This document shows positions 1 through 64,000 of a DNA stretch of 64,000 nucleotides, piece after piece. A program made the position numbers and the translations under genes. The notes below the pieces were generated by a model, which saw only the letters and a list, made by a program, of their open reading frames with translations, ran no database searches and had not been told where the DNA came from. Source of the stretch: a virus (lineage: Duplodnaviria; Caudoviricetes); IMG/VR virus record IMGVR_UViG_2770939519_000001, positions 13,635-77,634 of that record. One strand, 5' to 3'. Numbering within the stretch: position 1 is the first letter of the stretch; each line of letters begins with the position of its first letter.

Positions 1-712
1 GGTCGACGATCGCGGCGCAGAGCCGCGGGTCGGTGAAGGTTTTCGTCCATCCGGAGAACGACTCGTTGGACGCGATCGCCACCGAGTTCTTCTCCTCCCG
101 CTCGGTCAACACCTGGAACAGCAGCTCGGCGCCCCGACGGTCCAGCTCCATGTAGCCCAGTTCGTCGATGCAGAGGAGATCGACGCGGCCGTAGCGGGCG
201 ATGGTTTTGGTGAGCACCTTGTCGTCGGCGGCTTCGACCAGCTCGTTCACCAGCTTGGCGGCGAGGGTGTATTTCACCCGGAATCCGGCCATCGCCGCCT
301 CGGTGCCCATTGCGATGAGCAGGTGGCTCTTGCCGGTGCCGGAGTCGCCGATCAGACACAGCGGCATACCTTTGCGGATCCACTCGCATTTGGCGAGGGT
401 GTGGACAGTGGCCGGGTCGACGTTGGGGTTGGCGTCGAAATCGAAGGCGCGCAACGACTTGTCACGTGGAAATCCTGCGGCGCGGATGCGGCGTTCGGAG
501 CGTCGGCGGGCGCGGTCGTCGCATTCGGCCAACAACAGCTCGGCCAGAAACGCCCGGTAGGTCATCTGCTCTTTGGTCGCGGTGTCGGCGATCTCGCCGA
601 ATTGGGTGCGGATCGTCGGCAACCGCAGCATGCGGCAGGCTTGATCAACCGCGGCGTCGGCGGCCTGTTCGGTCATGCCGTGGCGGCGGGGCGTGCTGGT
701 CGTGGAAGTCAT
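1..712 (-). CDS. istB: IS21-family helper ATPase IstB (3' end runs off window)
   Basis: Minus-strand translation from ATG at 712 gives a Walker B region (VDLLCIDELGY) and IASNESFSGWTKTFTDPRLCAAIVD; ATGA overlap with the istA stop. Confidence 0.93.
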   Translation of the reverse strand, partial: MTSTTSTPRRHGMTEQAADAAVDQACRMLRLPTIRTQFGEIADTATKEQMTYRAFLAELLLAECDDRARRRSERRIRAAGFPRDKSLRAFDFDANPNVDPATVHTLAKCEWIRKGMPLCLIGDSGTGKSHLLIAMGTEAAMAGFRVKYTLAAKLVNELVEAADDKVLTKTIARYGRVDLLCIDELGYMELDRRGAELLFQVLTEREEKNSVAIASNESFSGWTKTFTDPRLCAAIVD

Positions 713-2385
713 GAACTGGTGTTTCCTTCCGTGACGGGCGTGTGGCGAAGAAGTTGGTCGTAGACGGCCACCGATGGAAGCGGACGCCGATCGGGTGGCA
801 ACTGGGCCAGGCGACGTTCGGTCAGTGACGGCATCGGATCCGGTTCGTCCAACTCGACTACCGTCTCGGCTGCCGGGGTGACATCAGCGATTTTTCGGGC
901 TTCCAGGGCGACCGCGTCCGAGGTCAGCGCGCCGGCCTTCAATGCCGCGGCAAGTCCGGCGACGACGTGGTCGTGTGGCATGTGCCGATGTAGCAGGAGC
1001 ACCTCGATCAACGCTCGGGTGCCCTCGCGGGTGCCGTGTGCGGCGCGGGCCGCGCCCCACCACGCGTCGTGTACGGGTGTGAATTTGCCCGCCGCGCGGG
1101 CTTGTTCGAGTGCTGTCGCGCCGGGCAGTGCGCCGGGTTTGCGCAGCAGCCCTTCCAGGTAGTGGTCGAGCTCCAGTCGTGACAGCCCACGGCCGAGCAG
1201 ACGTTCGTGGCGGGCGACCTCGGTGCGGCCGTCGTAGACGATCAAGTTGTTGGCGTGCAGTAACACCCGCAGCGGGCGGCCGATAAGTCGGACCGGAACC
1301 GAGTAGCGGTTGGTGCGCACGGTGATCTGCGCGTAACGGTCGACTCGCGGGGTGAACCAGCGGCCGGTCTCGAATTCCTCGACAGGTAGCGGTTTGAGCA
1401 GTGGCTTCTCGACCGCGAAGTGCTCACCGATGGTCCGAGGCCGGGCGCCGATTCGACGGGCATCGTCGGCGACGTCCCAGATGTCGATCATCGAGTTGAG
1501 CTCCTCGATCGATTCGATCTCCGGCACGGGGACAAGATGATTGCGCCGGAACCACCCGATCTGTCCCTCCACTCCGCCTTTCTCGTGTGCCCCGTCGATA
1601 CCGGGCTGGCAGTAGAACGGCTCAAGGTTGTAGTGCGAGCGGAACGCGGTCCAGCGATCGGTTTCCTCACGCATCCGAGCGAAGCCCAGCACACGGGCGA
1701 CCGCGGCGCGCAGATTGTCGTAGCGGACCTTGCCGAAGGGCACCCCACCGAGCACGGTGAACGCGTGCACGTGGCCTTCGAAGAACGCCTCCTGCCCACC
1801 GGAGAGGAAGCAGCGGTGAACGGCCTTGCCGGAGAACGACATCCGGAACGCGAACAGGTATACCTGCACTAGTTCGCCGCGCAGCCGCACCGTCACGTCA
1901 CCGAAGTCGACCTCGGCCTCCTCACCAGGGCGATGGCTCTGCGGGATGAACACCTGCGCCGGACCACGACCGGCCTCGATCCGGATCTTCGGCTTGCGAA
2001 CGGCGACGTAGTCTCGCAGTGTTTGATATGCGACGTCGGTCATGCCGTGTTCGTCGATCAGCCGCTGGTAGATGCGTTTGATCGTGTGCCGTTGTTTGCG
2101 CGGCGCGTCTAAATCTGCTCGCAGGATCTCATCGACTACTGGTTTGAACGGATCCAGCTTCGATCCCCGCCGCGGATACGGTTTGTGCTCGGCGGGCCAT
2201 ACCCCGTCTACCGCGGCCCGCACCGTCCGCCACCCCACCCCGTACTTGGCCTCGAGCTGGCGTCCCGACATTCCCGCACGCGCGTCTCGCCGGATGGCGG
2301 CATACAGCTCGACCTTCGACGCACGAGGTAACGACGACTCTCTTCCAGCGCGGCACCGCGAAGCACGAGAAGCCTTGCACTGCAA
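709..2385 (-). CDS. istA: IS21-family DDE transposase IstA (true start probably somewhat downstream of 2385)
   Basis: 558-aa ORF with N-terminal HTH (SKVELYAAIRRD), EAEVDFG, VRYDN and HEKGGVEG motifs typical of IstA. Confidence 0.95.
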   Translation of the reverse strand: MQCKASRASRCRAGRESSLPRASKVELYAAIRRDARAGMSGRQLEAKYGVGWRTVRAAVDGVWPAEHKPYPRRGSKLDPFKPVVDEILRADLDAPRKQRHTIKRIYQRLIDEHGMTDVAYQTLRDYVAVRKPKIRIEAGRGPAQVFIPQSHRPGEEAEVDFGDVTVRLRGELVQVYLFAFRMSFSGKAVHRCFLSGGQEAFFEGHVHAFTVLGGVPFGKVRYDNLRAAVARVLGFARMREETDRWTAFRSHYNLEPFYCQPGIDGAHEKGGVEGQIGWFRRNHLVPVPEIESIEELNSMIDIWDVADDARRIGARPRTIGEHFAVEKPLLKPLPVEEFETGRWFTPRVDRYAQITVRTNRYSVPVRLIGRPLRVLLHANNLIVYDGRTEVARHERLLGRGLSRLELDHYLEGLLRKPGALPGATALEQARAAGKFTPVHDAWWGAARAAHGTREGTRALIEVLLLHRHMPHDHVVAGLAAALKAGALTSDAVALEARKIADVTPAAETVVELDEPDPMPSLTERRLAQLPPDRRPLPSVAVYDQLLRHTPVTEGNTSS

Positions 2386-2538
2386 GCAAGATCACGCCAT
2401 CACTTTTCACCGATACAACCACCACCCCCTACCAGGGTGCCGTCGCGATCCACCGATCGGCGCCGTCGTAGATCACCGATGTAGCCACCGCACTCACTGG
2501 TGACCGCGGCGAGAACGAAAACCGCCGCCACAGCGACA

Positions 2539-3323
2539 ACTTCCTGTCCGGCTACGACCTCTGGATGCACCAGCGCTACAAAGAGCTCCTCAGCCGCCAC
2601 ATCCCGTCGTTCGTTTACGCCTCCGAGGAAGCCGATCCGGAGGTGATCGGCAACGACCCCGACCCAGACCTGTGTGTCATCGTGGACCCACTCGACACCA
2701 GCGAACTCGCCGTTCGCGGCCTCTACGGCTACACCCACGTGCTGGTCTACTCACGCCGACAAGCCCGACCCACCATCGCCGTGGTCGGCGACATTTTCCA
2801 TCACCTACAGGTCTACGTCGCAGCCCAGGACCGAGACGGCAACGATCGCGCATTCCTACTCACGCGGGATGGCCACGAACACACCCTCGATCGCCCTTCC
2901 CAAGTTCAACTACCCGCAGCGCTCGTGACGAACTACCTCATGCGACCCGAACAACGATTCCAACCCCTTGCCGCTCAGCAGGACTTCCTCGCCGCCCTCA
3001 GCGCTGAATCGCCAGACGGCAAGGCCCGCGGCCGCATCGGCGTTGATTTCGGGTCCATCGGCCTCTGCCACGTCGCGGCTGGCCTGTCCGATGCGATGAT
3101 CGAATTCGCCAAAGGCTTTGCGATCTGGGATCTCTCCCCGGGCCACTACATTCTGCATGCGGCAGGGGGCGTCGTAACCGATCTGCAAGGGGCGTCCATC
3201 GCGCTCGACTACAACCTCGACTCGTTGACCGATATCAAACAAGCCATGGATCAGCGGCGTCGGTTCATCGCAGCTGGAAACGTAAATCTCGCTGGGCAGA
3301 TTCGAAAATCGTTGCGGCAGTGA
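2539..3323 (+). pseudogene. Inositol monophosphatase-family protein, 5'-truncated by IS21
   Basis: IVDPLDTS and WDLSPGHYILHAAGGVVTD motifs; the frame is open back to the IS end (FLSGYDLWMHQRY) with no RBS before the first ATG. Confidence 0.75.
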
Positions 3324-3502
3324 AGAAGACGCGACTACGAACGCCCCTGCGCCCTTCGGATTCAGGGCAGCCACCGAACCTGCTTTGTCCGCGACCCCGC
3401 CGCTGCGTCTTCGGTTCCTCCCACCCGCTTAGCTGTCTATACATCCCATAGGCTATGAACTGTGAGGTATTTTCGGAGCAGCCAACCGAAAGGACCACCA
3501 CC

Positions 3503-3946
3503 GTGGCCACAGGAGACACCCTCCTAACCCTCACCGGCAACCTAACCGCCGACCCTGAACTACGCTTCACAGCCCAAGGTCAAGCCGTAGCCAATTTCAC
3601 CGTCGCTTCCACCCCCCGCTCGTTCAACAAGACCACCAGCCAGTGGGAAGACGGCGAAGCCCTGTTCCTGCGCTGCACCGTCTGGCGCGACCAAGCCGAG
3701 AACATCGCCGAATCCCTGACCCGCGGAACCCGAGTCATCGTCACCGGCCGCCTCAAATCCCGCACCTTCGACACCAAGGACGGCGACAAACGCACCGTCC
3801 TCGAACTCGAAGTCGACGAGATCGGCCCCTCACTCCGCAACGCCCAAGCCAAAGTCACCAAGTCCGCGACGAAAAACTCTGGCGCACAACCTCAGTGGGC
3901 AGCAGCCGCACCGGCCCGACAGCCAACCGACGCCCCGCCATTCTAG
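3503..3946 (+). CDS. ssb: Single-stranded DNA-binding protein (phage type)
   Basis: [12 protein letters not shown]...VANFTVAST...FLRCTVW motifs, C-terminal DAPPF; GAAAGGA RBS before GTG. Confidence 0.95.
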
Positions 3947-3958
3947 AAGGCGCACGCC

Positions 3959-4102
3959 ATGCATCTCCTCGACACCGAAATCCTGCACGAGGACATCACC
4001 CAAATCCTCGACCGCGCAATACCGAGCGACGAACCCACCCAATCCGCCATGCACCGCCTACGCACCCTCCTCGACAGCGGCATCCGCCTACGCCCGGAAT
4101 AG
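3959..4102 (+). CDS. Small hypothetical protein (47 aa, MHLLDTEILHEDITQ...)
   Basis: Fills the gap between ssb and whiB in operon style; GAAGG upstream. Confidence 0.55.
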   Translation: MHLLDTEILHEDITQILDRAIPSDEPTQSAMHRLRTLLDSGIRLRPE

Positions 4103-4121
4103 AGAGCGCCCACAACTTCAT

Positions 4122-4406
4122 ATGGCCCCCCACGACCGAGACTGGATGGTCCGCGCGAAATGCCGCGGCACCGACGACTACGCCGCCTACGACGCCGACA
4201 ACCGCGGCGGCGGCCAAGCCGAACAACTCGAACGTGCCTGCGGCGGCTGCACCGTCAAACCCGAATGCGCCGCCTACGCACTCAAACACGAATCCACCAT
4301 CGGCGGCATGATCTGGGCCGGCGTCCCCATCCCCGAATCACCCACCACCATCTACTACCACCGGGCACTGGACCGACTCCGCGTCATCGCCAGAAACGCC
4401 CGATGA
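4122..4406 (+). CDS. WhiB-like Fe-S transcription factor
   Basis: W-x4-AKC...CGGCTVKPEC-AAYAL...GMIWAGV; four Cys plus the G-x-W-(A/G)-G turn. Confidence 0.85.
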   Translation: MAPHDRDWMVRAKCRGTDDYAAYDADNRGGGQAEQLERACGGCTVKPECAAYALKHESTIGGMIWAGVPIPESPTTIYYHRALDRLRVIARNAR

Positions 4407-4816
4407 CCACCCCGCCCGAACTGCTTACCGCCGCAGCAACATTCACCAAACCGCTCTACACCATCACCATCCCCGGCGAACCGGTCCCCAAAAAACGCCC
4501 CCGCTTCGACGGCCGCCGCGCCTTCACCACCCGCGACGACCACAACGCCGAAGCACACACCGGATGGCATCTGGCCCAAGCGATCCCACAACCACTGACA
4601 GGAAACCTCGCCGTCGCCTGCGTGTTCTACCGCAGCACCCGCCGCCCCGTCGACGCCGACAACCTCATCAAACACGTCATGGACGCAGGCAACGGCATCG
4701 CCTGGCGCGACGACTCCCAATGCACCGCCGAATTCGGCGTCATCGAACTCGACCGCACCAACCCCCGCACCACCATCCTCATCGCCCGCCACAACTCCAC
4801 CCTGAAACGCAGATGA
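4403..4816 (+). CDS. rusA: RusA-family Holliday junction resolvase
   Basis: GEPVPKKRPR, DADNLIKHVMDAGNGIAWRDDSQ catalytic motif; ATGA overlap. Confidence 0.9.
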   Translation: MTTPPELLTAAATFTKPLYTITIPGEPVPKKRPRFDGRRAFTTRDDHNAEAHTGWHLAQAIPQPLTGNLAVACVFYRSTRRPVDADNLIKHVMDAGNGIAWRDDSQCTAEFGVIELDRTNPRTTILIARHNSTLKRR

Positions 4817-5088
4817 CCCTCACCCTCACCCGCACCGTCTACCGCCTGTTCGGCGTCCCCATCGCCTCCATCACCCGCCACCGCGCCACCCTCCCCGACC
4901 ACCTCCCCACGCCCACCACCCCCCTGCAAGCCACCGGCGCCATCCCGATCCTCAGCGACCACGGCTACGCCTACTCCTGCCGCCGCTGCGGCGAACTCCT
5001 CCTCGAGGGCCTCACCGAACCCATCGCCGGAGCCGACGCCATCGAACTAGTCCTCCACCACAACTGCCAGGAGAACCCCAGTGGCTGA
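4813..5088 (+). CDS. Hypothetical phage protein (CxxC...HxC, possible Zn ribbon)
   Basis: ATGA overlap with rusA; CRRC and HHNC. Confidence 0.55.
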   Translation: MTLTLTRTVYRLFGVPIASITRHRATLPDHLPTPTTPLQATGAIPILSDHGYAYSCRRCGELLLEGLTEPIAGADAIELVLHHNCQENPSG

Positions 5089-5326
5089 ACAACTCTCACC
5101 CCGAGACGACCTCGACCGCGCCATCCGCCGCTGGCTCGCCAACGAAACCAGCGGCGGCCTGGCCACCGACTACATCCTCTTCTCCGCCTACCTCGACCCC
5201 GCCCGCCACGGCACCGGCTACCACCTCGCGCTCTCCGAGGGCATCAGCTACCACGCCGCCAGCGGGTTGGCGGGCCACCTCCCCGCGGTCGTCGAGGACA
5301 CCTTCACCGGCGACGAGGACGACTGA
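5081..5326 (+). CDS. Hypothetical phage protein
   Basis: AGGAG RBS, overlap with the previous ORF, same codon bias. Confidence 0.6.
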   Translation: MAEQLSPRDDLDRAIRRWLANETSGGLATDYILFSAYLDPARHGTGYHLALSEGISYHAASGLAGHLPAVVEDTFTGDEDD

Positions 5327-5598
5327 GCCGAGCTGCGAAAGCCGCCGTATCAAGCCGAAAACGCTTCGGGCATTTTGGCCGATCGGCAGGAGTCGCACCT
5401 CGCGCAAATGTCCCACACGCTACTGACGAACCCGCGGCTGCGAGCCCGGCAGGCGCGCGCGTATCCATCCCTGGATAGCTGGTGAGCATGAAAAGCCCAG
5501 CCTGTCGCCTCGTAAGTTTCCGACCGCAGTGAAGCAGGGCTCGTAGAGTTCGTAAGTATGGCAGTCTGGCGGTCTATGTCGCCTCCGAGTGCAATAAT

Positions 5599-5614
5599 TC
5601 GAATGCATGTTCGA
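5599..5614. promoter_or_regulatory. LexA (SOS) box
   Basis: TCGAATGCATGTTCGA, one mismatch from the actinobacterial consensus TCGAAC-N4-GTTCGA, 25 bp upstream of the dprA-like GTG. Confidence 0.75.
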
Positions 5615-5639
5615 TGATCCTGAGCTGAGAGGAGGTCAG

Positions 5640-6596
5640 GTGACACACTCCTACGCCGCGCATCAGGGGGAAGGTGGCGAGGTCGAAGGATCGCTCCTCG
5701 GCAACGACAAGGAGCGTGCGGCGCTGGTAGCCATGATGCGGCTCGAGTCGAAGCGGGTGGATTGGTCGAAGCTGACCGAGCGACTCAGCGAACGTGGGAG
5801 CGCGGTGCTGCTGTGGGAAGACGAGCATCCGAAGGATCTGTTCGGCGATGGCGGCGATGCGGCGGTATTGCAGCAGGCCGAACGTGACATCCAGACATGG
5901 AAGCGCGCGCCGTTCCAATTTCACACCTTCACCGACCGGTCCTATCCCTCCCAGCTGCGATCGGTGCGTCAGGTTCCGCCGATGGTATTCACACACGGAA
6001 AACTGAAACCGGGCGAAATCGGAATCTGTGTTGTCGGTTCACGCAACGCAACCGACGCCGGTCTGACCTTCGCGCGCACCATCTGCCGATATTTGGTCGA
6101 CTCCGGCCTGACGGTGATTGCCGGATTGGCAAAAGGAATCGACACCGCTGCCCATCGCGCAGCATTGGATGCCGACGGCCGAACGGTGGCAGTGCTCGGC
6201 AACGGGCTGAATCGCGTGTATCCGCAAGAGAACCGCGACCTGCAAAACGAAATCTCCGAGCGCGGAATGTTGCTCACACACTTCCTGCCCGAATACCCGC
6301 CGTCGCGGTGGTCCTTCCCGGCTCGGAACGTCACCATGAGCGCATACGGGACAGCCACCGTGATCGTCGAAGCCAGCGAGAAAAGCGGCACGAGGATCCA
6401 AGCACGCGAAGCGGTCGCGCATGGCCGCCCAGTCATCATCAACGCCGCCGTGGTCGGTTCGACAACCTGGGGAAGGGCGCTGCAAAACGAACCGGGCGTC
6501 TATGTAGCCGAATCGGCACAACAGGCCTTCGAGCACGTTCAGAAGATTCTGCATCATCGCGAGATGGTCTCCCAGTTGCTGGGCTCCGCACGGTGA
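5640..6596 (+). CDS. DprA/SMF-family protein (ShosA-like antitoxin)
   Basis: VVGSRNAT, IAGLAKGIDTAAH, TVAVLGNG, FPARN, VEASEKSGT; GGAGG RBS before GTG 5640. Confidence 0.9.
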   Translation: MTHSYAAHQGEGGEVEGSLLGNDKERAALVAMMRLESKRVDWSKLTERLSERGSAVLLWEDEHPKDLFGDGGDAAVLQQAERDIQTWKRAPFQFHTFTDRSYPSQLRSVRQVPPMVFTHGKLKPGEIGICVVGSRNATDAGLTFARTICRYLVDSGLTVIAGLAKGIDTAAHRAALDADGRTVAVLGNGLNRVYPQENRDLQNEISERGMLLTHFLPEYPPSRWSFPARNVTMSAYGTATVIVEASEKSGTRIQAREAVAHGRPVIINAAVVGSTTWGRALQNEPGVYVAESAQQAFEHVQKILHHREMVSQLLGSAR

Positions 6597-6661
6597 GCAG
6601 CGGCGTGATCGAGGTCTCGCGCCCGCTTTCTGAGATGGACGCCCGCGAATCCGAGTGATAG

Positions 6662-7504
6662 ATGAATGAGAACCCCCAGATCAGCGAGGCCGCACAACTG
6701 GTCCGACGCCTCGTTCGCGACAGCGTTGGAGCGTTCTTCCGCAACACCTATGCCCCTGGCACTCTCGACATCTGTTCGGTATGCCGAGCGCCGGCCAATG
6801 GAAACCTCTGCGATGACTGCCGCAGCCACCGCGCCGACTACGGAAACCAACTGGCCGACCGCACGATCCTGCTCACCTATGCGCAGGGCAAGCACCCGGG
6901 GGGCCCGCACCAGTCCGCCCATGTCGTCCGGGCGTACAAGGGCTACTTCGGTACTCCCGCTTCCCCGGAGTGTCAGGAATACATGAAACTGATGGTCCGA
7001 GTCGCGGCCGAAATCCATCGGCCATGCTTCGAAGGCTGGCTCGGCATATCCTGGGATTCCCTCACCTTCATTCCGTCACGAGAACGGCCCGACGCCAGCC
7101 ATCCCGTCGCTGCGCTCGCGCGTGCCGTGGAATCTCCCGACGGGCCGACTTCTCCCCTGGACCGGTTCCTTCTCGAGACAGGCCCAGGCGCAGTCATAAG
7201 CGCGAAACATCAACTGGTCGAGGACCGCTTCCTGGTACCGGAAAAATGGCGCTCCGCCGTCGATGGCAAGAACGTACTGATCGTCGATGATACGTGGACC
7301 AGAGGCGCAAGCGCTCAAGGCGCAGCCATCGCCGCCAAGCAAGCAGGTGCCGCCACTGTGACAGTCCTGTGCGTCTCGCGGTGGCTGAACTGGAACTGGG
7401 CACCCAACGAGCGATTGCTCAGTTCCCTGGCCGAGGATTACAACGCACTGCTCTGCCCTGTGACCGGGCAAGTGTGCCAATCCGCCATCAACTACCGAGC
7501 TTGA
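6662..7504 (+). CDS. ComF-like phosphoribosyltransferase (ShosT-like toxin)
   Basis: N-terminal CSVC...CDDC Zn motif; PRPP loop VLIVDDTWTRGAS. Confidence 0.85.
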   Translation: MNENPQISEAAQLVRRLVRDSVGAFFRNTYAPGTLDICSVCRAPANGNLCDDCRSHRADYGNQLADRTILLTYAQGKHPGGPHQSAHVVRAYKGYFGTPASPECQEYMKLMVRVAAEIHRPCFEGWLGISWDSLTFIPSRERPDASHPVAALARAVESPDGPTSPLDRFLLETGPGAVISAKHQLVEDRFLVPEKWRSAVDGKNVLIVDDTWTRGASAQGAAIAAKQAGAATVTVLCVSRWLNWNWAPNERLLSSLAEDYNALLCPVTGQVCQSAINYRA

Positions 7505-7666
7505 ACCCTGTTGTAAGCCACCCGGCTCGGAATGCATACGCGCACAGCCGGATCGGCCCGTATTGGCAGTGGAGCCAGTGGTAGTCCCCGTCCCCTATCG
7601 CCTGATTTGTCTGCTATGCCGAGCTGCTTTAAGCTGCGCGGGCAGACGTGCACTGGAGGGGGAGAT

Positions 7667-8155
7667 ATGTCCGTGTGGCCTCGGATCGTGGTCGCGGTAG
7701 CCGTGGCGATCGCGCTTGCGGGATGCAGCGAAGAGACTCGTCCCTCCGGCCCGTTCGACACCTGCCGCGACCTCAGCACGACCATGCTGACACAAGCGGG
7801 AATCGATCCGGCCAGCAAGCAGGACACCGTAGTGACCGGACCGCTGACGCCGAGCTGCGTATATGGGCTGAAGAACCCCGCCGGATCGGTGCGGTTCGAC
7901 CAGCTTTCAAATCTGACCTATTCGTCGGAGCTGGCGAGAGAGCAGAAGATCGCACAGGGCGTAACGGTCAAGGCGGCGCGTATCAACGACCGCAATGCGT
8001 ACACCAAGTCGGTGGAAGGCTTTCTGTCCAAATGCGATCTGATCATGGAACTGAAGCAGGGCGTAGAGGTGATCTCGGTCTTCGCGGGATCAGATCAGTG
8101 TGGCATCGCCACCCGGATCGGCACCGCGATCGACCCGGTTATCGGCAAGCGTTGA
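7667..8155 (+). CDS. Lipoprotein, DUF3558-like
   Basis: Signal peptide with lipobox ALAGC; DTC...PSCVY...CDL...DQC pattern recalled for DUF3558. Confidence 0.7.
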   Translation: MSVWPRIVVAVAVAIALAGCSEETRPSGPFDTCRDLSTTMLTQAGIDPASKQDTVVTGPLTPSCVYGLKNPAGSVRFDQLSNLTYSSELAREQKIAQGVTVKAARINDRNAYTKSVEGFLSKCDLIMELKQGVEVISVFAGSDQCGIATRIGTAIDPVIGKR

Positions 8156-8372
8156 CAAGCTGACGGGTGCGCCTCCGCCTACTGCGATCGAGCCGGATTC
8201 TATTGCGGTGCAACTGATCTGCCCAGGTCGCCTCATCGACTCAAACATGCCCAGCGAGAGAAGAAGGTGCCAACTGGGCAGAGGCGGTCCACTGTCGAGG
8301 CGCGGGGTACCGGTCATCGGTTCATCCACCGCGCTCGGGCTAAGCTCATTTCTGTTGGGCGGGAGGAGAACT

Positions 8373-9257
8373 GTGACACGAGACTGGGCAACGCTACTCC
8401 AGGTCATGCCAGACTTTCTGGAGCCGGACGTCTCCGCTGGCGGCGACATCATTCCCGCCAATGAACGTTTCCAACTGCGAGATCTCGAGACGGGCTACTT
8501 CGTCGACTTCACCGGGGAGGGAAAAGGTCTGAAGATTACCGTACCCACCCCGCCAGATCCCGATGTCGCCGAGCGCACCCTCAGCATCATCCAGAAGCAG
8601 CCCGCCGGGATGTGGATAAGGGACAGCGTGTAGTGGCCCGACGACGCCGACGAGTTGAACACCGGCTGGCGATATTTCCACGGCGACCCCGCTGTCGCCG
8701 CTTCCGTCGTGACAGTCATGTGTAATGGGCTGGGCATGGACATGCGTCGACTGCGATCCCGCGCTTGGGATGACAAAGGACCTCAGCTCTTTTACACTGA
8801 AAGCGACTGGCCGACAAGTCGCAATGCCGCGGCGCGGTGCACGGACTGGGACGACTTTACCGACAGGCTCGACTGGGTGCTACACACCATGCCGCAGAGC
8901 GCGATCACTCTCACCGCTCCCGATCAGCAGACAATTCAGTTCACACACCAGTACAACGGAACATTCAGTTGCGAAGCCAGCCACGACCCTGGCAATGCCG
9001 AATCCGCCAGGCGCATGGCGGAGTTGGGTTGGACATATGAAACCACCAGCTACCCGAGGTTCGAACTCTGGTCGCCACCAACCGGGCGAGCGGGGCGCAA
9101 ACCAGTACTGAACAACGCCGCATACCGTGCGGTCACTACCTTCCGCGAGGTCTACGGCATCGACAGCCTACGGCGGTTACAGGTCGAGGTCACTTCTCTA
9201 CGATCGCGCCTCGACGAAATGTCTTACGTCGCTATCGAACTGGGACTCAAAGACTGA
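8373..9257 (+). pseudogene. TY-Chap-like (YbjN/T3SS-chaperone-fold) protein with in-frame TAG at 8631-8633
   Basis: ORFs 8100-8633 and 8655-9257 are in the same frame; GGAGG RBS before GTG 8373; CTDWDDFTDRLDWVLHTMP is shared with the 15541-16519 paralog; family name recalled, not searched. Confidence 0.55.
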
Positions 9258-9406
9258 AGGCTCGCCTGACATTCGATGCTCGTCCGTGCGCCGGCCAGCC
9301 GATTCCTGCTTTCAAGGTGGACATCGTCGGCCGTCTGGAAGCACGGCTTCGTAGCCTTGAAACCGAGGATTCGATCACGGCTGGTCGGGGCGCCTCATCT
9401 TCTCTC

Positions 9407-10010
9407 CTACTCGTCCTCGGGTTCATCAAGCCACGCTTGATATTCGGGATTGACGATAGCCAGACTGATGACATTGGGGATCGCAGACAAATTGACGACC
9501 ACGTTCGGCAGGTTCCAACCGATTGTCGCGTCGACCCCCGGTTCATGTCGATTCGGCGCGCCTGGGATTGCTGTCAGAGCTGTGCTGAGAGCGGAGAAGC
9601 TGTCGCTCACTTGCTCACCGGCCGACGGCAGGAGGCGGTAACGATGGCGAGATATGGCTGGGATGCAGGTGGATGTTTCGCCTGAGTGGTAAGAGTAGAA
9701 ATGCGTGAAGCCCCGACTCGGATCGAGTCAGGACTTCGCGAGAGCCCTTCAGCGGGAAGGAGTCTCCCAGGTCATGATGAGCGCAAATATCTGCCGCTGG
9801 CACAAGACCGGCTACCCAGAAATTCTTCAACGCCCGCGCGACCGGGCTTGTCGACTGCGGGCTGGTGATCAACACCGGAGTTCGGCCATCGAGTCGGCCC
9901 AATTGCCAGCCGCGTCGCTCGCTGAGATGGCCAGGCCTGTCTACAGGCCACGGCCAGTCGAATCCGATTGCTGCGCAAAAGATCTGCACGGCCTCGATAT
10001 CCTGTCGCAT
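9407..10010 (-). pseudogene. Fragmented fifth immunity paralog (N-terminal piece 10010 to about 9830; C-terminal piece 9610-9407)
   Basis: MRQDIEAVQIFCAAIGFDWPW...GWQL and GWNLPNVVVNL...NPEYQAWLDE align with the intact paralogs. Confidence 0.65.
9701..9790. repeat. Hairpin-containing direct repeat, copy 1
   Basis: ATGCGTGAAGCCCCGACTCGG identical to 15368-15388; stem GAAGCCCCGACTCG/CGAGTCAGGACTTC. Confidence 0.8.
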
Positions 10011-10031
10011 CGGGTACTGGGGGAGCCGCGG

Positions 10032-10550
10032 TCAGTTCTGGGGCCAGACGCTGTCGAGATCGGGATGAGCTTCGGGCTCGATCCAATCATCGTTTCGTCC
10101 TGCCATGCCTGGTTCGGGGCTGACCAGCGAGACATTGCCCGAGCCATCACTCACCGTAATCTTCAGAACAATACCGGGCACGTCCCAACGCAACATTCGG
10201 TTCGGATCTCGCCACCACCATCCTGTCGGAAGCTGCCCTACCAGCACGAATATCCGCTGCGCCAATGCGTCGAAAGCATTGGACAACAACGGCTTTGTGC
10301 TCGAGTCATTCAAGACCACGTCGGTGAAGTAGAACCAGACCTGATCGACAGGCCGAGGCCCGCAATCGAGGAACCTGTCGAGGAGGCTATAGCTTCGGTG
10401 CGGTTGAGGTCGAAGTCGGTAGTCAGTGCGGGGGTCGTTGGTCGAGATCGGTCACTCGCCAGCCAACTTGCTGCGCGAATCCGAGGAGATCATCGATGGT
10501 CCACGTCCAATCGAACTCCGAGGCGACCCCGTACTGATGTCTGATCGCAT
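10032..10550 (-). pseudogene. DUF6301-like immunity paralog, frameshifted
   Basis: ATG CGA TCA GAC (MRSD) at 10550; EFDWTWTIDDL and LRWDVPGIVL in shifted frames. Confidence 0.75.
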
Positions 10551-10580
10551 TGGAATGTGTTCTGCTCGACCGGGATCGAT

Positions 10581-11084
10581 TCAGTCTTCTTCCAGGTTCG
10601 CGTCGTTCTCGTCGTTCCACTTCTGATACGCGGGACTGATGAAGTTCAAATACACCCCGGTCTTGCTCGTGGTCACCGTCACCACGATGCCAGGAAGATC
10701 CCAACGCAGCCCGCGGGTCGGCTCGACCCAGCTTCCGTCCGGGCGCTTCTCGACCACCTCGAACACGCGCTGCGTGAGTTCGTCGAATACCCTATCAATT
10801 TCAGGCTTCATCCCCGGATCGTTGACGATCGCATCGGTGACGTTGAACGTGATCTGCTCCAACGGCCGCGGCACGTCCGGATTCACTCTGTTGTTGATAT
10901 ACAGCAAGGCGTCGGTGCGCTCGATCGCGAGATCGGTGGTCAAGGAGGGGGATCGGTCCTCGGGTCGGCTCTGTTGCCAACCGACTCGGTCGCTGAAATC
11001 AGCCAGGTCTGCAACGGTCCATGCCCACTCGAATTCGGATGCTGCACGGACGATCTGTGCGGCGCGCTCGATGTCTCTCTGCAT
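10581..11084 (-). CDS. DUF6301-like putative immunity protein (intact)
   Basis: MQRDIERAAQIVRAASEFEWAWT...LRWDLPG...SPAYQKW; close paralog of 12368-12868. Confidence 0.8.
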   Translation of the reverse strand: MQRDIERAAQIVRAASEFEWAWTVADLADFSDRVGWQQSRPEDRSPSLTTDLAIERTDALLYINNRVNPDVPRPLEQITFNVTDAIVNDPGMKPEIDRVFDELTQRVFEVVEKRPDGSWVEPTRGLRWDLPGIVVTVTTSKTGVYLNFISPAYQKWNDENDANLEED

Positions 11085-11319
11085 CTTGGGACACTGCTTT
11101 CTTGCTGTGGCGGCTCGGTTTCAGACCATCACGAGCGGTTGTTGCTTCCCATAACCCGAGAGCGCAAGTGCGTTTCACAGGAAGGCGCCGTGCGTCAGGT
11201 ATTTGAGCTACTCGACTTTGGTGCTGTCCTCGTCCCCACAGCCACCGACGAGTAGCGATCGCCACTCACAGCATGTCGAAACCCGGTCACGCCAGAGGAT
11301 TTCGGTGGAGGTCACCCAC

Positions 11320-11879
11320 TCACACCTGTCTGTGACCTAAGTGAGAGTCTAGTCTCCGCGGGGTCCAGACACTGGCGAGATCAGGGTGCATATCGGGGTC
11401 GATGCGATCATCGATATCGTCCTGGTATTCGGGGCTGACCAGCGCAACGTTGTCCGAGGTGTCGCTCACCGAAATTTTCAGCACGAGTCCGGGCAAGTCT
11501 CAACGCAACATCCGATTCGGATCTTGCCACCACCGACCAGCGGGCGTTGACCGACGAGCTGGAATATCCGTTGTGCAAGCTCGTCGAAAGCATTGGACAG
11601 CAGTGGCTTTACATTCGCATCATCCAGGATGACATCGGTGAAGTAGATCCAGATCCGCTTTGTTGGACGCGCCGGATCGACTGAGTTGTCATGGAATGCC
11701 ATGACGTCGGTTCGGTTGATGTCGAAGTCGGTAGTCAGTGTGGGGGAGCGCTGGTCGAGGTTGGCCAGCTGCCAGCCAACTTGCCGGACGAATTCGGGGA
11801 GGTCGTCGACGGTCCAGGCCCAATTGAACTCCAAGGCACCCTGGATGACCTGAATGGCACGGTCGAGGTCTGCTCGCAT
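11320..11879 (-). pseudogene. DUF6301-like immunity paralog, frameshifted near 11530
   Basis: MRADLDRAIQVI...EFNWAWT, then DLPGLVLKISVSD...SPEYQ in another frame. Confidence 0.75.
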
Positions 11880-12367
11880 GGATGGACTGCTCTTCTTTGT
11901 GGGGCAAGCCGGTTCGGGGCGGTGCGAGGCTGGTGCCGCCTCGCACCGCGCGGTGAAGGTACGTGTTCATAGGTAGGTCAAACACCTGAGGCTTTCCGCT
12001 CGGGTCGTGTCCTGGGCGGAAGGCTTGCGTTGTGCGATGGCGACAGTTACCGGCGGGATCGCAACAGCGAAGGTCACGGAGCCAGCTGCGAGCCGGGCGA
12101 GCAAGTTGTCGAGCGGTCTGTTCTCGGAGCCGGCGACCGCGGGAATTGGCAGCGCGACGCCATGTAGTCTCGGCTCCGAGATTTCGTCCGCAGGTGGAGT
12201 GGCCAGTGGCTTTGCCGGTTTCGGTGTCGTCGGGACATTTCCCACTCGATCCGTCGTCTCGCCTCTCTGATGCGGCGTGCTGTTTACTCACTTAGGACCG
12301 GTTCCGGCCCCAGATTCACGCGGTTGCCGCACAAGCGATCTACACGGCGAGCTCGATCACTCAGCTT

Positions 12368-12868
12368 CTATTCGTCGCCGTCGGCCTCGATTTTGTCCTG
12401 CCATCTCTGATACTCGGGACTGACCAACTCGACATAGACAGTGCGAGCACTGGTCGTCACCGCTACTGCGATCGTGGGCAAATGCCAGCGCAGGCCGCGG
12501 GTGGGTTCGACCCACCACTCGTCGGCCCGTCGCCCCAACACCTCGAACACCCGTTGTGCGAGCTCATCGAATACCCGGTCGATCTCGGGCTTCAGATTCG
12601 TATCGTCGAGTATCACGTCGGTTGTCCTGAACCAGATATGGTTGAGCGGACGTGAGTCGCCGGTTCCGACTGTGTTGTCGACCGACAGCATGGTGTCGCG
12701 ACGATTGACGTCGAGATCGGTGGTCAGTTCGGGATACGTCTGATCCAGACCGGTCAGCTGCCAGCCGACCAGGTCGCTGAAGGCGGGGAGGTCGGCCGCG
12801 GTCCAGGTCCAGTCGAATTCCGTTGCGGTGCGCACGATCTGCGCGGCACGTTCGATGTCTGTACGCAT
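12368..12868 (-). CDS. DUF6301-like putative cognate immunity protein
   Basis: 166 aa, immediately downstream of the toxin; MRTDIERAAQIVRTATEFDWTW. Confidence 0.8.
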   Translation of the reverse strand: MRTDIERAAQIVRTATEFDWTWTAADLPAFSDLVGWQLTGLDQTYPELTTDLDVNRRDTMLSVDNTVGTGDSRPLNHIWFRTTDVILDDTNLKPEIDRVFDELAQRVFEVLGRRADEWWVEPTRGLRWHLPTIAVAVTTSARTVYVELVSPEYQRWQDKIEADGDE

Positions 12869-12962
12869 CTGTATGAACAGTACTTTCTCGCTGCTGCGGT
12901 TCGGGGCTTCACAGCACCCCCTGTGGGTGTAGCTTTCCACAACAAGGTCGTGAAGGGTGCGC

Positions 12963-15185
12963 TCACAGATGAGCGCCGTGAGTGAGACATTTGAGCCACT
13001 CATCCCAAGGAGCACCCTGGGCGGATGCTGGGCGGGGTGCGATGGTAACCACCATTGATTGATCTGCCGGTCGGCGGCGGTTCCAGAACCCCTGCTGCAA
13101 CTCCGGAATCTCGGGTACGGGGATGTGGAGTTGGGCGAGAGCGGACACGTCGTGCAGTCGTCCCTGAACCAGCTCTCCGAACCACGTTGTGGCTTGACCG
13201 AGCAGGCCGCCCAACGAGTTGTCGGTGTAGGGGGCGGGTTGTGTAAGCGGTTGCGCTACTCCGTGAATAGTGGGGCCATGCCCTGGCTCTTGGCCAGTTG
13301 TCTTACCTATGACAGTGTCGCCGGGGGTCCAACCGTTGGCCGGCTCTTGATTGGAGCCGTAGATAATGATGTTTCCATCGGTGTCGGTTTTGATCAGGCG
13401 GTAGCCGACTCGGGCGGGGTCTTCATTTTGGACCGCGTCCCACACTCCATTGTCGACCAGCCATTGCATGAAGGCTGGATCATTGGCCGCATCTTCCTTG
13501 AGTTTGCCCCACAGGTAAGGGTCGGTCATCTGCTGAGCGCGAATCGTCGTATCGCTGTCGGGACCGTCGGGAACCATAGCGGTGCCCGGTCTGGGCTTGC
13601 CTGGATCGCCACCTTTCGATTCGATGACCATGATCTGGCCGTTCTTCACGGCGACCAGGTCATGCGTGTACGCACCAGAGGGCCGAGTATTCACTGTCCA
13701 GCCGTCGGATTTGAGCATCGCGACCGCTCCGGCCTCACCAAGCAGTTCCTTGGCGCGGTCCACGGGGGCTTTCGCCTTCCACCAGGCGTCGATTGCTGCC
13801 TGCAGAGGGGCGGTGGGCAATCCGAGGTCGCTGAGATCCCGCAACTGAGCATTGCGTACATCTTTGTCGCTGCTGGTGAGTTTGCCGATATCGATGTCGA
13901 GGTTGGGGTTCTGCTCCTCGAGTCCTGAGGCCAGACCTTCGATCCCCTTGTAAAACATGTTCCGGTAGATCTTGGCGACCTCGACGACGCCCATGGCCAG
14001 CAAGACAGGTGGGCGATACTCTTCGTCCAAGTCTTCAAATTTCCAGCTCAGGAGGCGGATCAACTCGGACCTGAGACTGATCCTCCCGTCGCCCTTAGCG
14101 GCGAAACTGCCTGGCTGTTTTCCCTCTGGGTTTCCTTGCCCCCATCGCAGGGTGTTGCCGTCCCAGTACGTTCCTTCTACCGGAACCCAGGCTTGCCCAG
14201 GCTTCGTACTGGGGAACAGTTGTCGCTGATGGTTGGTATTCGGATCGTTTGCTGGTCCGGGGATTGTGGTCGGCGCAGTGCCGGGGTTGCCTTGGTTCAG
14301 CGCGTTCGGGCCGGGGGTTACGGTCGTAGTCGCACCGGGTCGGGTGTTGGGACTGGGGGTATCGGGCAGCGAATTGGGATCCAGGCGATCGTCGGATTCG
14401 CTACGGGGCTTGTCGTCGTTGCGTGTCAGGTAGAAGTGCAGAGCCGTAAGCCCGAGACCGACGACGACAGCCGCGCCAGCGCCGATGACGGCACCGGGAA
14501 CAGCTCCGACGCCTCCGCCGCCGACGGTGCCCACCGCCGCACCGATTTCACCTCCCTCGATTGCCATCGTCGCGAGCTCGGCGGCTGTGAGACCCGCCCC
14601 TGCCTCGAGCGCGCCGGTTCCGAGCGCCGCACCTGCGCCCGCACCCAACAGCGCGGTGCTGTTACCGTCGCTCCTGTCGTCGCCGTCGCTGCCCGATGAG
14701 ACTCGATTGCCCTGGCCGTCAATGGTGTACAGATACTCACCCGCGCGGTTCAGAACCGCGTAGCGAGGCTTCCCATCGGCTCCATCGGCCAGCTGAGTCT
14801 TAGTGGCGGGGTAGGGGTCGCTGGCGTAATGGGGTTGTTCCGCGGGGACATTGATTTCGACGCGGCTACCGTCGCTGGGGTCGTAACCGTGATAGGTGTG
14901 GGCCGGTTGCGGCGCGGCGGGGACCAGGCCTGGGGAGTTCGGGTTGTAGGCCGGGAGGTCCGAGGCTTGTGGGCGCGAGGAATTCTGTCCCGGTTGAGAA
15001 TTCGAGGCGGGAGACTGTGACTGTTGCTGGTTGGCAATCGTGGACCACACCGGATCCTGGGCGACTCTGTCGTTGTTCGCCTGGATCGCGGCCCGCGCGG
15101 CCGGGTCGCCCAATATCGCGGCTGCACCTGGATCGAGTGGGGGGGTTTTGGTTGAGTCGGACGACGAGTTCGGCTGGGGAGCCAT
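12963..15185 (-). CDS. Polymorphic toxin-like protein: Gly-zipper/hydrophobic segment plus PD-(D/E)XK nuclease
   Basis: GAGAGAALGTG...VVVGLGLTAL hydrophobic stretch; LGEAGA...HDLVAVKNGQIMVIESKGG restriction-fold motif; followed by the immunity array. Confidence 0.75.
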   Translation of the reverse strand: MAPQPNSSSDSTKTPPLDPGAAAILGDPAARAAIQANNDRVAQDPVWSTIANQQQSQSPASNSQPGQNSSRPQASDLPAYNPNSPGLVPAAPQPAHTYHGYDPSDGSRVEINVPAEQPHYASDPYPATKTQLADGADGKPRYAVLNRAGEYLYTIDGQGNRVSSGSDGDDRSDGNSTALLGAGAGAALGTGALEAGAGLTAAELATMAIEGGEIGAAVGTVGGGGVGAVPGAVIGAGAAVVVGLGLTALHFYLTRNDDKPRSESDDRLDPNSLPDTPSPNTRPGATTTVTPGPNALNQGNPGTAPTTIPGPANDPNTNHQRQLFPSTKPGQAWVPVEGTYWDGNTLRWGQGNPEGKQPGSFAAKGDGRISLRSELIRLLSWKFEDLDEEYRPPVLLAMGVVEVAKIYRNMFYKGIEGLASGLEEQNPNLDIDIGKLTSSDKDVRNAQLRDLSDLGLPTAPLQAAIDAWWKAKAPVDRAKELLGEAGAVAMLKSDGWTVNTRPSGAYTHDLVAVKNGQIMVIESKGGDPGKPRPGTAMVPDGPDSDTTIRAQQMTDPYLWGKLKEDAANDPAFMQWLVDNGVWDAVQNEDPARVGYRLIKTDTDGNIIIYGSNQEPANGWTPGDTVIGKTTGQEPGHGPTIHGVAQPLTQPAPYTDNSLGGLLGQATTWFGELVQGRLHDVSALAQLHIPVPEIPELQQGFWNRRRPADQSMVVTIAPRPASAQGAPWDEWLKCLTHGAHL

Positions 15186-15367
15186 TGATCACACTCCATG
15201 CGGGCATGAAAAAGCCCAGGCGGCAATATGTTTGCGGCCTGAGCGGTGGACGGGATGCAAAGGCGGAGGTCACACCCCCGCCGAGGGCCGGGGCGCGACA
15301 GGAGGGCGGTCCTTGCGGCTCACCGGCCGACGGCTCGGGGCGGGAACAAAGGCGGGATGTGGCTGAG

Positions 15368-15461
15368 ATGCGTGAAGCCCCGACTCGGGTCGCTGAGTCG
15401 GGGCTTCGAGTGAGAGTTATTCAGAGAGAGGAAGTCTCACTGACCTGATGAGCGCACAGAT
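15368..15461. repeat. Hairpin-containing direct repeat, copy 2 (probable terminator)
   Basis: GAAGCCCCGACTCGG-gtcg-CTGAGTCGGGGCTTC stem-loop; similar to 9701-9790. Confidence 0.8.
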
Positions 15462-15540
15462 ATGGCGCTCGCATCAGCTTCACGTAAACGGGGAACTACG
15501 TCAAGCCCGCAGGTGCGGAGCGGTGCTGGTCATGTACGGT

Positions 15541-16519
15541 TCAGTCGCGTCGGCGTCGCACGCCGAGCTCGGTGTCCAGGTAGCGCAAACCCTCTGCGGC
15601 GAAAGACAATTCCCGAGGATGCTGCGCGCCGAAGATATCCCGCAGTGTCGCTATCGTGCGGGGGACCAGCTCGCCAAGGGTGCGGTTCTGCAACGTCCGT
15701 GTGCGAGAACCCTTCCAGATCGGGTACTCGACGCCACCGAAATCCTCTGGTGCCCGATGCCATCTGAGCGAGTCCATCCGAGCGTGCAGTTCCGCGCGAT
15801 CGAGTGACACCGCTCCACCCAGCAGACATTGGCTGTGGATTTCGAACTGACTGAAGAATTCGATGCTGGTGCATCGCCTGTCTCACTCGGCGCGTGCAGG
15901 CTCAGCACCTGGCCCGACGGCAAGGTCGTGATGGCCCAATCCAGCCGCTCGGCGAAATCACCCCAGTCGATGCAGGTTTCGGCCGCATCGCGGTGAAACG
16001 GGCGATCCGGAGCGACTGATGTCAGCTTCCGAGTCCCCCCGTACAGCGCGTCCACCGGGCCGTCGTTATCGGCCGCCGTGTACCGCAGCCGCTGCGGCGC
16101 GGCACCCAAACCATCCCGCAGCACCTCGACCAGCGTGGCCGCGATCTCCTTGCGAAACCGTTCATGGTTCGGCCAGCCGGTCTTGCACTGCCGCACCGAC
16201 ATATCGCGCGTTTCCTTGAATACCGAGGACGGCCCCCACATCGGACCGTCTTTCTGCCGCAGCACTTCTCCCGAGGGGAGGTGAATCGAACCGACATTGG
16301 TCGTCCGGTTCGACCGAAGCACGTCCACCAGTCGCCCCGCCGCCACCGGACCCTCGGGAATCGGCACGATCACCTCGTTCCAGCCATGTTGTGGAACAGC
16401 ACCCGATGTCCGGTCTCGACGTCGCGGATCTGGACGAGACTTCCATCGTTGGTGCCGTCGTGGCTGTACAGGTACAGCGGCAGATCCTCGAGCAATCGCT
16501 CCCAGCTGTATTCGGTCAC
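15541..16519 (-). pseudogene. Second TY-Chap-like paralog, two frameshifts
   Basis: GTG 16519 gives VTEYSWERLL...QIRDVETG (cf. VTRDWATLL...QLRDLETG), then CIDWGDFAERLDWAITTLP, with the C-terminus in the 15541-15810 frame. Confidence 0.6.
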
Positions 16520-16642
16520 AGTTATCCCCAATCCCTTTGATCGCCAACAACATAGCGACGCACCCCGACATCCTCGGCCCTGGCCGACTCAGCCAGACCG
16601 CTACGCCAGCGAGATCTCCAGGTTTGGGCTAGTTTGCGTGAT

Positions 16643-17764
16643 ATGCGTGATCAGATCGACGGACCGACACAGTCCGCGACCGAGAATCCCGAAGCGGCGC
16701 AACCGAACCCGGCCCAGACTCGACGTTTCGGCCCGCTGTCCGCGATTCCGGCGATGGAGCAGCCGGACGTCGCGCTGGTGGGTAAACCGGAGTACGCCGA
16801 ACTGCTGATGACGACCGTCCGTCGGCGTGCCCGGATACACGGTCGATTGGTGGGCTTGGCGGCCGCGATCCCGCTTGTCCTGATGGTCGTGCTGTGGGTG
16901 TTGCACCAGGACGCCATCGCGATGGCCGTGACCGCGGTGGCTGCCTTCGTGGTATTCCTGCGGTGGATGGGAATCGGGCCGCTGGCGCGGACCTATCGCG
17001 CGGTGATCCCACTCGACGGGCAGTCGATGACCATCCGATTCGGTCCCGACGCGTTCGACTTGCAAGGCCCCGGCGACCGGGTCCGCTTCCCGCACAGCCG
17101 CTTCCGCGCGATTCAGGTCGAGCCGGAAACGATTACCTTGCGCATGCGAAACACCCTGATCACCTTCCCGCGAGAACTGTTCCCGGACACGGCGATCGAC
17201 TACCTCCGCGCCCGATTAGCCGGACATGACGATGTCGCCGCTCCGCCGCCGCTGCCCTCGCTCCCGCCGCTGGGTCAGCCGACCGCGCAGGTCACGGCCG
17301 GACCGGACACTGCTTCGCAGCTTGCCTGGGCAGTCACCTGGCGAAGCAATCGGCAACTGACCCAGCTCAATGCCATCGTTGCCGTGACGCTCGTACTCAC
17401 CGCCGTAGTGGTCGGCGGTGAACGAGGTCTGGCCGCCGGTGCCTTCGCGGCGGGCGTGATCATTCTCGTCGTGCTGGCCGCCCGCCTGACCGCGGCGGTG
17501 ATCGACTTCGCCCGCATGCAAAGAGGATTCACCGCTTACGCCGCCGACGGCGACGTGCTCGCCACCAGGTTCGGACCCGACGCGTTCGCGGTGCGCACCG
17601 CCGAAATGCACAGCCACATCCGATACGACAGAATCGCCAAACTGACCGTCCGCCGTCACACGGTGCTCATGACCCACGGCGGCCGTGCCACGGCGTACCC
17701 GCGGGAATTGTTCCCCGATACAGCAATAGCGCATATACGCGCGGCCAACCCGAGTTTGCTCTGA
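16643..17764 (+). CDS. Membrane protein with two YcxB-like domains
   Basis: Two units, each a TM pair followed by RFGPDAF...(F/Y)PRELFPD. Confidence 0.7.
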   Translation: MRDQIDGPTQSATENPEAAQPNPAQTRRFGPLSAIPAMEQPDVALVGKPEYAELLMTTVRRRARIHGRLVGLAAAIPLVLMVVLWVLHQDAIAMAVTAVAAFVVFLRWMGIGPLARTYRAVIPLDGQSMTIRFGPDAFDLQGPGDRVRFPHSRFRAIQVEPETITLRMRNTLITFPRELFPDTAIDYLRARLAGHDDVAAPPPLPSLPPLGQPTAQVTAGPDTASQLAWAVTWRSNRQLTQLNAIVAVTLVLTAVVVGGERGLAAGAFAAGVIILVVLAARLTAAVIDFARMQRGFTAYAADGDVLATRFGPDAFAVRTAEMHSHIRYDRIAKLTVRRHTVLMTHGGRATAYPRELFPDTAIAHIRAANPSLL

Positions 17765-17779
17765 GGCTGGGAGACATGG

Positions 17780-17815
17780 GTAGGCCGAGCGCCCTCCGGA
17801 TAGCGCCCGGCCTAC
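17780..17815. terminator. Stem-loop between convergent genes
   Basis: GTAGGCCGAGCGC/GCGCCCGGCCTAC inverted repeat. Confidence 0.7.
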
Positions 17816-17833
17816 GAAAAGCTCACCCCACCA

Positions 17834-17932
17834 CTACACGACCGCGACCACCGAACCGAGCAGCAAGCCGACAAACGACACCGCGGCAGCGACAGCGACA
17901 CCGAGCAGACTTCCAACACCGGGCAGCAACAT
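17834..17932 (-). CDS. 32-aa uncharged hydrophobic peptide, copy 3 (MLLPGVGSLLGVAVAAAVSFVGLLLGSVVAVV)
   Basis: ATG to TAG, 99 nt; GAAAGGA RBS; paralogous to the other two copies. Confidence 0.8.
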   Translation of the reverse strand: MLLPGVGSLLGVAVAAAVSFVGLLLGSVVAVV

Positions 17933-17992
17933 GACCGTTCCTTTCGGTTGACTGTGAATAGGTAGGTAGTGCTTTCAGGGCCGCGCAGTCGA

Positions 17993-18091
17993 TTACAGAA
18001 CCGCCACCACAGATCCGAGCAGAAGACCAGCGAAAGTCACCACAGCAGCGACAGCGACGCCGAGCAGACTTCCGACACCGGGCAGCAACAT
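17993..18091 (-). CDS. 32-aa uncharged hydrophobic peptide, copy 2 (MLLPGVGSLLGVAVAAVVTFAGLLLGSVVAVL)
   Basis: 99 nt; GAAAGGA RBS. Confidence 0.8.
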   Translation of the reverse strand: MLLPGVGSLLGVAVAAVVTFAGLLLGSVVAVL

Positions 18092-18201
18092 GACAGGTCC
18101 TTTCGTAGGCGAATTGCAGTGCGAACGTTGAAGCAGGCACACGACACAGCAGGTGCGTGGCCTGGGGAAACGTGAATGCGAACTACGAACGTCTTCCGCG
18201 A

Positions 18202-18300
18202 TCAGATAATCGCGACCGCGGCACCCAGTAGGACGCCGACGAAAGCCGACACTGCGGCAACGGCGACACCAGCAATACTTCCAACGACGGGCAGCAACAT
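18202..18300 (-). CDS. 32-aa uncharged hydrophobic peptide, copy 1 (MLLPVVGSIAGVAVAAVSAFVGVLLGAAVAII)
   Basis: 99 nt; GAAAGGA RBS. Confidence 0.8.
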   Translation of the reverse strand: MLLPVVGSIAGVAVAAVSAFVGVLLGAAVAII

Positions 18301-18605
18301 GGAGCGTGTCCTTTCTGATGGTCCGGTATTCCGGTGCGGTGCTTCGTAATCCATGTCTACCCAGGCTTCTGAATTCATAACCACACAGACGCGCAATATT
18401 TTTCGCGCCCCGCACACCGGGTCATTTCCGGCATTTCGCTCGAATCAGGGTCGCGGTAGTCAGCGCCGACTTATGCCGAGTGCATGGCCGGGCAACTGTA
18501 AATCCAAGCCAGGACCACCCAACGCGCCGGTTATGGTTCATAGGCTATTGGGTTCCGACCGGGCATTCACCCGTCGAACCGACGTCGGATCGGAAGGCAA
18601 TCACG

Positions 18606-19406
18606 ATGACCGACCGCCCCTGGATCGAGCGTCCCCTCGGCGGCTTCGACCTCGAAACCACAAGCCCCGACCCCGAATCCGCACGGATCGTGTCGGCCTG
18701 CCTGGTACTGATCGAACCAACCGGCCCCCGCCTGCGAACCTGGCTACTCAATCCCGGCATCGACATCCCCGCCGAAGCCGCAGCCATACACGGCATCACC
18801 ACCGAACAAGCCCGCACCGAAGGAACCGACTACGCGAGCGGATACCGCGACATACGCCGAGAACTCTGCCGCGCGTGGGAAAACGGCTACGCGATCGCCA
18901 TGTACAACGGCGCCTACGACTGCACCGTAATGGACCGACAAGGCCGCGCACTCGACTGGCCCGCCCTCCACGTCGGCCTCACCGTGGACCCGTACGTCAT
19001 CGACCGCGCCGTCGACCCGGACCGACCCGGCCCCCGACGCCTGGACGCCACCATCGCCCACTACGGCCTCCCCATGGGAGACGCACACACCGCCGACGCC
19101 GACGCACTGGCAGCCGCCCGCCTGGCCTGGCTCCTCGGCCGCCGCCACCCCCGGATCGGCGCCCTCACCCCCGAACAGCTGATGAACGCCCAAACCGACT
19201 GGCACCAAACCCATTCCGACAACTATCGCGACTGGGCCACCCGCAAAGCCGCCGAACTCCGCGACCAGGCCACCGCACTACAGCACCGAGCCACCGAACT
19301 GACCACCCGCGCCGCCCACACCGACGGCAGCTGGCCCCTCCGAAGGGTGTTCAAACATCGTGACAACCACCTCCAGCCCACTAACCTCGAAACCGTGGGC
19401 ACGTAA
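18606..19406 (+). CDS. DEDDh 3'-5' exonuclease (DnaQ-like)
   Basis: FDLETT, HGITTE, YNGAYD, HTADADA motifs. Confidence 0.9.
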   Translation: MTDRPWIERPLGGFDLETTSPDPESARIVSACLVLIEPTGPRLRTWLLNPGIDIPAEAAAIHGITTEQARTEGTDYASGYRDIRRELCRAWENGYAIAMYNGAYDCTVMDRQGRALDWPALHVGLTVDPYVIDRAVDPDRPGPRRLDATIAHYGLPMGDAHTADADALAAARLAWLLGRRHPRIGALTPEQLMNAQTDWHQTHSDNYRDWATRKAAELRDQATALQHRATELTTRAAHTDGSWPLRRVFKHRDNHLQPTNLETVGT

Positions 19407-19458
19407 TCAAGCGTCCCGCAGGCACTTTCGCCTAGGGAACCCGCTGGTGGTAAGCGGG

Positions 19459-19482
19459 ACAACTGAATACACAACTGAATAC
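19459..19482 (+). promoter_or_regulatory. Tandem ACAACTGAATAC x2 (type copy of the recurrent phage motif)
   Basis: Perfect 12-bp tandem duplication; variants precede many late genes. Confidence 0.7.
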
Positions 19483-19598
19483 CCGCCGGTGACGATCTGA
19501 AGTCCCGGCACCCCGGCTCGAGCCTCGCGGATCCGCGCCGAGCCAACCCCGCCCCGGGCGCACGTAATGTCCTTTCCGTGCGCCCGGGGCGGATTCAG

Positions 19599-19838
19599 TT
19601 ATCGCCGCATCGATGGCTGACGCCGCAATTCCTCGAGACTCAACACCGGCCCACCAATCGGGGTCTCGGCCCGCCCGCACTCGATCGCGGCCGCAATCTC
19701 GACATCGGTCAGCCCATGCAGATAACCGCAGCCGACCGCCGCCTGAGCAGCACCCGCATCACCATTGCGAACCGCGTCGGCGACAGCTCGCAGCAATACC
19801 ACGACCTGCTGCGGACCCGGTCTGACGAACAGACTCAT
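19599..19838 (-). CDS. Hypothetical protein
   Basis: ATGA overlap with the upstream minus-strand ORF. Confidence 0.45.
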   Translation of the reverse strand: MSLFVRPGPQQVVVLLRAVADAVRNGDAGAAQAAVGCGYLHGLTDVEIAAAIECGRAETPIGGPVLSLEELRRQPSMRR

Positions 19839-20458
19839 CCCTGTCGCCCGGCACCAGCGAACGAATCCAGACAAGCCACCGCCCGACTGTGGGCCAGGGC
19901 GACCCGTTCTCGAACATCGGGATCACCCGCGATCATCTCGGCCGCCTCCCAATGAGTCATCAACTGCGGGCAGTACAGCGCGCCGTCATCGATCAGATCA
20001 CGGCCCCAGTGCGCCCGGTATTCCCAGACGCCCTGGTGCGCGCCACCGATCGCCCCACCTCGGAAATGTCCGATCCGCCAGATCAGCCCACCGATCTCGA
20101 TCTCGTACCAACGCGAATCGTCTACGCGCGCAACCGCTGTCGCCTCACGCTCAACACGCGCCCTGGCGCTATCGAGCACGGCCGTTCCGGAAACCCCGAG
20201 CCGCTCAGCGTATTTCGCGATATCGACAATCATATCGCCCACCGCCTCACCAAGCCGCTCCCGCCCGTCGCTGTTGCTCGCGGCGTCGGCCAACCACAGC
20301 AACACATCCTCCCGGCTCCCAGCGTGACCAGTGAGGGCGGCGTATTCGATAACCGCCGCGACCGCGCCCTTCTTACCACGGCATCGACCGCAAACACAGA
20401 AGTTGGACAGTGCCACCTCGACACGATTCGTCTTCTTCGTTCGGAAATTCCACGCCAT
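19835..20458 (-). CDS. Hypothetical protein
   Basis: Protein-like composition; coupled to the next ORF. Confidence 0.55.
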   Translation of the reverse strand: MAWNFRTKKTNRVEVALSNFCVCGRCRGKKGAVAAVIEYAALTGHAGSREDVLLWLADAASNSDGRERLGEAVGDMIVDIAKYAERLGVSGTAVLDSARARVEREATAVARVDDSRWYEIEIGGLIWRIGHFRGGAIGGAHQGVWEYRAHWGRDLIDDGALYCPQLMTHWEAAEMIAGDPDVRERVALAHSRAVACLDSFAGAGRQG

Positions 20459-20684
20459 TTCTACTATCTCCATCTACCAGATGCGCCCATCTGGCGCTTT
20501 CCTATGAGCAACTTATCGATATGAGAATGCGGCGCAGCGAGTATTTACACCCCACGCAACCGCTGAAAGCACGGCTGCGGGCGGATTCGCCCGCACCCCT
20601 CGGTACGATGGGCGAGGGCTCGGATCATCTAAGCCATGATCCGAGCCCTCTACCGTCTACCGCCGGTCACAACCGGTCACGCGC

Positions 20685-22064
20685 TCACTCTCGCCAGTGA
20701 ATCGCGCCCTGCACCCGCGCCAGGTTCGGCTTCGAGCAGAGCCGATGCAGCGTACCGAGCCCACGCTGTACCGCCTCGGCATCCGCGACCGGGATGTTCT
20801 GGAACAACACAAGCTGCTTCGCGTCGGTCAACGGATTCGACAACCGCTTCGTGAGAAACCGGTTGTAGTACCGCCGCTCCCGAGTGAACACGTCCTCCGC
20901 ACTCACCGGCATCAATACACTGTCCTGACCAATACCCGCCTCGATCGAATTCACGGCGAACGCACTGAGCAACTCATCAATGGTCAGATACGCATACGTC
21001 TCGCGCCCTTCCCGAGTAAGCCACGATTCCCACACCGGCGCGCAATCTCGATCATCCCGCTCGGCCGATGCCAGGAATGCCATCAATGACACATCCGACA
21101 TCGCGTCGAACAGATCCCCGTCGATGACGTAGTGATCGGTGAACCGTTCACTCACTGCCAACAGATTCGCCCTCTGTGCCGACGACATCCAGCCCGAATC
21201 GCTCAGCGAGTAATGAACACGTTTGTGACCGAACCGAAAATCGATCCAATCCTGCGACAGCGGACCGTCCACGCTCGGATGGAAACCGAGCACACCCGAC
21301 CGCCACACGTGATCACGGAAGGTGATGTAATGCCGCTGCACCTCGCGAAACACGCCGATCGGCGCTTCGATCACCGCACAGACCCGCGTATCCACCTCGG
21401 CGAGCGGCACAATCCGCGAATTCTGCCGCACCACAACCTCATCGGCGTGATGGTGATAGGGATGCGCACCCGTCGCCAGGTAATGCGGCAGGAACATCCG
21501 CAGGAATTGCAACCACGCTTGCCTGCTGTACGACTGCACCACACGCTCATGCAGACTCGGTGCATCGACCGCGTACACATCGCGATACACGAAGTAGCCG
21601 TACGGCTGGATGACAGTCGGCAGAATCCGCATCATCGAATGCAGTCCCGTATACGCGTCCCCGTACGAGTAGATCTCATGCAACAGCGCCGACGCCGAGA
21701 CCATATCGACCGGTTCATCCAACAGTGACGCGATGTCCTGCGCCCACCCGTGAACGAGCGCACTGGAACCGATCGTATTGAACCGATCCATCGCGGTGAG
21801 CAGCGATTGCGAGACCACACCGGGTGCTTCGATCAAGGTCAGCCGCGCCGTCCGCGACCCTTCCACCAGTCGATCGGTCAAGTATTCGACTGCCGCACCG
21901 CCACCCGGGCCGATCTCGACGATATGCGGGACATCATTCTCGATCCGACTCAATGCCCGATGGACAAGCATTCCTTTCTCGTCGCCGTGATCGTTGGTGG
22001 CGACATCCAGATACACCGTCCCCGACTTCTGTTCCTGCGCAAACTGATTAGCTGCCCCGTTCAT
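20685..22064 (-). CDS. Class I SAM-dependent methyltransferase-like protein with long C-terminal extension
   Basis: IVEIGPGGG motif I, LTLIE, SALLHEIYSY; GAGGAGG RBS before ATG 22064. Confidence 0.7.
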   Translation of the reverse strand: MNGAANQFAQEQKSGTVYLDVATNDHGDEKGMLVHRALSRIENDVPHIVEIGPGGGAAVEYLTDRLVEGSRTARLTLIEAPGVVSQSLLTAMDRFNTIGSSALVHGWAQDIASLLDEPVDMVSASALLHEIYSYGDAYTGLHSMMRILPTVIQPYGYFVYRDVYAVDAPSLHERVVQSYSRQAWLQFLRMFLPHYLATGAHPYHHHADEVVVRQNSRIVPLAEVDTRVCAVIEAPIGVFREVQRHYITFRDHVWRSGVLGFHPSVDGPLSQDWIDFRFGHKRVHYSLSDSGWMSSAQRANLLAVSERFTDHYVIDGDLFDAMSDVSLMAFLASAERDDRDCAPVWESWLTREGRETYAYLTIDELLSAFAVNSIEAGIGQDSVLMPVSAEDVFTRERRYYNRFLTKRLSNPLTDAKQLVLFQNIPVADAEAVQRGLGTLHRLCSKPNLARVQGAIHWRE

Positions 22065-22626
22065 GGGGTGCCTCCTCATGAGTGAGTGGTGAGAGTTGGT
22101 CGAATCGACCTGGAACCTTCGGGAGAGCCGCGCGACCGCCACGGAAGTGGCGGATTGCGTTGTCGCGGTGCGTAGTTCGTTCACCCGATCCCCGTCGCCG
22201 CTCCGGTCGGTGCGGCGATGACACAAAGCTAGGGGACAAGATTGGCACACGTCAACTGTGAGTGATTTTGAAAAGGGTAGAGGATCCTGCGCGCGTTATC
22301 AGGCGGTGCGGGCCATCGCCAAATCATGTCGCTGACCTGCGCAAATAAGGTGATGTGACGTGCGACACATACATCGCTTCGGGGGCGAAATCATCGCGAA
22401 ACCAGGGTCATCCGGTGCATGGACTCGCGCCGAACGGGCGGGCAAAACGGTTGCCGCGCGGTCGAATTCGCGCGCCTGGATGCGGCTCGCACCTTGCTGG
22501 TTCGAGGGGTGGGGGGGAGACCTCCCCCGCGCCCGCGAGCGCGTAGCGCATGACTCGGGTGATCGCTGGATGTACGGGTTCTCGGGGGCTTCTGGGTTGG
22601 CCCCCGGTCAAAGCGTCACGGTGACG

Positions 22627-23151
22627 CTATGTCTGACGCGCTGGTTCCGCGATGATGTCCACAGTCAGGCCGAACTTCGGTGCGAAGTCGACCAGGGAGT
22701 CCAGTCGAAAGAGGTTGGGGCGCCGTGACTTCAGCTTCGAGACGGTGGTGCGAGGGAGTCCGACGCTGTCGCCGAGAGCGCCTTGGGTGAGCGGTGAGCG
22801 ATCGACCGCGACCGCAATCGCGAGGCCGAGCTCGCGGCTCATGTACCCGCTGTCGGTGTAATCGGTGTCGGCGCTTCGGTTTCGAGCTTCCAGCCAGGCG
22901 GGATCGTCGATGGAGTGCGGCTCGGTGTCCGCTCCCTCCAGGCTCATCCTTACGGTCAGGCCGAAGGGGGCGCAGTAGTTCACAAGCCGCTCGAGTGAGA
23001 AGCGGGTGACGTTCCGATCCGCGAGCCGACCGACCTCATGTCGATCAATGCCCGTGTCGAGGGCGATCTCCTGAATCTGCTCATCCTTGGCCTCGATGGC
23101 GTCTGCTATCGCATCGATCAGCTTGGTGCGAAGTTCGAGGCTGGTGGGCAT
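22627..23151 (-). CDS. Protein with two tandem XRE/HigA-like HTH domains
   Basis: Two repeats: ...RFSLERLVNYCAPFGLTV and ...LFRLDSLVDFAPKFGLTV. Confidence 0.8.
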   Translation of the reverse strand: MPTSLELRTKLIDAIADAIEAKDEQIQEIALDTGIDRHEVGRLADRNVTRFSLERLVNYCAPFGLTVRMSLEGADTEPHSIDDPAWLEARNRSADTDYTDSGYMSRELGLAIAVAVDRSPLTQGALGDSVGLPRTTVSKLKSRRPNLFRLDSLVDFAPKFGLTVDIIAEPARQT

Positions 23152-23714
23152 GTGGATGAGTGTACCGACACTGTCTCATTCACCGCAGGCGGCGTACATG
23201 TCACGCCGTCTATATCCCATGGGATGCATGGTACGGTTGGTGAGCGCCACTGTTCATGCCGCAACCCCCTGCGCCCGTGGGTTTTTCAACGGGTGGGACG
23301 CCTGACCCGCGTTGCCGTCGTGCCGTCAGAGGGCCATTCGCTTTCGTTCCCGATTCAGGGAGTCCACCTGGTAAAGGCAGACTCGGGCAGGGGCGGCCGT
23401 GGTTGGTCGCAGTGGCTTCCTGGAGTGACCCAGTCCTGGGGCTCCGAGTAATTTCCGTGGGCCCGTTGTCCGACGAAGCGATCCGATCCGACCGACCGGG
23501 CGTGTGCACGTGGGGTGATCCGTAGCCGAGCGGTTACGGGGTTACCCTGCCTGGCTCCCCTTCACGCTCTCTCCCGAGCGGGAGGGCCTGGTTGGCGAGG
23601 TGGTTGATCTTGATAGATGGAAGCCGCTGAGTATCAATGGGATTCGAACAATTGATCTGGTTGCGGCCATAGGGCGCTGGGAGAATCGGTGGAGGTGCTT
23701 CAGGTGGTGGTGTC

Positions 23715-24020
23715 GTGACGTGGGGTTCCGGCGGTACGCGTGCGGTGAGTGCGCTGCATCGGCGGAATCGGCCGTTGGTGTTGGCGCGGGACGGATTTCA
23801 GTGTCGGCTTCGGTTTTCGGGGTGCGCGGGTGATGCGGTCGAAGTGGACCACATCGTGAACCATGCGCGGGGTGGGTCGGATGAGATCGACAACCTCCAG
23901 GCGGTGTGCGCGCCATGTCATCGGAAGAAGACCGGATCGGAGTCCGCGCAGGCGCGGGCCGAGGTGAAACATGCGGCACGGCATCCGAATTCGTTGTTGA
24001 AGCACCCCGGATACAAGTGA
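23715..24020 (+). CDS. HNH endonuclease (terminase-associated)
   Basis: RDGFQC...EVDHIV...NLQAVCAPCHRKKT. Confidence 0.9.
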   Translation: MTWGSGGTRAVSALHRRNRPLVLARDGFQCRLRFSGCAGDAVEVDHIVNHARGGSDEIDNLQAVCAPCHRKKTGSESAQARAEVKHAARHPNSLLKHPGYK

Positions 24021-24027
24021 GGTAGCA

Positions 24028-24129
24028 ATGTCGGTCGATGTTGACAATGTGATCGTCGTGGGCCAGGCCCTGGTCACGGTTCTCGGTGTGATCGTGAAGG
24101 TCCTGCCGATCGTGCTGGGCTGGTTCTGA
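24028..24129 (+). CDS. 33-aa single-TM peptide (MSVDVDNVIVVGQALVTVLGVIVKVLPIVLGWF)
   Basis: GAGGT RBS; ATG to TGA between HNH and terS; not in the ORF track. Confidence 0.55.
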   Translation: MSVDVDNVIVVGQALVTVLGVIVKVLPIVLGWF

Positions 24130-24137
24130 TCATCTTG

Positions 24138-24171
24138 CACCCACCCGCGGTATCGATACCGTGGGTGGGTG
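24138..24171. terminator. 34-bp near-perfect palindrome
   Basis: CACCCACCCGCGGTATCGATACCGTGGGTGGGTG; one G.T pair. Confidence 0.65.
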
Positions 24172-24311
24172 GCAGGGGTGCGTCTGCCTGCCCGCGTGTG
24201 CGATGCGGGTGAGAACAACGCGCGAGATTTGAATGCCGGTGTATCGCAATGTGATCCGTCAGGGGCCCTGTTGTGTCCGGCGAGCGGACCCGACACGGGA
24301 GTGACTTGGAT

Positions 24312-24782
24312 ATGGCTGGACGTAGGAGTGGTCCGCCGCCGAAATCGCCGGAGGAGCGGGCGCGACGCAATGTCGATCCGCTGGTCGGCGCGGATGGGTG
24401 GACCGAGATCGGTTCGACGCCGTTCACGGGTGAGGTGCCCGAGATCCCCGAGTGGATCGAGGTGGGGCCGACGGGTCGCGCTGTCTACGAACATCTTTCG
24501 CGGTTACCGCAGGCGGCGATGTACGGCCCGGGTACCTGGTTTCAGTTGCATATGACGCTCCCGCTCATCGAGCGGTATCTGACGCGTCCGGGTTCGGAGA
24601 ACTACAAGGCCATCACGACGACTCTCGGAGCGGCGCTGCGCCTTACCGAGGACGATCTGGCGCGCGCCCGGGTGCGGGTCGCGGCGCCGGTGACCGAGGA
24701 GGACGCCTCGCCCGAGCAGCGGGCCCGCAGTGCGCGGGTGGCGTCGCTGGCGGATCGTCGCAAGCGGCTGATGGCTGGTTGA
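24312..24782 (+). CDS. terS: Terminase small subunit
   Basis: MAGRRSGPPPKSPEERARRN N-terminus typical of actinophage TerS; position. Confidence 0.75.
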   Translation: MAGRRSGPPPKSPEERARRNVDPLVGADGWTEIGSTPFTGEVPEIPEWIEVGPTGRAVYEHLSRLPQAAMYGPGTWFQLHMTLPLIERYLTRPGSENYKAITTTLGAALRLTEDDLARARVRVAAPVTEEDASPEQRARSARVASLADRRKRLMAG

Positions 24783-24803
24783 TGGCCGAGGACCGGAGCC
24801 GCG

Positions 24804-26525
24804 ATGCCGGTTGAAGTCGTCAAGCCTCGCCGTTCCTCGCGCAGTTGTTCGCTGGGTTGGCTGGCGATCAATTGGATCGAGAGTTTGGTTGTGCACGGCG
24901 CGGGTGACGTGGTCGGTATGCCGGTGGAGCTGATCGATGATCAGGCCGCGTTTCTGCTCGACACGTATGCCCTTGCCGCGCCCGGTGAGCCGGATGAGGG
25001 TCGACGCTTGGTCGACGAGGTGTTGATGCTGGCTCCCAAGGGTGCGGACAAGTCCGGTCTCGCCGCGCGAATGCTGATGTGGGAGGCCATCGGGCCGTCG
25101 CGATTCGACGGGTGGGCCAAGGGTGGTGAGGTCTATCGGGATCCGTGGGGCCTCGGCTTCGAATACGAATTCCAGCCGGGTGAGCCGCTCGGGCGTCCGG
25201 TGGACAATCCGTTCATCCGGTGCCTGGCGACGGCGGCGGATCAGTCGTCGAATACCTATGAATCCATCCTGTACAACTTCCGTGACGGTCCACTGTCGGA
25301 GGCGATGCGTCGCCGGGACAATGCCGGTATCACGCGGATCGTGCTGCCCGAGGGCGGGGAGATCATCCCGTCGACCGCGTCGGGCTCGTCGAAGGATGGT
25401 GGCCGCGAGACCGCGGCGAATGCGGACGAGACCCATCTGTATGTGCTGCCCGAGTTGAAGAATATGTTCCGGGTGGTGAACCGCAATCTGCGCAAGCGTG
25501 CGAAATTCGCTGAGCCGCTGATGATTGCGACGTCGACCTACTACGATCCCGCCGACGGGTCGATCTGTCAGGAGCAGCACGAGCTGGCGCTGAAGATCCG
25601 GGCGGGAAAGGTCAAGAACGACCGGTTGCTGCTGCACTATCGGTACGGCGATATCGAGCCCGCCGATCTGGGCGATACTCCGAAGCTGCGCGCGGCGCTG
25701 GCGGAGGCCTATGGCGGCGCGGCGAAGTGGATGGATCTGGATGCGCTGGTCACCGAGGTGCAGGATCCGCGTAATCCGGTCGAGGCGTCGTATCGGTACT
25801 TTCTGAATTCACCGTCGACGGCGTCGAATGCGTGGTTGTCGCCCTGGGAATGGGCGCGCTGCGGACCGATCGACGATGATCTCGACACGCACCGGCGGAT
25901 CGAGCCGGGTGATGTGATCGTGCTGGGTTTCGACGGTTCTCGTAAACGCAAGCGCGGCATTACCGATTCGACGGCTCTGATCGGTTGTCGGGTGTCGGAC
26001 GGTTGTTTGTTCGAGGTCAAGGTGTGGGAGCAGCCGCCGGGGCATCATCCCGATGGCTGGGAGGTCGATACGACCGCGGTCGACGCGGCGGTCGAGCAGG
26101 CGTTTCGCACCTACAACGTCGTCGGTTTCTACGCCGATCCGGCGCTGTGGGAAACCTATGTAGCCAAGTGGGAGGCGAAGTACGGGGCGAGATTGCTGGT
26201 GAAGTCCACGCAGCCGCATCCGATCGAATGGTGGATGACCGGCGCGCGGGCATTCAAAACCGTTGAGGCGCTGCGCAAGTTCCAGGACGCGGTGCTCGAT
26301 GGCGAGCTGTGTCACGACGGTTCGCCGATCCTTACCCAGCATGTACTCAATGCGCGGCGGTTCGCTTCCACCAAGGGTGTGCAGATTCGCAAGGAGCATC
26401 CGGATTCGGCGAACAAGATCGATGCCGCCGTCGCGGCCACGCTGGCGTGGCAGGCCCGGCTCGACGCGGTCGCCAAGGGTATCGGCGGGAAGAAGCGCAA
26501 ACGGATCGCGGTTCGAGTCCGCTAG
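24804..26525 (+). CDS. terL: Terminase large subunit
   Basis: PKGADKSG Walker A, ADETH Walker B, VLGFDGS nuclease, KIDAAVA. Confidence 0.95.
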   Translation: MPVEVVKPRRSSRSCSLGWLAINWIESLVVHGAGDVVGMPVELIDDQAAFLLDTYALAAPGEPDEGRRLVDEVLMLAPKGADKSGLAARMLMWEAIGPSRFDGWAKGGEVYRDPWGLGFEYEFQPGEPLGRPVDNPFIRCLATAADQSSNTYESILYNFRDGPLSEAMRRRDNAGITRIVLPEGGEIIPSTASGSSKDGGRETAANADETHLYVLPELKNMFRVVNRNLRKRAKFAEPLMIATSTYYDPADGSICQEQHELALKIRAGKVKNDRLLLHYRYGDIEPADLGDTPKLRAALAEAYGGAAKWMDLDALVTEVQDPRNPVEASYRYFLNSPSTASNAWLSPWEWARCGPIDDDLDTHRRIEPGDVIVLGFDGSRKRKRGITDSTALIGCRVSDGCLFEVKVWEQPPGHHPDGWEVDTTAVDAAVEQAFRTYNVVGFYADPALWETYVAKWEAKYGARLLVKSTQPHPIEWWMTGARAFKTVEALRKFQDAVLDGELCHDGSPILTQHVLNARRFASTKGVQIRKEHPDSANKIDAAVAATLAWQARLDAVAKGIGGKKRKRIAVRVR

Positions 26526-26545
26526 AGCGAAAGAACAACTGAACA

Positions 26546-28063
26546 ATGGCTGGTCAGCAGCAGAAACAGCAGCCGCCCGAGTGGTGGTTCGAGTATTTGA
26601 TGAAGCGGTTCAACGAGAAGCTGGAGCGTAAGCCGCGGGTTGTGACCTCCCATACGCCCACGACGCGGCGGGAACGGTTGGCGCTGCTGTGGTCGTATTA
26701 CATCGGCGACGCGCCGTTGCCGTACATCAATGAGAAGTATCGCGAGACGTTCCGGGAGCTACTGCGTAAGGCGCGCCCCAATTACGCGATGATGGCGATC
26801 GACGCGATGGCCGATCGTTCGGTGCTCAAGGGCATCTACACCGATCCGGACAAGGATCTGGACGGCGACGATATCGCGCGCAATGTGATGAATGTGTCGG
26901 GTTTCGCCGCGCTGCAACGGGATATGCAGACCTACCTGTACACGCTGGGTGAAAGCTACGTCACCATCGTGCCGCCGCTGCCGGGCGCCGCGGCGGGGTC
27001 GGTGCCGATGCTGCTGGCCGAGGATCCGCGGTTCTGTGTGGGTGAGGTGGATCCGTTGAATCCGCGGCATCTGGTCGCATTCGTGAAGGTGTTCAACGAC
27101 AAGATCAATAATCGGCAGCAGGCGATTCTGTTCGTCCCGGGGCAGCAGCACACCTTCGTCCGCGAGCCCGGCCAGTTCACCGAGCAGTTCACCCTCGACC
27201 AGTGGACCAAGACCGATTCGGCGAGCCTGTCCGGGCTGGACGATTTCGGCGGCGTGCCGGTGGTGAAGTTCACCAACAAGATGGGGCTGGGGGAGTTCGA
27301 ACCGTATATCGATCTGCTGGATCGCATCTCCGACGGCATTCTGAACCGGATGGTCATCACCTGGTATCAGTCCTTCAAGCAGCGGGCCATCAAAGGCGAT
27401 CTGGATGGCGGCGCGGATTTCAGCGACGATTCCGATTCGCTGATCAGAGATCTGTCCGACGCGCATCTGTCGGATGTATTCGAGGCCGATCCGGGCAGTC
27501 TGTGGATTGTGCCGCCGGATGTGGAGTTCTGGGAATCCAGTGCCACCGATCTGCAGCCGCTGCTGCTGGCGGTGCGTGATGACGTAAAGGAATTCGCCTC
27601 GTGCACAAGGATTCCCATGCACATGATGGCTCCGGATGGCGCCAATCAGACCGCCGAGGGTGCGGCGATGGCCCGCGAGGGGTTGACCGACAAGATCGAG
27701 GATCGGCAGAGCCGTCAGGACCCGCAGTGGATTCTGCTGTGGCAGATGGTGTTCGGGTTGTCCGGACAGGCGGGGCGGACGGCGAATGTGCGGATCCAGT
27801 GGGGGCCGACCGAACGGGTTCCGATGGCGTCGCGGACCGATGCGGCGAGTAAGACGCGTGGGATTCTGTCGCGCAAGCGGCAGGTGGTGGACATTCTGGG
27901 CTTCGACCCGGTGGTCGCGAAGTTGAACGAGACCGAACTGCTGGAAGAGGCCATGGCCTCCGAATCCGCCGCGTCGCCGCTGCCCGATCTGTCGGCCGGT
28001 GCCGCGCCGACCGTGGAGAATCCGGGGGCCGAGGACGAGCAGACGGTGGAGACGGCCCGATGA
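26546..28063 (+). CDS. Portal protein
   Basis: Follows terL; 505 aa; YYIGDAPLP and SFKQRAIKG features of SPP1 gp6-like portals. Confidence 0.9.
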   Translation: MAGQQQKQQPPEWWFEYLMKRFNEKLERKPRVVTSHTPTTRRERLALLWSYYIGDAPLPYINEKYRETFRELLRKARPNYAMMAIDAMADRSVLKGIYTDPDKDLDGDDIARNVMNVSGFAALQRDMQTYLYTLGESYVTIVPPLPGAAAGSVPMLLAEDPRFCVGEVDPLNPRHLVAFVKVFNDKINNRQQAILFVPGQQHTFVREPGQFTEQFTLDQWTKTDSASLSGLDDFGGVPVVKFTNKMGLGEFEPYIDLLDRISDGILNRMVITWYQSFKQRAIKGDLDGGADFSDDSDSLIRDLSDAHLSDVFEADPGSLWIVPPDVEFWESSATDLQPLLLAVRDDVKEFASCTRIPMHMMAPDGANQTAEGAAMAREGLTDKIEDRQSRQDPQWILLWQMVFGLSGQAGRTANVRIQWGPTERVPMASRTDAASKTRGILSRKRQVVDILGFDPVVAKLNETELLEEAMASESAASPLPDLSAGAAPTVENPGAEDEQTVETAR

Positions 28064-28380
28064 TCTCCGACGGCCACCACACCTTCGCCGAGCTCTACGA
28101 ATACCGAATGCTGTACAACGCGCTGCTGTTCAACGAATGGGCGGCCACGGGCAGCCACGATGTGCACAAGAGTCTGCGCCACAGCGACGGCGAATTATGT
28201 CTGGGCGGTGGCTGGTTCATTGTCGTGGCCACCTTGCCGGGCGGCCAGATCAGCAACCACTACCCCGTCGAGCATTGGGGCAAGTTCCGAATCCCGCCGC
28301 GGGATGTGGCCGCCGAATGGGACGGGCACACCTGCGGCGACGCGGCCGCGCGAATGACCCGACTGCTGACGGCGGCGTGA
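28060..28380 (+). CDS. WDGH-motif phage protein
   Basis: SDGHHTFAELY...GQISNHY...EWDGHT. Confidence 0.75.
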   Translation: MISDGHHTFAELYEYRMLYNALLFNEWAATGSHDVHKSLRHSDGELCLGGGWFIVVATLPGGQISNHYPVEHWGKFRIPPRDVAAEWDGHTCGDAAARMTRLLTAA

Positions 28381-29399
28381 TGCTGGCGGGTCTGCTGCTG
28401 TCGCATTCGCGACGCAGACATCTGCTCCTGTTGGACGCGCAGGATCGGGTTCAGGCGCGCTGGCGAATGACCGATCCGTCCGACGGCTTCGCGGTAGAAG
28501 CATTTTCGCACGACGCCGCGCGAGTATCGATCGCGACTCAACGCCGCGCGGTCTCGCTGGTGTCGGCGGTCCAGCGCCGCTACCTGCACGAAATGGGTAC
28601 CGAAATAGGCGATTTCATACCCGAGGTGCCCGACGAGGTACGCCTGTACTCCACCACCCGACCCTACCGATACGCCGAGCCGAGACTGGTTCGCACGAGT
28701 GCCGGTGTGTCACAGCGCCTGCCGGTGACCGAGGTATGGAACCGGCCGGCGCGGCGCTACCGGCGGATGCTGGAGGATGGCCGCGACCCGAACGAAGCTC
28801 TGGACGTCACCGCCGCCCGTGTGAAAATGGAACTGGCTATGAACGTCGCCCTAGCAGAGCGGGAGGCGGAATCGCAGATCATCGGTCGTGCGGGCAGGGT
28901 CGATCCGGAGGTGATCGGCTGGCGGCGAGTAATTCGCCCCGAGCTCGCCAGGACCGGGAGTTGCGGATTGTGCGTCGCCGCGTCGGATCGGATCTATCGA
29001 ACCGACGAGTTGAAGCCGCTGCACACCGGGTGCAACTGCGCCGTGCTGCCGGTGAAGCACGGTTCGGATCCGGGGCGCTCGCTCAATCGCGAGGACCTCG
29101 ACCGGATCTACGGCGATGCGGGCGGTACGGCGGCAGAACTGTTGCACCGCACCAAATATCGCGTCGACGAGCACGGCGAACTGCAGGCGCTGCTGGTACC
29201 CGTCCGCCGCGGCGAACCGGTGCCACGGTTGCGAGGCGCGATCGCCGACGACGCGACGCCGAATACGCACAGGCAGTTGTCGATCATGCGGAAACTGCTG
29301 GCGGCGACGCAGCGCGAGGGGCTGGCCGCCGATGATCCGCGGCTGTTGTGGCAGCGGGGGCAGGTGCGGCGCTATGAGCGCATCGTATCGGCGGCGTAG
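28377..29399 (+). CDS. Minor capsid / capsid maturation protein (MuF-like)
   Basis: WRRVIRPE...CGLCVAASDRIY...LHTGCNC; position after portal. Confidence 0.8.
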   Translation: MMLAGLLLSHSRRRHLLLLDAQDRVQARWRMTDPSDGFAVEAFSHDAARVSIATQRRAVSLVSAVQRRYLHEMGTEIGDFIPEVPDEVRLYSTTRPYRYAEPRLVRTSAGVSQRLPVTEVWNRPARRYRRMLEDGRDPNEALDVTAARVKMELAMNVALAEREAESQIIGRAGRVDPEVIGWRRVIRPELARTGSCGLCVAASDRIYRTDELKPLHTGCNCAVLPVKHGSDPGRSLNREDLDRIYGDAGGTAAELLHRTKYRVDEHGELQALLVPVRRGEPVPRLRGAIADDATPNTHRQLSIMRKLLAATQREGLAADDPRLLWQRGQVRRYERIVSAA

Positions 29400-29506
29400 A
29401 GACTTCCCACCCCGATTCGGGGGCGGACGAGCAGGGCCGAACCCGGCATGGGCGAGACCTGACTGAAATACCGAATTCATTACCCGGCAAGGGATCACAA
29501 CTGACT

Positions 29507-30157
29507 ATGAGCAACCAGCACGCCGCAATCGAGGACACCGTCACCGAGGCCGAGGATTTCGTCGACGGCGACGAGGCCACCGACGCCGCGGGGGAGCAGG
29601 AGCTGAACCGCTACGGCTACCCCGACGCCACCCCGTTGACCGAGATGAGCATCGAACAGCAGGCGGCGTACTGGAAGCACAAGGCGCGCGTGCACGAACA
29701 GCGGTCCAAGTCCAAGCAGGCCGGTCACACCCCCGAAGAGGTGCAGGCCCTGCGTGAGGAGCTCGAAGCGCTGCGCAGCGCACAGCTGTCGGAATCCGAA
29801 CGCGCACACGCCGACGCGGTCGAAACGGCCCGCATCGCCGGTCGCGATGAGGCCCGCGCGCAGCTGATGCCGCTGGTTCAGGAGGCGCAGCTGCGCGGTT
29901 ACGCCTCCACCGTGATCAAGGGCGCCCGCCTGGACGGCTGGGTCGCGACGGTCAACGTGACCGCGTTCTGCGCCGAGGACGGCAGTGTCGACGGCGCGAA
30001 GGTGGTCGAACACCTGCGGACCCAGTACGGCGAGGAACCCGCGACGCCGAGCACCTACCCGAACTTCGGGCAGGGATCGTCCGGCGCGCATCCGGAGAAG
30101 TCGACCAAGTCCGACGGCCTGGCCGAGGCGCGACGCCGATTCACCAAGGCCGCCTAA
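29507..30157 (+). CDS. Scaffolding protein
   Basis: Acidic, coiled-coil, YWKHKARVHE; position before capsid. Confidence 0.8.
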   Translation: MSNQHAAIEDTVTEAEDFVDGDEATDAAGEQELNRYGYPDATPLTEMSIEQQAAYWKHKARVHEQRSKSKQAGHTPEEVQALREELEALRSAQLSESERAHADAVETARIAGRDEARAQLMPLVQEAQLRGYASTVIKGARLDGWVATVNVTAFCAEDGSVDGAKVVEHLRTQYGEEPATPSTYPNFGQGSSGAHPEKSTKSDGLAEARRRFTKAA

Positions 30158-30172
30158 CTGTTTGGAGCATCC

Positions 30173-30568
30173 ATGAGCAATATCGCAACCCGCGTCACCG
30201 GCACCTACAGCGGTGATTCGCGGGCATTCGTCTACGCCGACGTCTCCGGCCAGCCCGGGCGCGCGTCGGTGACGCTGGATATGAGCAAGTTCACCGCGGC
30301 CCAGCTGGCCGCCGGCTCGCTGCCCTCGGGCATCGTGCTGGGCAAGATCGACGCCACCGGCCTGTACGGGCCCTACGATCCCGCCGCGACCGACGGCCGC
30401 AAGGTTCCGGCCGGATTCCTGTGGAATGCGTTCACCCCCACGGGAACTCAGGAGGCCGCGCCGCTGTGGTTCGGCCCGGGTGCGATCAAGGAGAGCAAGC
30501 TGCCGACCGGCTCGGGCCTGGATGCGGGGGCGAAGACCGCGCTCGGCGCCTGGTTCAAGTTCTTCTGA
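30173..30568 (+). CDS. Head decoration protein
   Basis: PSGIVLGKIDATGLYGPYDPAATDG, lambda gpD-like. Confidence 0.85.
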   Translation: MSNIATRVTGTYSGDSRAFVYADVSGQPGRASVTLDMSKFTAAQLAAGSLPSGIVLGKIDATGLYGPYDPAATDGRKVPAGFLWNAFTPTGTQEAAPLWFGPGAIKESKLPTGSGLDAGAKTALGAWFKFF

Positions 30569-30621
30569 ACCGAATCCGCTTCTCCCACCATCGAATTGAC
30601 AACTGAATACAGAGGCCACGA

Positions 30622-31656
30622 ATGACTCTAGTCTTCGACGCCCCGGTCCATCCGGACTCGGCGACCGTCTTTGCCCGTGAAGTGCCGCTGCCCGCCGACC
30701 ACAAGCTGGTCAACTTCCTGCCCGATGTGCTCGTGCAGGAACAGACCGTCCGGCTGGTCAACGCCACCCGCGTCAACCGCACCGCGTCGTTCCGCTCCTT
30801 CGACGGCAATATCCCGCAGCTCGAGCGCGATTACGTCGATACCCGCGAGGTGGACCTGCTGCCCATCAGCGTGCAGGGCATGAAGGGCGAACTCGAGCGG
30901 TTGCAGCTCGAACGCGCCCGGCAGAAGGGCGGTTCGCTGGCGGCGATCACCACCGCCATCTACGACGACATCACCCTGGCGGTCCGCGCGATCCGCAACC
31001 GCATCGAGGTGGCCCGCGGGGAGCTGCTGCACTCGGGCAAGATCCAGCTCAATGGCGAGAACGGCCTGTATTTGAACGCCGATTTCGGTGTTCCCGCAGA
31101 CCATTTCGTCACCGCGGCCAAGCCGTGGTCGGATCCGGCCGCGACCATCGTGTCGGATCTGGCGGCCTGGGTCGACAAGTACACCCAGGACACCGGTTAC
31201 GCGCCGGGCGGCATGATCATCAGCCGCAAGACCGCGTCGCTGCTGCAGCGCAACGCCGAATTCCGCACCTACGCGGCCAGTCTTGCGGGCACCCCGCAGC
31301 TGGTGTCGCGCAGCATGGTGAACAACATCCTCGACGACTTCAACCTCCCGGCCATCGCCGAGGTCTACGACACGGTCATCCGCGTCGACGGGGTCGACAA
31401 GCGCGTGATCCCCGAGGGCAAGGTCATCTTCGTGCCCCCGACCAACACGCTCGGCTCGGTGAAGTGGGGTATCACCGCCACCGCGCTCGAGCTGGTCAAT
31501 GCCGCGCAGTCGGATATGAGCTTCGCCGACGCGCCGGGCCTGACGGGGGTGGTGGTCAAGAGCGGCCCGCCGTTCAAGGAGACCACCGTGGTCGACGCGC
31601 TGTGCCTGCCGGTCCTCGAGGACCCCAAGGCGCTGTTCGTCGCCACCATCGGCTGA
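30622..31656 (+). CDS. Major capsid protein (lambda gpE-like family)
   Basis: 344 aa after decoration protein; RNRIEVARGELLHSGKI, IPEGKVIFVP. Confidence 0.9.
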   Translation: MTLVFDAPVHPDSATVFAREVPLPADHKLVNFLPDVLVQEQTVRLVNATRVNRTASFRSFDGNIPQLERDYVDTREVDLLPISVQGMKGELERLQLERARQKGGSLAAITTAIYDDITLAVRAIRNRIEVARGELLHSGKIQLNGENGLYLNADFGVPADHFVTAAKPWSDPAATIVSDLAAWVDKYTQDTGYAPGGMIISRKTASLLQRNAEFRTYAASLAGTPQLVSRSMVNNILDDFNLPAIAEVYDTVIRVDGVDKRVIPEGKVIFVPPTNTLGSVKWGITATALELVNAAQSDMSFADAPGLTGVVVKSGPPFKETTVVDALCLPVLEDPKALFVATIG

Positions 31657-31667
31657 TCGGCAGCGCA

Positions 31668-31877
31668 GTGGCACAACTGATTTCGTATGTCTGCGTGCGC
31701 GACGCGGACGGCGCGGACCAATGGTTCGGGCCCGGCGACGCGGTGCCGGAGTGGGCGGTCGCGCAGATCGCCAACCCCGCCGCCTGGGATGGCGCTGTGG
31801 CATCCGCTGCCGCAGAACAGGAAGCGGGTTCCGGGCCGAAACGTCGTCCCCGCAAAGCCGCCACCGAGGGGGCCTAG
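31668..31877 (+). CDS. Small head-associated protein
   Basis: WFGPGDAVPEWA...I.NP motif seen after capsid genes. Confidence 0.6.
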   Translation: MAQLISYVCVRDADGADQWFGPGDAVPEWAVAQIANPAAWDGAVASAAAEQEAGSGPKRRPRKAATEGA

Positions 31878-31880
31878 CCG

Positions 31881-32264
31881 GTGGGTGTGTTCGCCACGCG
31901 TGCGGATCTGCTCGCCTCCTACGAAGGTGAGCTGACCGAACGCCAGATCGTCTGGGCGGAAACCAAGATCGTCGAGGCCGAGGCGCTGCTGATGACGCAG
32001 GTACCGCGGCTGGCCGTCGATCCGGCGACCCTGCCCGCGCTGGTGAAGGCCAACGCCACCCGCGCGGTCTGCGCGGCCGTGCTGCGCGTGGTGCGCAACC
32101 CCGCCGGTGTCGCCTACCAGGCCGCCGGCGGGTACACCACGCGACTGTCCGACAAGGCGTCGACCGGCGAATTGTTCTTCACCCCAGAGGAACTCGCGCC
32201 GCTGCGCAAACGCCGCCGCCGCTACGGAGTCGTAGGAATCGCGCCGGTGCGGTGGTCGGCATGA
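31881..32264 (+). CDS. Head-to-tail adaptor
   Basis: VLRVVRNPAG...GELFFTPEE. Confidence 0.8.
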   Translation: MGVFATRADLLASYEGELTERQIVWAETKIVEAEALLMTQVPRLAVDPATLPALVKANATRAVCAAVLRVVRNPAGVAYQAAGGYTTRLSDKASTGELFFTPEELAPLRKRRRRYGVVGIAPVRWSA

Positions 32265-32611
32265 TGCTGCCCACTCCACACGGCGAGACCGTGACCGTGT
32301 GGCGGCGTCCGGCCCGCGACCGGTTCGGCGACACCTCCTACGTCGAGCACCACGAAATCCGCTGTGCCGTCATTGATTTCGGCGACCAGGACGAACCCAA
32401 CGCCAACGGCGTCGCGACCTCGAACCGGGAAATGGCCCGCTACGACGCGACGGCGTACGTGCCCGTCGGATCCGACGTGCTGGCGAACGACCTGATCGAG
32501 CTGGCCGACGGGGAGAAATACCACGTCATCGGGCGGCCGCAGCGGCCCAAGCATCCGGTGACGGGATGGACACCCGGGGTGATCGTCCGGTTGCGGCGGA
32601 TCGAGGGATAG
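32261..32611 (+). CDS. Head-to-tail stopper
   Basis: TVWRRPARDRFGD, YHVIGRP; synteny. Confidence 0.75.
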   Translation: MMLPTPHGETVTVWRRPARDRFGDTSYVEHHEIRCAVIDFGDQDEPNANGVATSNREMARYDATAYVPVGSDVLANDLIELADGEKYHVIGRPQRPKHPVTGWTPGVIVRLRRIEG

Positions 32612-32619
32612 AGGCACCG

Positions 32620-33084
32620 ATGATGTACCGCTTCGGCGCGCTGGTCTGGTACGGCGAGCAGGACCGCGCCCCCTCGGGCGCTCCGACCAACCCCGCGCTG
32701 GCCACGGTCGCCAGTAGTCCGCACATGGCCGCGGGCCTGTACGGCATCGCGCGCGAGGCCAGAGCGCTGTGGGCCGCTCGCGTCCCGCACCGGACCGGGA
32801 ACCTGGCCAGCTCCACCAGCATCTACCCCGAACCGCTGAAAACCGTCGGTTCCGACGGCCGCCGCATCGCGGTCTCGTTCGACGCCCGCGCCGACTACGC
32901 CGCGGCGGTCGAATTCGGTCGCAAAAACCTTGCCACCCACGGCAATCGACGCCCGCCGGTGCGGACCCGTGTCAAACCCGGCCAGTTCCCGCCCCGCGTG
33001 GGCGGCCGCCACGTCCTCGGCGGCGACAACCGGCGGCTGCGATCGGTGGTCACCGATATCGAGCGCCTGTACGGCGGTCGATGA
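32620..33084 (+). CDS. Neck protein (HK97 gp10-like)
   Basis: VPHRTGNLASS, YAAAVEFG. Confidence 0.7.
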   Translation: MMYRFGALVWYGEQDRAPSGAPTNPALATVASSPHMAAGLYGIAREARALWAARVPHRTGNLASSTSIYPEPLKTVGSDGRRIAVSFDARADYAAAVEFGRKNLATHGNRRPPVRTRVKPGQFPPRVGGRHVLGGDNRRLRSVVTDIERLYGGR

Positions 33085-33464
33085 TGGCCACCTTCCCCGA
33101 CGCCGAAATCGTCCTGCTGGCCCTGCTCGACGACCTGGGCTGGACGTGCACCGCGCTGCCCGACCCCGCCGAATGGCCCACACTCATGCCGATCATCGCC
33201 GTGAACCGCATCGGCGGCGGCTGCCGCGACGGCATCACCGATCGCGCGCTGATGTCGGTGGTCGTCGTCGCCGACACCCGCGCCAAGGCCTGGGCCAGCG
33301 CGCACAGGGTCCGCGAACGCATCCTGTCCGCCGGGGCGACCAAGGCCGGTGGCGTGCTGATCGACTACACCGACGAGGAAGTCGGCAACACCCAGGAACC
33401 GGACCTGAACAGCGACAACAGATTCGTCGAATCCACCTATTGGATCAGCTTCCGCGCCCGGTAG
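33081..33464 (+). CDS. Tail terminator
   Basis: FPDAEIVL...VNRIGGG; synteny. Confidence 0.75.
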   Translation: MMATFPDAEIVLLALLDDLGWTCTALPDPAEWPTLMPIIAVNRIGGGCRDGITDRALMSVVVVADTRAKAWASAHRVRERILSAGATKAGGVLIDYTDEEVGNTQEPDLNSDNRFVESTYWISFRAR

Positions 33465-33470
33465 AGACCC

Positions 33471-33836
33471 GTGATCACACAACTTCATACCTGCACCGGC
33501 TGCCGGAAAGCCCGGCCCGCCAACGAGTTCCACCGTAATGCGAGCAAACGCGACGGTATCGAACGGCGCTGCCGCGACTGCGCCGCCGATCGTAAACTTC
33601 AGGGCCGCTACGGCATAACGCGCGACGGCTATCGGCGACTGTTCGCCGATCAGGGCGGCGTGTGCGCGATCTGCGCCGAACCCGCCGAGGACGTGCCGCT
33701 GGTCGTCGACCACCAGCACGGCAGCGGTCAGGTGCGCGGACTGCTGTGCCACGGCTGCAATACCGGCATCGGACTGCTCAAAGACAATCCGGCGACGCTG
33801 TTGCGCGCCGCCGCCTACCTCGGAATACACAACTGA
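33471..33836 (+). CDS. Endonuclease VII-domain protein (homing-endonuclease-like)
   Basis: CTGC...CRDC; QGGVCAIC...VVDHQH...VRGLLCHGCNTGIG. Confidence 0.9.
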   Translation: MITQLHTCTGCRKARPANEFHRNASKRDGIERRCRDCAADRKLQGRYGITRDGYRRLFADQGGVCAICAEPAEDVPLVVDHQHGSGQVRGLLCHGCNTGIGLLKDNPATLLRAAAYLGIHN

Positions 33837-33851
33837 AAAGGGAGTCACCCC

Positions 33852-34514
33852 ATGGTGGATACCGCCGCCCTGCGCAATCTTCAGCAGAGCCTGATCCGCA
33901 AGCCCCTCGCCGGCGCTGTCCTGCTGGCCCCGCTGTCGACGAATCTGCCCGCCGCGTTCACCGCCGGTGAGACCGCCGATCTGATCGACCTCAAGACCAC
34001 CGGCTTCACCTCGCTGGGCCACGTCGCCAAGGACGGCGCTCCGGCGTTCACGCCCGAGACCGAGACCTCCGAGGTGGAGAGCTGGGGGCTACTGGAATCC
34101 GCGCGCACCGATATCACCAAGCGCAACACCAAGATCACCTGGACCGGGCAGGAAACCCACAAGGCGAATCTGGAGCTGTACCACAACCGGGACCTGTCGA
34201 CGGTCACCTACGACAAGGTCACCGGCGAGACCTCCTTCGCCGACCCGACCGAACCGTCGCTCATGTACCACCGCGCGCTGTTCGTCGGCATCGACGGCGC
34301 GGGCGCGGACACCATCTACGTGATCAAGGTCGTGCCGAAGCTGACCATCGTCGAGGTCGCCGAACAGTCCTGGAAGCAGGACGAGGCGCTGTCCTACCAG
34401 TTCACCGCCCGCGCGAAGCTGGACGACAAGCTGGGTTACGCGATCAAGACCGTCTTCGGCGGCCCGGGCTGGAAGAAGATCGCCGCGGCCGCGGGCTTCT
34501 CCGCCTCGGTCTGA
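33852..34514 (+). CDS. Major tail protein
   Basis: SEVESWG...RTDIT actinophage major tail pattern; synteny. Confidence 0.85.
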   Translation: MVDTAALRNLQQSLIRKPLAGAVLLAPLSTNLPAAFTAGETADLIDLKTTGFTSLGHVAKDGAPAFTPETETSEVESWGLLESARTDITKRNTKITWTGQETHKANLELYHNRDLSTVTYDKVTGETSFADPTEPSLMYHRALFVGIDGAGADTIYVIKVVPKLTIVEVAEQSWKQDEALSYQFTARAKLDDKLGYAIKTVFGGPGWKKIAAAAGFSASV

Positions 34515-34540
34515 CCCAACCCGCCGAAAGGTTTTCGCAT

Positions 34541-34732
34541 ATGTCCGCCACCATCATGATCTCGCCCGACAACGTCGAGGTCACCGCGCACAGCGCCGCC
34601 GAGATCAATAATCTGGCGTGCTCGGGCTATGTCCGCAAGAGTGGTACCAGCGCGGTCGCCCAGCCCGTCGAGGCCGACACCGAATCCGGTGACCGCAAGC
34701 CCAAGCCCGTCCTCCGCCCTGCCGGAAAGTAA
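34541..34732 (+). CDS. Small conserved tail-region protein
   Basis: GAAAGG RBS; AEINNLACSGY. Confidence 0.6.
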   Translation: MSATIMISPDNVEVTAHSAAEINNLACSGYVRKSGTSAVAQPVEADTESGDRKPKPVLRPAGK

Positions 34733-34769
34733 CGGGCGCAACACAACTCAATACCGGGAGTCGAGCACC

Positions 34770-35165
34770 ATGGCCGCTGCGGCGAAAAGCACGCAGAAGA
34801 AGACCGTCGAATCCAAATGGGCGCGTCTGGTCCGCGAAGCGAAAAAGGACCTCAACCCGCCCAAGCCCTATGAATTCGACGCCTACGAGCCGCCGGTGCT
34901 CATCTCCCCGCCCGTCGGCATCGAACGCACCCTCATGCTGGCCCGCCTCGCCGACTCCGCGGGCATGGTCTCCGGCGAGGACCTGCCCGACATGATCGAG
35001 GCCCTGGTCGGCGAGGACGCCTTTCCCAAGGTGTGGGCCGTGCTGCGCGACGAGCCGATCGAGGTCACCCTGGCGCTGATCGACGACCTCAACCGCCACT
35101 TCAACGGTGGCGCCGACGCGGGCGCAGAGGAACTGCCGGGGGGCGAGTCGGCCTCGCAGTCCTGA
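34770..35165 (+). CDS. Tail assembly chaperone (G form)
   Basis: Between major tail and tape measure genes. Confidence 0.8.
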   Translation: MAAAAKSTQKKTVESKWARLVREAKKDLNPPKPYEFDAYEPPVLISPPVGIERTLMLARLADSAGMVSGEDLPDMIEALVGEDAFPKVWAVLRDEPIEVTLALIDDLNRHFNGGADAGAEELPGGESASQS

Positions 35166-35626
35166 TCGAACGGCACTGCGAGGCCATCGAGTGGGATCTG
35201 CACGCCTACTGGGGCGTGGACCTACTCGATTTCTTCCGCGGCAGCCTGCCGTGGACCAAACTCTGGCGGTTCCTCGCCCAGGTCCCCGACGGCTCGCGCT
35301 ACCGCGCCTCCCAGGCCATGGACCTCGACCTCGCCGAACACATCCTCGAAGTCGAGGATGAAACCGGCGGCGTGGCAGCGCAATCCGCCGACGAGGGCCC
35401 GATACTGCGGTCCTCGGCGGGCTACGACCTCAACGTCCAGGTGCTGATGACCATCGCGGACCTGATCCAGCAGCTCAACGCCACGCTGATCGCGGTCAAC
35501 CTGCCGCCGGACAAGTCCCCGCCCAAGATCCATCCCCTGCCGCGGCCGGTATCCGCGGTCGAGGTCGTGCGCGCCCGACGTGAGCGCGCCGACCTCGCCA
35601 CTCAACTCGAGGTTTTCGGCATCTGA
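35138..35626 (+). CDS. Tail assembly chaperone GT extension via -1 frameshift
   Basis: G GGG GGC heptamer at 35138-35144; the -1 frame continues (EWDLHAYWGVDL...LWRFLAQVP) with no separate RBS. Confidence 0.75.
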   Translation, partial: GGRVGLAVLIERHCEAIEWDLHAYWGVDLLDFFRGSLPWTKLWRFLAQVPDGSRYRASQAMDLDLAEHILEVEDETGGVAAQSADEGPILRSSAGYDLNVQVLMTIADLIQQLNATLIAVNLPPDKSPPKIHPLPRPVSAVEVVRARRERADLATQLEVFGI

Positions 35627-35664
35627 ACCGTTCCGCCTGACCTTCCGACCCAAAGGTTCGACAC

Positions 35665-38600
35665 ATGTCCTATATCGCTGGCCATATCAAGATCACCGTC
35701 AGCCCGGACATGAGCGGTTTCACCGAAGCCGTCGAGCGGGAATTCCGCAAAACCAGAAGCGATTCCGCCGCCGACAACGCCCGCGACGACAAAGCCGCCG
35801 TAGAACGCGGCCGGGCGCGCGGTAAAGCCGAAGGCGTCGCGCACGGCAAGGCATTCCAGGACGCCTCCGACCAACACACCCGCCCCGGCCGCGGCCGCGG
35901 AATGAACGAGCGGCTCGCCGACTACGAAAAAGAACTGCGCGAGCGCCGCAAGATCCGCCGCAAGATCGAAGACGACGACGAGCCCGTCCGGCAGCGCTCC
36001 CGCGCCGCCAAAAAAGACGCCGACTGGCTCGACGACGAAATCCGCAAGGAAGAGTCCGCGCGGCTGCGGCGCAATCGCACTCGCCAGGCCCGGCAGGAAC
36101 GCGAGGCCGAGAACGACGCCAAACGCGCCGCCCAGCATGCCGAAAAACTCGCCCGCAACAGTGATCTCACCGCGCGCACCGCCCGCGAACGGCAACAGAT
36201 CGCCGACGCACTCAACCCCGCGGGCCGAAACGCCCGAGGACGTCTGCGCGGATACACGCGGCACGTCCAGGAACAGATCCTCTCCGCGGGGCAGCTCACC
36301 CAATTCAGCAACAAACAGGCCGACGCCTGGCGCAAGGCCGCGGCCGCCCAGGACCGTGCGTCGGCCGACTACGCCAAAGCCGTGCAGGCCTCACGAAAAG
36401 CCGATCGCGATGTCGACAACGCCATCGACGACCTGGCCCAGCAGCGCGCCACCAATGCGTCGAGGCGGCAGGTCGGTCGGGCCGAGAATCGGCTCGACAA
36501 TGCGCTGGACAATCAGCGGCTTGCCAATGACCGCAAGGCTGTTGCAAAGGATGCGGTCACTCGGGCTCGGGCGGAGGCCGATCGGGCGGGGAGTGAGTTC
36601 CGGTCCGCGCACGCACTGTCGTCCTACGATCAGACGCGACTCGACGCGATCGTCAGAAATGTCACCGCGCAGGCCCGCCAACGCCGCGACTTCAACTCCG
36701 GCACAGCCGATTCCGATTCCAATGTCATCGGCATCGCCAACCGCAACGCCGATCTGCTCAAACGCCGAGGCGCGAACCGCAACGATCAGAACGCCGCGCA
36801 GACCGCCATTGCCGCTGCCGCCGAACTGGACAGCGCCGAACGCAAGGTGTCCCAAGCGGAGATCGAACGGACCCGCGCGCAGGAACGGCTCACCCGTGCC
36901 GCGGTCGCCAAACACCAGGCCGACGCGCAGTCGATCACCGACGCCACCCGCCTGGCCGCGATCAACAACGAACTCACCAACGCCATGCGCGCCCGCGATA
37001 TCGCCGAGGCGCGCGTCTCCACGACGAAGCACTACCGCGACGTCGCGGCCACCCGATACCAGGGCGCCGACAGATCGCTGCGAGATCGCGAAAACGTCAG
37101 CCCCGTACTCCGGGCAATGGAACGCGTCGGCTCCGGACTCGAAAGCCGTTGGGGCGCACTCAACGACAAGCTGATCTACATGGGCCGCTACCTGTCCTCG
37201 GTCGGGCAGATCGCGATGTCCTCCGCGGCCGCGCTGGCTGCCTTCGGCGCGGTCAACCTGCTGCCGCTGATCTCGTCACTGGGCCAGGCCCTCGCTGCGC
37301 TGTCCTCGCTCCCCGCGGTGATCGTCGCGGCGGGAACCGGTATCGCCGCGATCGCCGTTGGCGGGCACGGCCTGTTCTCCACACTCAAAGCCGCGGGCCA
37401 GGCCAGCAAATCAGCGACCGCCGACGCCGAGTCCGCCGCCGAGAAGCAGACCGACGCCGACCGCCGAGTTCGGGAGTCCGGCGAGAACCTTGCCACCGCG
37501 CGCCGCGACGCCGCGCGCACGGCCGCCAGTGGCGTCAGACAGATCGTCGATGCCGAGAAATCCGTCCAGAGCGCCCAGCGCACCAGCGAGGACGCGCAGA
37601 AATCACTGACTCGCGCCCGCAAGGACGCCGCGGAGAAGATCAAAGACCTCAACGACGCCCTCAAAGGCAACGCGCTGTCCGAACGCGGCGCGAAACTGTC
37701 GGCGCTGCGTGCCGAGAAGAACCTGTGGAAAGTCTCGGCGGATCCGGATTCCGACTGGCTCGACATCGCCGAGGCCGTCCAGGCCCGCGATGAAGCGAAC
37801 TACAACGTCGAACAGGTCCAGGCGGCCAATCAGAAGAAACTCGAAGCCGCCACCGAGGCCAATGCCAAAGGCGTGGAAGGCGACGACCAGGTCGTCGAGG
37901 CCAAACAGGCTCTGATCGACGCCAATTCACGCCTGGCCGAAGCGCAGGAGCGAGTCGGCGAAGTCGTACAGCAGGTCGCCGACGCCAACGACGACGCCAA
38001 CCGGCGCGCCGAACGAGCGGTCGAGTCCTATAACGACGCCCTGCGCGAACAGCAGAAGGTGCTGGACACACTCGGAAAATCCGGGGCCGCCAAGACCTTC
38101 GCCGAGGAATACCGGAAGCTCTCACCCCACGCCCGCGACCTGGTGGACCAGGTGCGATCGCTGGGACCGGAGTGGACCAAACTGCGCACCACCGCCCAGG
38201 ACGCGCTGACCCGTGGACTCGGCCAGGCATTCACCGACGTCGCCACCAAACAGCTGCCGCTGATGCGCATCGGATTCGCGGCGATCAACAACGAAATCAA
38301 CGCGGGCCTCAAACAGAGCCTCGCCGTCTTCGGCAGTAATAAAGCCCAGCTGGACTATTCGGCATTCCTGGGCAACACCACCTCCGGATTCCGGAACCTG
38401 ATGCAGGCCGCCGCGCCCCTCTCCCGAATCTTCATCGACCTGTCCACCGCGGGTTCCGCTGTCCTGCCGCGACTGGGCCAAGCCCTGTCCGACAGCGCAT
38501 CACGCTGGGCCGACCGTATCGCTGGAGCCCGCGAAACCGGTGAACTGAATGCCGCCATCGACCGCGGCATCGAGAAGATGAAGCAGTTCGGTCACGTCAT

Positions 38601-41600
38601 CGGCAATACCTTCGGCGGCCTGCGCGGCTTCTTCCAAGCCCTGCGCGGCGAAGGCGACGGACTGCTCGCCACCCTGGATCACTCCACCGCGCGATTCGAA
38701 GCCTGGACGAAATCCGCCGAGGGCGCGAGCTCGATCCAACGCGTCTTCGCGGCGATCAACGAAAAGGCCGGGCAGGTCTGGTCGATCATCAAGTCGATCG
38801 TCTCCTCGGTTGCCTCGATCGTCGCTCCGGTGGCGGACAACTTCGGATTCACCCTGACCGTCGCCGAGAAATTGGCATCGGCGATCGCCAAGATCGTCGA
38901 TGCCCTCATGTCCTTCGGCCCCACGGCCAAGCTGATCGAGGGCGTACTGACCGTCTTCGCGGCCATGTACACGCTGAGATCTCTGAGCACGGTATTCACA
39001 GGTATCAAGTCCGCCGCGATGACGGCCTACACCGGCATCGGTGTGGCGGCAATCAATGCCCGCCAGAACATGACCGGCTACTTTACGGGAATTCGTGAAG
39101 AGTCCCGCAGCACCTACCAGCTCATGCGGGGACACCAGGCAGACCACGTCGAAGATGCCAGGGGGCGCTACAGCCAGTTGCAATCGCGGGCCGGCGCAGC
39201 CTTCTCCGGTATCCAGACCGCGGCCACCAGCGCTCTCGGCGGCGTTCGCTCGATGACGAGTTCGCTGGTCAGTGCGATGGGCGGCTGGTTCAATGTCGTG
39301 GCGATCGCGGGTGTGCTGGCTTTCACGCAGATCTCCAGTGCCATATCCGGTTTCAACGACAAGGTCGCCGCGGCAAAGAAGGATATGCAGGAGGCGCAGC
39401 AGTTCGACCTGAAGTTCAAGCTCGACCTGAGCAAGGCGCTCAACAATTCGGACGGCCTGGTCGACGAGCAGGTCAAGGGGGTCATGCTCCAGAAGGTCGA
39501 GCAGTATCAGAAGACACTCGACTCCGCGATCTCGAAGAAGACCAGTTTCGCCGACCAATACGGCGAGCAGTGGAAAGACACCGACTGGTGGAATGTCGGT
39601 GAGCACCTGATCAATCTGATCGGTGGCGATATGGCCATCGGCGGTCTACTCGGTGGGACGGGTGGAGCTGCTCCGGATTCCTACAAGCTGGACCAGGCCG
39701 CCGACGCCGCCAAGGCGGTCAAGGATCGGTTGTCGGATCTGAAGATCACCAATGAAGGCCTGACCTCCGCACTGACCGGTTCGAATATCGAATGGGACAG
39801 ATTCAAGGTGCGCCTGCTCGACGGCAGTGAGGGCGGCCGAATCGCGGCCGAGCAGTTGCAGAGGACTCGCGACGAGTTCGTCGAATCGCAGAAGACCGCA
39901 TCGCGGCTGCGTGACACCATCGACGAGTTGAAGTCGAAGAACCTCGAAGCCGCCGATGCGGTCGAGAAACTGACCAGTGTTCTTGCGCGCCAACGCAAGA
40001 ACAATATGACCCAGGACGACGCGAAGTCCCAGGCCTTCAGCGCGCTGGACGAGCTGAACAACTTCAAGCCGGTCGAGAACGGCGGAACGGTCTTCGAAGG
40101 CGACCAGATCAACCTCCGGAGCGAGAACGGCCGACGATACCGCGCTCTGCTGCTGTCGGTCGCGGGTGGCTACGACCAGTTGGCCTCGGCGTCGTATCAG
40201 GCTTCATTGAGTGTCAACAACAATGAGGGTGCGGCGGCCGTCGCCGCTCAGAACGCTACGCAGGTGATCACCGACTCGGTGCGGGAACGAATCGCCGCGT
40301 ACGTGGGCGAGGGTCAGGCACTGGAGAACCTGATCACTCAATATCAGCTGGGTCCGAACAGCCTCCAGCAGCGCATCGATGCCGCGCGCGGCGGTAATCA
40401 GGCGGTGGCCACCGCGGTCGATCCGACCGTCCCCGCTTCGGTAGCGAACAACCCGACCCTCGCGGCGTTGTTTCCCGCTCTGGTCCCAGGTGTTCCGCAG
40501 AACACCCAGCCGGGCGGCTTGTCCTCACTGTTCCCAAGCCTGCCCGCAACTCAGCCCAATCAAGTCGCGCCACAACCCGCGCCGCAGTCGGCCGTTCAGC
40601 AGCCGAATCCCGCGCCCCAGGTGGTTCCCGTTCAGCTGAAGGTGCCCGACTACAGCGGCAGCCTGCAGGCCTACAACGATTACGTCGCCGCTGTCGAGGC
40701 GGGCTACAACCAGAAGCTGTTGCCCGCTTTCACCGGATCCATCGATAAGGCGAACGCGCTCGGCACCGCGGTCTCGGGTGCCGCCGATACCGCCAAACCC
40801 GCGTTCGAGCTGATCACCGGTTATGTCAACGGTTTGAATATCGTGTTCGGCGACAACCTCGGTGACCAGAACGGTGCGCTGAAAGCGTGGAAGACGCTCT
40901 ACAACACCATGGGTATCGATATCACCGCGATGTCGGACACCATGTTTCCGAAGCTCGTACAGGCGCTGACCGATCTGGGGAACCAGTTCAACACAACCCA
41001 GTCGGGGATCGCGACGAGTTTCGGCGGGATCAAACGCGGCGTCGCCGAACCGATCAACTGGCTGATTCAGAACGTCTTCAACGGCGGTCTGAAAAACGCG
41101 TGGAACGCTGTGCGGCAGGTGATTCCGTCGCTGCCGGAGTGGACGGTCACCGTCGAGCCGATCACCGGTTATTACTCCGGCGGTGTCATCCCCGGCTACA
41201 CCCCGGGGCGTGACACCCAAGTCATCGCGGTCGGCGGCGGCGAGGCCATCCTGCGCCCCGAAGTCGTGCGGGCGATCGGCACCGATTGGGTGCACGGGGT
41301 AAATTCGGCGGCGCGGACCGGCGGCGTGGACAAGGTTCAGCAGCAGTTGGGCGGACGATTCGCGGGTGCCTTCGCCGACGGCGGCATCGTGGATACGATG
41401 AAATCGGCCATCCAGGAACGCTTCCCGGGAATGCAGCTGACCTCCGGCTACCGCAATGAGCCGGGCAGCTATCACTCTACCGGTCAGGCGGGGGATTTCT
41501 CCGACGGCACCGACGACACCCCCGGCATGCAGCGGCTGGCCGCGTGGATCGCGTCGAACTTCCTCGGCTCCACCATGGAGCTGATCCATCAGCCGTTCAA

Positions 41601-43239
41601 TCACAACATCAAGAACCGTGCCTATGTCGGCGACGGCAATTCGGTGTACGGCCCCGCGACGATGGCCGAGCATCGCAATCACGTGCACTGGGCGCTCGCG
41701 CAGGCGCTGGGCAGTGCGGCGGGAACCACGATTCCCAATGAGGCGTGGGACGGGTTGTCGGCGGCGATAGGGCAGGTGCAGCAGTTGCTGTGGCAGCCCA
41801 TGTCGCAGTTGACGGCCTCCATGCCCGATTGGGGTAGCGCGGGGATGGCGCAGATTCCGTCGAAGATGCTCTCGACGGTGATGTCGGCCGTCTCGGAGAT
41901 GGTCGGCAAGTCCAGTGACGTAGGGCTGACGCCGTTCGATATCTCCGCGGGCGCCGCGCAGTGGCGGCCGAATGTGATTGCCGCACTGGAGCGCGAGGGC
42001 TGGGCGGCCGATGAACGCAATATCCGGCTGACGCTGGCGCAGATCCAGTCCGAATCCGCAGGCAATCCGAATATCACCCAGCAGGTCCAGGATGTGAACT
42101 CCGGCGGCAATGAGGCCATAGGTCTGCTGCAGGTCACCCCCGGTACCTTCGCCGCCCATCGCAATCCGGCGCTGCCCAACGATCGCACCAACCCGGACGC
42201 GAATATCAGTGCGGCGCTGCGGTATTACCGCAGCCGCTACGGCAACGACCTCGGCGCGCAATGGGGTCAGGGACACGGCTACGACCAGGGCGGCTGGCTG
42301 CCGCACGGCGGTTGGGGATGGAATCTGTCGGGCAAGGCCGAGCCGGTATTCACCAACGAGCAGTGGCAGCTCATGACCGCGCAGCTGAGTGAGTTAGCCT
42401 CTGCGGTACCGGGTTTGGGCAAGATGACGGTGCCGACCGGGCCCGCGGAATTCGTCGACAATCTGCGCAAGGTCGTGGCGGCCGCGGGCAAGGCGATTGC
42501 CGATCTGGTCCAGGCGCGCGATGCCGCTACGGCGAAGCTGAACCAGAAGGGCAGTACGCCGCAAACCTCACCGGATGCCAGCGGCGGCGGCACGCAGGCC
42601 AAGGTCGATCCGAACACCGTCGATCAGGCCAAGGACGGCCTTGCCACCGGCGAACTCAACACCGACGCGGTGCCCACCGGCAACCGCGACGGCGACATCA
42701 CCCCGACCAACCCGGACCCGGAATCGGCCGCCACCGGCCTCGCCCAGGGCTCCCCGGCCACGGGTACCGACCAGAGCGACAATTCGGGCACCCTCGGCAA
42801 CCCGACCCCGGCATCCCCGGGCGACCCCGCGGGTGCGACCCAGCCGCAGAAGAACACCCAGGACGCTGCCGACGAGGCCTACCGCACAGCGGCCATGACC
42901 ACCCGCGATCCCCAGCACTACCAGCAGATCTGGGATACCGCGGGCAAGAGCTTCCTCAAATCCACCTGGAACCAGTTCACCTCCGACCTGGGCATCACCG
43001 GCAACGGCTTCCTCTCCCAGATCGTGTCCGCGGGCCAGAGCTCCGACAACCAGCTCAACCAGGTCATCACCCATGAGCTGAACAAGAACGACACGGTCAA
43101 AGCCGTCCAGAAGGCCATCGCCGACGCGCCGCGGGTGGTCGAGGAACACATCCACTATCACGTCACCAATATCGAAGAAGCATTGCGTAAGAACGCGATT
43201 CGGCAGCGTCAGAACGCGGCCGCGTTCATCGCGCGCTGA
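35665..43239 (+). CDS. Tape measure protein with M15-like peptidase and lytic transglycosylase domains
   Basis: 2524 aa helical; SGYR...SYHSTGQAGD...HVHW and QSESAGNP...GLLQV...NISAALRY motifs. Confidence 0.95.
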   Translation: MSYIAGHIKITVSPDMSGFTEAVEREFRKTRSDSAADNARDDKAAVERGRARGKAEGVAHGKAFQDASDQHTRPGRGRGMNERLADYEKELRERRKIRRKIEDDDEPVRQRSRAAKKDADWLDDEIRKEESARLRRNRTRQARQEREAENDAKRAAQHAEKLARNSDLTARTARERQQIADALNPAGRNARGRLRGYTRHVQEQILSAGQLTQFSNKQADAWRKAAAAQDRASADYAKAVQASRKADRDVDNAIDDLAQQRATNASRRQVGRAENRLDNALDNQRLANDRKAVAKDAVTRARAEADRAGSEFRSAHALSSYDQTRLDAIVRNVTAQARQRRDFNSGTADSDSNVIGIANRNADLLKRRGANRNDQNAAQTAIAAAAELDSAERKVSQAEIERTRAQERLTRAAVAKHQADAQSITDATRLAAINNELTNAMRARDIAEARVSTTKHYRDVAATRYQGADRSLRDRENVSPVLRAMERVGSGLESRWGALNDKLIYMGRYLSSVGQIAMSSAAALAAFGAVNLLPLISSLGQALAALSSLPAVIVAAGTGIAAIAVGGHGLFSTLKAAGQASKSATADAESAAEKQTDADRRVRESGENLATARRDAARTAASGVRQIVDAEKSVQSAQRTSEDAQKSLTRARKDAAEKIKDLNDALKGNALSERGAKLSALRAEKNLWKVSADPDSDWLDIAEAVQARDEANYNVEQVQAANQKKLEAATEANAKGVEGDDQVVEAKQALIDANSRLAEAQERVGEVVQQVADANDDANRRAERAVESYNDALREQQKVLDTLGKSGAAKTFAEEYRKLSPHARDLVDQVRSLGPEWTKLRTTAQDALTRGLGQAFTDVATKQLPLMRIGFAAINNEINAGLKQSLAVFGSNKAQLDYSAFLGNTTSGFRNLMQAAAPLSRIFIDLSTAGSAVLPRLGQALSDSASRWADRIAGARETGELNAAIDRGIEKMKQFGHVIGNTFGGLRGFFQALRGEGDGLLATLDHSTARFEAWTKSAEGASSIQRVFAAINEKAGQVWSIIKSIVSSVASIVAPVADNFGFTLTVAEKLASAIAKIVDALMSFGPTAKLIEGVLTVFAAMYTLRSLSTVFTGIKSAAMTAYTGIGVAAINARQNMTGYFTGIREESRSTYQLMRGHQADHVEDARGRYSQLQSRAGAAFSGIQTAATSALGGVRSMTSSLVSAMGGWFNVVAIAGVLAFTQISSAISGFNDKVAAAKKDMQEAQQFDLKFKLDLSKALNNSDGLVDEQVKGVMLQKVEQYQKTLDSAISKKTSFADQYGEQWKDTDWWNVGEHLINLIGGDMAIGGLLGGTGGAAPDSYKLDQAADAAKAVKDRLSDLKITNEGLTSALTGSNIEWDRFKVRLLDGSEGGRIAAEQLQRTRDEFVESQKTASRLRDTIDELKSKNLEAADAVEKLTSVLARQRKNNMTQDDAKSQAFSALDELNNFKPVENGGTVFEGDQINLRSENGRRYRALLLSVAGGYDQLASASYQASLSVNNNEGAAAVAAQNATQVITDSVRERIAAYVGEGQALENLITQYQLGPNSLQQRIDAARGGNQAVATAVDPTVPASVANNPTLAALFPALVPGVPQNTQPGGLSSLFPSLPATQPNQVAPQPAPQSAVQQPNPAPQVVPVQLKVPDYSGSLQAYNDYVAAVEAGYNQKLLPAFTGSIDKANALGTAVSGAADTAKPAFELITGYVNGLNIVFGDNLGDQNGALKAWKTLYNTMGIDITAMSDTMFPKLVQALTDLGNQFNTTQSGIATSFGGIKRGVAEPINWLIQNVFNGGLKNAWNAVRQVIPSLPEWTVTVEPITGYYSGGVIPGYTPGRDTQVIAVGGGEAILRPEVVRAIGTDWVHGVNSAARTGGVDKVQQQLGGRFAGAFADGGIVDTMKSAIQERFPGMQLTSGYRNEPGSYHSTGQAGDFSDGTDDTPGMQRLAAWIASNFLGSTMELIHQPFNHNIKNRAYVGDGNSVYGPATMAEHRNHVHWALAQALGSAAGTTIPNEAWDGLSAAIGQVQQLLWQPMSQLTASMPDWGSAGMAQIPSKMLSTVMSAVSEMVGKSSDVGLTPFDISAGAAQWRPNVIAALEREGWAADERNIRLTLAQIQSESAGNPNITQQVQDVNSGGNEAIGLLQVTPGTFAAHRNPALPNDRTNPDANISAALRYYRSRYGNDLGAQWGQGHGYDQGGWLPHGGWGWNLSGKAEPVFTNEQWQLMTAQLSELASAVPGLGKMTVPTGPAEFVDNLRKVVAAAGKAIADLVQARDAATAKLNQKGSTPQTSPDASGGGTQAKVDPNTVDQAKDGLATGELNTDAVPTGNRDGDITPTNPDPESAATGLAQGSPATGTDQSDNSGTLGNPTPASPGDPAGATQPQKNTQDAADEAYRTAAMTTRDPQHYQQIWDTAGKSFLKSTWNQFTSDLGITGNGFLSQIVSAGQSSDNQLNQVITHELNKNDTVKAVQKAIADAPRVVEEHIHYHVTNIEEALRKNAIRQRQNAAAFIAR

Positions 43240-43274
43240 GCCGACCACCGACAACCGAATAGGCGAATACTGCT

Positions 43275-44162
43275 GTGGACAACCGCACGCTCGTGGAGAT
43301 CGAAGGCTGCAACGGCAGCTGGTTCACGATTTCCGGGCCCGGCATGGGCGACCAGGGCATCATCCTGGGAACCGATCTCGAAGGCATCTACGACGCGCCC
43401 GTCAAGACCATCTACACCGAGCATGCGCACCAGATCGGCGCGAGTTACGCCGGAATGCGATATCTCAAGCGCGACATCGTATTCGGAGTGTGGATCGACG
43501 GATTCAACGGTGACACCTGGCAGTTCAACGACAGCGAGTGGCGCAAGGCATGGTCCTACGACCGGGACACCAAGATCTGGGTCACCACCCAGGAGTCGGG
43601 CCGCCGCTGTCTGAAGGCGCGACTGTCCGAACAGCCGCAGTTCAAACCGGAGAAGGATCCCAACCTCACCAAATCCGCGCGCGTGGTGATGACCATCGTC
43701 AGCGGTGACCCCTGGTGGTACGAGGAACGCGACTACACCAGCACCTGGGTATTGAGCTCGGGGACGTCGGGCTCGGGCACGGTGACCGTCGACAATCCCA
43801 CCGATCAGCCGGTGTGGATGAAATGGGTGCTCCAGGGCGGCGCGCGATGGACGATCCCCGATTTCAGCTTCGGCGACAACACCTTCGGACGTGCGGTACA
43901 GGACAAGGACCGCAAGATACAGATGCCCAAACAGAAGCCGGGCCAGGAATTCCGCATCGACACCGATCCGCACGAGGATATGCTGCGCGACCCGGCGGGC
44001 ACGCAGGTGTGGTCACTGATGGGCGGCGTGACATTCAACTACCCACTTCCCGCCTACACCACGAGGATTCAGCTGCCGGTGTCGGTGGCCGAAGCCGACG
44101 CCGGAGTCGGCGTGCAGGTGCGGTGCGCGCGCGCGTGGAGCCGACCGTGGGGGCTGGAATGA
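43275..44162 (+). CDS. Distal tail / minor tail protein
   Basis: First gene after the tape measure; DNPTDQPVWMKW. Confidence 0.8.
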   Translation: MDNRTLVEIEGCNGSWFTISGPGMGDQGIILGTDLEGIYDAPVKTIYTEHAHQIGASYAGMRYLKRDIVFGVWIDGFNGDTWQFNDSEWRKAWSYDRDTKIWVTTQESGRRCLKARLSEQPQFKPEKDPNLTKSARVVMTIVSGDPWWYEERDYTSTWVLSSGTSGSGTVTVDNPTDQPVWMKWVLQGGARWTIPDFSFGDNTFGRAVQDKDRKIQMPKQKPGQEFRIDTDPHEDMLRDPAGTQVWSLMGGVTFNYPLPAYTTRIQLPVSVAEADAGVGVQVRCARAWSRPWGLE

Positions 44163-45796
44163 GCGTCCCCACAGTCGATTTCGACGCGGTCTATGAACGA
44201 TTCCGCGCCAACGCCGCCGATGAGCGGTTCCGGCGGCTCGCACCGCCGCTGGTGCGAATCTGGGACGGCAACTGGCAGCTGCGCGGCCGGGTCACCCGCA
44301 TCGTGTCCGCGGAGATCAACGAGGTCAACAACGACACCGGCATGGCCACGATCGAACTGCCGCTGGACTATTGGATCAGCGATTGGGTGGTCAACCTCGA
44401 GAAGCGGACGTCGAATATCCACCTGACCGTGGACAAGGACAATATTCGCTGGTCGGGTCGGATGGATTCGTTCACCGTCCGCAAGAACGCCGACGGTTCG
44501 GGTGTGCTGGCGCTGTCGTTCAAACACGACTACGAAGAACTCAAACACATCATCTGCTATCCGAATCCGTTCCTGCCGCCGGAGGTGCAGTTCCCGAAGT
44601 TGTGGTTCTGCTTCGGCCCGGCCAAGTGGGCGCTGAAGCTGACAGCCCACTTGAACATCATGCGGCTCAACGGCAAGTTCTGGGACCTCAGCCCCGACCC
44701 CATGGATCCCGCCTACTGGCCCTCCGACGGCCGCTCCAGCTGGTCGATGGTGGTCAAGCCCGATCCGATCGGAATCGACAATTCCCTTCCCGCGCTGGTG
44801 ATCTCGCGCATGAAGTCGCTGCACGACGCCAGTAAGAAGATCGTCGCCGACGCCCAGTTGACCTGGACCTTCCGCCGATTCCTCCCCGGCGACCCCGAAC
44901 CGTGGCCCGGCGCGAACCTGCGCTACGGATGTCTGGTCATCGACCTCGAGGACCGCTCCGGATTCACCAAGGGCACCAGCTTCTTCGGCGATCTGTTCGG
45001 CGGCCTGGTCCGCGCGTTCGTCAACCTCGGCTCCGACGGCCTGAAAGAGGGCATCGACATCATCGACGACCCCTCGATACCGGCCGAATACCGCGACCCC
45101 GACTTCAAAGGCACACTGCCGGAAGCACCCTGGGTGATCTACCGCGACGGCCCGCACACCGGCATCCAGACCAGCGAGTTCACCGTCAAACCCGCCACCG
45201 ACGTCGGCGTCATCGCGGGCGGCCACTCACCGGCGGGCGTGAACGAGCTGATCGGCGCGGCCATCCAGACCGTCGGCGACCTCATCGCGGCCGCGGTCTT
45301 CGTCCCGCCGATCGGCGGCGCGCTGGACCGGATCCTGGCCCCGCTCTACACCGATGTGCTGTTCAGCTTCGGCAAGTGGGGATTTCCCGACCGCAAGGCG
45401 AAACTCGGCTGGTCGCACTATCACGAGCATTTCCAGGAGGGCGCGGACAAGGCCTACAGCCTCGGCTGGCTGCTGGCGATGCGCGCCGGGCAGTGGGCGA
45501 CCCGGGAGACGACCAGTCATGAAGTGGTGGTCGCCGATGGTGCGCCGTACCATATCGGTGGCCGGGGATTCGGACATTTCTACCTCGGCGACCGCGTCGG
45601 CTCCACCGTGCGCGGTATGGCCCCGGGCCGCGTATTCGTCGACCGCGTCACCCAGGTGTCGCTGGCATGGAACCGCGAGCAGGCGCCCGGCTGGAAGATC
45701 ACCGTCGGCCAACGCGAAGACCAGGACCCCGTGATCAAGGCATGGGAGCAACTGCGCGAAATCCTCAGCCTGATACAGGATCTCGGCGTGCTGTGA
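44159..45796 (+). CDS. Minor tail (baseplate hub) protein
   Basis: LVRIWDGNW...RWSGRM...FYLGDRV; ATGA overlap. Confidence 0.85.
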   Translation: MSVPTVDFDAVYERFRANAADERFRRLAPPLVRIWDGNWQLRGRVTRIVSAEINEVNNDTGMATIELPLDYWISDWVVNLEKRTSNIHLTVDKDNIRWSGRMDSFTVRKNADGSGVLALSFKHDYEELKHIICYPNPFLPPEVQFPKLWFCFGPAKWALKLTAHLNIMRLNGKFWDLSPDPMDPAYWPSDGRSSWSMVVKPDPIGIDNSLPALVISRMKSLHDASKKIVADAQLTWTFRRFLPGDPEPWPGANLRYGCLVIDLEDRSGFTKGTSFFGDLFGGLVRAFVNLGSDGLKEGIDIIDDPSIPAEYRDPDFKGTLPEAPWVIYRDGPHTGIQTSEFTVKPATDVGVIAGGHSPAGVNELIGAAIQTVGDLIAAAVFVPPIGGALDRILAPLYTDVLFSFGKWGFPDRKAKLGWSHYHEHFQEGADKAYSLGWLLAMRAGQWATRETTSHEVVVADGAPYHIGGRGFGHFYLGDRVGSTVRGMAPGRVFVDRVTQVSLAWNREQAPGWKITVGQREDQDPVIKAWEQLREILSLIQDLGVL

Positions 45797-45826
45797 CCGA
45801 AAACTGAATAGAGGACATACGTTTCG

Positions 45827-46273
45827 ATGTTGAAGACCATCGAGGACACCGATTTCGACGACCCCGAAGACCACTTCGCGGCCGCCTTGCAGAACGTCCC
45901 GGGACTAGGCCCCGGCGGTGTGGCGATCCCGCTGGCCTGGGCGCAGATCATCTCCAAACACCTGGTCGAATGCGGATATGTGTTCGCGCCCTGGCTGCGA
46001 CGGCTGGCCGACGCGGACGGCAGGATCGACGTGAAGAATCTGCCCGAGCAGACCAAGAAGCTGCAGCGTCCGGCGCGCGGCCCGAACCACGCGTGGAATC
46101 CCGCGGTGCGCTGGGTGCCCATGGACACCCCCGATCCGGAACCGGTCGTGCTGCCCGACGTCAACACCCTCACCGACCAGGAACGCGGTGCGCTGCTGGA
46201 GATGTTCCGCGCCCGCGGCGACCTGCCCGAGCCGGTCCTCGACGACGACATCGCCCGTGTGATCGAGGGCTGA
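45827..46273 (+). CDS. Minor tail protein, DUF2744-like
   Basis: DPEDHF...HLVECG...RGPNHAWNPAVRWV. Confidence 0.75.
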   Translation: MLKTIEDTDFDDPEDHFAAALQNVPGLGPGGVAIPLAWAQIISKHLVECGYVFAPWLRRLADADGRIDVKNLPEQTKKLQRPARGPNHAWNPAVRWVPMDTPDPEPVVLPDVNTLTDQERGALLEMFRARGDLPEPVLDDDIARVIEG

Positions 46274-46413
46274 GCCTGTCCCGACACCGAGGGAAACATC
46301 TACCACCCGCCCGAACGGCAGGTGAGAATCGGGAGACAACCGGCCGCGATCTCCCCGCGGCCGCAGCTGTCTCGCCGTCGCTGCTTCCCGCACAGGTTCG
46401 TTGGAGTTCCCCG

Positions 46414-47820
46414 TTGATTCGATGCATGCCCCTGAAACAAGGCACCTACACGATCGCCTCCGGGTTCGGAATCCGCGGTGGCAGCATGCATTACGGCCTG
46501 GACTTCGCCGCCGCCGACGGCACTCCGATCTACGCGGCGCAGGCCGGAACCGTTGCCTATATCGGGCCGGCGCAGGGCTTCGCGCAATGGATCGTCCTCG
46601 ATCATCCGGCGCAGGCGGGCGGCGGCACCACGGTGTACGGGCACATGTGGGACGCGCACGCCACCGGATTGAAACTGGGTGATTGGGTCGCGGCCGGACA
46701 GCTGATCGCCTACGTCGGCAACAATGGCGAATCCAGTGGCCCGCATTGCCATTTCGAGGTACACCCGAGCGTGTGGCGGCCGGGCTCGCAGATCGACCCG
46801 GCGCTGTGGCTGGCCGGTGCGACCGAACCGGGCGCTCCGGTGCCGCCGCAGCCGCAGACCTACTTCGGTATCGATATCGCCTCGTATCAGGCCGGGCTGG
46901 ATATGGCCGCGGTCAAGGCCGAGGGCTTCGCCTACGTGCTGGCCAAGGCCACCGAGGGCGACAGCTACGTCAACCCGTTCTACTGCGAGCAGCGCGACGG
47001 TGCGCGCGCGGCCGGAATGCTGTTCGGCGCGTATCACTATGTGCGCGAGGGCAGTTCGGCCGCAGCGCAGGCCGAGCACTACGCCGCGGCCGAGCCGGAC
47101 CGGGCGATACCGGTCATGCTCGATGTCGAAATCGGCTCCGGTGGTGTGGAACTCGTCCGTGAATTGGTCGCCGAGTTCACCGCCCGCGGCTACCGCGTCA
47201 ATCTGATCTACCTGCCCAACTGGTACTGGTCCGGCAATCTGGGCAGCCCCGACCTCACCGGCCTGCCGCCGCTGATGTCGTCGAACTACGTCGACGGCTC
47301 CGGCTACGCCGCCACCCTCTACCCCGGCGACACCCATCGCGGCTGGAACGGCTACGGCGGCAATTCCGTCGCGGTGTTCCAGTTCTCCGACAGGGGCCTG
47401 GCCGCCGGACACGCACTCGACGTCAACGCCTTTCGCGGCACACCCGCCGAACTGGCCGCCCTGTTCGACACCCAGGAGAACGACTTGCCCTACACACCCG
47501 AAGATCTCAAAGCGATCGTCTTCGACTGCCTGAAGACCTACGTCGGCCCGATGGGCAGCGATATCAAAGACATTCGCTTCGAGCTGACCGGCGGCCGCGA
47601 CTCCGGCCAGTACCCGGGCCATCCGTCGCTCTACGACATCCGCGCGGGCAAACCCGGCGCGGAAGTGTTCCACGGCACGGTCACCCGCTTCATCCAGGAA
47701 CTCGACGCCAAGGTCGAAACCCTGTCCCGCGAGAACGCGGTGCTCGCCGAGAGGCTCACCGAACTGCTCGCGCGCCCGATCGCGGCCCCCACCACCGATA
47801 CGGAGAATTCCCATGGCTGA
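46414..47820 (+). CDS. Endolysin: M23 peptidase + GH25 muramidase + C-terminal wall-binding domain
   Basis: HYGLDF...SSGPHCHFEV; GIDIASYQ...KATEG...GAYHY. Confidence 0.92.
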   Translation: MIRCMPLKQGTYTIASGFGIRGGSMHYGLDFAAADGTPIYAAQAGTVAYIGPAQGFAQWIVLDHPAQAGGGTTVYGHMWDAHATGLKLGDWVAAGQLIAYVGNNGESSGPHCHFEVHPSVWRPGSQIDPALWLAGATEPGAPVPPQPQTYFGIDIASYQAGLDMAAVKAEGFAYVLAKATEGDSYVNPFYCEQRDGARAAGMLFGAYHYVREGSSAAAQAEHYAAAEPDRAIPVMLDVEIGSGGVELVRELVAEFTARGYRVNLIYLPNWYWSGNLGSPDLTGLPPLMSSNYVDGSGYAATLYPGDTHRGWNGYGGNSVAVFQFSDRGLAAGHALDVNAFRGTPAELAALFDTQENDLPYTPEDLKAIVFDCLKTYVGPMGSDIKDIRFELTGGRDSGQYPGHPSLYDIRAGKPGAEVFHGTVTRFIQELDAKVETLSRENAVLAERLTELLARPIAAPTTDTENSHG

Positions 47821-48025
47821 TGTTTTCACCAAGGCCGGTCTCGTCGACGCCGGTAAGCGGGCGCTCAAGACCTTCGCCCAGACGCTCGCGGCCTCGCTGG
47901 CCGTATTCACCGGTGTGCTGGACACCAACTGGACCGCCAGCCTCGGCGCGGCCGGTCTCGCGGCCCTGATCTCGCTGCTGCACAACATCGCCGGTGACGC
48001 GGCCGCCTCGGGTCAGGTGCGGTAA
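47813..48025 (+). CDS. Holin (r1t-like)
   Basis: RALKTFAQ, two TM segments, overlaps the lysin. Confidence 0.85.
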   Translation: MADVFTKAGLVDAGKRALKTFAQTLAASLAVFTGVLDTNWTASLGAAGLAALISLLHNIAGDAAASGQVR

Positions 48026-48031
48026 GCCACC

Positions 48032-48433
48032 GTGCCCGACACCCATCCGTGGGTGGTGTGGGCCTCGGTCGTCGTCGCGGTCATCACGATCGCGGCGGCG
48101 GCCGTGCCGAAGGTCCGTGAACTCCTCCGCCCGCTTCTCGACTTCATCTACGGATTCCGTGTGAGCCGCATCAAGCGTCAGGCCCGAATCGAGGCCGCCG
48201 CGGCGGTCCTCAACGATCAGCGCGTCGAACTGCTCTCAGTCCAATTGTCCGGCGTCGCCGCGCAGTTGGACGGCGTGCTGCGCCAGTCGAGAGAGGATGC
48301 CATTCGCTATCAAACCGAAATTGCCTCCCTGCGTACCGAATTGGCGGATACCAAACGTGAGCTCGCCGCCAGTCGAGTCGAAATCGCGGCGCTGCGAGCC
48401 GAATTGGCAGAGTATCGAGGAGCGCAGGCGTGA
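48032..48433 (+). CDS. Membrane protein with coiled coil (lysis accessory)
   Basis: N-terminal TM, C-terminal heptads; after the holin. Confidence 0.65.
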   Translation: MPDTHPWVVWASVVVAVITIAAAAVPKVRELLRPLLDFIYGFRVSRIKRQARIEAAAAVLNDQRVELLSVQLSGVAAQLDGVLRQSREDAIRYQTEIASLRTELADTKRELAASRVEIAALRAELAEYRGAQA

Positions 48434-49275
48434 CATTCCCGGTAGGCAATCCGCCCGACGGCGCGTTCCAGGTCGGGTCGAAGTTCGGTAAGGACCTCAA
48501 CAAGGACACCGCGGTCGCGATCATGACCGGGGGCATCAAGCAGAAGTTCACCGATGTGCGCGGTACCTACAAAGATCAGGTCGAGGATCCGATCAAGGAC
48601 AAGCCGTCCCTGTCGCAGGTGCCGGTCGGATCGCCGATGTGGCAATCGTTTCGGGCGAACGAGGACACCACCTTTCCCCGCACCCAGCTGACCTTCGGCG
48701 CCGCCTCGTCGACCTCCTCCGGCGGCGGCAGCAACAACAGCCACACCCATTCGCTGCGTGTCACGCCGGACTATCAGCCCGCCGGACACGGCGCGAGTTA
48801 CCTCGAACTGGGATACATCCAGGCCCAACGCGACCGAACCTACACCGAGGTCGGATTCATCACCGGCGGATCGGTGACCGCCTTCGGAATCGGCGGCTTC
48901 TACATCGGGGTGTATTCGGTCGACACCGCGACCGGCAACCTGACGCTGCTCAATCCCGTCTCCGCGGCGGTGGATATGAAGGGCAGTTTCGGTGCGACCA
49001 ATACCGAATACCGGTTCAACCTGGGCACCGCGCTCACCGCCAAGCAGGGCGATGTGTTCGCGATCGGACTGCTCCAGGTCACCGCCCTCGGGCAGACCTG
49101 CTCGTCGCTGCTGTGCATCACGATGAACAACATCACTCCGCCGCAGATCAGCTCGGCGTTCCCGCGCAAGAACTACTGCTACGCCGGTGGTTTCTCCGCG
49201 ATTCCCGCGGCGATCGGCGAATCCGCGCTCAACTACAACGAATCGAACAAGGTCCCCTTCTACGTACTGCGATAG
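48430..49275 (+). CDS. Minor tail protein
   Basis: HTHSL motif, beta-rich; overlap coupling. Confidence 0.65.
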   Translation: MTFPVGNPPDGAFQVGSKFGKDLNKDTAVAIMTGGIKQKFTDVRGTYKDQVEDPIKDKPSLSQVPVGSPMWQSFRANEDTTFPRTQLTFGAASSTSSGGGSNNSHTHSLRVTPDYQPAGHGASYLELGYIQAQRDRTYTEVGFITGGSVTAFGIGGFYIGVYSVDTATGNLTLLNPVSAAVDMKGSFGATNTEYRFNLGTALTAKQGDVFAIGLLQVTALGQTCSSLLCITMNNITPPQISSAFPRKNYCYAGGFSAIPAAIGESALNYNESNKVPFYVLR

Positions 49276-49278
49276 GTT

Positions 49279-49659
49279 ATGGCCGACAAGCTCAAGCACA
49301 TCAAGAATTTCTTCGTCGCCAATGTCCTCGACGGCTTCGGATCCCGCCGCTATATCGGGCATCACGATCTGGATCCGGCGCGCAAGTACATCCACAACTA
49401 TGCGGTGCCGGGACTGTATGCGGCGATCATGACCGACGATCCCGACTACGACCCGCAGGGCGCGCCGACCGAGGCCGCCACGAATGCGGCGACACTGGCG
49501 TGGGTCAGCGACCTGCAGCGCGATATGCAGTCGCTCGGACGCATCGACCCGCATGGGGACCTGTATCTGATGATGTGCACGCCGGGCGCTACCGGCTGTT
49601 TCATGGACGACCTGTATGCGGCGTTGGATGCCGACGACCCGGGCTGGCGGTCGCGATGA
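49279..49659 (+). CDS. Hypothetical phage protein
   Basis: Operonic ORF. Confidence 0.65.
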   Translation: MADKLKHIKNFFVANVLDGFGSRRYIGHHDLDPARKYIHNYAVPGLYAAIMTDDPDYDPQGAPTEAATNAATLAWVSDLQRDMQSLGRIDPHGDLYLMMCTPGATGCFMDDLYAALDADDPGWRSR

Positions 49660-49979
49660 CCGCCCCCGGCCAGATCGGACTGCCGCCGCCGGTCGGCACG
49701 ATGAACCTGAAGAAGTTCTCCGGCCTGGAATGGCAATTCCGTTGGTATGCAGGCGAATTCCCCGCCGGAGCGCAGCTGTATCTGCTTGTCGGCGACGACG
49801 ACACCCCGCAGCGCTGGGATTTCACCATCTCCGGTGATATGGCCACCATCGCCATCAAACCCGAAGTGACCGCGGCCATTCCGGACCGGACCGCCTTCTA
49901 CCTGATGTTCAAGGCCAATGCCGCGGCGCTGCCTGTCCAGTTGGAAATGGGCAAGGTCAAACAGTGGAAGGCCAAATGA
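49656..49979 (+). CDS. Tail-associated protein (L5 gp31/LtfC-like)
   Basis: WDFTISGDMATI...IPDRTAFYL; ATGA overlaps. Confidence 0.6.
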   Translation: MTAPGQIGLPPPVGTMNLKKFSGLEWQFRWYAGEFPAGAQLYLLVGDDDTPQRWDFTISGDMATIAIKPEVTAAIPDRTAFYLMFKANAAALPVQLEMGKVKQWKAK

Positions 49980-51754
49980 GCGCGCCCCTGATCATCGGCC
50001 TGCCGCCCGCCACGCCCGCCCTCGGCCCGGGCACGATTCCCGCTGGGGGAGTGCTGGTTCCGGTCGCCGGACGCGACGGCCACGGCATCAGCTTCACCGG
50101 TGTCAAGAACACCTACGCCGATCTGCCCACCGGGCTCGGGCCCGGTGACAACGGGGTCTGCTACCTCGTCCTCGAGGACAACCTCGCCTACTTCTGGAAC
50201 GGCGCGGCCTGGCCGGCCAAAGGCAAAGGCGCGCCGATCAAGGGCGACCAGGGCGATCCGGGCCGGGGCATCGACTCCATCACCGCCACGCCTGCGGGCC
50301 TGCGCTTCGCCATGACCACCGGCGTGACCCCGGTCGACGTCGCGGTGCCCGCCCTGACCAACGCCACCCAGGCCGCCGCCACCGCGACCAGCAAGGCCGA
50401 CGAGGCCCTGACCTCGGCCGGACTCGCCACCAACGCGGCCGCCGCCGCCGATACATCGGCCCGCAATGCCGCCAATTCCGCTACCACCGCGGGCACTGCT
50501 GCGAGTACCGCGAACAGTGCGCGAGACCAGGCCACTACCGCGGCGACCAACGCTGGTTCCGCCGCGGACAAGGCAGCCGGATCGGCTTCGGCCGCCGCGA
50601 GCTCGGCCACGACCGCCGACGGTGCGCGCGCCGCGGCCCGCACGGCCGCCGATGACGCTGTCGCTTCGGCGAATTCGGCCAGTGCCGCCCGCGCCGACGC
50701 CCAAACGGCCCGCGACACCGCCAAGACTTCCGCCGACTCGGCCACCGATGCCAAAACCAATGCCGCGGCGTCGGCGGCCGAGGCCAAACACTGGGCCGAG
50801 CACGCCGCCGAAACCGTCTCCAGCGGGATTCCCAACGCGGACAAGACGATCAAGGGCGGCATCATGCTGCCCGGCGGCACCCCCGGCGAGTTGGGCGGCA
50901 CCTTCGAACATCCCGTGGTCGTCGGCTGGTCCGGTAAGGCCGACGTGGCCAGTGTCGACGCCAAATACACCCGGCCCGGCAACGGCATCCCGGCCACGGA
51001 TCTGGCTGCGGCTGTGCAGACCTCGCTCGGGCACGCGGACTCGGCCTATCAGAAACCCGCTGCAGGAATCCCCAAGGGCGACTTGGACTCTGCGGTGCAG
51101 ACCTCCCTCACCCGCGCCGATACCGCCGTGCAGGTCGATGGCACCGGCAAGATTTCGGCCGCGATCATGCCCGCCATCGCGGTTACGGAATTCCTCGGTG
51201 CGGTGTCCGGTGAGTCCGCGATGCTCGCTCTGAGCGGGCAGCGGGGAGACTGGTGCACTCGCACCGACAAGGGCACCGACTGGCAGCTCATCGCCGAACC
51301 CGCAGGGCAGCTCGCGAATTGGCGCGAACGCACCTACCCGGCCTCTCCGGTGTCCTCGGTCAACGGCCGCACCGGCGCGGTCACCACGGCCTCCGTCGAT
51401 ATCACCGACGCCACCAGCGTCGGGCGTGCGGTCCTCATCGCAGCCACCGCCGCCGCGGCGCGCTCGACCCTTGGTGCGGGTACTTCCAGCCTCACTCTCG
51501 GCACTATCGCGGGGACGGCCGCCGCCGGGGACGATGCGCGGCTGTCCGATCAACGAGTGCCTGTCGACGGCAGTGTCACCAATGTCAAGATCGCCGGTGG
51601 GGCCGCGATCGCATTGTCGAAGCTGGCGACCGGATATGTTGCCGGACAAGATACTTCGGGTCCCCGAACGCTCACCCTCTGGGTCGGTACCGAGGCGCAA
51701 TTCAACGCGATCGCCACCAAGGACGCCAACACCCTCTACCTGCGGACTGCCTGA
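49976..51754 (+). CDS. Tail fibre protein
   Basis: Ala-rich SAxxA repeats, PVSSVNGRTGAV, C-terminal DANTLY. Confidence 0.85.
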   Translation: MSAPLIIGLPPATPALGPGTIPAGGVLVPVAGRDGHGISFTGVKNTYADLPTGLGPGDNGVCYLVLEDNLAYFWNGAAWPAKGKGAPIKGDQGDPGRGIDSITATPAGLRFAMTTGVTPVDVAVPALTNATQAAATATSKADEALTSAGLATNAAAAADTSARNAANSATTAGTAASTANSARDQATTAATNAGSAADKAAGSASAAASSATTADGARAAARTAADDAVASANSASAARADAQTARDTAKTSADSATDAKTNAAASAAEAKHWAEHAAETVSSGIPNADKTIKGGIMLPGGTPGELGGTFEHPVVVGWSGKADVASVDAKYTRPGNGIPATDLAAAVQTSLGHADSAYQKPAAGIPKGDLDSAVQTSLTRADTAVQVDGTGKISAAIMPAIAVTEFLGAVSGESAMLALSGQRGDWCTRTDKGTDWQLIAEPAGQLANWRERTYPASPVSSVNGRTGAVTTASVDITDATSVGRAVLIAATAAAARSTLGAGTSSLTLGTIAGTAAAGDDARLSDQRVPVDGSVTNVKIAGGAAIALSKLATGYVAGQDTSGPRTLTLWVGTEAQFNAIATKDANTLYLRTA

Positions 51755-52296
51755 TGGGAGCCAGTCTCGGCACGGTCGGTATCACGAAAGTCGCATTGGG
51801 CGGCAACGATATTCAGAAGATCAGCCTTGGTGCGATCGACGTGTGGAGCGCGGTCGTTTTCATTCCCGTCGGGGCGACGGTCGGCACCGCGGCGACCTCC
51901 GGATCGCCGTTCGCGCTGATGCAGGGCTGGAAGGCCGATCCGAAATATCCGGGGTCGGCCGTGGCGTCCAACAAGCTGGTTGTCCCGGCCGCAGGGAAGG
52001 GCGTCACCATCGCGGCCTCGGTCATCTGGTCGGCGACTTCGAGTTACAAGCAGGACGTCACCATGCGCCTGACCCTCGACGACAAGCCCGTCGGCGCGGC
52101 GGGTCGAAAGGTCTCTGCGCCCGCGTGGGGGAGCGTCACCGCCGAGGTCGTCGCCAGCGGTATCGACGTCAAAACGGGCAGCGTCGTCGGCGTCGAGGCG
52201 CTCGGTGAGTCCATGTTCGGCAACGGTCCCACCGCGCAGGTCAGCGCCAGCTCCTACCTGCGCGTGTACCTGCCCACCCCGCTCGTCAGAACCTAG
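51754..52296 (+). CDS. Minor tail / fibre-associated protein
   Basis: KVALGG...KISLG...VWS N-terminus shared with the next gene. Confidence 0.7.
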   Translation: MGASLGTVGITKVALGGNDIQKISLGAIDVWSAVVFIPVGATVGTAATSGSPFALMQGWKADPKYPGSAVASNKLVVPAAGKGVTIAASVIWSATSSYKQDVTMRLTLDDKPVGAAGRKVSAPAWGSVTAEVVASGIDVKTGSVVGVEALGESMFGNGPTAQVSASSYLRVYLPTPLVRT

Positions 52297-52323
52297 ACCT
52301 CCATCTCGCATTGGAATCGTTCC

Positions 52324-53025
52324 ATGGCAATCAGCCTCGCGGCCACCGGCATCGCCAAAGCCTCCCTCGGCGCTGCCGCCATCCAGAAGATCAGTCTCGG
52401 CACGACGCTGCTGTGGAGCGCCGGGACCAATGTGAACGACAACTTCAATCGCGCCAGCCTGGGTGGCAACTGGACCACTGCGGGATACAACGACGAACCC
52501 GCCGTGCCGACACTGAATTCCAATAGATTCCACGCCGGGGAACCGGCCGGATTCCTCTCCGGCTACGAGATGGCCGCCGGCTACACCGCCACGGCCGCAC
52601 TCACCGACAACCATGCCGTGCGCGTCACCATCGCCACCGCGCTCACGGCCGAACAGGCCGGACTGATCGTGCGCGCCAACGCCGGCCTGAAGGACATGGT
52701 CATCGCCAAGATCACCACCAGCGGTGACAAGTCCGGCATCTGGACCATGGACGCCGGTGATCAGACGCGGCAGAAAAGCGCCGCCACAACCAGTTTCAAA
52801 CCCGGAGATATCGCCGAATTCCGGGTATCGGGCAATATCTACCAACTCGTCCGCAACCCGGACTCCGCCGCCACCATAGTCGCGACGTGGACCGACACCG
52901 ATGCGGACGTCAAGCCCGGACCGACCCGACGCTACGGCGGACTGTGGGCGTCCTCGTCCAAGGAATTCTCCGGCACCGCCACCTATTCCGCGGACCTGGA
53001 CGACTTTGCCTTCAGAGACCTTTAG
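52324..53025 (+). CDS. Minor tail protein with beta-sandwich (lectin-like) domain
   Basis: DNFNRASLGGNW...LDDFAF. Confidence 0.7.
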   Translation: MAISLAATGIAKASLGAAAIQKISLGTTLLWSAGTNVNDNFNRASLGGNWTTAGYNDEPAVPTLNSNRFHAGEPAGFLSGYEMAAGYTATAALTDNHAVRVTIATALTAEQAGLIVRANAGLKDMVIAKITTSGDKSGIWTMDAGDQTRQKSAATTSFKPGDIAEFRVSGNIYQLVRNPDSAATIVATWTDTDADVKPGPTRRYGGLWASSSKEFSGTATYSADLDDFAFRDL

Positions 53026-53060
53026 TGCCAACACCGTTCGAACAACCCAAGGAGCCAATC

Positions 53061-53636
53061 GTGTTGAAAACTGTCGTGCTGATGGGATCCGCTACGGATG
53101 CCCAGTTCTGGATTCCAGGATTCGTCAAGATCGACGATGTCCGTCAAATCGGTGATTTCGCCGCCGAATACGACGTCGTCTACGACGAGAGCAAGGTGCA
53201 CGAGGTATCGATGGTCTTCGTCAGCAACTCCGGCGAGAACCCACCGCAGACGACGGATCCGTTCTATCCGCTCCCGAAAGCCCGCATATTCGGAGACCGG
53301 TGGGTATACACCTACTACCAGTACTCGCCCATTCCATCGAAGTGGGGCGGCGAGAAGACGATGGCATTCGTCGGCCGCGCCTATGGGATGCAGTTCTACG
53401 TGCCGGGACTGGTCGCCATCGAAAAGATGCGCGCGACCGGCAAGGGCGACGGCGAGATGGTCGAGATCTATGTGCGTGCATCCGGTGACAAGAAGGCCGA
53501 GATTCACAAGGTGAGCGTGACGTACACCGCGCCGGACAAGGAAATTCCCGCGGGCGCAATCGATCTCGGCCTCATCCACCCTCTGGGGTTGTGGGGATAC
53601 GTCTATGCCACCGACGAAATCCTTCCGGCTGCTTGA
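53061..53636 (+). CDS. Cargo protein, two IPGF-type repeat domains (paralog 1)
   Basis: AGGAG RBS; FWIPGFVKIDDVRQ / FYVPGLVAIEKMRA. Confidence 0.8.
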   Translation: MLKTVVLMGSATDAQFWIPGFVKIDDVRQIGDFAAEYDVVYDESKVHEVSMVFVSNSGENPPQTTDPFYPLPKARIFGDRWVYTYYQYSPIPSKWGGEKTMAFVGRAYGMQFYVPGLVAIEKMRATGKGDGEMVEIYVRASGDKKAEIHKVSVTYTAPDKEIPAGAIDLGLIHPLGLWGYVYATDEILPAA

Positions 53637-53668
53637 TTCGCAGCACAATTGAATACGGAGAAGTCGCC

Positions 53669-54409
53669 TTGACCGATAAGAACAGTGACGGCAATCAGGC
53701 CTATCGCTTTTATCACGGCATGCTGCCCGACGGCACCGAGTACGACAACTACCGGCTCTACCCGCCGCTGGACTACCAGGGGCACAAGCTGTGGACCATC
53801 AGCATCGTCTATCGCGAACACGATCCTCGCACCCAGAACGGCAATTTCGTCTACGTGCAGGTGTGCCCGATCACCGACAGCGGGACCGACTTCAACGTCC
53901 ATCTGCCCGGTAGCCATGTGGCCGAATCCGCGCAATACGACCCGCCGCAGCACGGTGACTACCACCAGTACTACGTGCGAGCGCTGGAGGTCCTCGGCCA
54001 CTACAAAAGCTTTCCCGGCGCCACCGCCGTCCTGATGCAGAAGACCAGCACCGGGCGGCATCAAGGAATCGGCTGGGCCTGCAAATTCGTGCCGCCGATC
54101 CAGACCAAGCGCGCCGCCTCCCCCGACGATATCGAGATGACCGAATACGCAATCGTCGAGGCAGTACAAAAGGGCCCCAACGGATTTCCCTCCGTCCAGG
54201 TGAGCACTGCCACCAAGGACGGCGAATACGTCCGCAAGACCGTGACCGAGCCGAACCGTAACGGATATCTGCTGCCCGGCACGACGGTCGTGCAGGACTT
54301 CCCGTGGCCGACCGATCCCGCCGACCGGCAACGCATCGACGCGCTGCTTCAGGACGCGATCACCTACGGGATGGGCTACAGCGCCCTGATCTACGAATTC
54401 AACATCTGA
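53669..54409 (+). CDS. Cargo hypothetical protein (Tyr-rich)
   Basis: TTG start after motif and GGAG; 246 aa. Confidence 0.75.
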   Translation: MTDKNSDGNQAYRFYHGMLPDGTEYDNYRLYPPLDYQGHKLWTISIVYREHDPRTQNGNFVYVQVCPITDSGTDFNVHLPGSHVAESAQYDPPQHGDYHQYYVRALEVLGHYKSFPGATAVLMQKTSTGRHQGIGWACKFVPPIQTKRAASPDDIEMTEYAIVEAVQKGPNGFPSVQVSTATKDGEYVRKTVTEPNRNGYLLPGTTVVQDFPWPTDPADRQRIDALLQDAITYGMGYSALIYEFNI

Positions 54410-54423
54410 CAAAGGAGATTCCC

Positions 54424-54633
54424 ATGAGCAACCAGGACAAGATCAACGCCATCGCCTCCACCATCGGCCAGGTGCGCGACCTGGTCCTCAAGATTCACGC
54501 CGAGATCCAGAACATGAAGAGGAACCCCCCGGCCGAGAACCTGGACTTCTCGCGTCTGGATTCCATCCTGGAGAACCTGAAGGCGCATACCGAGGCCACC
54601 GATGCCGAACTGCCGGATCTGCCTGCCGCGTAA
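54424..54633 (+). CDS. 69-aa coiled-coil protein ending ELPDLPAA
   Basis: AAGGAG RBS; heptad pattern. Confidence 0.75.
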   Translation: MSNQDKINAIASTIGQVRDLVLKIHAEIQNMKRNPPAENLDFSRLDSILENLKAHTEATDAELPDLPAA

Positions 54634-54682
54634 CCGAATACATCTCTCTCCGATTCGGAACATTCAGCAAGGAGCGAACAGA

Positions 54683-55432
54683 ATGACAAATCCGACCTAC
54701 ACGGTGTACGGGCGGCCGACCGGCGTCGCGCTCGACGCGGCCGGGAATATCTACGCCACCGGCAATCTATACGACCAGGTGTGGAAGTTCACCCCGCAGG
54801 GCGCGGAGACGAAACTGCCCGTTGCCGGGGCTCGCAAACCCAGTGCTGTGGCGGTGGACGCGGCGGGCAATGTGTACATCGCCAACAGTCAGCGAGGGTC
54901 GGAGGAAATCATTCGACTTCGCCCGAACGGCGCGCAGCAGACCATCAGAGTCCCCGAACTCAGAAAGCCCACTCAGCTGCGGTTCGATTCGGCGGGCAAT
55001 CTTTACGTCGTGGACGGCTACGCGGGCCGCATCGTCCGGATCGCGCCGAACGGCGTCCAGGAGACCGTGCCCATCCAACTCGATTATCCGTACGCCCTCC
55101 ACATCGATCGGGCGGGCGCGATCACGGTGACGATGATGGAACCGAGTCAGGTCGTCCGCTTCGAAACCGACGGCACGCGAACGGTCCTGCCGTTCACCAA
55201 CCTCGATCAGCCGACCGGCCTGGATATCGACTCCGACGGCAATGTGTACGTCGCCCTGGCCGCGGGAGCGCTCCCCGGCGATCCGCGGGTCCTGAAGCTC
55301 ACCCCAAGTGGCGAACAATCGGTCCTGCCGGTCGAGCTGAGCAACCTCGTCACCCCGGGGAACCTCGTCGTCCGTGACGGTGTCCTCTACATCGCCGACG
55401 GTCTCAGCGCCATCCAGACCCTGAAGCTCTGA
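54683..55432 (+). CDS. NHL-repeat beta-propeller (PknD-sensor-like), no signal peptide
   Basis: Repeated P.G(V/L)A(V/L)D..GN.YV. Confidence 0.9.
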   Translation: MTNPTYTVYGRPTGVALDAAGNIYATGNLYDQVWKFTPQGAETKLPVAGARKPSAVAVDAAGNVYIANSQRGSEEIIRLRPNGAQQTIRVPELRKPTQLRFDSAGNLYVVDGYAGRIVRIAPNGVQETVPIQLDYPYALHIDRAGAITVTMMEPSQVVRFETDGTRTVLPFTNLDQPTGLDIDSDGNVYVALAAGALPGDPRVLKLTPSGEQSVLPVELSNLVTPGNLVVRDGVLYIADGLSAIQTLKL

Positions 55433-55474
55433 AACGGCCGTAAGACTCTGCTACACAACTTAATAGGAGATTCC

Positions 55475-56056
55475 ATGGCAATCGGAATCGTGACCGTCAC
55501 CGGCTTCCCCGCCGCCCTGACCTATCACATCCCCGGCTTCGTCAAGATCGACGAAATGCGCCAGATCGGCGACAACGGCCTGTGCGAGTTCGTGATCGTC
55601 TACGACGACACCAAACTCGACGAAGTCTCCGAGGTCCTACTCTCCGGCGACTACTACCCGATGCGCCCGAACGCCCTCGACATCCGCTTGGGCACAGTTC
55701 ATCTCGCCAATGGCTCCCGCTTCTACGTCTACTGGTATGCCCGCCCGGTCCCCCAACCCGACAGCGACGGCATCAGCGTCATGGTCGTCGCCGACACCAT
55801 GGACCGGCTCGACTTCTACGTTCCGGGCTTCCTGCGCGTCGATCACTTCCGTCAGCTCGCGGACGAACGGCTGGAGCTGCATATCGTCTATGACCCGAAG
55901 CGCACCAACGAGATTCACCACCTGAAATTCCGCTCGGACTACAACCCGGACCCGACCCCGTCTCCGATGACGGTCGGCATCGGCAACCGCAAGGGCGGCG
56001 AGTCGTTCTACGTGCGGTACGAGGACACCATCGTCACGACCGCGAAGGCGGGCTGA
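55475..56056 (+). CDS. Cargo protein, two IPGF-type repeat domains (paralog 2)
   Basis: YHIPGFVKIDEMRQ / FYVPGFLRVDHFRQ. Confidence 0.8.
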   Translation: MAIGIVTVTGFPAALTYHIPGFVKIDEMRQIGDNGLCEFVIVYDDTKLDEVSEVLLSGDYYPMRPNALDIRLGTVHLANGSRFYVYWYARPVPQPDSDGISVMVVADTMDRLDFYVPGFLRVDHFRQLADERLELHIVYDPKRTNEIHHLKFRSDYNPDPTPSPMTVGIGNRKGGESFYVRYEDTIVTTAKAG

Positions 56057-56061
56057 TCCCA

Positions 56062-56640
56062 ATGGCCATCAAGAACATCGTCATGTCCTCCGGCCTGGCT
56101 CCGGAATTCTGGATTCCCGGTTTCGTCGAAATCGAAGAGATGCGCCAGACCGACAATCGAGGCTGGTACGACTTCTCCATCCTCTACGACGACACCAAAC
56201 TCCACGGGATCCACCGAGTGGAGTTCGAGATCTCACTACCCGACCCGAGCGACACGTCGACCGGCCTCACCCCCCTCGGAAAGGTCCACGACTTCACCGG
56301 CACGTCCTTCTACGTGTACTACCGCACCGAGCCGATCCCGCCGCAGTGGACGGGAACGCACACCCGGGTCGTGACCGCCAAACTCGGCTGGACACCGATC
56401 GACATCTATATCCCCGGTTTCGTTCGCGTCGACAAGATGCGCCAGATCGACGAATGGGGCACCGTCGAGCTCTACATCCGCATGGACCTGAGCAAGAAGG
56501 ACCAGATCCACCACCTCCAGGTTTCGGCGAAGAGTGATGAGCCGGACCTGACTGCCGGTACTGTCGAGCTGGGGATCGTCCATGAGCCCGGACGGTACCG
56601 GTACGCGACCTATACGAGCGAAATCCTGTCTGCCACATAG
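56062..56640 (+). CDS. Cargo protein, two IPGF-type repeat domains (paralog 3)
   Basis: FWIPGFVEIEEMRQ / IYIPGFVRVDKMRQ. Confidence 0.8.
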   Translation: MAIKNIVMSSGLAPEFWIPGFVEIEEMRQTDNRGWYDFSILYDDTKLHGIHRVEFEISLPDPSDTSTGLTPLGKVHDFTGTSFYVYYRTEPIPPQWTGTHTRVVTAKLGWTPIDIYIPGFVRVDKMRQIDEWGTVELYIRMDLSKKDQIHHLQVSAKSDEPDLTAGTVELGIVHEPGRYRYATYTSEILSAT

Positions 56641-56650
56641 TGGCCGCGAT

Positions 56651-56686
56651 ATCTCCGCCGGCCCGTTCGCGGGCCGGCGGAGATTT
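56651..56686 (+). terminator. Rho-independent terminator closing the late/cargo operon
   Basis: Perfect 15-bp stem ATCTCCGCCGGCCCG-TTCG-CGGGCCGGCGGAGAT, then TT. Confidence 0.85.
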
Positions 56687-57035
56687 GCGGTCAGCGCCCC
56701 TTATCCGCAGGCGTGAACCATGAAGACGACAACGATGCCGATCATGGCGAGCTAAAATGCCGCTTTCGGAGGCTTCCTCAGCCATCCGTCACGCTTCCCC
56801 TCCACGTACCTGTCCCATCGTGCGTGTCCGGCGGGCCCCGACAACCAGCGGTGAGCCCTTGCGGCGTGCGCGGCAGCGCAGATGGTTTCGCGCTCGGTTG
56901 CAGTATCCGCAGTTCTCTTTCAGAGCAATGATCAGAACCTGTGGATGACCGGAAAGGAGTACCTTCCGGGATGATCTTCGAATCCTGGATCTGATCAACC
57001 CTGGCGCGCCAACGCCGGGTGGAAGGTATGTCCCG

Positions 57036-57495
57036 AATGCTCGAAGTAATCGACGGTGGTGCCGGCTCCAACAACGACGCCGAGCCGGGTTCGCCGATTG
57101 ACGAGATTGTGCGCGAGGGTGTGCGGGCGATGCTGGCGGCGGCGTTGCAGGCCGAAGTAGCCGCGTATATCGCTCGATTCGCTGATCGGCTCGACGAGAA
57201 CGGGCATCGACTGGTGGTCCGTAACGGCTTTTACGCCGCCCGCGCCGTGACCACCTCCGCGGGTGCGGTCGAGGTCCGTGCACCACGGGTCAACGACAAG
57301 CGTGTCGATCCGGAAAACGGTGAGCATCAACGTTTCTCCTCAACGATCCTGCCGGCGATGGCGTTCAAACTGCTCGAGTCCGCTCAGAACCGGTGGCGGG
57401 CGGTCAGTGCGCCGCACCTGGTCGCTCTCGTCCGCGCGGGAGCACATTTCGATCGAGGCATTCTCGTCGAGCGTGAGCAGGGCACCGCAGCATGA
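57036..57495 (+). pseudogene. IS256 transposase, N-terminus fused directly to C-terminus (catalytic core deleted)
   Basis: IDEIVREG..RMLAAAL.AEV, RNG, VRAPRVND, FSSTILP joined to MAFKLLESAQNRWRAV.APHLVALVRAGA. Confidence 0.85.
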
Positions 57496-57980
57496 CCGAC
57501 CGCCCGCTGTTATTCCTCGATGTCGACGGGCCGCTTCTCCCGTTCGGTGAGAACCCGCAACGCGAACCGCGTGATGTCGTGTCGCATTCGCACCTGTCGC
57601 GGCTCAGCCCCGAACTCGGGCGCCGACTGGCGGCACTACCGTGCGAACTGGTTTGGGCCACCACATGGGAAGACGACGCGAATGCCGAGATCGCGCCGCG
57701 CCTCGGGCTACCCCGGCTGCCGGTCGTGCATCGGCCCGATTCCTCCGTCGAGCACGAACACGAAGACCAGTGGTTCGGGCTGTGCTGGAAGACCCGGACA
57801 CTGGTCGACTGGGCGGCCGGACGCCCATTCGCCTGGGTCGACGACGAGATCACCGACGCCGACCGCAATTGGGTCTCCGCACAGCATCCCGGTCGCGCGT
57901 TCCTCCGCCACGTCGAGTCGTTCCGTGGACTCAGCGACGAGGACATCGCAGCCCTTGATCAATGGCTGCGAGCAACCTGA
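57492..57980 (+). CDS. HAD-superfamily protein (Swiss-Army-Knife RNA-repair-like)
   Basis: FLDVDGPL, WATTW, WVDDE. Confidence 0.85.
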   Translation: MTDRPLLFLDVDGPLLPFGENPQREPRDVVSHSHLSRLSPELGRRLAALPCELVWATTWEDDANAEIAPRLGLPRLPVVHRPDSSVEHEHEDQWFGLCWKTRTLVDWAAGRPFAWVDDEITDADRNWVSAQHPGRAFLRHVESFRGLSDEDIAALDQWLRAT

Positions 57981-58022
57981 ATCACCCGAGATCCACAGAA
58001 ATTGACAATTATCCCATATCCG

Positions 58023-58493
58023 CTATCCGAGGTTCGGCTTGTATACAGCGATGGATATTGCGATGAAATCCAAAGCCTCGGATGGCGTCATGTGTAGGCG
58101 GATATCCGGTTCCTTGCGGTAGCTGTCCTGCAGCATCATTGCCACCGTGCGCCCGGCGGCCTCCAGCGGTTGGCCTGTGAGAGTGAGCTTTTCGACCGAA
58201 TCCGCCGTCGTCCTGCCCAGCGTGGTCAGGTTGTCGCGCGGGGTGGAGCTTGCCACTGCCGTCAGGGCGCCGCCCTTGCCTTTGACCAAGCCGACGAATC
58301 TGTCGTCTTCGCTGAGTGGCTGCGCCACAGCTGTGGTTCGGGGAACGGTGTATGCCGCGGCGGCGCTTGATATCTGGGTACTGGTGGAAGCGGCGGACTT
58401 CGGCTCGCTGTCGGAACCGCAGCCGACCGTGGCTGCCAGCACCACGCCCCCCATCGCACCAGCCAGAATGGTGCGCGTCTGAACTCTGTGCAC
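58023..58493 (-). CDS. Putative lipoprotein
   Basis: Hydrophobic leader ending TVGC, Ser/Ala/Thr linker. Confidence 0.65.
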   Translation of the reverse strand: MHRVQTRTILAGAMGGVVLAATVGCGSDSEPKSAASTSTQISSAAAAYTVPRTTAVAQPLSEDDRFVGLVKGKGGALTAVASSTPRDNLTTLGRTTADSVEKLTLTGQPLEAAGRTVAMMLQDSYRKEPDIRLHMTPSEALDFIAISIAVYKPNLG

Positions 58494-58616
58494 GCAAGGA
58501 CGGTAGCAGCACAGTGTCGGACATGATGGCCTGAGAGTTCCTGTACCGCAATGGCGGCCGCTTCGGACAGGGCTATGAACGCGGCTGGCTGTCCGCACGT
58601 TTGCCGGGGGCCTCGT

Positions 58617-59399
58617 CTATGCCGTGGGGATCAGCCGGTGCACAGTGCCCACCCAGTCCAGCACGGTGACGTTCCCGGAGTCGTCGACGCGGATGTCGAT
58701 GGGGCGCAGGACGCTGAACTCCTCGAATGGCGGCTCTGTGACAGTGCCGGTGGGAGAGAGTATTTCGACGTTGTGTCTGATGGTGGTGTTGCCGAAGTTG
58801 GTGAGGTAGGTGTTGCCCTGGGCGTCGACGTCGATGCCGGTTGGTGCGTCGACCCTGTGGAATTGCAGGGTTGTCTGTACACCCTGGGGGGTCAGGCGGA
58901 CGACGCTGCCCGACGAGGACGAGCCCTCGGCCTTGTTGGTGACGGTGATGTTGCCGGTCTTGTCCACTCGGATGCCATGCGGTACCAGCAGATTGGTGAA
59001 GGGGAGGTCTACCTGGGTGCCGTCGGGGGAGAGTCGGACCACGCGGTTGTTGCTGCCGTCGGTGACGTAGACATTTCCTGCCTGGTCGACGTCGACGTCG
59101 TTGGGGAATCGTCCCAGACCGGTGAACGGGAGCACGGTGACGACACCGTCGGTGCCGAGCTTCAGTACGCGGCTGCCGCCGTAGTCGACCACGTAGGCAT
59201 TGCCGATCTGGTCGACTCGGATACCGGCGGGCGACCCCTGGAAAGTCATCGGGAGTGCGGCCTGCGTCCCGTCCAGCGAGAGCTTCTCCACCTGGCGCGG
59301 ACGCTGGTTGGACACATAGGTGTTGCCTGCGGAATCGACCTCGAGGCCGATCGGCCCTCCCAGATTTTTGAATGGCAGCTTGATCTGTTTGTAGGCCAT
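58617..59399 (-). CDS. Second NHL-repeat beta-propeller
   Basis: P.G..VD..GN.YV repeats; GAAAGG RBS preceded by AAAACTGAATAG. Confidence 0.88.
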   Translation of the reverse strand: MAYKQIKLPFKNLGGPIGLEVDSAGNTYVSNQRPRQVEKLSLDGTQAALPMTFQGSPAGIRVDQIGNAYVVDYGGSRVLKLGTDGVVTVLPFTGLGRFPNDVDVDQAGNVYVTDGSNNRVVRLSPDGTQVDLPFTNLLVPHGIRVDKTGNITVTNKAEGSSSSGSVVRLTPQGVQTTLQFHRVDAPTGIDVDAQGNTYLTNFGNTTIRHNVEILSPTGTVTEPPFEEFSVLRPIDIRVDDSGNVTVLDWVGTVHRLIPTA

Positions 59400-60150
59400 G
59401 ACGAACCTTTCGCTATTCAGTTTTACCGGCCTGACGAGGCCCACCCTCTATCGTACTGAAAGGCTTTGTGGCACAAGGTGTTGGCGATATCGGCGAAAAT
59501 GTGATCGGGGTGAGCGTTTACGTCTACGAGCGGATTTCGCTTTGACCGGTTGACGTTTCGTGCTCGACGCGGGCTCGGGCCTGCGGTGCAACCGCCGCCA
59601 CCACCATCCGCCCGCACCAATCACGGCTGCGGCAATCGCGGACGGCGTCGCTCGAATCGACCAGCAGTTTCGCCTTGACCGTCGGTCCCACCTCAACGGT
59701 TCCCCCGTTGATGGGTGAGGTGTTCGGTAGCAGGGCCGCTATGCGGGATCTGAGTTCCTGCCCGTTGCCCAGTTCGAGTCCGATTCGTACGGTCTTGTCC
59801 ATGTCCACCGACTTCGGGGCATGCCAGGTCGCGGCCGTCCGGACCAATTCGTGGGTTCGGGCGTCGAGGATCGCCAATTGGCGCGCGGTGTCATTCGAGA
59901 TGGTGGGGCCGGTGGCCGCTGCCGGCCCCCGTCTTGGTCATCACCTACGCCCCACGTCGATGGTCCATGCCGGTCGCTGGTCACGTTACACCCAGGGCAG
60001 AGGGGTTGAGTTGTGAATAGTTGTGGACGACAAGAGTATTCGCTGACCGATCACCGCTGTGTCCGGTCGCGGACAGCCCAGGTGCGTGTCGAGTAGAATT
60101 GCCCCACCCTCCTCGAGTTATCTCCCATTTCTCTTGGTTGGGTTGGTTGG

Positions 60151-60180
60151 GCCCCGTCGACCTCGGTCGGCGGGGGCTTT
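60151..60180. terminator. Stem-loop downstream of the integrase
   Basis: GCCCCGTCGACC/GGTCGGCGGGGGC followed by TTT. Confidence 0.55.
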
Positions 60181-60183
60181 GGG

Positions 60184-61548
60184 TTATGCCGCGGGGAGGG
60201 CGGGCAGGGTGGTGGTGTCGATGCCGAGGAAGGCGTCGAGTTTGTTGAGGGCGTCCTGGGCGACGGCTTGGCCTATGTGGGTGTAGATCATGGTTGTGGC
60301 CACGTCGGTGTGGCCGAGGATCATCTGGATGGTTTTCGGGTCGACTCCAGCTTCGTGGAGCAGGGTCGCGGTGGTGTGGCGGGTTTCGTGGACGAGTAGG
60401 TCTGCGGGAAGTCCGGCCAGTTCGGCGCATTCCTTGTACAGCACCCAGCCGTAACGTGGTGGCAGGGGGCGGATTTCGTCGGTGTAGCGGGGGTCGATGA
60501 AAACAAGATTGTGTGGATTGTCCGGGCGGCCAAGGGTTTTCTGCGCCTGGAGCATCAGGAATGCGTTCAGTTGCGGGGTAGCGGGGAGCATACGCATACC
60601 GCCCTGTTTCGGACGGGTCAGAAACAAACTGTCCACCAAATGACGATGCTCGTAATCCAGGGGGAAGTCGAAATAGCCCTCGGGGCAGGCGAATCCGCGC
60701 GCCTTGCCGCACGGCCAGGTTTCGTCCGTGTGCTGGGGGCCGCACCCGTGCTTTTTGGAATGCGATTGGAGTTGCCATTCGAAATCCAGCCAGCCGCCGG
60801 TGCCGTCGGCGCGATCGGACAGCTGTACCCGATCCCACGTCAGGCCGAGCACCTCGCCCAGCCGGACGCCGGTGAACAGCAGGACCGCCAGCGCGACGGT
60901 GTAGGGATGCCCGTGCTGATACGTGGTGCGCAGCAACAGCTTCGCGTTGTCGGCGGCGATGGCGCGGCGTTTGGCGTCGCTGGGATCCGGGGGCGTGGCC
61001 TGGTCGACGACATTGCGGTCGACCTCGTCGCGGTCATAGGCGTCCTGAAAGGCGGTGTGCATCACCCGATGTGCGAGCCGGGCGGTCGAGATGCCGTTCC
61101 AGCGGCCCTTGGATGTGGTGCGCACGCGCACGACGATCGCGTCGTACATCGCGTTGATCTCGTCGACCTTCAGCTCGCGTTTGCGTCGCTCGCCGAGCAG
61201 GGGCCTGATGTGCGCGTTGACGACCGACTCGTAGCCGACGAAGGTCTTGGGGGTGCAGCGGCGTTTGGCGATGTTCTCGAGCCAGTAGTCCAGCCAGCCG
61301 TTCACCGTGGACTTGTCGACCGCGGTCGGCAGGCCCCGGCGGGCGCGTTCGACCTTCTGGCGCAACTTCTCCAGCGCCTCGTCGTAGTCCTTGGCGTAGG
61401 CCTTCAGCCGAACCGGGCCGCCCGCTGCGGGATTGGGATTGCGCTGCGAGGCCGCGTAGACCCCGCGCTTGGCGTCCCAGCGGATCGACACCGTGCCCTT
61501 CGGCGCGCGCGTCTTCGTGGTGGTTCTGCTCACCGGGCGTTTCCTCAC
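60184..61548 (-). CDS. int: Tyrosine integrase
   Basis: FTGVRLGE (R), VHETRHT (HxxR), LGH...TTMIY (H, Y); ends LPALPAA. Confidence 0.95.
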   Translation of the reverse strand: MRKRPVSRTTTKTRAPKGTVSIRWDAKRGVYAASQRNPNPAAGGPVRLKAYAKDYDEALEKLRQKVERARRGLPTAVDKSTVNGWLDYWLENIAKRRCTPKTFVGYESVVNAHIRPLLGERRKRELKVDEINAMYDAIVVRVRTTSKGRWNGISTARLAHRVMHTAFQDAYDRDEVDRNVVDQATPPDPSDAKRRAIAADNAKLLLRTTYQHGHPYTVALAVLLFTGVRLGEVLGLTWDRVQLSDRADGTGGWLDFEWQLQSHSKKHGCGPQHTDETWPCGKARGFACPEGYFDFPLDYEHRHLVDSLFLTRPKQGGMRMLPATPQLNAFLMLQAQKTLGRPDNPHNLVFIDPRYTDEIRPLPPRYGWVLYKECAELAGLPADLLVHETRHTTATLLHEAGVDPKTIQMILGHTDVATTMIYTHIGQAVAQDALNKLDAFLGIDTTTLPALPAA

Positions 61549-61608
61549 AACGTTTTCGGAACGAGAGCCGGGCCCGTACGGACCGTCGGAAACTGGTTGC
61601 AAACCGCT

Positions 61609-61646
61609 ACTGGTCACAAGCCACTGGTCACAATAACTGGTCACAT
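61609..61646. repeat. Three ACTGGTCACA direct repeats (integrase arm-type sites)
   Basis: Copies at 61609, 61623 and 61636, between the int start and the att core. Confidence 0.75.
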
Positions 61647-61745
61647 CAGGATGCATGCAACTGCTTCACATCCCATAAAATCACAGCCATGAGCTGGCTA
61701 TGCAACAAGTGACACCCGTGGGATGTGGGCTCTCAGCCCGGCGTC

Positions 61746-61772
61746 CATCTGACTACGGATCAGAAGGTTGGG
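61746..61772 (+). other. att core: tRNA-Arg(ACG) anticodon-arm fragment
   Basis: CATCTGACTACGGATCAGAAGGTTGGG matches the anticodon stem-loop (ACG) and variable loop of actinobacterial tRNA-Arg; acceptor stem and T-loop absent. Confidence 0.8.
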
Positions 61773-62282
61773 CTTCACATTCGCCACCCATCCACACCCC
61801 CGGGTCCTTCCGAATAGTAGTTCGGTCGTGCGTACGGATCCGTCTGCGCCGGAAGGGAAACGTGTGTCACGCCGGAAACTCGCGAGGAGTTCTGCAAGGA
61901 CCCGCAAAGGTATACAACGGTCCTCGAGGACAACGTGATCGCCATCAAGGGAAACTCGAGCCCGACTGTTACGTCGATGTCGAGCCGGAACGCCGAAACA
62001 AGTTCAACTGCTTGACCGCAGAGGGGTTGGCCGAATTCTTCGAAACGAAGGCGAAAGCGTTCATCAGGATCACCCAGGAGGATCAGGAGCGCGACAAGGC
62101 GAAGGAACCGGCCTGGTTGCCCGACGAGGTCTGCGGCAAGTATCCGAAGATGACCAAGAAGCCCTACCGGAACTGCTTGGTCCGAGAAGGTTACGAAGAG
62201 GAGTTCGAGGACTGACTCCGGCGCACCCGCCGGTCGATCAGGTGTCGATCGCTGACTGAACCCACCGGCTCGAGTAACGTGC

Positions 62283-63500
62283 TTGCGCGGGTCGCGCACG
62301 GTGGATGTGGATCCGGTTCGGGACTCGGGCGAAAGGACTGGTGTGACGGGCGCGCGGATGGTCGGGCTGTTCGCCGGGATCGGTGGACTCGAGCTGGGCC
62401 TGTCCGCGCACGGGTGGGAGACCGAACTGCTGTGTGAGATCGATCCCGGCGCGGGGGCCGTACTGGCCGCGCGGTTCCCCGAGGTCGAATTGCACAGCGA
62501 CGTCACGAGATTGCGGGCCCTGCCGTCGGGGACCGATCTGGTGGCCGCGGGATTTCCCTGTCAGGACCTGTCCCAGGCCGGGCGCACGGCCGGAATCACC
62601 GGCGCGCGATCGGGTTTGGTGGACGAGGTGTTCCGGCTGGTGCGACGTCGGCGCGGGCCGCGCTGGCTGCTGATCGAGAATGTGCCGTTCATGCTGCAGC
62701 TGGGGCGCGGGCAGGCCATGCGTCACATCACCGCCGCGCTCGAGGAACTCGGATACACCTGGGCCTATCGGGTGGTGGACGCGCGGGCGTTCGGTCTGCC
62801 GCAGCGCCGACAGCGCGTGCTGATGTTGGCCTCGCGCACCGAGGATCCGCGACCGGTGCTGTTCGGGACCGATGCCGGGCCGCGCACGGTCGGCGACGCG
62901 GGCGCGGATCCGTGCGGTTTCTACTGGACCGAGGGTGTGCGCGGACTGGGCTGGGCGGTCAATGCCGTGCCGACGCTGAAGGGCGGCTCCGGTCTCGGAA
63001 TCGCCAGTCCGCCCGCGGTTCGCCTGCCGTCGGGTGAGATCGTCACCCCGGGGATCACCGATGCCGAACGGCTGCAGGGCTTCTCGCGGGATTGGACGAC
63101 GCCCGCACTGGACGCCGCGGGCGTGCGGTCGGGACATCGATGGAAACTGGTCGGCAATGCCGTGAGCGTCCGCATGGCCACCTGGATCGGCGGACGGTTG
63201 GCCGCCTCCGCCGACGCCGCGCTGCCCGACGAACTGCCGCTGTCGGGTCAGCCCTGGCCGGGCGCCGCGTGGGGCCGGGACGGGCAGGCCTATCGGGTGC
63301 CGGTGTCGACCTGGCCGGTCCATGAGCCGTATGAGGATCTGCGCTGGTTCCTCGACGACGCGCGGCTGCTGTCGGCTCGGGCCACCGCCGGATTCCTGCG
63401 CCGGGCGGCCCGCGGCACTCTGCGGTTCCCGCCGGGATTCATCCTCGACGTTGAGAACCATCTGCATCGAATGGGAGGCTTTCCCCGCGAGGCGGCCTGA
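62283..63500 (+). CDS. dcm: DNA (cytosine-5)-methyltransferase (start uncertain)
   Basis: LFAGIGG (motif I), GFPCQDLS (IV), ENV (VI), QRRQR (VIII), GNAV (X). Confidence 0.95.
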   Translation: MRGSRTVDVDPVRDSGERTGVTGARMVGLFAGIGGLELGLSAHGWETELLCEIDPGAGAVLAARFPEVELHSDVTRLRALPSGTDLVAAGFPCQDLSQAGRTAGITGARSGLVDEVFRLVRRRRGPRWLLIENVPFMLQLGRGQAMRHITAALEELGYTWAYRVVDARAFGLPQRRQRVLMLASRTEDPRPVLFGTDAGPRTVGDAGADPCGFYWTEGVRGLGWAVNAVPTLKGGSGLGIASPPAVRLPSGEIVTPGITDAERLQGFSRDWTTPALDAAGVRSGHRWKLVGNAVSVRMATWIGGRLAASADAALPDELPLSGQPWPGAAWGRDGQAYRVPVSTWPVHEPYEDLRWFLDDARLLSARATAGFLRRAARGTLRFPPGFILDVENHLHRMGGFPREAA

Positions 63501-63541
63501 GCCTCACGAAGACCTCACATTTCGGCCAGCACACTTGTGGA

Positions 63542-64000
63542 ATGGGAACATTTCCACGGCCGAACACGCTGGACAGGACGTGTATGACCGCCGGACGACC
63601 GACCACCGACGCGGCGACCAGCGCTCGAATGTCCCGTCAGCGACGCACCGGCACCGCCCCGGAGACGGCCCTGCGCAAGGAGCTGCACCGCCGCGGCGCG
63701 CGCTTTTTCGTCGATCGTCCCCCGCTGCCCGGACTGCGGCGGCGCGCCGATCTGGTCTTTCCGCGCCGCAGGGTCGCGGTGTACGTCGACGGCTGTTTCT
63801 GGCACAGCTGCCCGCGGCACGCCACCCATCCCAAGAACAACGCCCAGTGGTGGGCCGAGAAATTGGCCGGGAACGTGGCCCGCGATCGGGACACAGATGC
63901 GCGGCTGGCGGCGGCCGGGTGGCTGGTGGTTCGGATCTGGGAGCACGAGGACGCGGGCGACGCGGCCGATCGAGTGCAGGCGGCATTGGCCGGTCGGTAG
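63542..64000 (+). CDS. vsr: Very short patch repair endonuclease
   Basis: MSRQRRTGTAPE, ADLVF...VDGCFWH, W..K...NVARD. Confidence 0.95.
   Translation: MGTFPRPNTLDRTCMTAGRPTTDAATSARMSRQRRTGTAPETALRKELHRRGARFFVDRPPLPGLRRRADLVFPRRRVAVYVDGCFWHSCPRHATHPKNNAQWWAEKLAGNVARDRDTDARLAAAGWLVVRIWEHEDAGDAADRVQAALAGR

Follow-up and report, generated by a model that had tools for sequence, protein, structure and literature searches.

The window examined here, a stretch of viral DNA 64,000 nucleotides in length, contains a tandem array of three very short genes on its minus strand, each with an ATG start and 32 codons: gene C (18202-18300), the first in the array, gene B (17993-18091), and gene A (17834-17932), the last. 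Sequence and alignment place a Shine-Dalgarno (SD) motif, GAAAGGA, 8 nt before the ATG of gene C (18309-18315) and 6 nt before those of genes B (18098-18104) and A (17939-17945), in all three cases on the minus strand. A preliminary description of this DNA had reported three 99-nt ORFs for uncharged peptides, each with its own GAAAGGA and separated by unrelated spacers, and both observations hold: nucleotide similarity between the copies is restricted to the SD and the ORF, and ends outside them. The encoded peptides, with masses of 2.95-3.01 kDa and GRAVY values of 2.2-2.4, contain no D, E, K, R, H, N, or Q, and the gene C product opens with MLLPxVGS. The exact sequence of the gene B product is already present in public assemblies, and the gene A product is annotated, in the same surroundings, in GCA_003350585.1, GCA_001304815.1, and SRR7168590.

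Across the whole 8.4-Mb source genome, 28 ATG-initiated ORFs of 25-40 aa lack D, E, K, R, H, N, and Q; ten have an SD, and nine of these ten are members of one peptide family, described below. The tenth (G000:C31:145768-145854, plus strand) encodes 28 aa with the unrelated start MLVALASG, and sits after glpX- and fumC-like genes with its own hairpin 3' of the ORF. Between the window array and a convergent gene for a 376-aa membrane protein (16634-17764, plus strand) lies a G+C-rich hairpin with a 14-bp stem, identified by folding (17780-17815); the 72-nt segment that contains it (17765-17836) folds at -38.1 kcal/mol (z = -2.9). The hairpin is probably a bidirectional terminator or a 3'-end stabiliser.

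The window is a prophage, and the three peptide genes lie inside it, between two runs of prophage genes at 709-9257 and 18603-43239. To the left of the array are genes for a protein with a Mu-transposase C-terminal domain, an IMPase, SSB, RusA, DprA, and a TY-Chap3 protein. To the right are genes for an exonuclease, an HTH protein, the large terminase subunit (TerL, 24804-26525), and portal, scaffold, major head, and major tail proteins, together with a 2524-aa ORF (35665-43239), probably the tape measure gene. The exonuclease, a DnaQ-like 3'-5' enzyme (RNase_T, phrog_192; 18603-19406, plus strand), belongs to the prophage early region and is divergent from the array. A 740-aa protein is encoded nearby (12963-15185, minus strand; 950 aa in one relative, loci L058-L060), its gene followed by several DUF6301 genes, with TY-Chap3 proteins on the flanks. 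The block composed of the exonuclease, the peptides, the 376-aa protein, TY-Chap3, a large toxin, and DUF6301 recurs in GCA_003350585.1, GCA_001304815.1, and SRR7168590, where one or three peptide genes have been called and the outer flanks are partly different.

The preliminary description had the array converging, across a shared hairpin, on a double-YcxB membrane gene. Convergence, hairpin, and duplication are all real: the 376-aa protein is an internal duplication of a unit of two transmembrane (TM) segments plus a domain of about 65 aa, and its halves align at E 2e-12. The YcxB label itself is weaker, as the match to PF14317 covers the second repeat only and scores 14.4 bits (E 0.03) against a gathering score of 23.3. 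It had further been proposed that the peptides are toxins and the YcxB-like protein their immunity factor. The convergent arrangement, the common hairpin, and the joint occurrence of the genes in three closely related assemblies speak for such a pair, but co-occurrence beyond these assemblies is lacking. Homologues of the 376-aa protein are found in 35 of 200 species, 33 of which have no peptides, while in the other two the genes lie on different contigs; the five loci with the closest homologues (57-66% identical) contain no such peptide ORFs; and the main chromosomal peptide arrays, including those of six copies, have no YcxB-like neighbour. The pairing is therefore one of local synteny among close relatives and not a conserved system, and its interpretation as toxin and immunity factor, largely refuted by these counts, is very improbable.

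Six further 32-aa paralogues are encoded in the same genome, in a second array on contig C39, bringing the total to nine copies. An HMM built from these nine copies detected tandem arrays of one to seven genes, for 28- or 32-aa relatives, in 24 of 200 other Nocardia species, among them N. pulmonis, N. brevicatena, and Nocardia sp. NPDC strains. This fraction is a lower bound, since the HMM missed a divergent pair of the same family located 70 nt from an esterase gene in a species scored as peptide-free. Applied to 115 genomes from 33 further genera of the same taxonomic family, the HMM gave no real match; a weak match in one genome (G069) lies within a long ORF and was discarded as a chance match.

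All 45 unique sequences of the family, in its 32-aa and 28-aa forms, are uncharged, keep their length, and are preceded by an SD of the AGGAGG or GAAGGA type. Among positional orthologues from three species, pooled pS is 0.32 and pooled pN 0.107, and pairwise dN/dS is 0.08-0.45, below the value near 1 that would speak against the ORFs being genes. For gene C against its paralogues, dS is 0.6-1.4 and dN/dS 0.18-0.43. The earlier suggestion that selection acts on the peptide is thus upheld by the preservation of length, SD, and charge-free composition in about 25 species as well as by these ratios, and on this comparative evidence we regard the three window ORFs as real genes under purifying selection as peptides.

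Searched with a profile, a set of 1.84 billion representative proteins yielded six clusters only, all belonging to this family, and some copies have already been called in public assemblies as unnamed 32-aa proteins. Neither Pfam nor NCBIfam has a match to the peptides at E <= 1, Rfam has none either, the ESM Atlas gave no usable one, and a profile search of the PDB gave only small single-TM subunits at chance level (PsbJ, E about 3). A search of the literature for the family found no description. The family is undescribed, restricted to Nocardia, and invisible to standard annotation.

The window copies stand apart from the remainder of the family. Against all other copies their dS ranges from 0.4 up to saturation, with dN/dS of 0.09-0.58. 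So large a synonymous divergence from the chromosomal genes means that the prophage did not acquire its set recently from the C39 array of this host. Judged by these distances, the three genes represent a long-diverged set carried as prophage cargo. Neither blastn and tblastn against 50,697 phage records, in which the BLAST low-complexity filter may hide peptides of this composition, nor a pattern search of IMG/VR yielded relatives.

The 45 unique sequences share a simple architecture in which an N-terminal tail, M-L-L-P-x-V-G-S, is followed by an unbroken apolar stretch. M1, L3, P4, G7, S8, and G11 are invariant, L2, V14, G26, and A30 nearly so, and Ser8 is the sole invariant hydroxyl residue. 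Two stripes of small residues spaced i, i+4 (GxxxG/A) run along the predicted helix, G7-G11-A15 and G22-G26-A30; the 28-aa form has four residues fewer, with the gap between the two stripes, and its register is about kept. There is neither a positively charged n-region nor a cleavage site, and the sequence reads as one apolar helix, from which we infer that the peptides are membrane-inserting single helices. GxxxG stripes are typical helix-helix interfaces, and the two Gly/Ala stripes liken the peptides to TM helices of the glycine-zipper type (GxxxGxxxG), with a packing surface for which oligomers would be expected. The glycine zipper is, however, a structural motif and not a family, and predicts oligomerisation only.

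The same anatomy bears on the possibility that the peptides are exported surface-active or antimicrobial products, comparable to PSMs, chaplins, or leaderless bacteriocins, that would serve as a coat for aerial hyphae, as surfactants, or as weapons against competitors. The psm-alpha operon is a set of multi-copy leaderless small genes with an RBS for each, and the Nocardia arrays resemble Staphylococcus psm-alpha 1-4 in that their micro-ORFs are arranged in tandem, lack a leader, and have individual RBSs; the PSM product is abundant. Nocardia also forms aerial hyphae, and the distribution of the family within the genus is patchy. PSMs, however, are amphipathic, charged, and exported by the Pmt ABC transporter, whereas the Nocardia peptides are neither amphipathic nor cationic, and no conserved ABC exporter, immunity, or modification genes lie beside the arrays. 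Searches of Pfam and NCBIfam gave no bacteriocin or chaplin match, and we consider export of this kind improbable. A P450-modified RiPP, considered on account of a P450 gene near some arrays, was rejected, as the P450 is not conserved and the peptides contain no cross-linkable aromatic residues. An ABC ATPase gene lies near one single-copy peptide locus.

In the source genome, N. pulmonis, and Nocardia sp. NPDC051570, gyrA is followed by a DUF3566 gene, two tRNA genes, and two esterase genes, on which six peptide genes converge; upstream of the peptide genes, and in the same orientation, lies the gene for a hemophore-related secreted protein (TIGR04529), as it does in most 32-aa arrays. In five species without peptides the block downstream of DUF3566 is missing. 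Convergence of the array on an esterase gene of family PF00756, at a distance of about 70-450 bp, is seen in 18 of the 24 bearing species, namely in every one that has array and esterase on one contig (the assembly breaks at the array in two further species), and it holds despite different outer flanks, for example in 28-aa arrays. The window array, N. pulmonis scaffold 16 (L052), and two single-copy loci (L053 and L054) have no esterase neighbour. On scaffold 16 a single family gene (about 9950-10050, plus strand) lies some 400 nt upstream of a gene for an MMPL-family transporter with C-terminal CarboxypepD_reg/Ig-like domains (10454-13714, plus strand).

The adjacent esterase matches PF00756 at E 2e-28, and its best solved relative in the PDB is Cmt1 of Corynebacterium glutamicum (E 3e-78, 266 bits, full length), ahead of PS1 (162 bits) and Ag85 (95 bits; Ag85A, E 4e-26). 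Residues S191, E308, and H338 are invariant in 19 sequences and are taken to be the putative catalytic triad. By fold, triad, and nearest relative, the neighbour of the chromosomal arrays, though not of the window array, is predicted to be a Cmt1-like mycoloyltransferase. A maximum-likelihood tree places all peptide-adjacent esterases in one of two Cmt1-like clades (98/92), where they form a grade; an exclusive clade of peptide-linked esterases was not recovered, and paralogues of the same clade occur without peptides, for example on contig C12 of the source genome. Outside Nocardia, 24 genomes were inspected within 1.5 kb of their best Cmt1-like gene, and no such peptide ORFs turned up. In one genome of another genus, a 41-aa uncharged ORF rich in Ser, Gly, and Thr and preceded by an AGGAG SD (L162:701-826, minus strand) lies downstream of a Cmt1-like gene and may encode a PorA/ProtX-like small protein.

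The chromosomal arrays also carry signals of their own. In the chromosomal array, genes 1, 2, 5, and 6 each have a strong hairpin on their 3' side (z -4.4 to -6.7); comparison of species shows that the inter-gene hairpins are conserved and include at least one compensatory pair. Upstream of the first gene of nearly all chromosomal arrays of the family, in both the 28-aa and the 32-aa branches, is a conserved element of about 75 nt (L010:9745-9850, equivalent to the region upstream of the first peptide gene on C39 of the source genome; also L043-L055 and L104). In it, CCGACACGCCG is separated from TTGGCATGATC by about 30 nt that include a variable hairpin, and GCTAG comes 6-8 nt after TTGGCATGATC; the SD follows at a distance of about 30 nt. 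The chromosomal arrays therefore have their own conserved control region, and the element may serve as a promoter, as an operator, or as a leader. Interpretation as a sigma-54 promoter (GG-N10-GC) or a SigD-type promoter (GTAAC-N17-GAT) was dropped, since spacing and upstream hexamer are not kept between species in either case. Neither the element nor the arrays match any Rfam family. The 11-mer CCGACACGCCG, often after TT or TTT, is also found at a few intergenic-looking positions elsewhere in the source genome (C9:121604, C27:118001, C38:46566, and others), where no common downstream gene was seen. A match to 6C RNA (RF01066) just at the gathering score (L010:15709-15787, minus strand) lies about 6 kb from the chromosomal array, and RF01066 also matches in L050.

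The 75-nt element is not present before the window array, and with this element missing the prophage copies appear to be wired differently from the chromosomal ones. No sigma-70 promoter was detected when the window array was scanned. On the opposite, plus strand of the window array there is likewise no promoter-like site for an antisense partner, nor any match in Rfam.

These signals weigh on the idea that the peptides damage membranes, as type I toxin-like, holin-like, or abortive-infection products that are silenced by RNA structure or antisense RNA and serve prophage defence or lysis. The ldr, ibs, and zor loci are small hydrophobic ORFs in tandem repeats, and the Nocardia arrays resemble them; the genes are flanked by hairpins, and the window copies, in their prophage, adjoin a DprA module as well as a polymorphic toxin accompanied by DUF6301 genes. 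Like the single-TM type I toxins of 18-50 aa (Ibs, Ldr, Hok, Fst, TisB, DinQ), the peptides are missed by annotation, encoded in tandem loci, and sometimes borne by prophages. Type I toxins, however, contain charged or polar residues and have a cognate antisense RNA and tightly repressed translation, whereas the Nocardia genes have strong, exposed SDs in mostly unstructured spacers, no promoter-like site on the opposite strand, and no charged or polar tail. Up to seven intact copies are maintained under purifying selection at a core locus near gyrA in several species, and the searches of phage records and IMG/VR found no relatives. Membrane damage is in our judgement an improbable function. 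Of the membrane-inserting toxin or bacteriocin put forward in the preliminary description, the membrane-inserting helix survives as a prediction from composition, while nothing positive was found for toxicity: neither an antisense partner nor an exporter nor a charged tail.

A second peptide family emerged from a scan of esterase loci of the Cmt1-like clade in species scored as peptide-free. Its members, 27 aa long, uncharged, and starting with MLLSVTLPLG, are distinct in sequence from the first family, with S4, T6, P8, G10, and G12 invariant. With its own HMM the family was found as tandem pairs or triplets in nine further Nocardia species (L105:1421-1724, plus strand; L106:5365-5675, minus strand; L113-L132). 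In all seven species for which the esterase is listed, the arrays converge on a row of lipase-like, Cmt1-like, and LCM-methyltransferase genes. Although the two peptide families can no longer be aligned, both thus occupy one position and orientation next to a single clade of enzymes. A common ancestor is possible, and the linkage therefore shows long retention and not independent origin.

The reading we favour, to which we assign a probability of roughly 0.4, is that these are glycine-zipper envelope micropeptides tied to biogenesis of the mycolate envelope and probably acylated on Ser8 in the manner of PorA, PorH, and ProtX. As components of the mycolate cell envelope, they would be functionally coupled to the Cmt1-like mycoloyltransferase paralogue. 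Within a lipid layer, the stripes G7-G11-A15 and G22-G26-A30 would drive tight packing into homo- or hetero-oligomers, with the short N-terminal tail on the periplasmic side, and the Gly-flanked invariant Ser8, or Ser4 or Thr6 in the second family, would be O-mycoloylated. The resulting lipopeptide would then sit in, or pass to, the mycomembrane, like its presumed counterparts in Corynebacterium. High dosage is indicated by the multi-copy arrays, the strong SD of each copy, and the 3' hairpin that many copies have to themselves.

Precedent comes from Corynebacterium. Cmt1 moves mycolate onto Ser in flexible stretches rich in Gly, Ala, and Ser, in a small hydrophobic context and without a strict motif (PMC11066868). 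PorA, PorH, and ProtX are small, helical, and devoid of a signal peptide, and their residence in the mycomembrane requires mycoloylation by Cmt1 (PMC13643282); they also serve as phage receptors or conduits (PMC9671496). The Nocardia peptides are likewise tiny and predicted to be helical, have no Sec or Tat signal, occur in small multi-gene units, place a Ser in a Gly and small-hydrophobic context, and, in the main arrays, have a genomic tie to a Cmt1-type gene. Corynebacterium porin genes are not known to adjoin cmt1. The differences are also clear: 27-32 aa against 45-57 aa, arrays of up to seven genes, an additional prophage copy, and no detectable similarity to PorA, PorH, or ProtX, judged by Pfam, NCBIfam, and protein-cluster searches. 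Unlike PorA and PorH, the peptides are uncharged in all 45 sequences and have no amphipathic helix or hydrophilic face; this makes a water-filled pore or porin unlikely, and what would be expected is a role in structure, in packing, or in the tuning of permeability.

Several observations argue against an envelope function. Convergent genes are not co-transcribed, and all loci could descend from one ancestral esterase-plus-peptide locus, in which case the linkage could reflect inertia; the species with peptides are relatives of one another, not independent cases. The adjacent esterases are a grade, with peptide-free paralogues in the same clade, and the best Cmt1-like genes of 24 genomes from other genera have no such ORFs nearby. 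A fully apolar 32-mer would, moreover, by default remain in the cytoplasmic membrane. This last point leads to the view that the peptides are ordinary cytoplasmic-membrane micropeptides, in which a glycine-zipper helix modulates a membrane complex or tunes the bilayer while the synteny with Cmt1 is merely inherited. Retention in the inner membrane is the default fate of an apolar helix of 28-32 residues, and it would suit the GxxxG interfaces, the single-TM subunits that were the sole, chance-level PDB matches, and the copies away from any esterase (the window array, L052, L053, and L054), which also count against an envelope function. It leaves unexplained, however, why two families occupy the same convergent spot beside one Cmt1-like clade, why the N-terminal tail keeps an invariant Ser/Thr-Pro-Gly pattern, and why 5-9 copies are needed, and no candidate partner complex is linked to the genes. 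We regard this view, the chief rival of the envelope reading, as possible but on the unlikely side.

A more ambitious form of the envelope reading would make both families a new class of ultra-hydrophobic O-mycoloylated lipopeptides, each with its own Cmt1-like paralogue, which act as bulk structural or permeability components of the mycomembrane and have been captured by temperate phages to remodel the surface of the lysogen, for instance by receptor masking or superinfection exclusion; taken as a whole, this is doubtful. Under the favoured envelope reading, the prophage copies would raise or alter the pool of envelope peptides in a lysogen, possibly with an effect on phage adsorption. Superinfection exclusion, which the preliminary description had already raised, is conceivable for the window copies because they are prophage cargo. 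Of the surface roles suggested at the same time, a place at the cell surface or in the envelope would agree with the Cmt1-like gene conserved beside the main arrays; the amyloid version found no positive evidence, and the surfactant one is improbable, as set out above.

The delivery of proteins to the mycomembrane of Mycobacteriales is an open question, and the small helical mycomembrane proteins known so far come almost all from Corynebacterium. The link between this peptide family and Cmt1-like genes is new, and the function proposed for it is read from comparative genomics. Were the products plain inner-membrane micropeptides, they would still constitute a clean new small-protein family, of modest reach. 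The work also illustrates that gene finders and family databases miss abundant genes of 27-32 codons, and that a prophage can carry envelope micropeptides of what would be host type. A multi-copy, unannotated family tied to paralogues of the sole enzyme known to lipidate such proteins would offer a concrete set of candidate mycomembrane peptides in Nocardia, a genus that includes opportunistic pathogens.

Follow-up and report, generated by a model that had tools for sequence, protein, structure and literature searches.

The question raised by this locus is what kind of gene set closes the late operon of the phage that carries it, and what its products might do. The 64,000-nt stretch of DNA that we analyzed (the window) is a Nocardia siphovirus prophage, with genes for terminase, portal, capsid, a 2524-aa tape measure, Dit, Tal, an M23+GH25 lysin, holin and minor tails, and an integrase at 60184–61656. 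Following the last minor-tail gene (52324–53025; matches to PHROG 2804 and to minor-tail and virion PHROGs) by 35 nt is a block of six genes co-oriented with the tail genes, spanning 53061–56640: A (53061–53636, + strand; 191 aa, GTG start, AAGGAG 7 nt upstream), Y (53669–54409, +; 246 aa, TTG start, GGAG upstream), CC (54424–54633, +; 69 aa), NHL1 (54683–55432, +; 249 aa), B (55475–56056, +; 193 aa) and C (56062–56640, +; 192 aa, weak RBS). The gaps between them are, in order, 32, 14, 49, 42 and 5 nt. An earlier note on this DNA had described six tightly spaced ORFs after the last tail gene, three of them paralogs without signal peptides, and we observed the same arrangement; no 19-residue window in any block protein reaches a Kyte-Doolittle value of 1.6, so that neither signal peptides nor transmembrane (TM) segments are predicted. 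The NHL gene was also correctly noticed, although the start implied for it was off, the true ATG lying 3 nt downstream.

The late operon is closed by an intrinsic-terminator-type hairpin (56651–56684, + strand), whose arms (56651–56665 and 56670–56684) pair at 15 of 15 positions around a 4-nt loop with a folding energy of −49.3 kcal/mol (z −7.5), and whose stem shows a compensatory C>T / G>A pair in the sister prophage (locus L068), in agreement with the perfect 15-bp terminator first noted here. Upstream gaps measure only 5–64 nt, leaving little space for separate promoters, and a scan not tuned to actinobacteria found no sigma-70-like promoter near 53000. With a shared strand, tight gaps and one strong hairpin at the end, the six genes appear to share a transcript with those for the tail, as had been proposed, and we consider both the anatomy of the block and its membership in the prophage late (tail and lysis) operon, as the distal end, to be well supported. 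The 11-nt motif ACAACTGAATA occurs 18 times against 3.5 expected and precedes the starts of the portal, MCP, tail-tube and Dit genes as well as those of Y and B, where one-mismatch copies kept in the sister prophage lie just 5′ of the RBS (53645..53655 and 55455..55465, both + strand). None was found upstream of A, CC, NHL1 or C; of the block genes, several of which had been said to carry the upstream motif of the virion genes, it is Y and B that do.

A, B and C each consist of two copies of an all-beta domain of about 95 aa, six copies in total. Their half-proteins were significantly similar in all 15 pairwise BLASTP comparisons (E 9e-4 to 3e-20), each half scored 89–105 bits against the domain HMM of the family, and the aligned consensus of the six (IPGFVxIDxMRQ ... 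YD ... EIH ... LG ... FYVYY) matches the motif given in the earlier note, which had recognized the six-copy arrangement. Among 1.84 billion representative proteins there were 21 matches to this tandem-beta family, every named one from Nocardia. A sample of 400 genomes from the taxonomic family (36 of them Nocardia) gave no match; a full genus scan afterwards did find the two-domain form, in approximately 21 of 267 Nocardia species genomes with a patchy distribution. A word-indexed search of 5.8 billion proteins with C as query returned its near-identical cluster only, and with the complete block, A, B, C and NHL1 as blastn and tblastn queries, 50,697 phage genomes yielded nothing except one match at E 0.3. 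Searches of the six block proteins against Pfam, PHROGs and PADLOC gave NHL matches only; A, Y, CC, B and C had no Pfam match, toxin domain or known immunity family, and no PHROG match at E ≤ 0.01. The family profile had no match below E 0.4 among PDB sequences, the 26-row family alignment shows no conspicuous set of invariant residues of catalytic type, and a literature search found no paper on the family. It is new, rare and undescribed, as had been suspected of the three paralogs, and confined to phage-derived tail/lysis clusters of Nocardia.

Using the 26-row alignment, AlphaFold2 modeled C as 2 x 7 beta strands with high confidence (pLDDT 91.1, pTM 0.83), and this predicted structure is without a solved relative: Foldseek against the PDB returned only non-specific Fab matches (E > 0.06), and the best VIA-align scores were Z 3.9 over 48,161 chains and Z 2.8 over the Foldseek top 1000. 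MCE domains, the seven-stranded beta-barrels of MlaD, Mce1 and PqiB, accounted for 8 of the top 50 PDB alignments that VIA-align gave for domain 1 (Z 2.9–3.7, 57–73 residues, rmsd 4.1–5.5 Å), but the tandem-beta proteins differ from these in having no TM anchor and no HMM match, the MCE Pfam models matching none of 26 family members scanned. We did not accept the weak MCE and Ig-like rows as homology. In the viral structure library BFVD, the best Foldseek matches were DUF7352 proteins (E 8e-3 to 0.1, probability 0.9–1.0, the best, from Gordonia phages, with E 8e-3 and probability 1.0; target TM 0.46–0.60, rmsd 3.3–4.9 Å), and the top three ESM-Atlas feature clusters were DUF7352 as well (score 0.81, rated by the tool as a lead only). 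The fold comparison suggested by the earlier note thus gave no solved relative and one viral likeness. DUF7352 (PF24043) comprises small phage proteins of unknown function that likewise have a seven-stranded all-beta domain of about 90 aa; these are single-domain proteins encoded among the early/replication genes of many phage groups, whereas the new family is tandem, Nocardia-confined and found in late operons. Homology at the sequence level failed by both HMM and hhalign, since at E ≤ 10 none of the 26 family members matched PF24043 (27-bit cut-off), and comparison with 29 DUF7352 sequences gave probabilities of 0.4% (6-row profile) and 1.9% (52-domain profile). A PF24043 scan of the complete genome found nothing within the window, and a literature search on DUF7352 returned nothing relevant. 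The modeled domain would therefore share with DUF7352 a fold-level likeness only.

The three paralogs are not recent duplicates, as they fall in three separate clades of the family tree, each with single-copy relatives in other prophages; an origin by recent tandem duplication is ruled out by this tree. A is closest to P0002 (90% identity) and shares its group with genes found in single copy in other Nocardia prophages, and B forms a 100/100-supported clade with the single-copy P0004, L058 and L059 (61–70% identity). The number of copies per locus ranges from one to three, and other Nocardia genomes carry the family in single copy. Existence of each subfamily alone elsewhere does not indicate the obligate hetero-oligomer that had been proposed. 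The full six-gene set recurs only in the sister prophage, at 92.6% nucleotide identity and colinear from the lysin through C, with colinearity ending at 56683 in the hairpin and differing content beyond. Based on dN/dS values against that prophage (A 0.15, Y 0.12, CC 0.03, B 0.27, C 0.07; block range 0.03–0.27), the six genes are real and under purifying selection. Amino acid identity was 87–92% across the distal fibre genes, A, NHL1 and B and 95–99.6% upstream, a divergence peak such as parts involved in host recognition would be expected to show. Rather than a conserved system, the block is an accessory mosaic, and for this reason does not qualify as a new multi-gene system, contrary to the earlier view: outside these two prophages the family gene occurs alone, sometimes with an NHL gene. 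Only NHL1 belongs to a characterized family, and co-conservation of the six is lacking.

NHL1 scored 53 bits against Pfam NHL (PF01436; cut-off 20), confirming the propeller noticed earlier, with additional matches to Vgb_lyase (residues 11–198) and SGL. By sequence, it is a six-bladed NHL propeller filling the whole 249-aa protein, with phmmer E values of 1e-54 to 1e-60 to designed six-blade "Pizza" proteins. Among natural proteins it is closest to the extracellular sensor domain of Mycobacterium tuberculosis PknD (1RWI; E 1.5e-40), also a six-bladed NHL propeller; unlike PknD, the phage protein is a stand-alone propeller encoded in a late operon. A PknD-type Ser/Thr kinase identity is excluded, the protein being all propeller with no kinase Pfam match, signal peptide, or TM or hydrophobic segment. 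The only PADLOC match for the propellers was to PD-T4-6, a defence protein of kinase type, in its NHL part, an identity that we rejected as the best-scoring match covers profile positions 359–432 of 452. Chromosomal Nocardia proteins of approximately 600–750 aa have an NHL part 35–41% identical to NHL1. The propeller is the sole block partner of the family that recurs elsewhere, near family genes in about three prophage lineages, including a 56%-identical copy directly after the family gene in N. ninae. A literature search on NHL proteins in actinophages gave nothing relevant.

The other two genes have a far narrower distribution. Y, earlier described as a Tyr-rich orphan (7.7% Tyr), was detected only in the window and the sister prophage; it had no homolog among 5.8 billion proteins beyond its own cluster of at least 90% identity, and none in 267 Nocardia genomes, Pfam, PHROG, PADLOC, PDB sequences or the ESM Atlas. 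It did not match the domain HMM as a hidden tandem-beta member, and its dN/dS of 0.12 shows it to be a real gene. CC, an acidic protein that is helical by eye and was described earlier as a coiled coil, a putative assignment likewise made by eye, is 98.6% identical in the sister prophage, had no Pfam, PHROG or PADLOC match, and was not found in about 25 related loci examined. Both would be lineage-specific add-ons.

We compared neighborhoods of the family gene, as the earlier note had suggested. In approximately 23 of 25 loci (exceptions L057 and L059) it lies on the late strand of a siphovirus tail/lysis cluster, sharing its orientation with Dit/Tal/minor-tail or lysin genes at most a few kb away, and it is kept in apparently capsid-less tail and lysis clusters bounded by host genes. 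The position within the late operon takes at least five forms. The most common order is lysin, holin, a TM protein of about 99 aa and the family member; the member precedes the lysin in L009, lies between lysis and fibre-like genes in L010 (Tal 59% identical to that of the window, exceeded among compared loci only by L052 at 65%), separates the major capsid gene from those for head closure and tail terminator in the complete prophage L058, and lies just before a putative tape measure in L062 (inferred from a 4.2-kb uncalled gap). One group of loci has a divergent HTH gene between the member and the lysis genes.

The function of the block we only infer. The reading that we prefer, with a probability of roughly 0.37, is that A, B, C and their companions are binding proteins without enzymatic activity, made late and traveling together with the tail module, association with the tail or virion being a guess; the virion appendage or lectin of the earlier note thus remains one of the two leading readings. 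The block products would be made alongside tail and lysis proteins, the tandem-beta proteins would serve as binding or adaptor proteins, most likely particle-associated accessory adhesins, and the PknD-sensor-like propeller as a cell-envelope ligand-binding unit. A, B and C would work in parallel, differing in specificity or attachment site, rather than as one obligate hetero-complex. Gene order and spacing, the hairpin, colinearity with the sister prophage, the late-strand context and retention in apparently capsid-less clusters favor this reading, as do the virion-gene motif at Y and B, the lack of a conspicuous invariant catalytic set, the divergence peak and the PknD-like propeller. Tail-fibre assembly and accessory adhesin proteins such as lambda Tfa, Mu U and T4 gp38 are encoded after fibre genes, and the tandem-beta proteins of the window resemble them in size (about 190 aa), in lying directly after the distal fibre gene and in sometimes having several alternative copies; no resemblance to them in sequence or fold was found, and most of the other loci do not have the family gene after a fibre gene. 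Weighing against the tail-module reading are the lack of a PHROG/Pfam structural match and of a tail-typical N-terminal attachment domain, absence from the 50,697 sequenced phages, the divergent HTH gene in one group of loci and toxin-like neighbors in several.

Almost as likely is a late, non-structural accessory role outside the particle, which we hold to be a tentative but serious possibility: moron-like cargo for anti-defence, superinfection exclusion or host modulation in the infected or lysogenic cell, in which host kinases that bear NHL could find a decoy in the free PknD/NHL-type propeller. Morons, in Hendrix's concept, are extra genes at varying late-operon sites, with a factor-independent terminator and patchy occurrence among related phages. 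The block is closed by its own strong terminator, and the family varies in position, in copy number and in presence among Nocardia genomes; the variable positions and patchy distribution are more readily explained by a mobile accessory gene than by a constant component of the virion. The block borders on variable cargo (IS fragment, HAD, second NHL, integrase), the PADLOC match of the propellers is to a defence protein, and DUF7352, the only family found to resemble the tandem domain in fold, consists of small phage proteins of the early region. Unlike in a moron, the 35-nt gap before A gave no promoter sign in the scan (not tuned to actinobacteria) and composition is not deviant, GC3 of Y, NHL1, B and C (0.80–0.88) being within the range of neighboring structural genes; the NHL repeats aside, no known family of defence or anti-defence proteins is matched.

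An accessory role in lysis, with tandem-beta proteins aiding release through the mycolate-containing envelope or regulating lysin and holin, seems unlikely. In its favor, at least 17 of about 25 loci have the gene no more than one or two genes away from the lysin-holin cassette, typically as a fourth gene after a TM protein of about 99–133 aa, and the MCE barrels are lipid-binding. Against it, a distance of 5 kb separates block and lysis genes in the window and sister prophage, the L058 and L062 members have head-tail or tail genes as neighbors, the MCE similarity (Z < 4) does not rise above noise, and LysB-like esterases coexist with the family gene in some loci. Slightly less probable still is a bolder version of the tail-module reading, by which the tandem domain would be a new fold and would define a hitherto undescribed module, accessory to the tails and tail-like particles of mycolata (Nocardia) phages. 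Its pseudo-hexameric ring would be built from three subunits of two domains each, supplied by A, B and C here and by a single protein in most phages. Together with the PknD-sensor-like propeller this ring would recognize or breach the mycolate envelope, and it would be the phage equivalent of the hexameric rings by which MCE proteins handle lipids. A hexamer from six related domains would parallel Mce1A-F.

We give little credence to the family as an adaptor or chaperone of prophage polymorphic-toxin cassettes, with the array in the window an orphan that lacks its toxin. Paralog arrays are typical of polymorphic-toxin loci, and in several loci the member is followed by a 662–1219-aa protein (shared N-terminal part, variable ends) and then by SUKH-1, SUKH-4 or Imm49-type genes; this large protein is absent next to the member in the window, L068, L007, L010, L058 and L011, four lysis genes intervene in L009, and the window's own toxin locus is about 40 kb from the block and encodes a toxin unrelated to the large-protein family. 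Least credible are the stronger proposals of the earlier note, an obligate hetero-oligomer assembled as a lattice or inclusion, or a cargo directed at eukaryotes, to which nothing points: six co-expressed copies of an aromatic, beta-rich domain prompted them, against which stand the subfamilies found alone in other prophages, the six-gene set conserved in no more than one sister prophage, and the lack of secretion signals and of similarity to known toxins, lectins or crystal proteins.

If the tail-module reading is true, the block would give phages an added, genus-specific means of recognizing their hosts in a genus of pathogens with mycolate walls, for which few phages are known and receptors are poorly understood. 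As a confident model without a solved relative, the tandem-beta family is a good target for structure determination. A literature search on Nocardia tailocins returned nothing relevant, and the comparison loci reveal apparently capsid-less Nocardia tail and lysis clusters with toxin-like genes, which would be of interest in themselves if proven to be tail-like bacteriocins.

The six genes that close the late operon of this Nocardia siphovirus prophage constitute an accessory block at its distal end, built on a new, Nocardia-phage-specific family of narrow range, and the block is a mosaic, not a conserved system of six genes. In the high-G+C window, drawn from an 8.4-Mb carrier genome, the prophage genes include the large terminase (24804-26525), an SPP1-type portal (26546-28063), the major capsid protein (30622-31656), a 2524-aa tape measure (35665-43239), a Dit-like gene (43275-44162), a Sipho_Gp37 Tal (44159-45796), an M23+GH25 endolysin ending at 47820, an r1t-type holin (47813-48025), a 133-aa gene whose sole PHROG matches are of unknown function, and a run of five or six minor-tail or fibre-like genes that reaches 53025; the tyrosine integrase (60184-61656) lies on the opposite strand. 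The lysis cassette (46270-48433) sits amid the tail genes, with the fibre-like genes downstream of it.

The block starts 35 nt past the last minor-tail gene and comprises A (53061-53636), Y (53669-54409), CC (54424-54633), the stand-alone NHL propeller NHL1 (starting at 54683 and ending at 55432), B (55475-56056) and C (56062-56640), all in one orientation and spaced by 32, 14, 49, 42 and 5 nt, in agreement with the tight run of six ORFs described in the earlier note. That note's strong ribosome-binding sites are present, as GGAG-type sites, at five of the six genes. Its perfect 15-bp terminator stem was recovered at 56651-56684 (dG -49 kcal/mol, z -7.5), and its statement that signal peptides are absent stands, as no hydrophobic segment fit for a signal peptide or transmembrane helix was found in any of the six proteins. 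The six domain copies it had recognized, two in each of the paralogs A, B and C, were confirmed by BLASTP, with all 15 pairs of half-proteins alignable (E 9e-4 to 3e-20), and its consensus motif reappeared in the alignment of the six domains. The N-terminal halves are closer to one another than to the C-terminal halves, so the internal duplication predates the paralog split. The C-termini of A (53619-53636) and CC (54616-54633) both read ...LPAA, and the integrase was noted earlier to end in ...LPALPAA; this common ending could be a degradation-tag-like C-terminus.

A sister prophage, L068 (GCA_001304815.1), is colinear with the window from lysin to hairpin (46055-56683) at 92.6% nucleotide identity, and its content diverges past the hairpin. 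Against it, all six block genes, the orphans Y and CC included, are under purifying selection (dN/dS 0.03-0.27, dS 0.19-0.33), and the six genes are real. In L068 a C>T change in the hairpin is matched by a compensatory G>A, and the distal fibre genes share a divergence peak with A, NHL1 and B.

No match to A, B, C, Y or CC was found in Pfam, PHROG or PADLOC. An exhaustive HMM search of 1.84 billion representative proteins with the six-domain profile gave 21 matches (20 two-domain proteins of ~173-209 aa and one of 96 aa), every named one a Nocardia hypothetical protein; all named relatives of the studied proteins are from Nocardia. Among 267 Nocardia species genomes, the full two-domain gene occurs in ~21 besides the window's own and a ~102-aa single-domain relative in ~11 further ones, while three copies at one locus were seen only in the window's genome; the family was found in 0 of 50,697 sequenced phages. 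Literature searches turned up no paper naming DUF7352 and nothing relevant on NHL proteins in actinophages or on Nocardia tailocins.

An AlphaFold2 model, made for C alone among the block proteins from a 26-row alignment, is confident (pLDDT 91, pTM 0.83) and has 2 x 7 beta strands and no helices. Nothing clearly alike was found among solved structures, where Foldseek returned only non-specific Fab rows and the best VIA-align Z was 3.9. The top matches among predicted viral structures were ~90-aa DUF7352 (PF24043) proteins of Gordonia and other phages, and a protein language-model search independently returned DUF7352 clusters. Membership in DUF7352 was ruled out: the Pfam model does not match the family, hhalign of a 52-domain profile against 29 true DUF7352 sequences gave a probability of 2%, and DUF7352 genes lie among early/replication genes, whereas family genes lie mostly among siphovirus late genes. 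The modeled C-type domain thus appears to resemble DUF7352, itself a domain of unknown function, at fold level only.

The mosaic origin of the block is evident in a maximum-likelihood tree built from 38 family members, over which the three paralogs are scattered: B joins single-copy genes of three other genomes (61-70% identity) in a clade with 100/100 support, A lies with other single-copy genes, and C is on a lone long branch. Given these placements and the 28-38% identity among the three, the block was put together from old subfamilies; each of these appears to work alone elsewhere, which argues against an obligate A-B-C complex. Y is the Tyr-rich orphan it had been called (7.7% tyrosine), with a homolog detectable only in the sister prophage, and CC did not turn up in any of the ~25 related loci that were examined. 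The six genes had been put forward as an undescribed system; among the loci examined, the full set recurs only in the sister prophage. Stand-alone NHL propellers do recur near family genes: directly 3' of one in N. ninae (56% identical to NHL1), near one in G799 (this propeller being related to the second one of the window), and, in six genomes, at a distance of 6-15 kb from the single-domain gene (41-47% identical). Because many of these loci occupy one common chromosomal site, they represent only about three independent lineages. Among solved structures of natural proteins, NHL1 comes closest to the extracellular sensor domain of PknD from M. tuberculosis (E 1.5e-40).

The upstream motif said to be common to block and virion genes was also found. 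The 11-nt ACAACTGAATA has 18 sites at ≤2 mismatches versus 3.5 expected, among them 19459, 19471, 26535, 29497, 30599, 33829, 34743, 43251, 45800, 53645 (before Y) and 55455 (before B) (+ strand) and 59424 (- strand). Its copies precede the RBS or start of the portal, scaffold-like, capsid, tail-tube, Dit and other genes by 0-19 nt, with a perfect tandem pair at 19459/19471; a stoperator-like repressor site and a translational element are both possible readings of it.

The mechanism we favor, at a probability of about 0.37, is that the block products would be late-made, non-enzymatic binding proteins travelling with the tail module. Pointing to it are the embedding in the late operon with very short upstream gaps, retention of the family in tail+lysis clusters, the pre-RBS motif that block genes have in common with major virion genes, the divergence peak coinciding with the distal fibre genes, and derivation of the propeller from an extracellular sensor type. 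Its main rival, a late non-structural accessory role, is only slightly less probable; in its favor are the patchy distribution of the family, the lack of any structural-protein signature, and a gene position that wanders. In ORF calls made with a GC3 filter, which missed some genes, the family gene runs in the same direction as siphovirus late genes at ~23 of ~25 loci, and L057 and L059 have no phage genes within 10 kb of it. It lies 5' of the lysin and 3' of the minor tails in L009, between lysis and fibre-like genes in L010 (whose Tal shares 59% identity with that of the window; among the loci compared, only the L052 Tal is closer, at 65%), just 5' of an uncalled 4.2-kb stretch in L062 that we take to be the tape measure, and, as a B-type gene in the complete prophage L058, after the major capsid and adjacent HNH genes and before the head-closure/tail-terminator/major-tail genes. 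The commonest position follows lysin, holin and a ~99-aa TM protein; a lysis-accessory role is nonetheless unlikely.

Several clusters flanked by host genes on both sides apparently lack capsid and packaging genes. The fully viewed example, G928 (L069+L070; G928:C2:1160000-1199999), runs from an HTH regulator, LysB-like cutinase, NHL propeller, tail tube, chaperone and tape measure through Dit, Tal, fibres, amidase, holin, the 99-aa protein and a single-domain member to a 1219-aa protein with a SUKH-like neighbor and a second NHL propeller. Further apparently capsid-less tail+lysis clusters are L071, L072, L004, L044-L047, L053, L060 and L061; in such clusters a family member is accompanied by an HTH regulator, a LysB-like cutinase and two NHL propellers, with VanW on one flank and GGDEF/acyl-CoA dehydrogenase on the other. 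The clusters may represent either F-type tailocin-like elements or prophages in decay. The 662-1219-aa proteins of a separate family (L069:7621-11280 (-), L009:12506-16006, L004:11407-14307 and a 662-aa ORF in L061) have no Pfam match, agree over the N-terminal 400-900 aa (42% identity for one pair) and differ at their ends; followed by SUKH-1, SUKH-4 or Imm49-type genes, they look like polymorphic toxin cassettes placed just after the lysis genes and the family member. An accessory role of the family to such cassettes is quite improbable, and the lattice/inclusion or eukaryote-directed cargo suggested earlier, for which no support was found, is more improbable still.

Just past the terminator lie a piece of a truncated IS256/Mutator-type transposase (57019-57495) and a gene with a HAD_SAK_2 domain (57492-57980). 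Both are missing from L068, which has NUDIX and other genes instead; 57019-57980 is a variable cargo zone between late operon and integrase. The second stand-alone NHL propeller (58617-59444, - strand), near the integrase and 32% identical to NHL1, is kept in L068, and the motif at 59424-59414 points to the ATG at 59399, rather than the GTG at 59444, as its true start.
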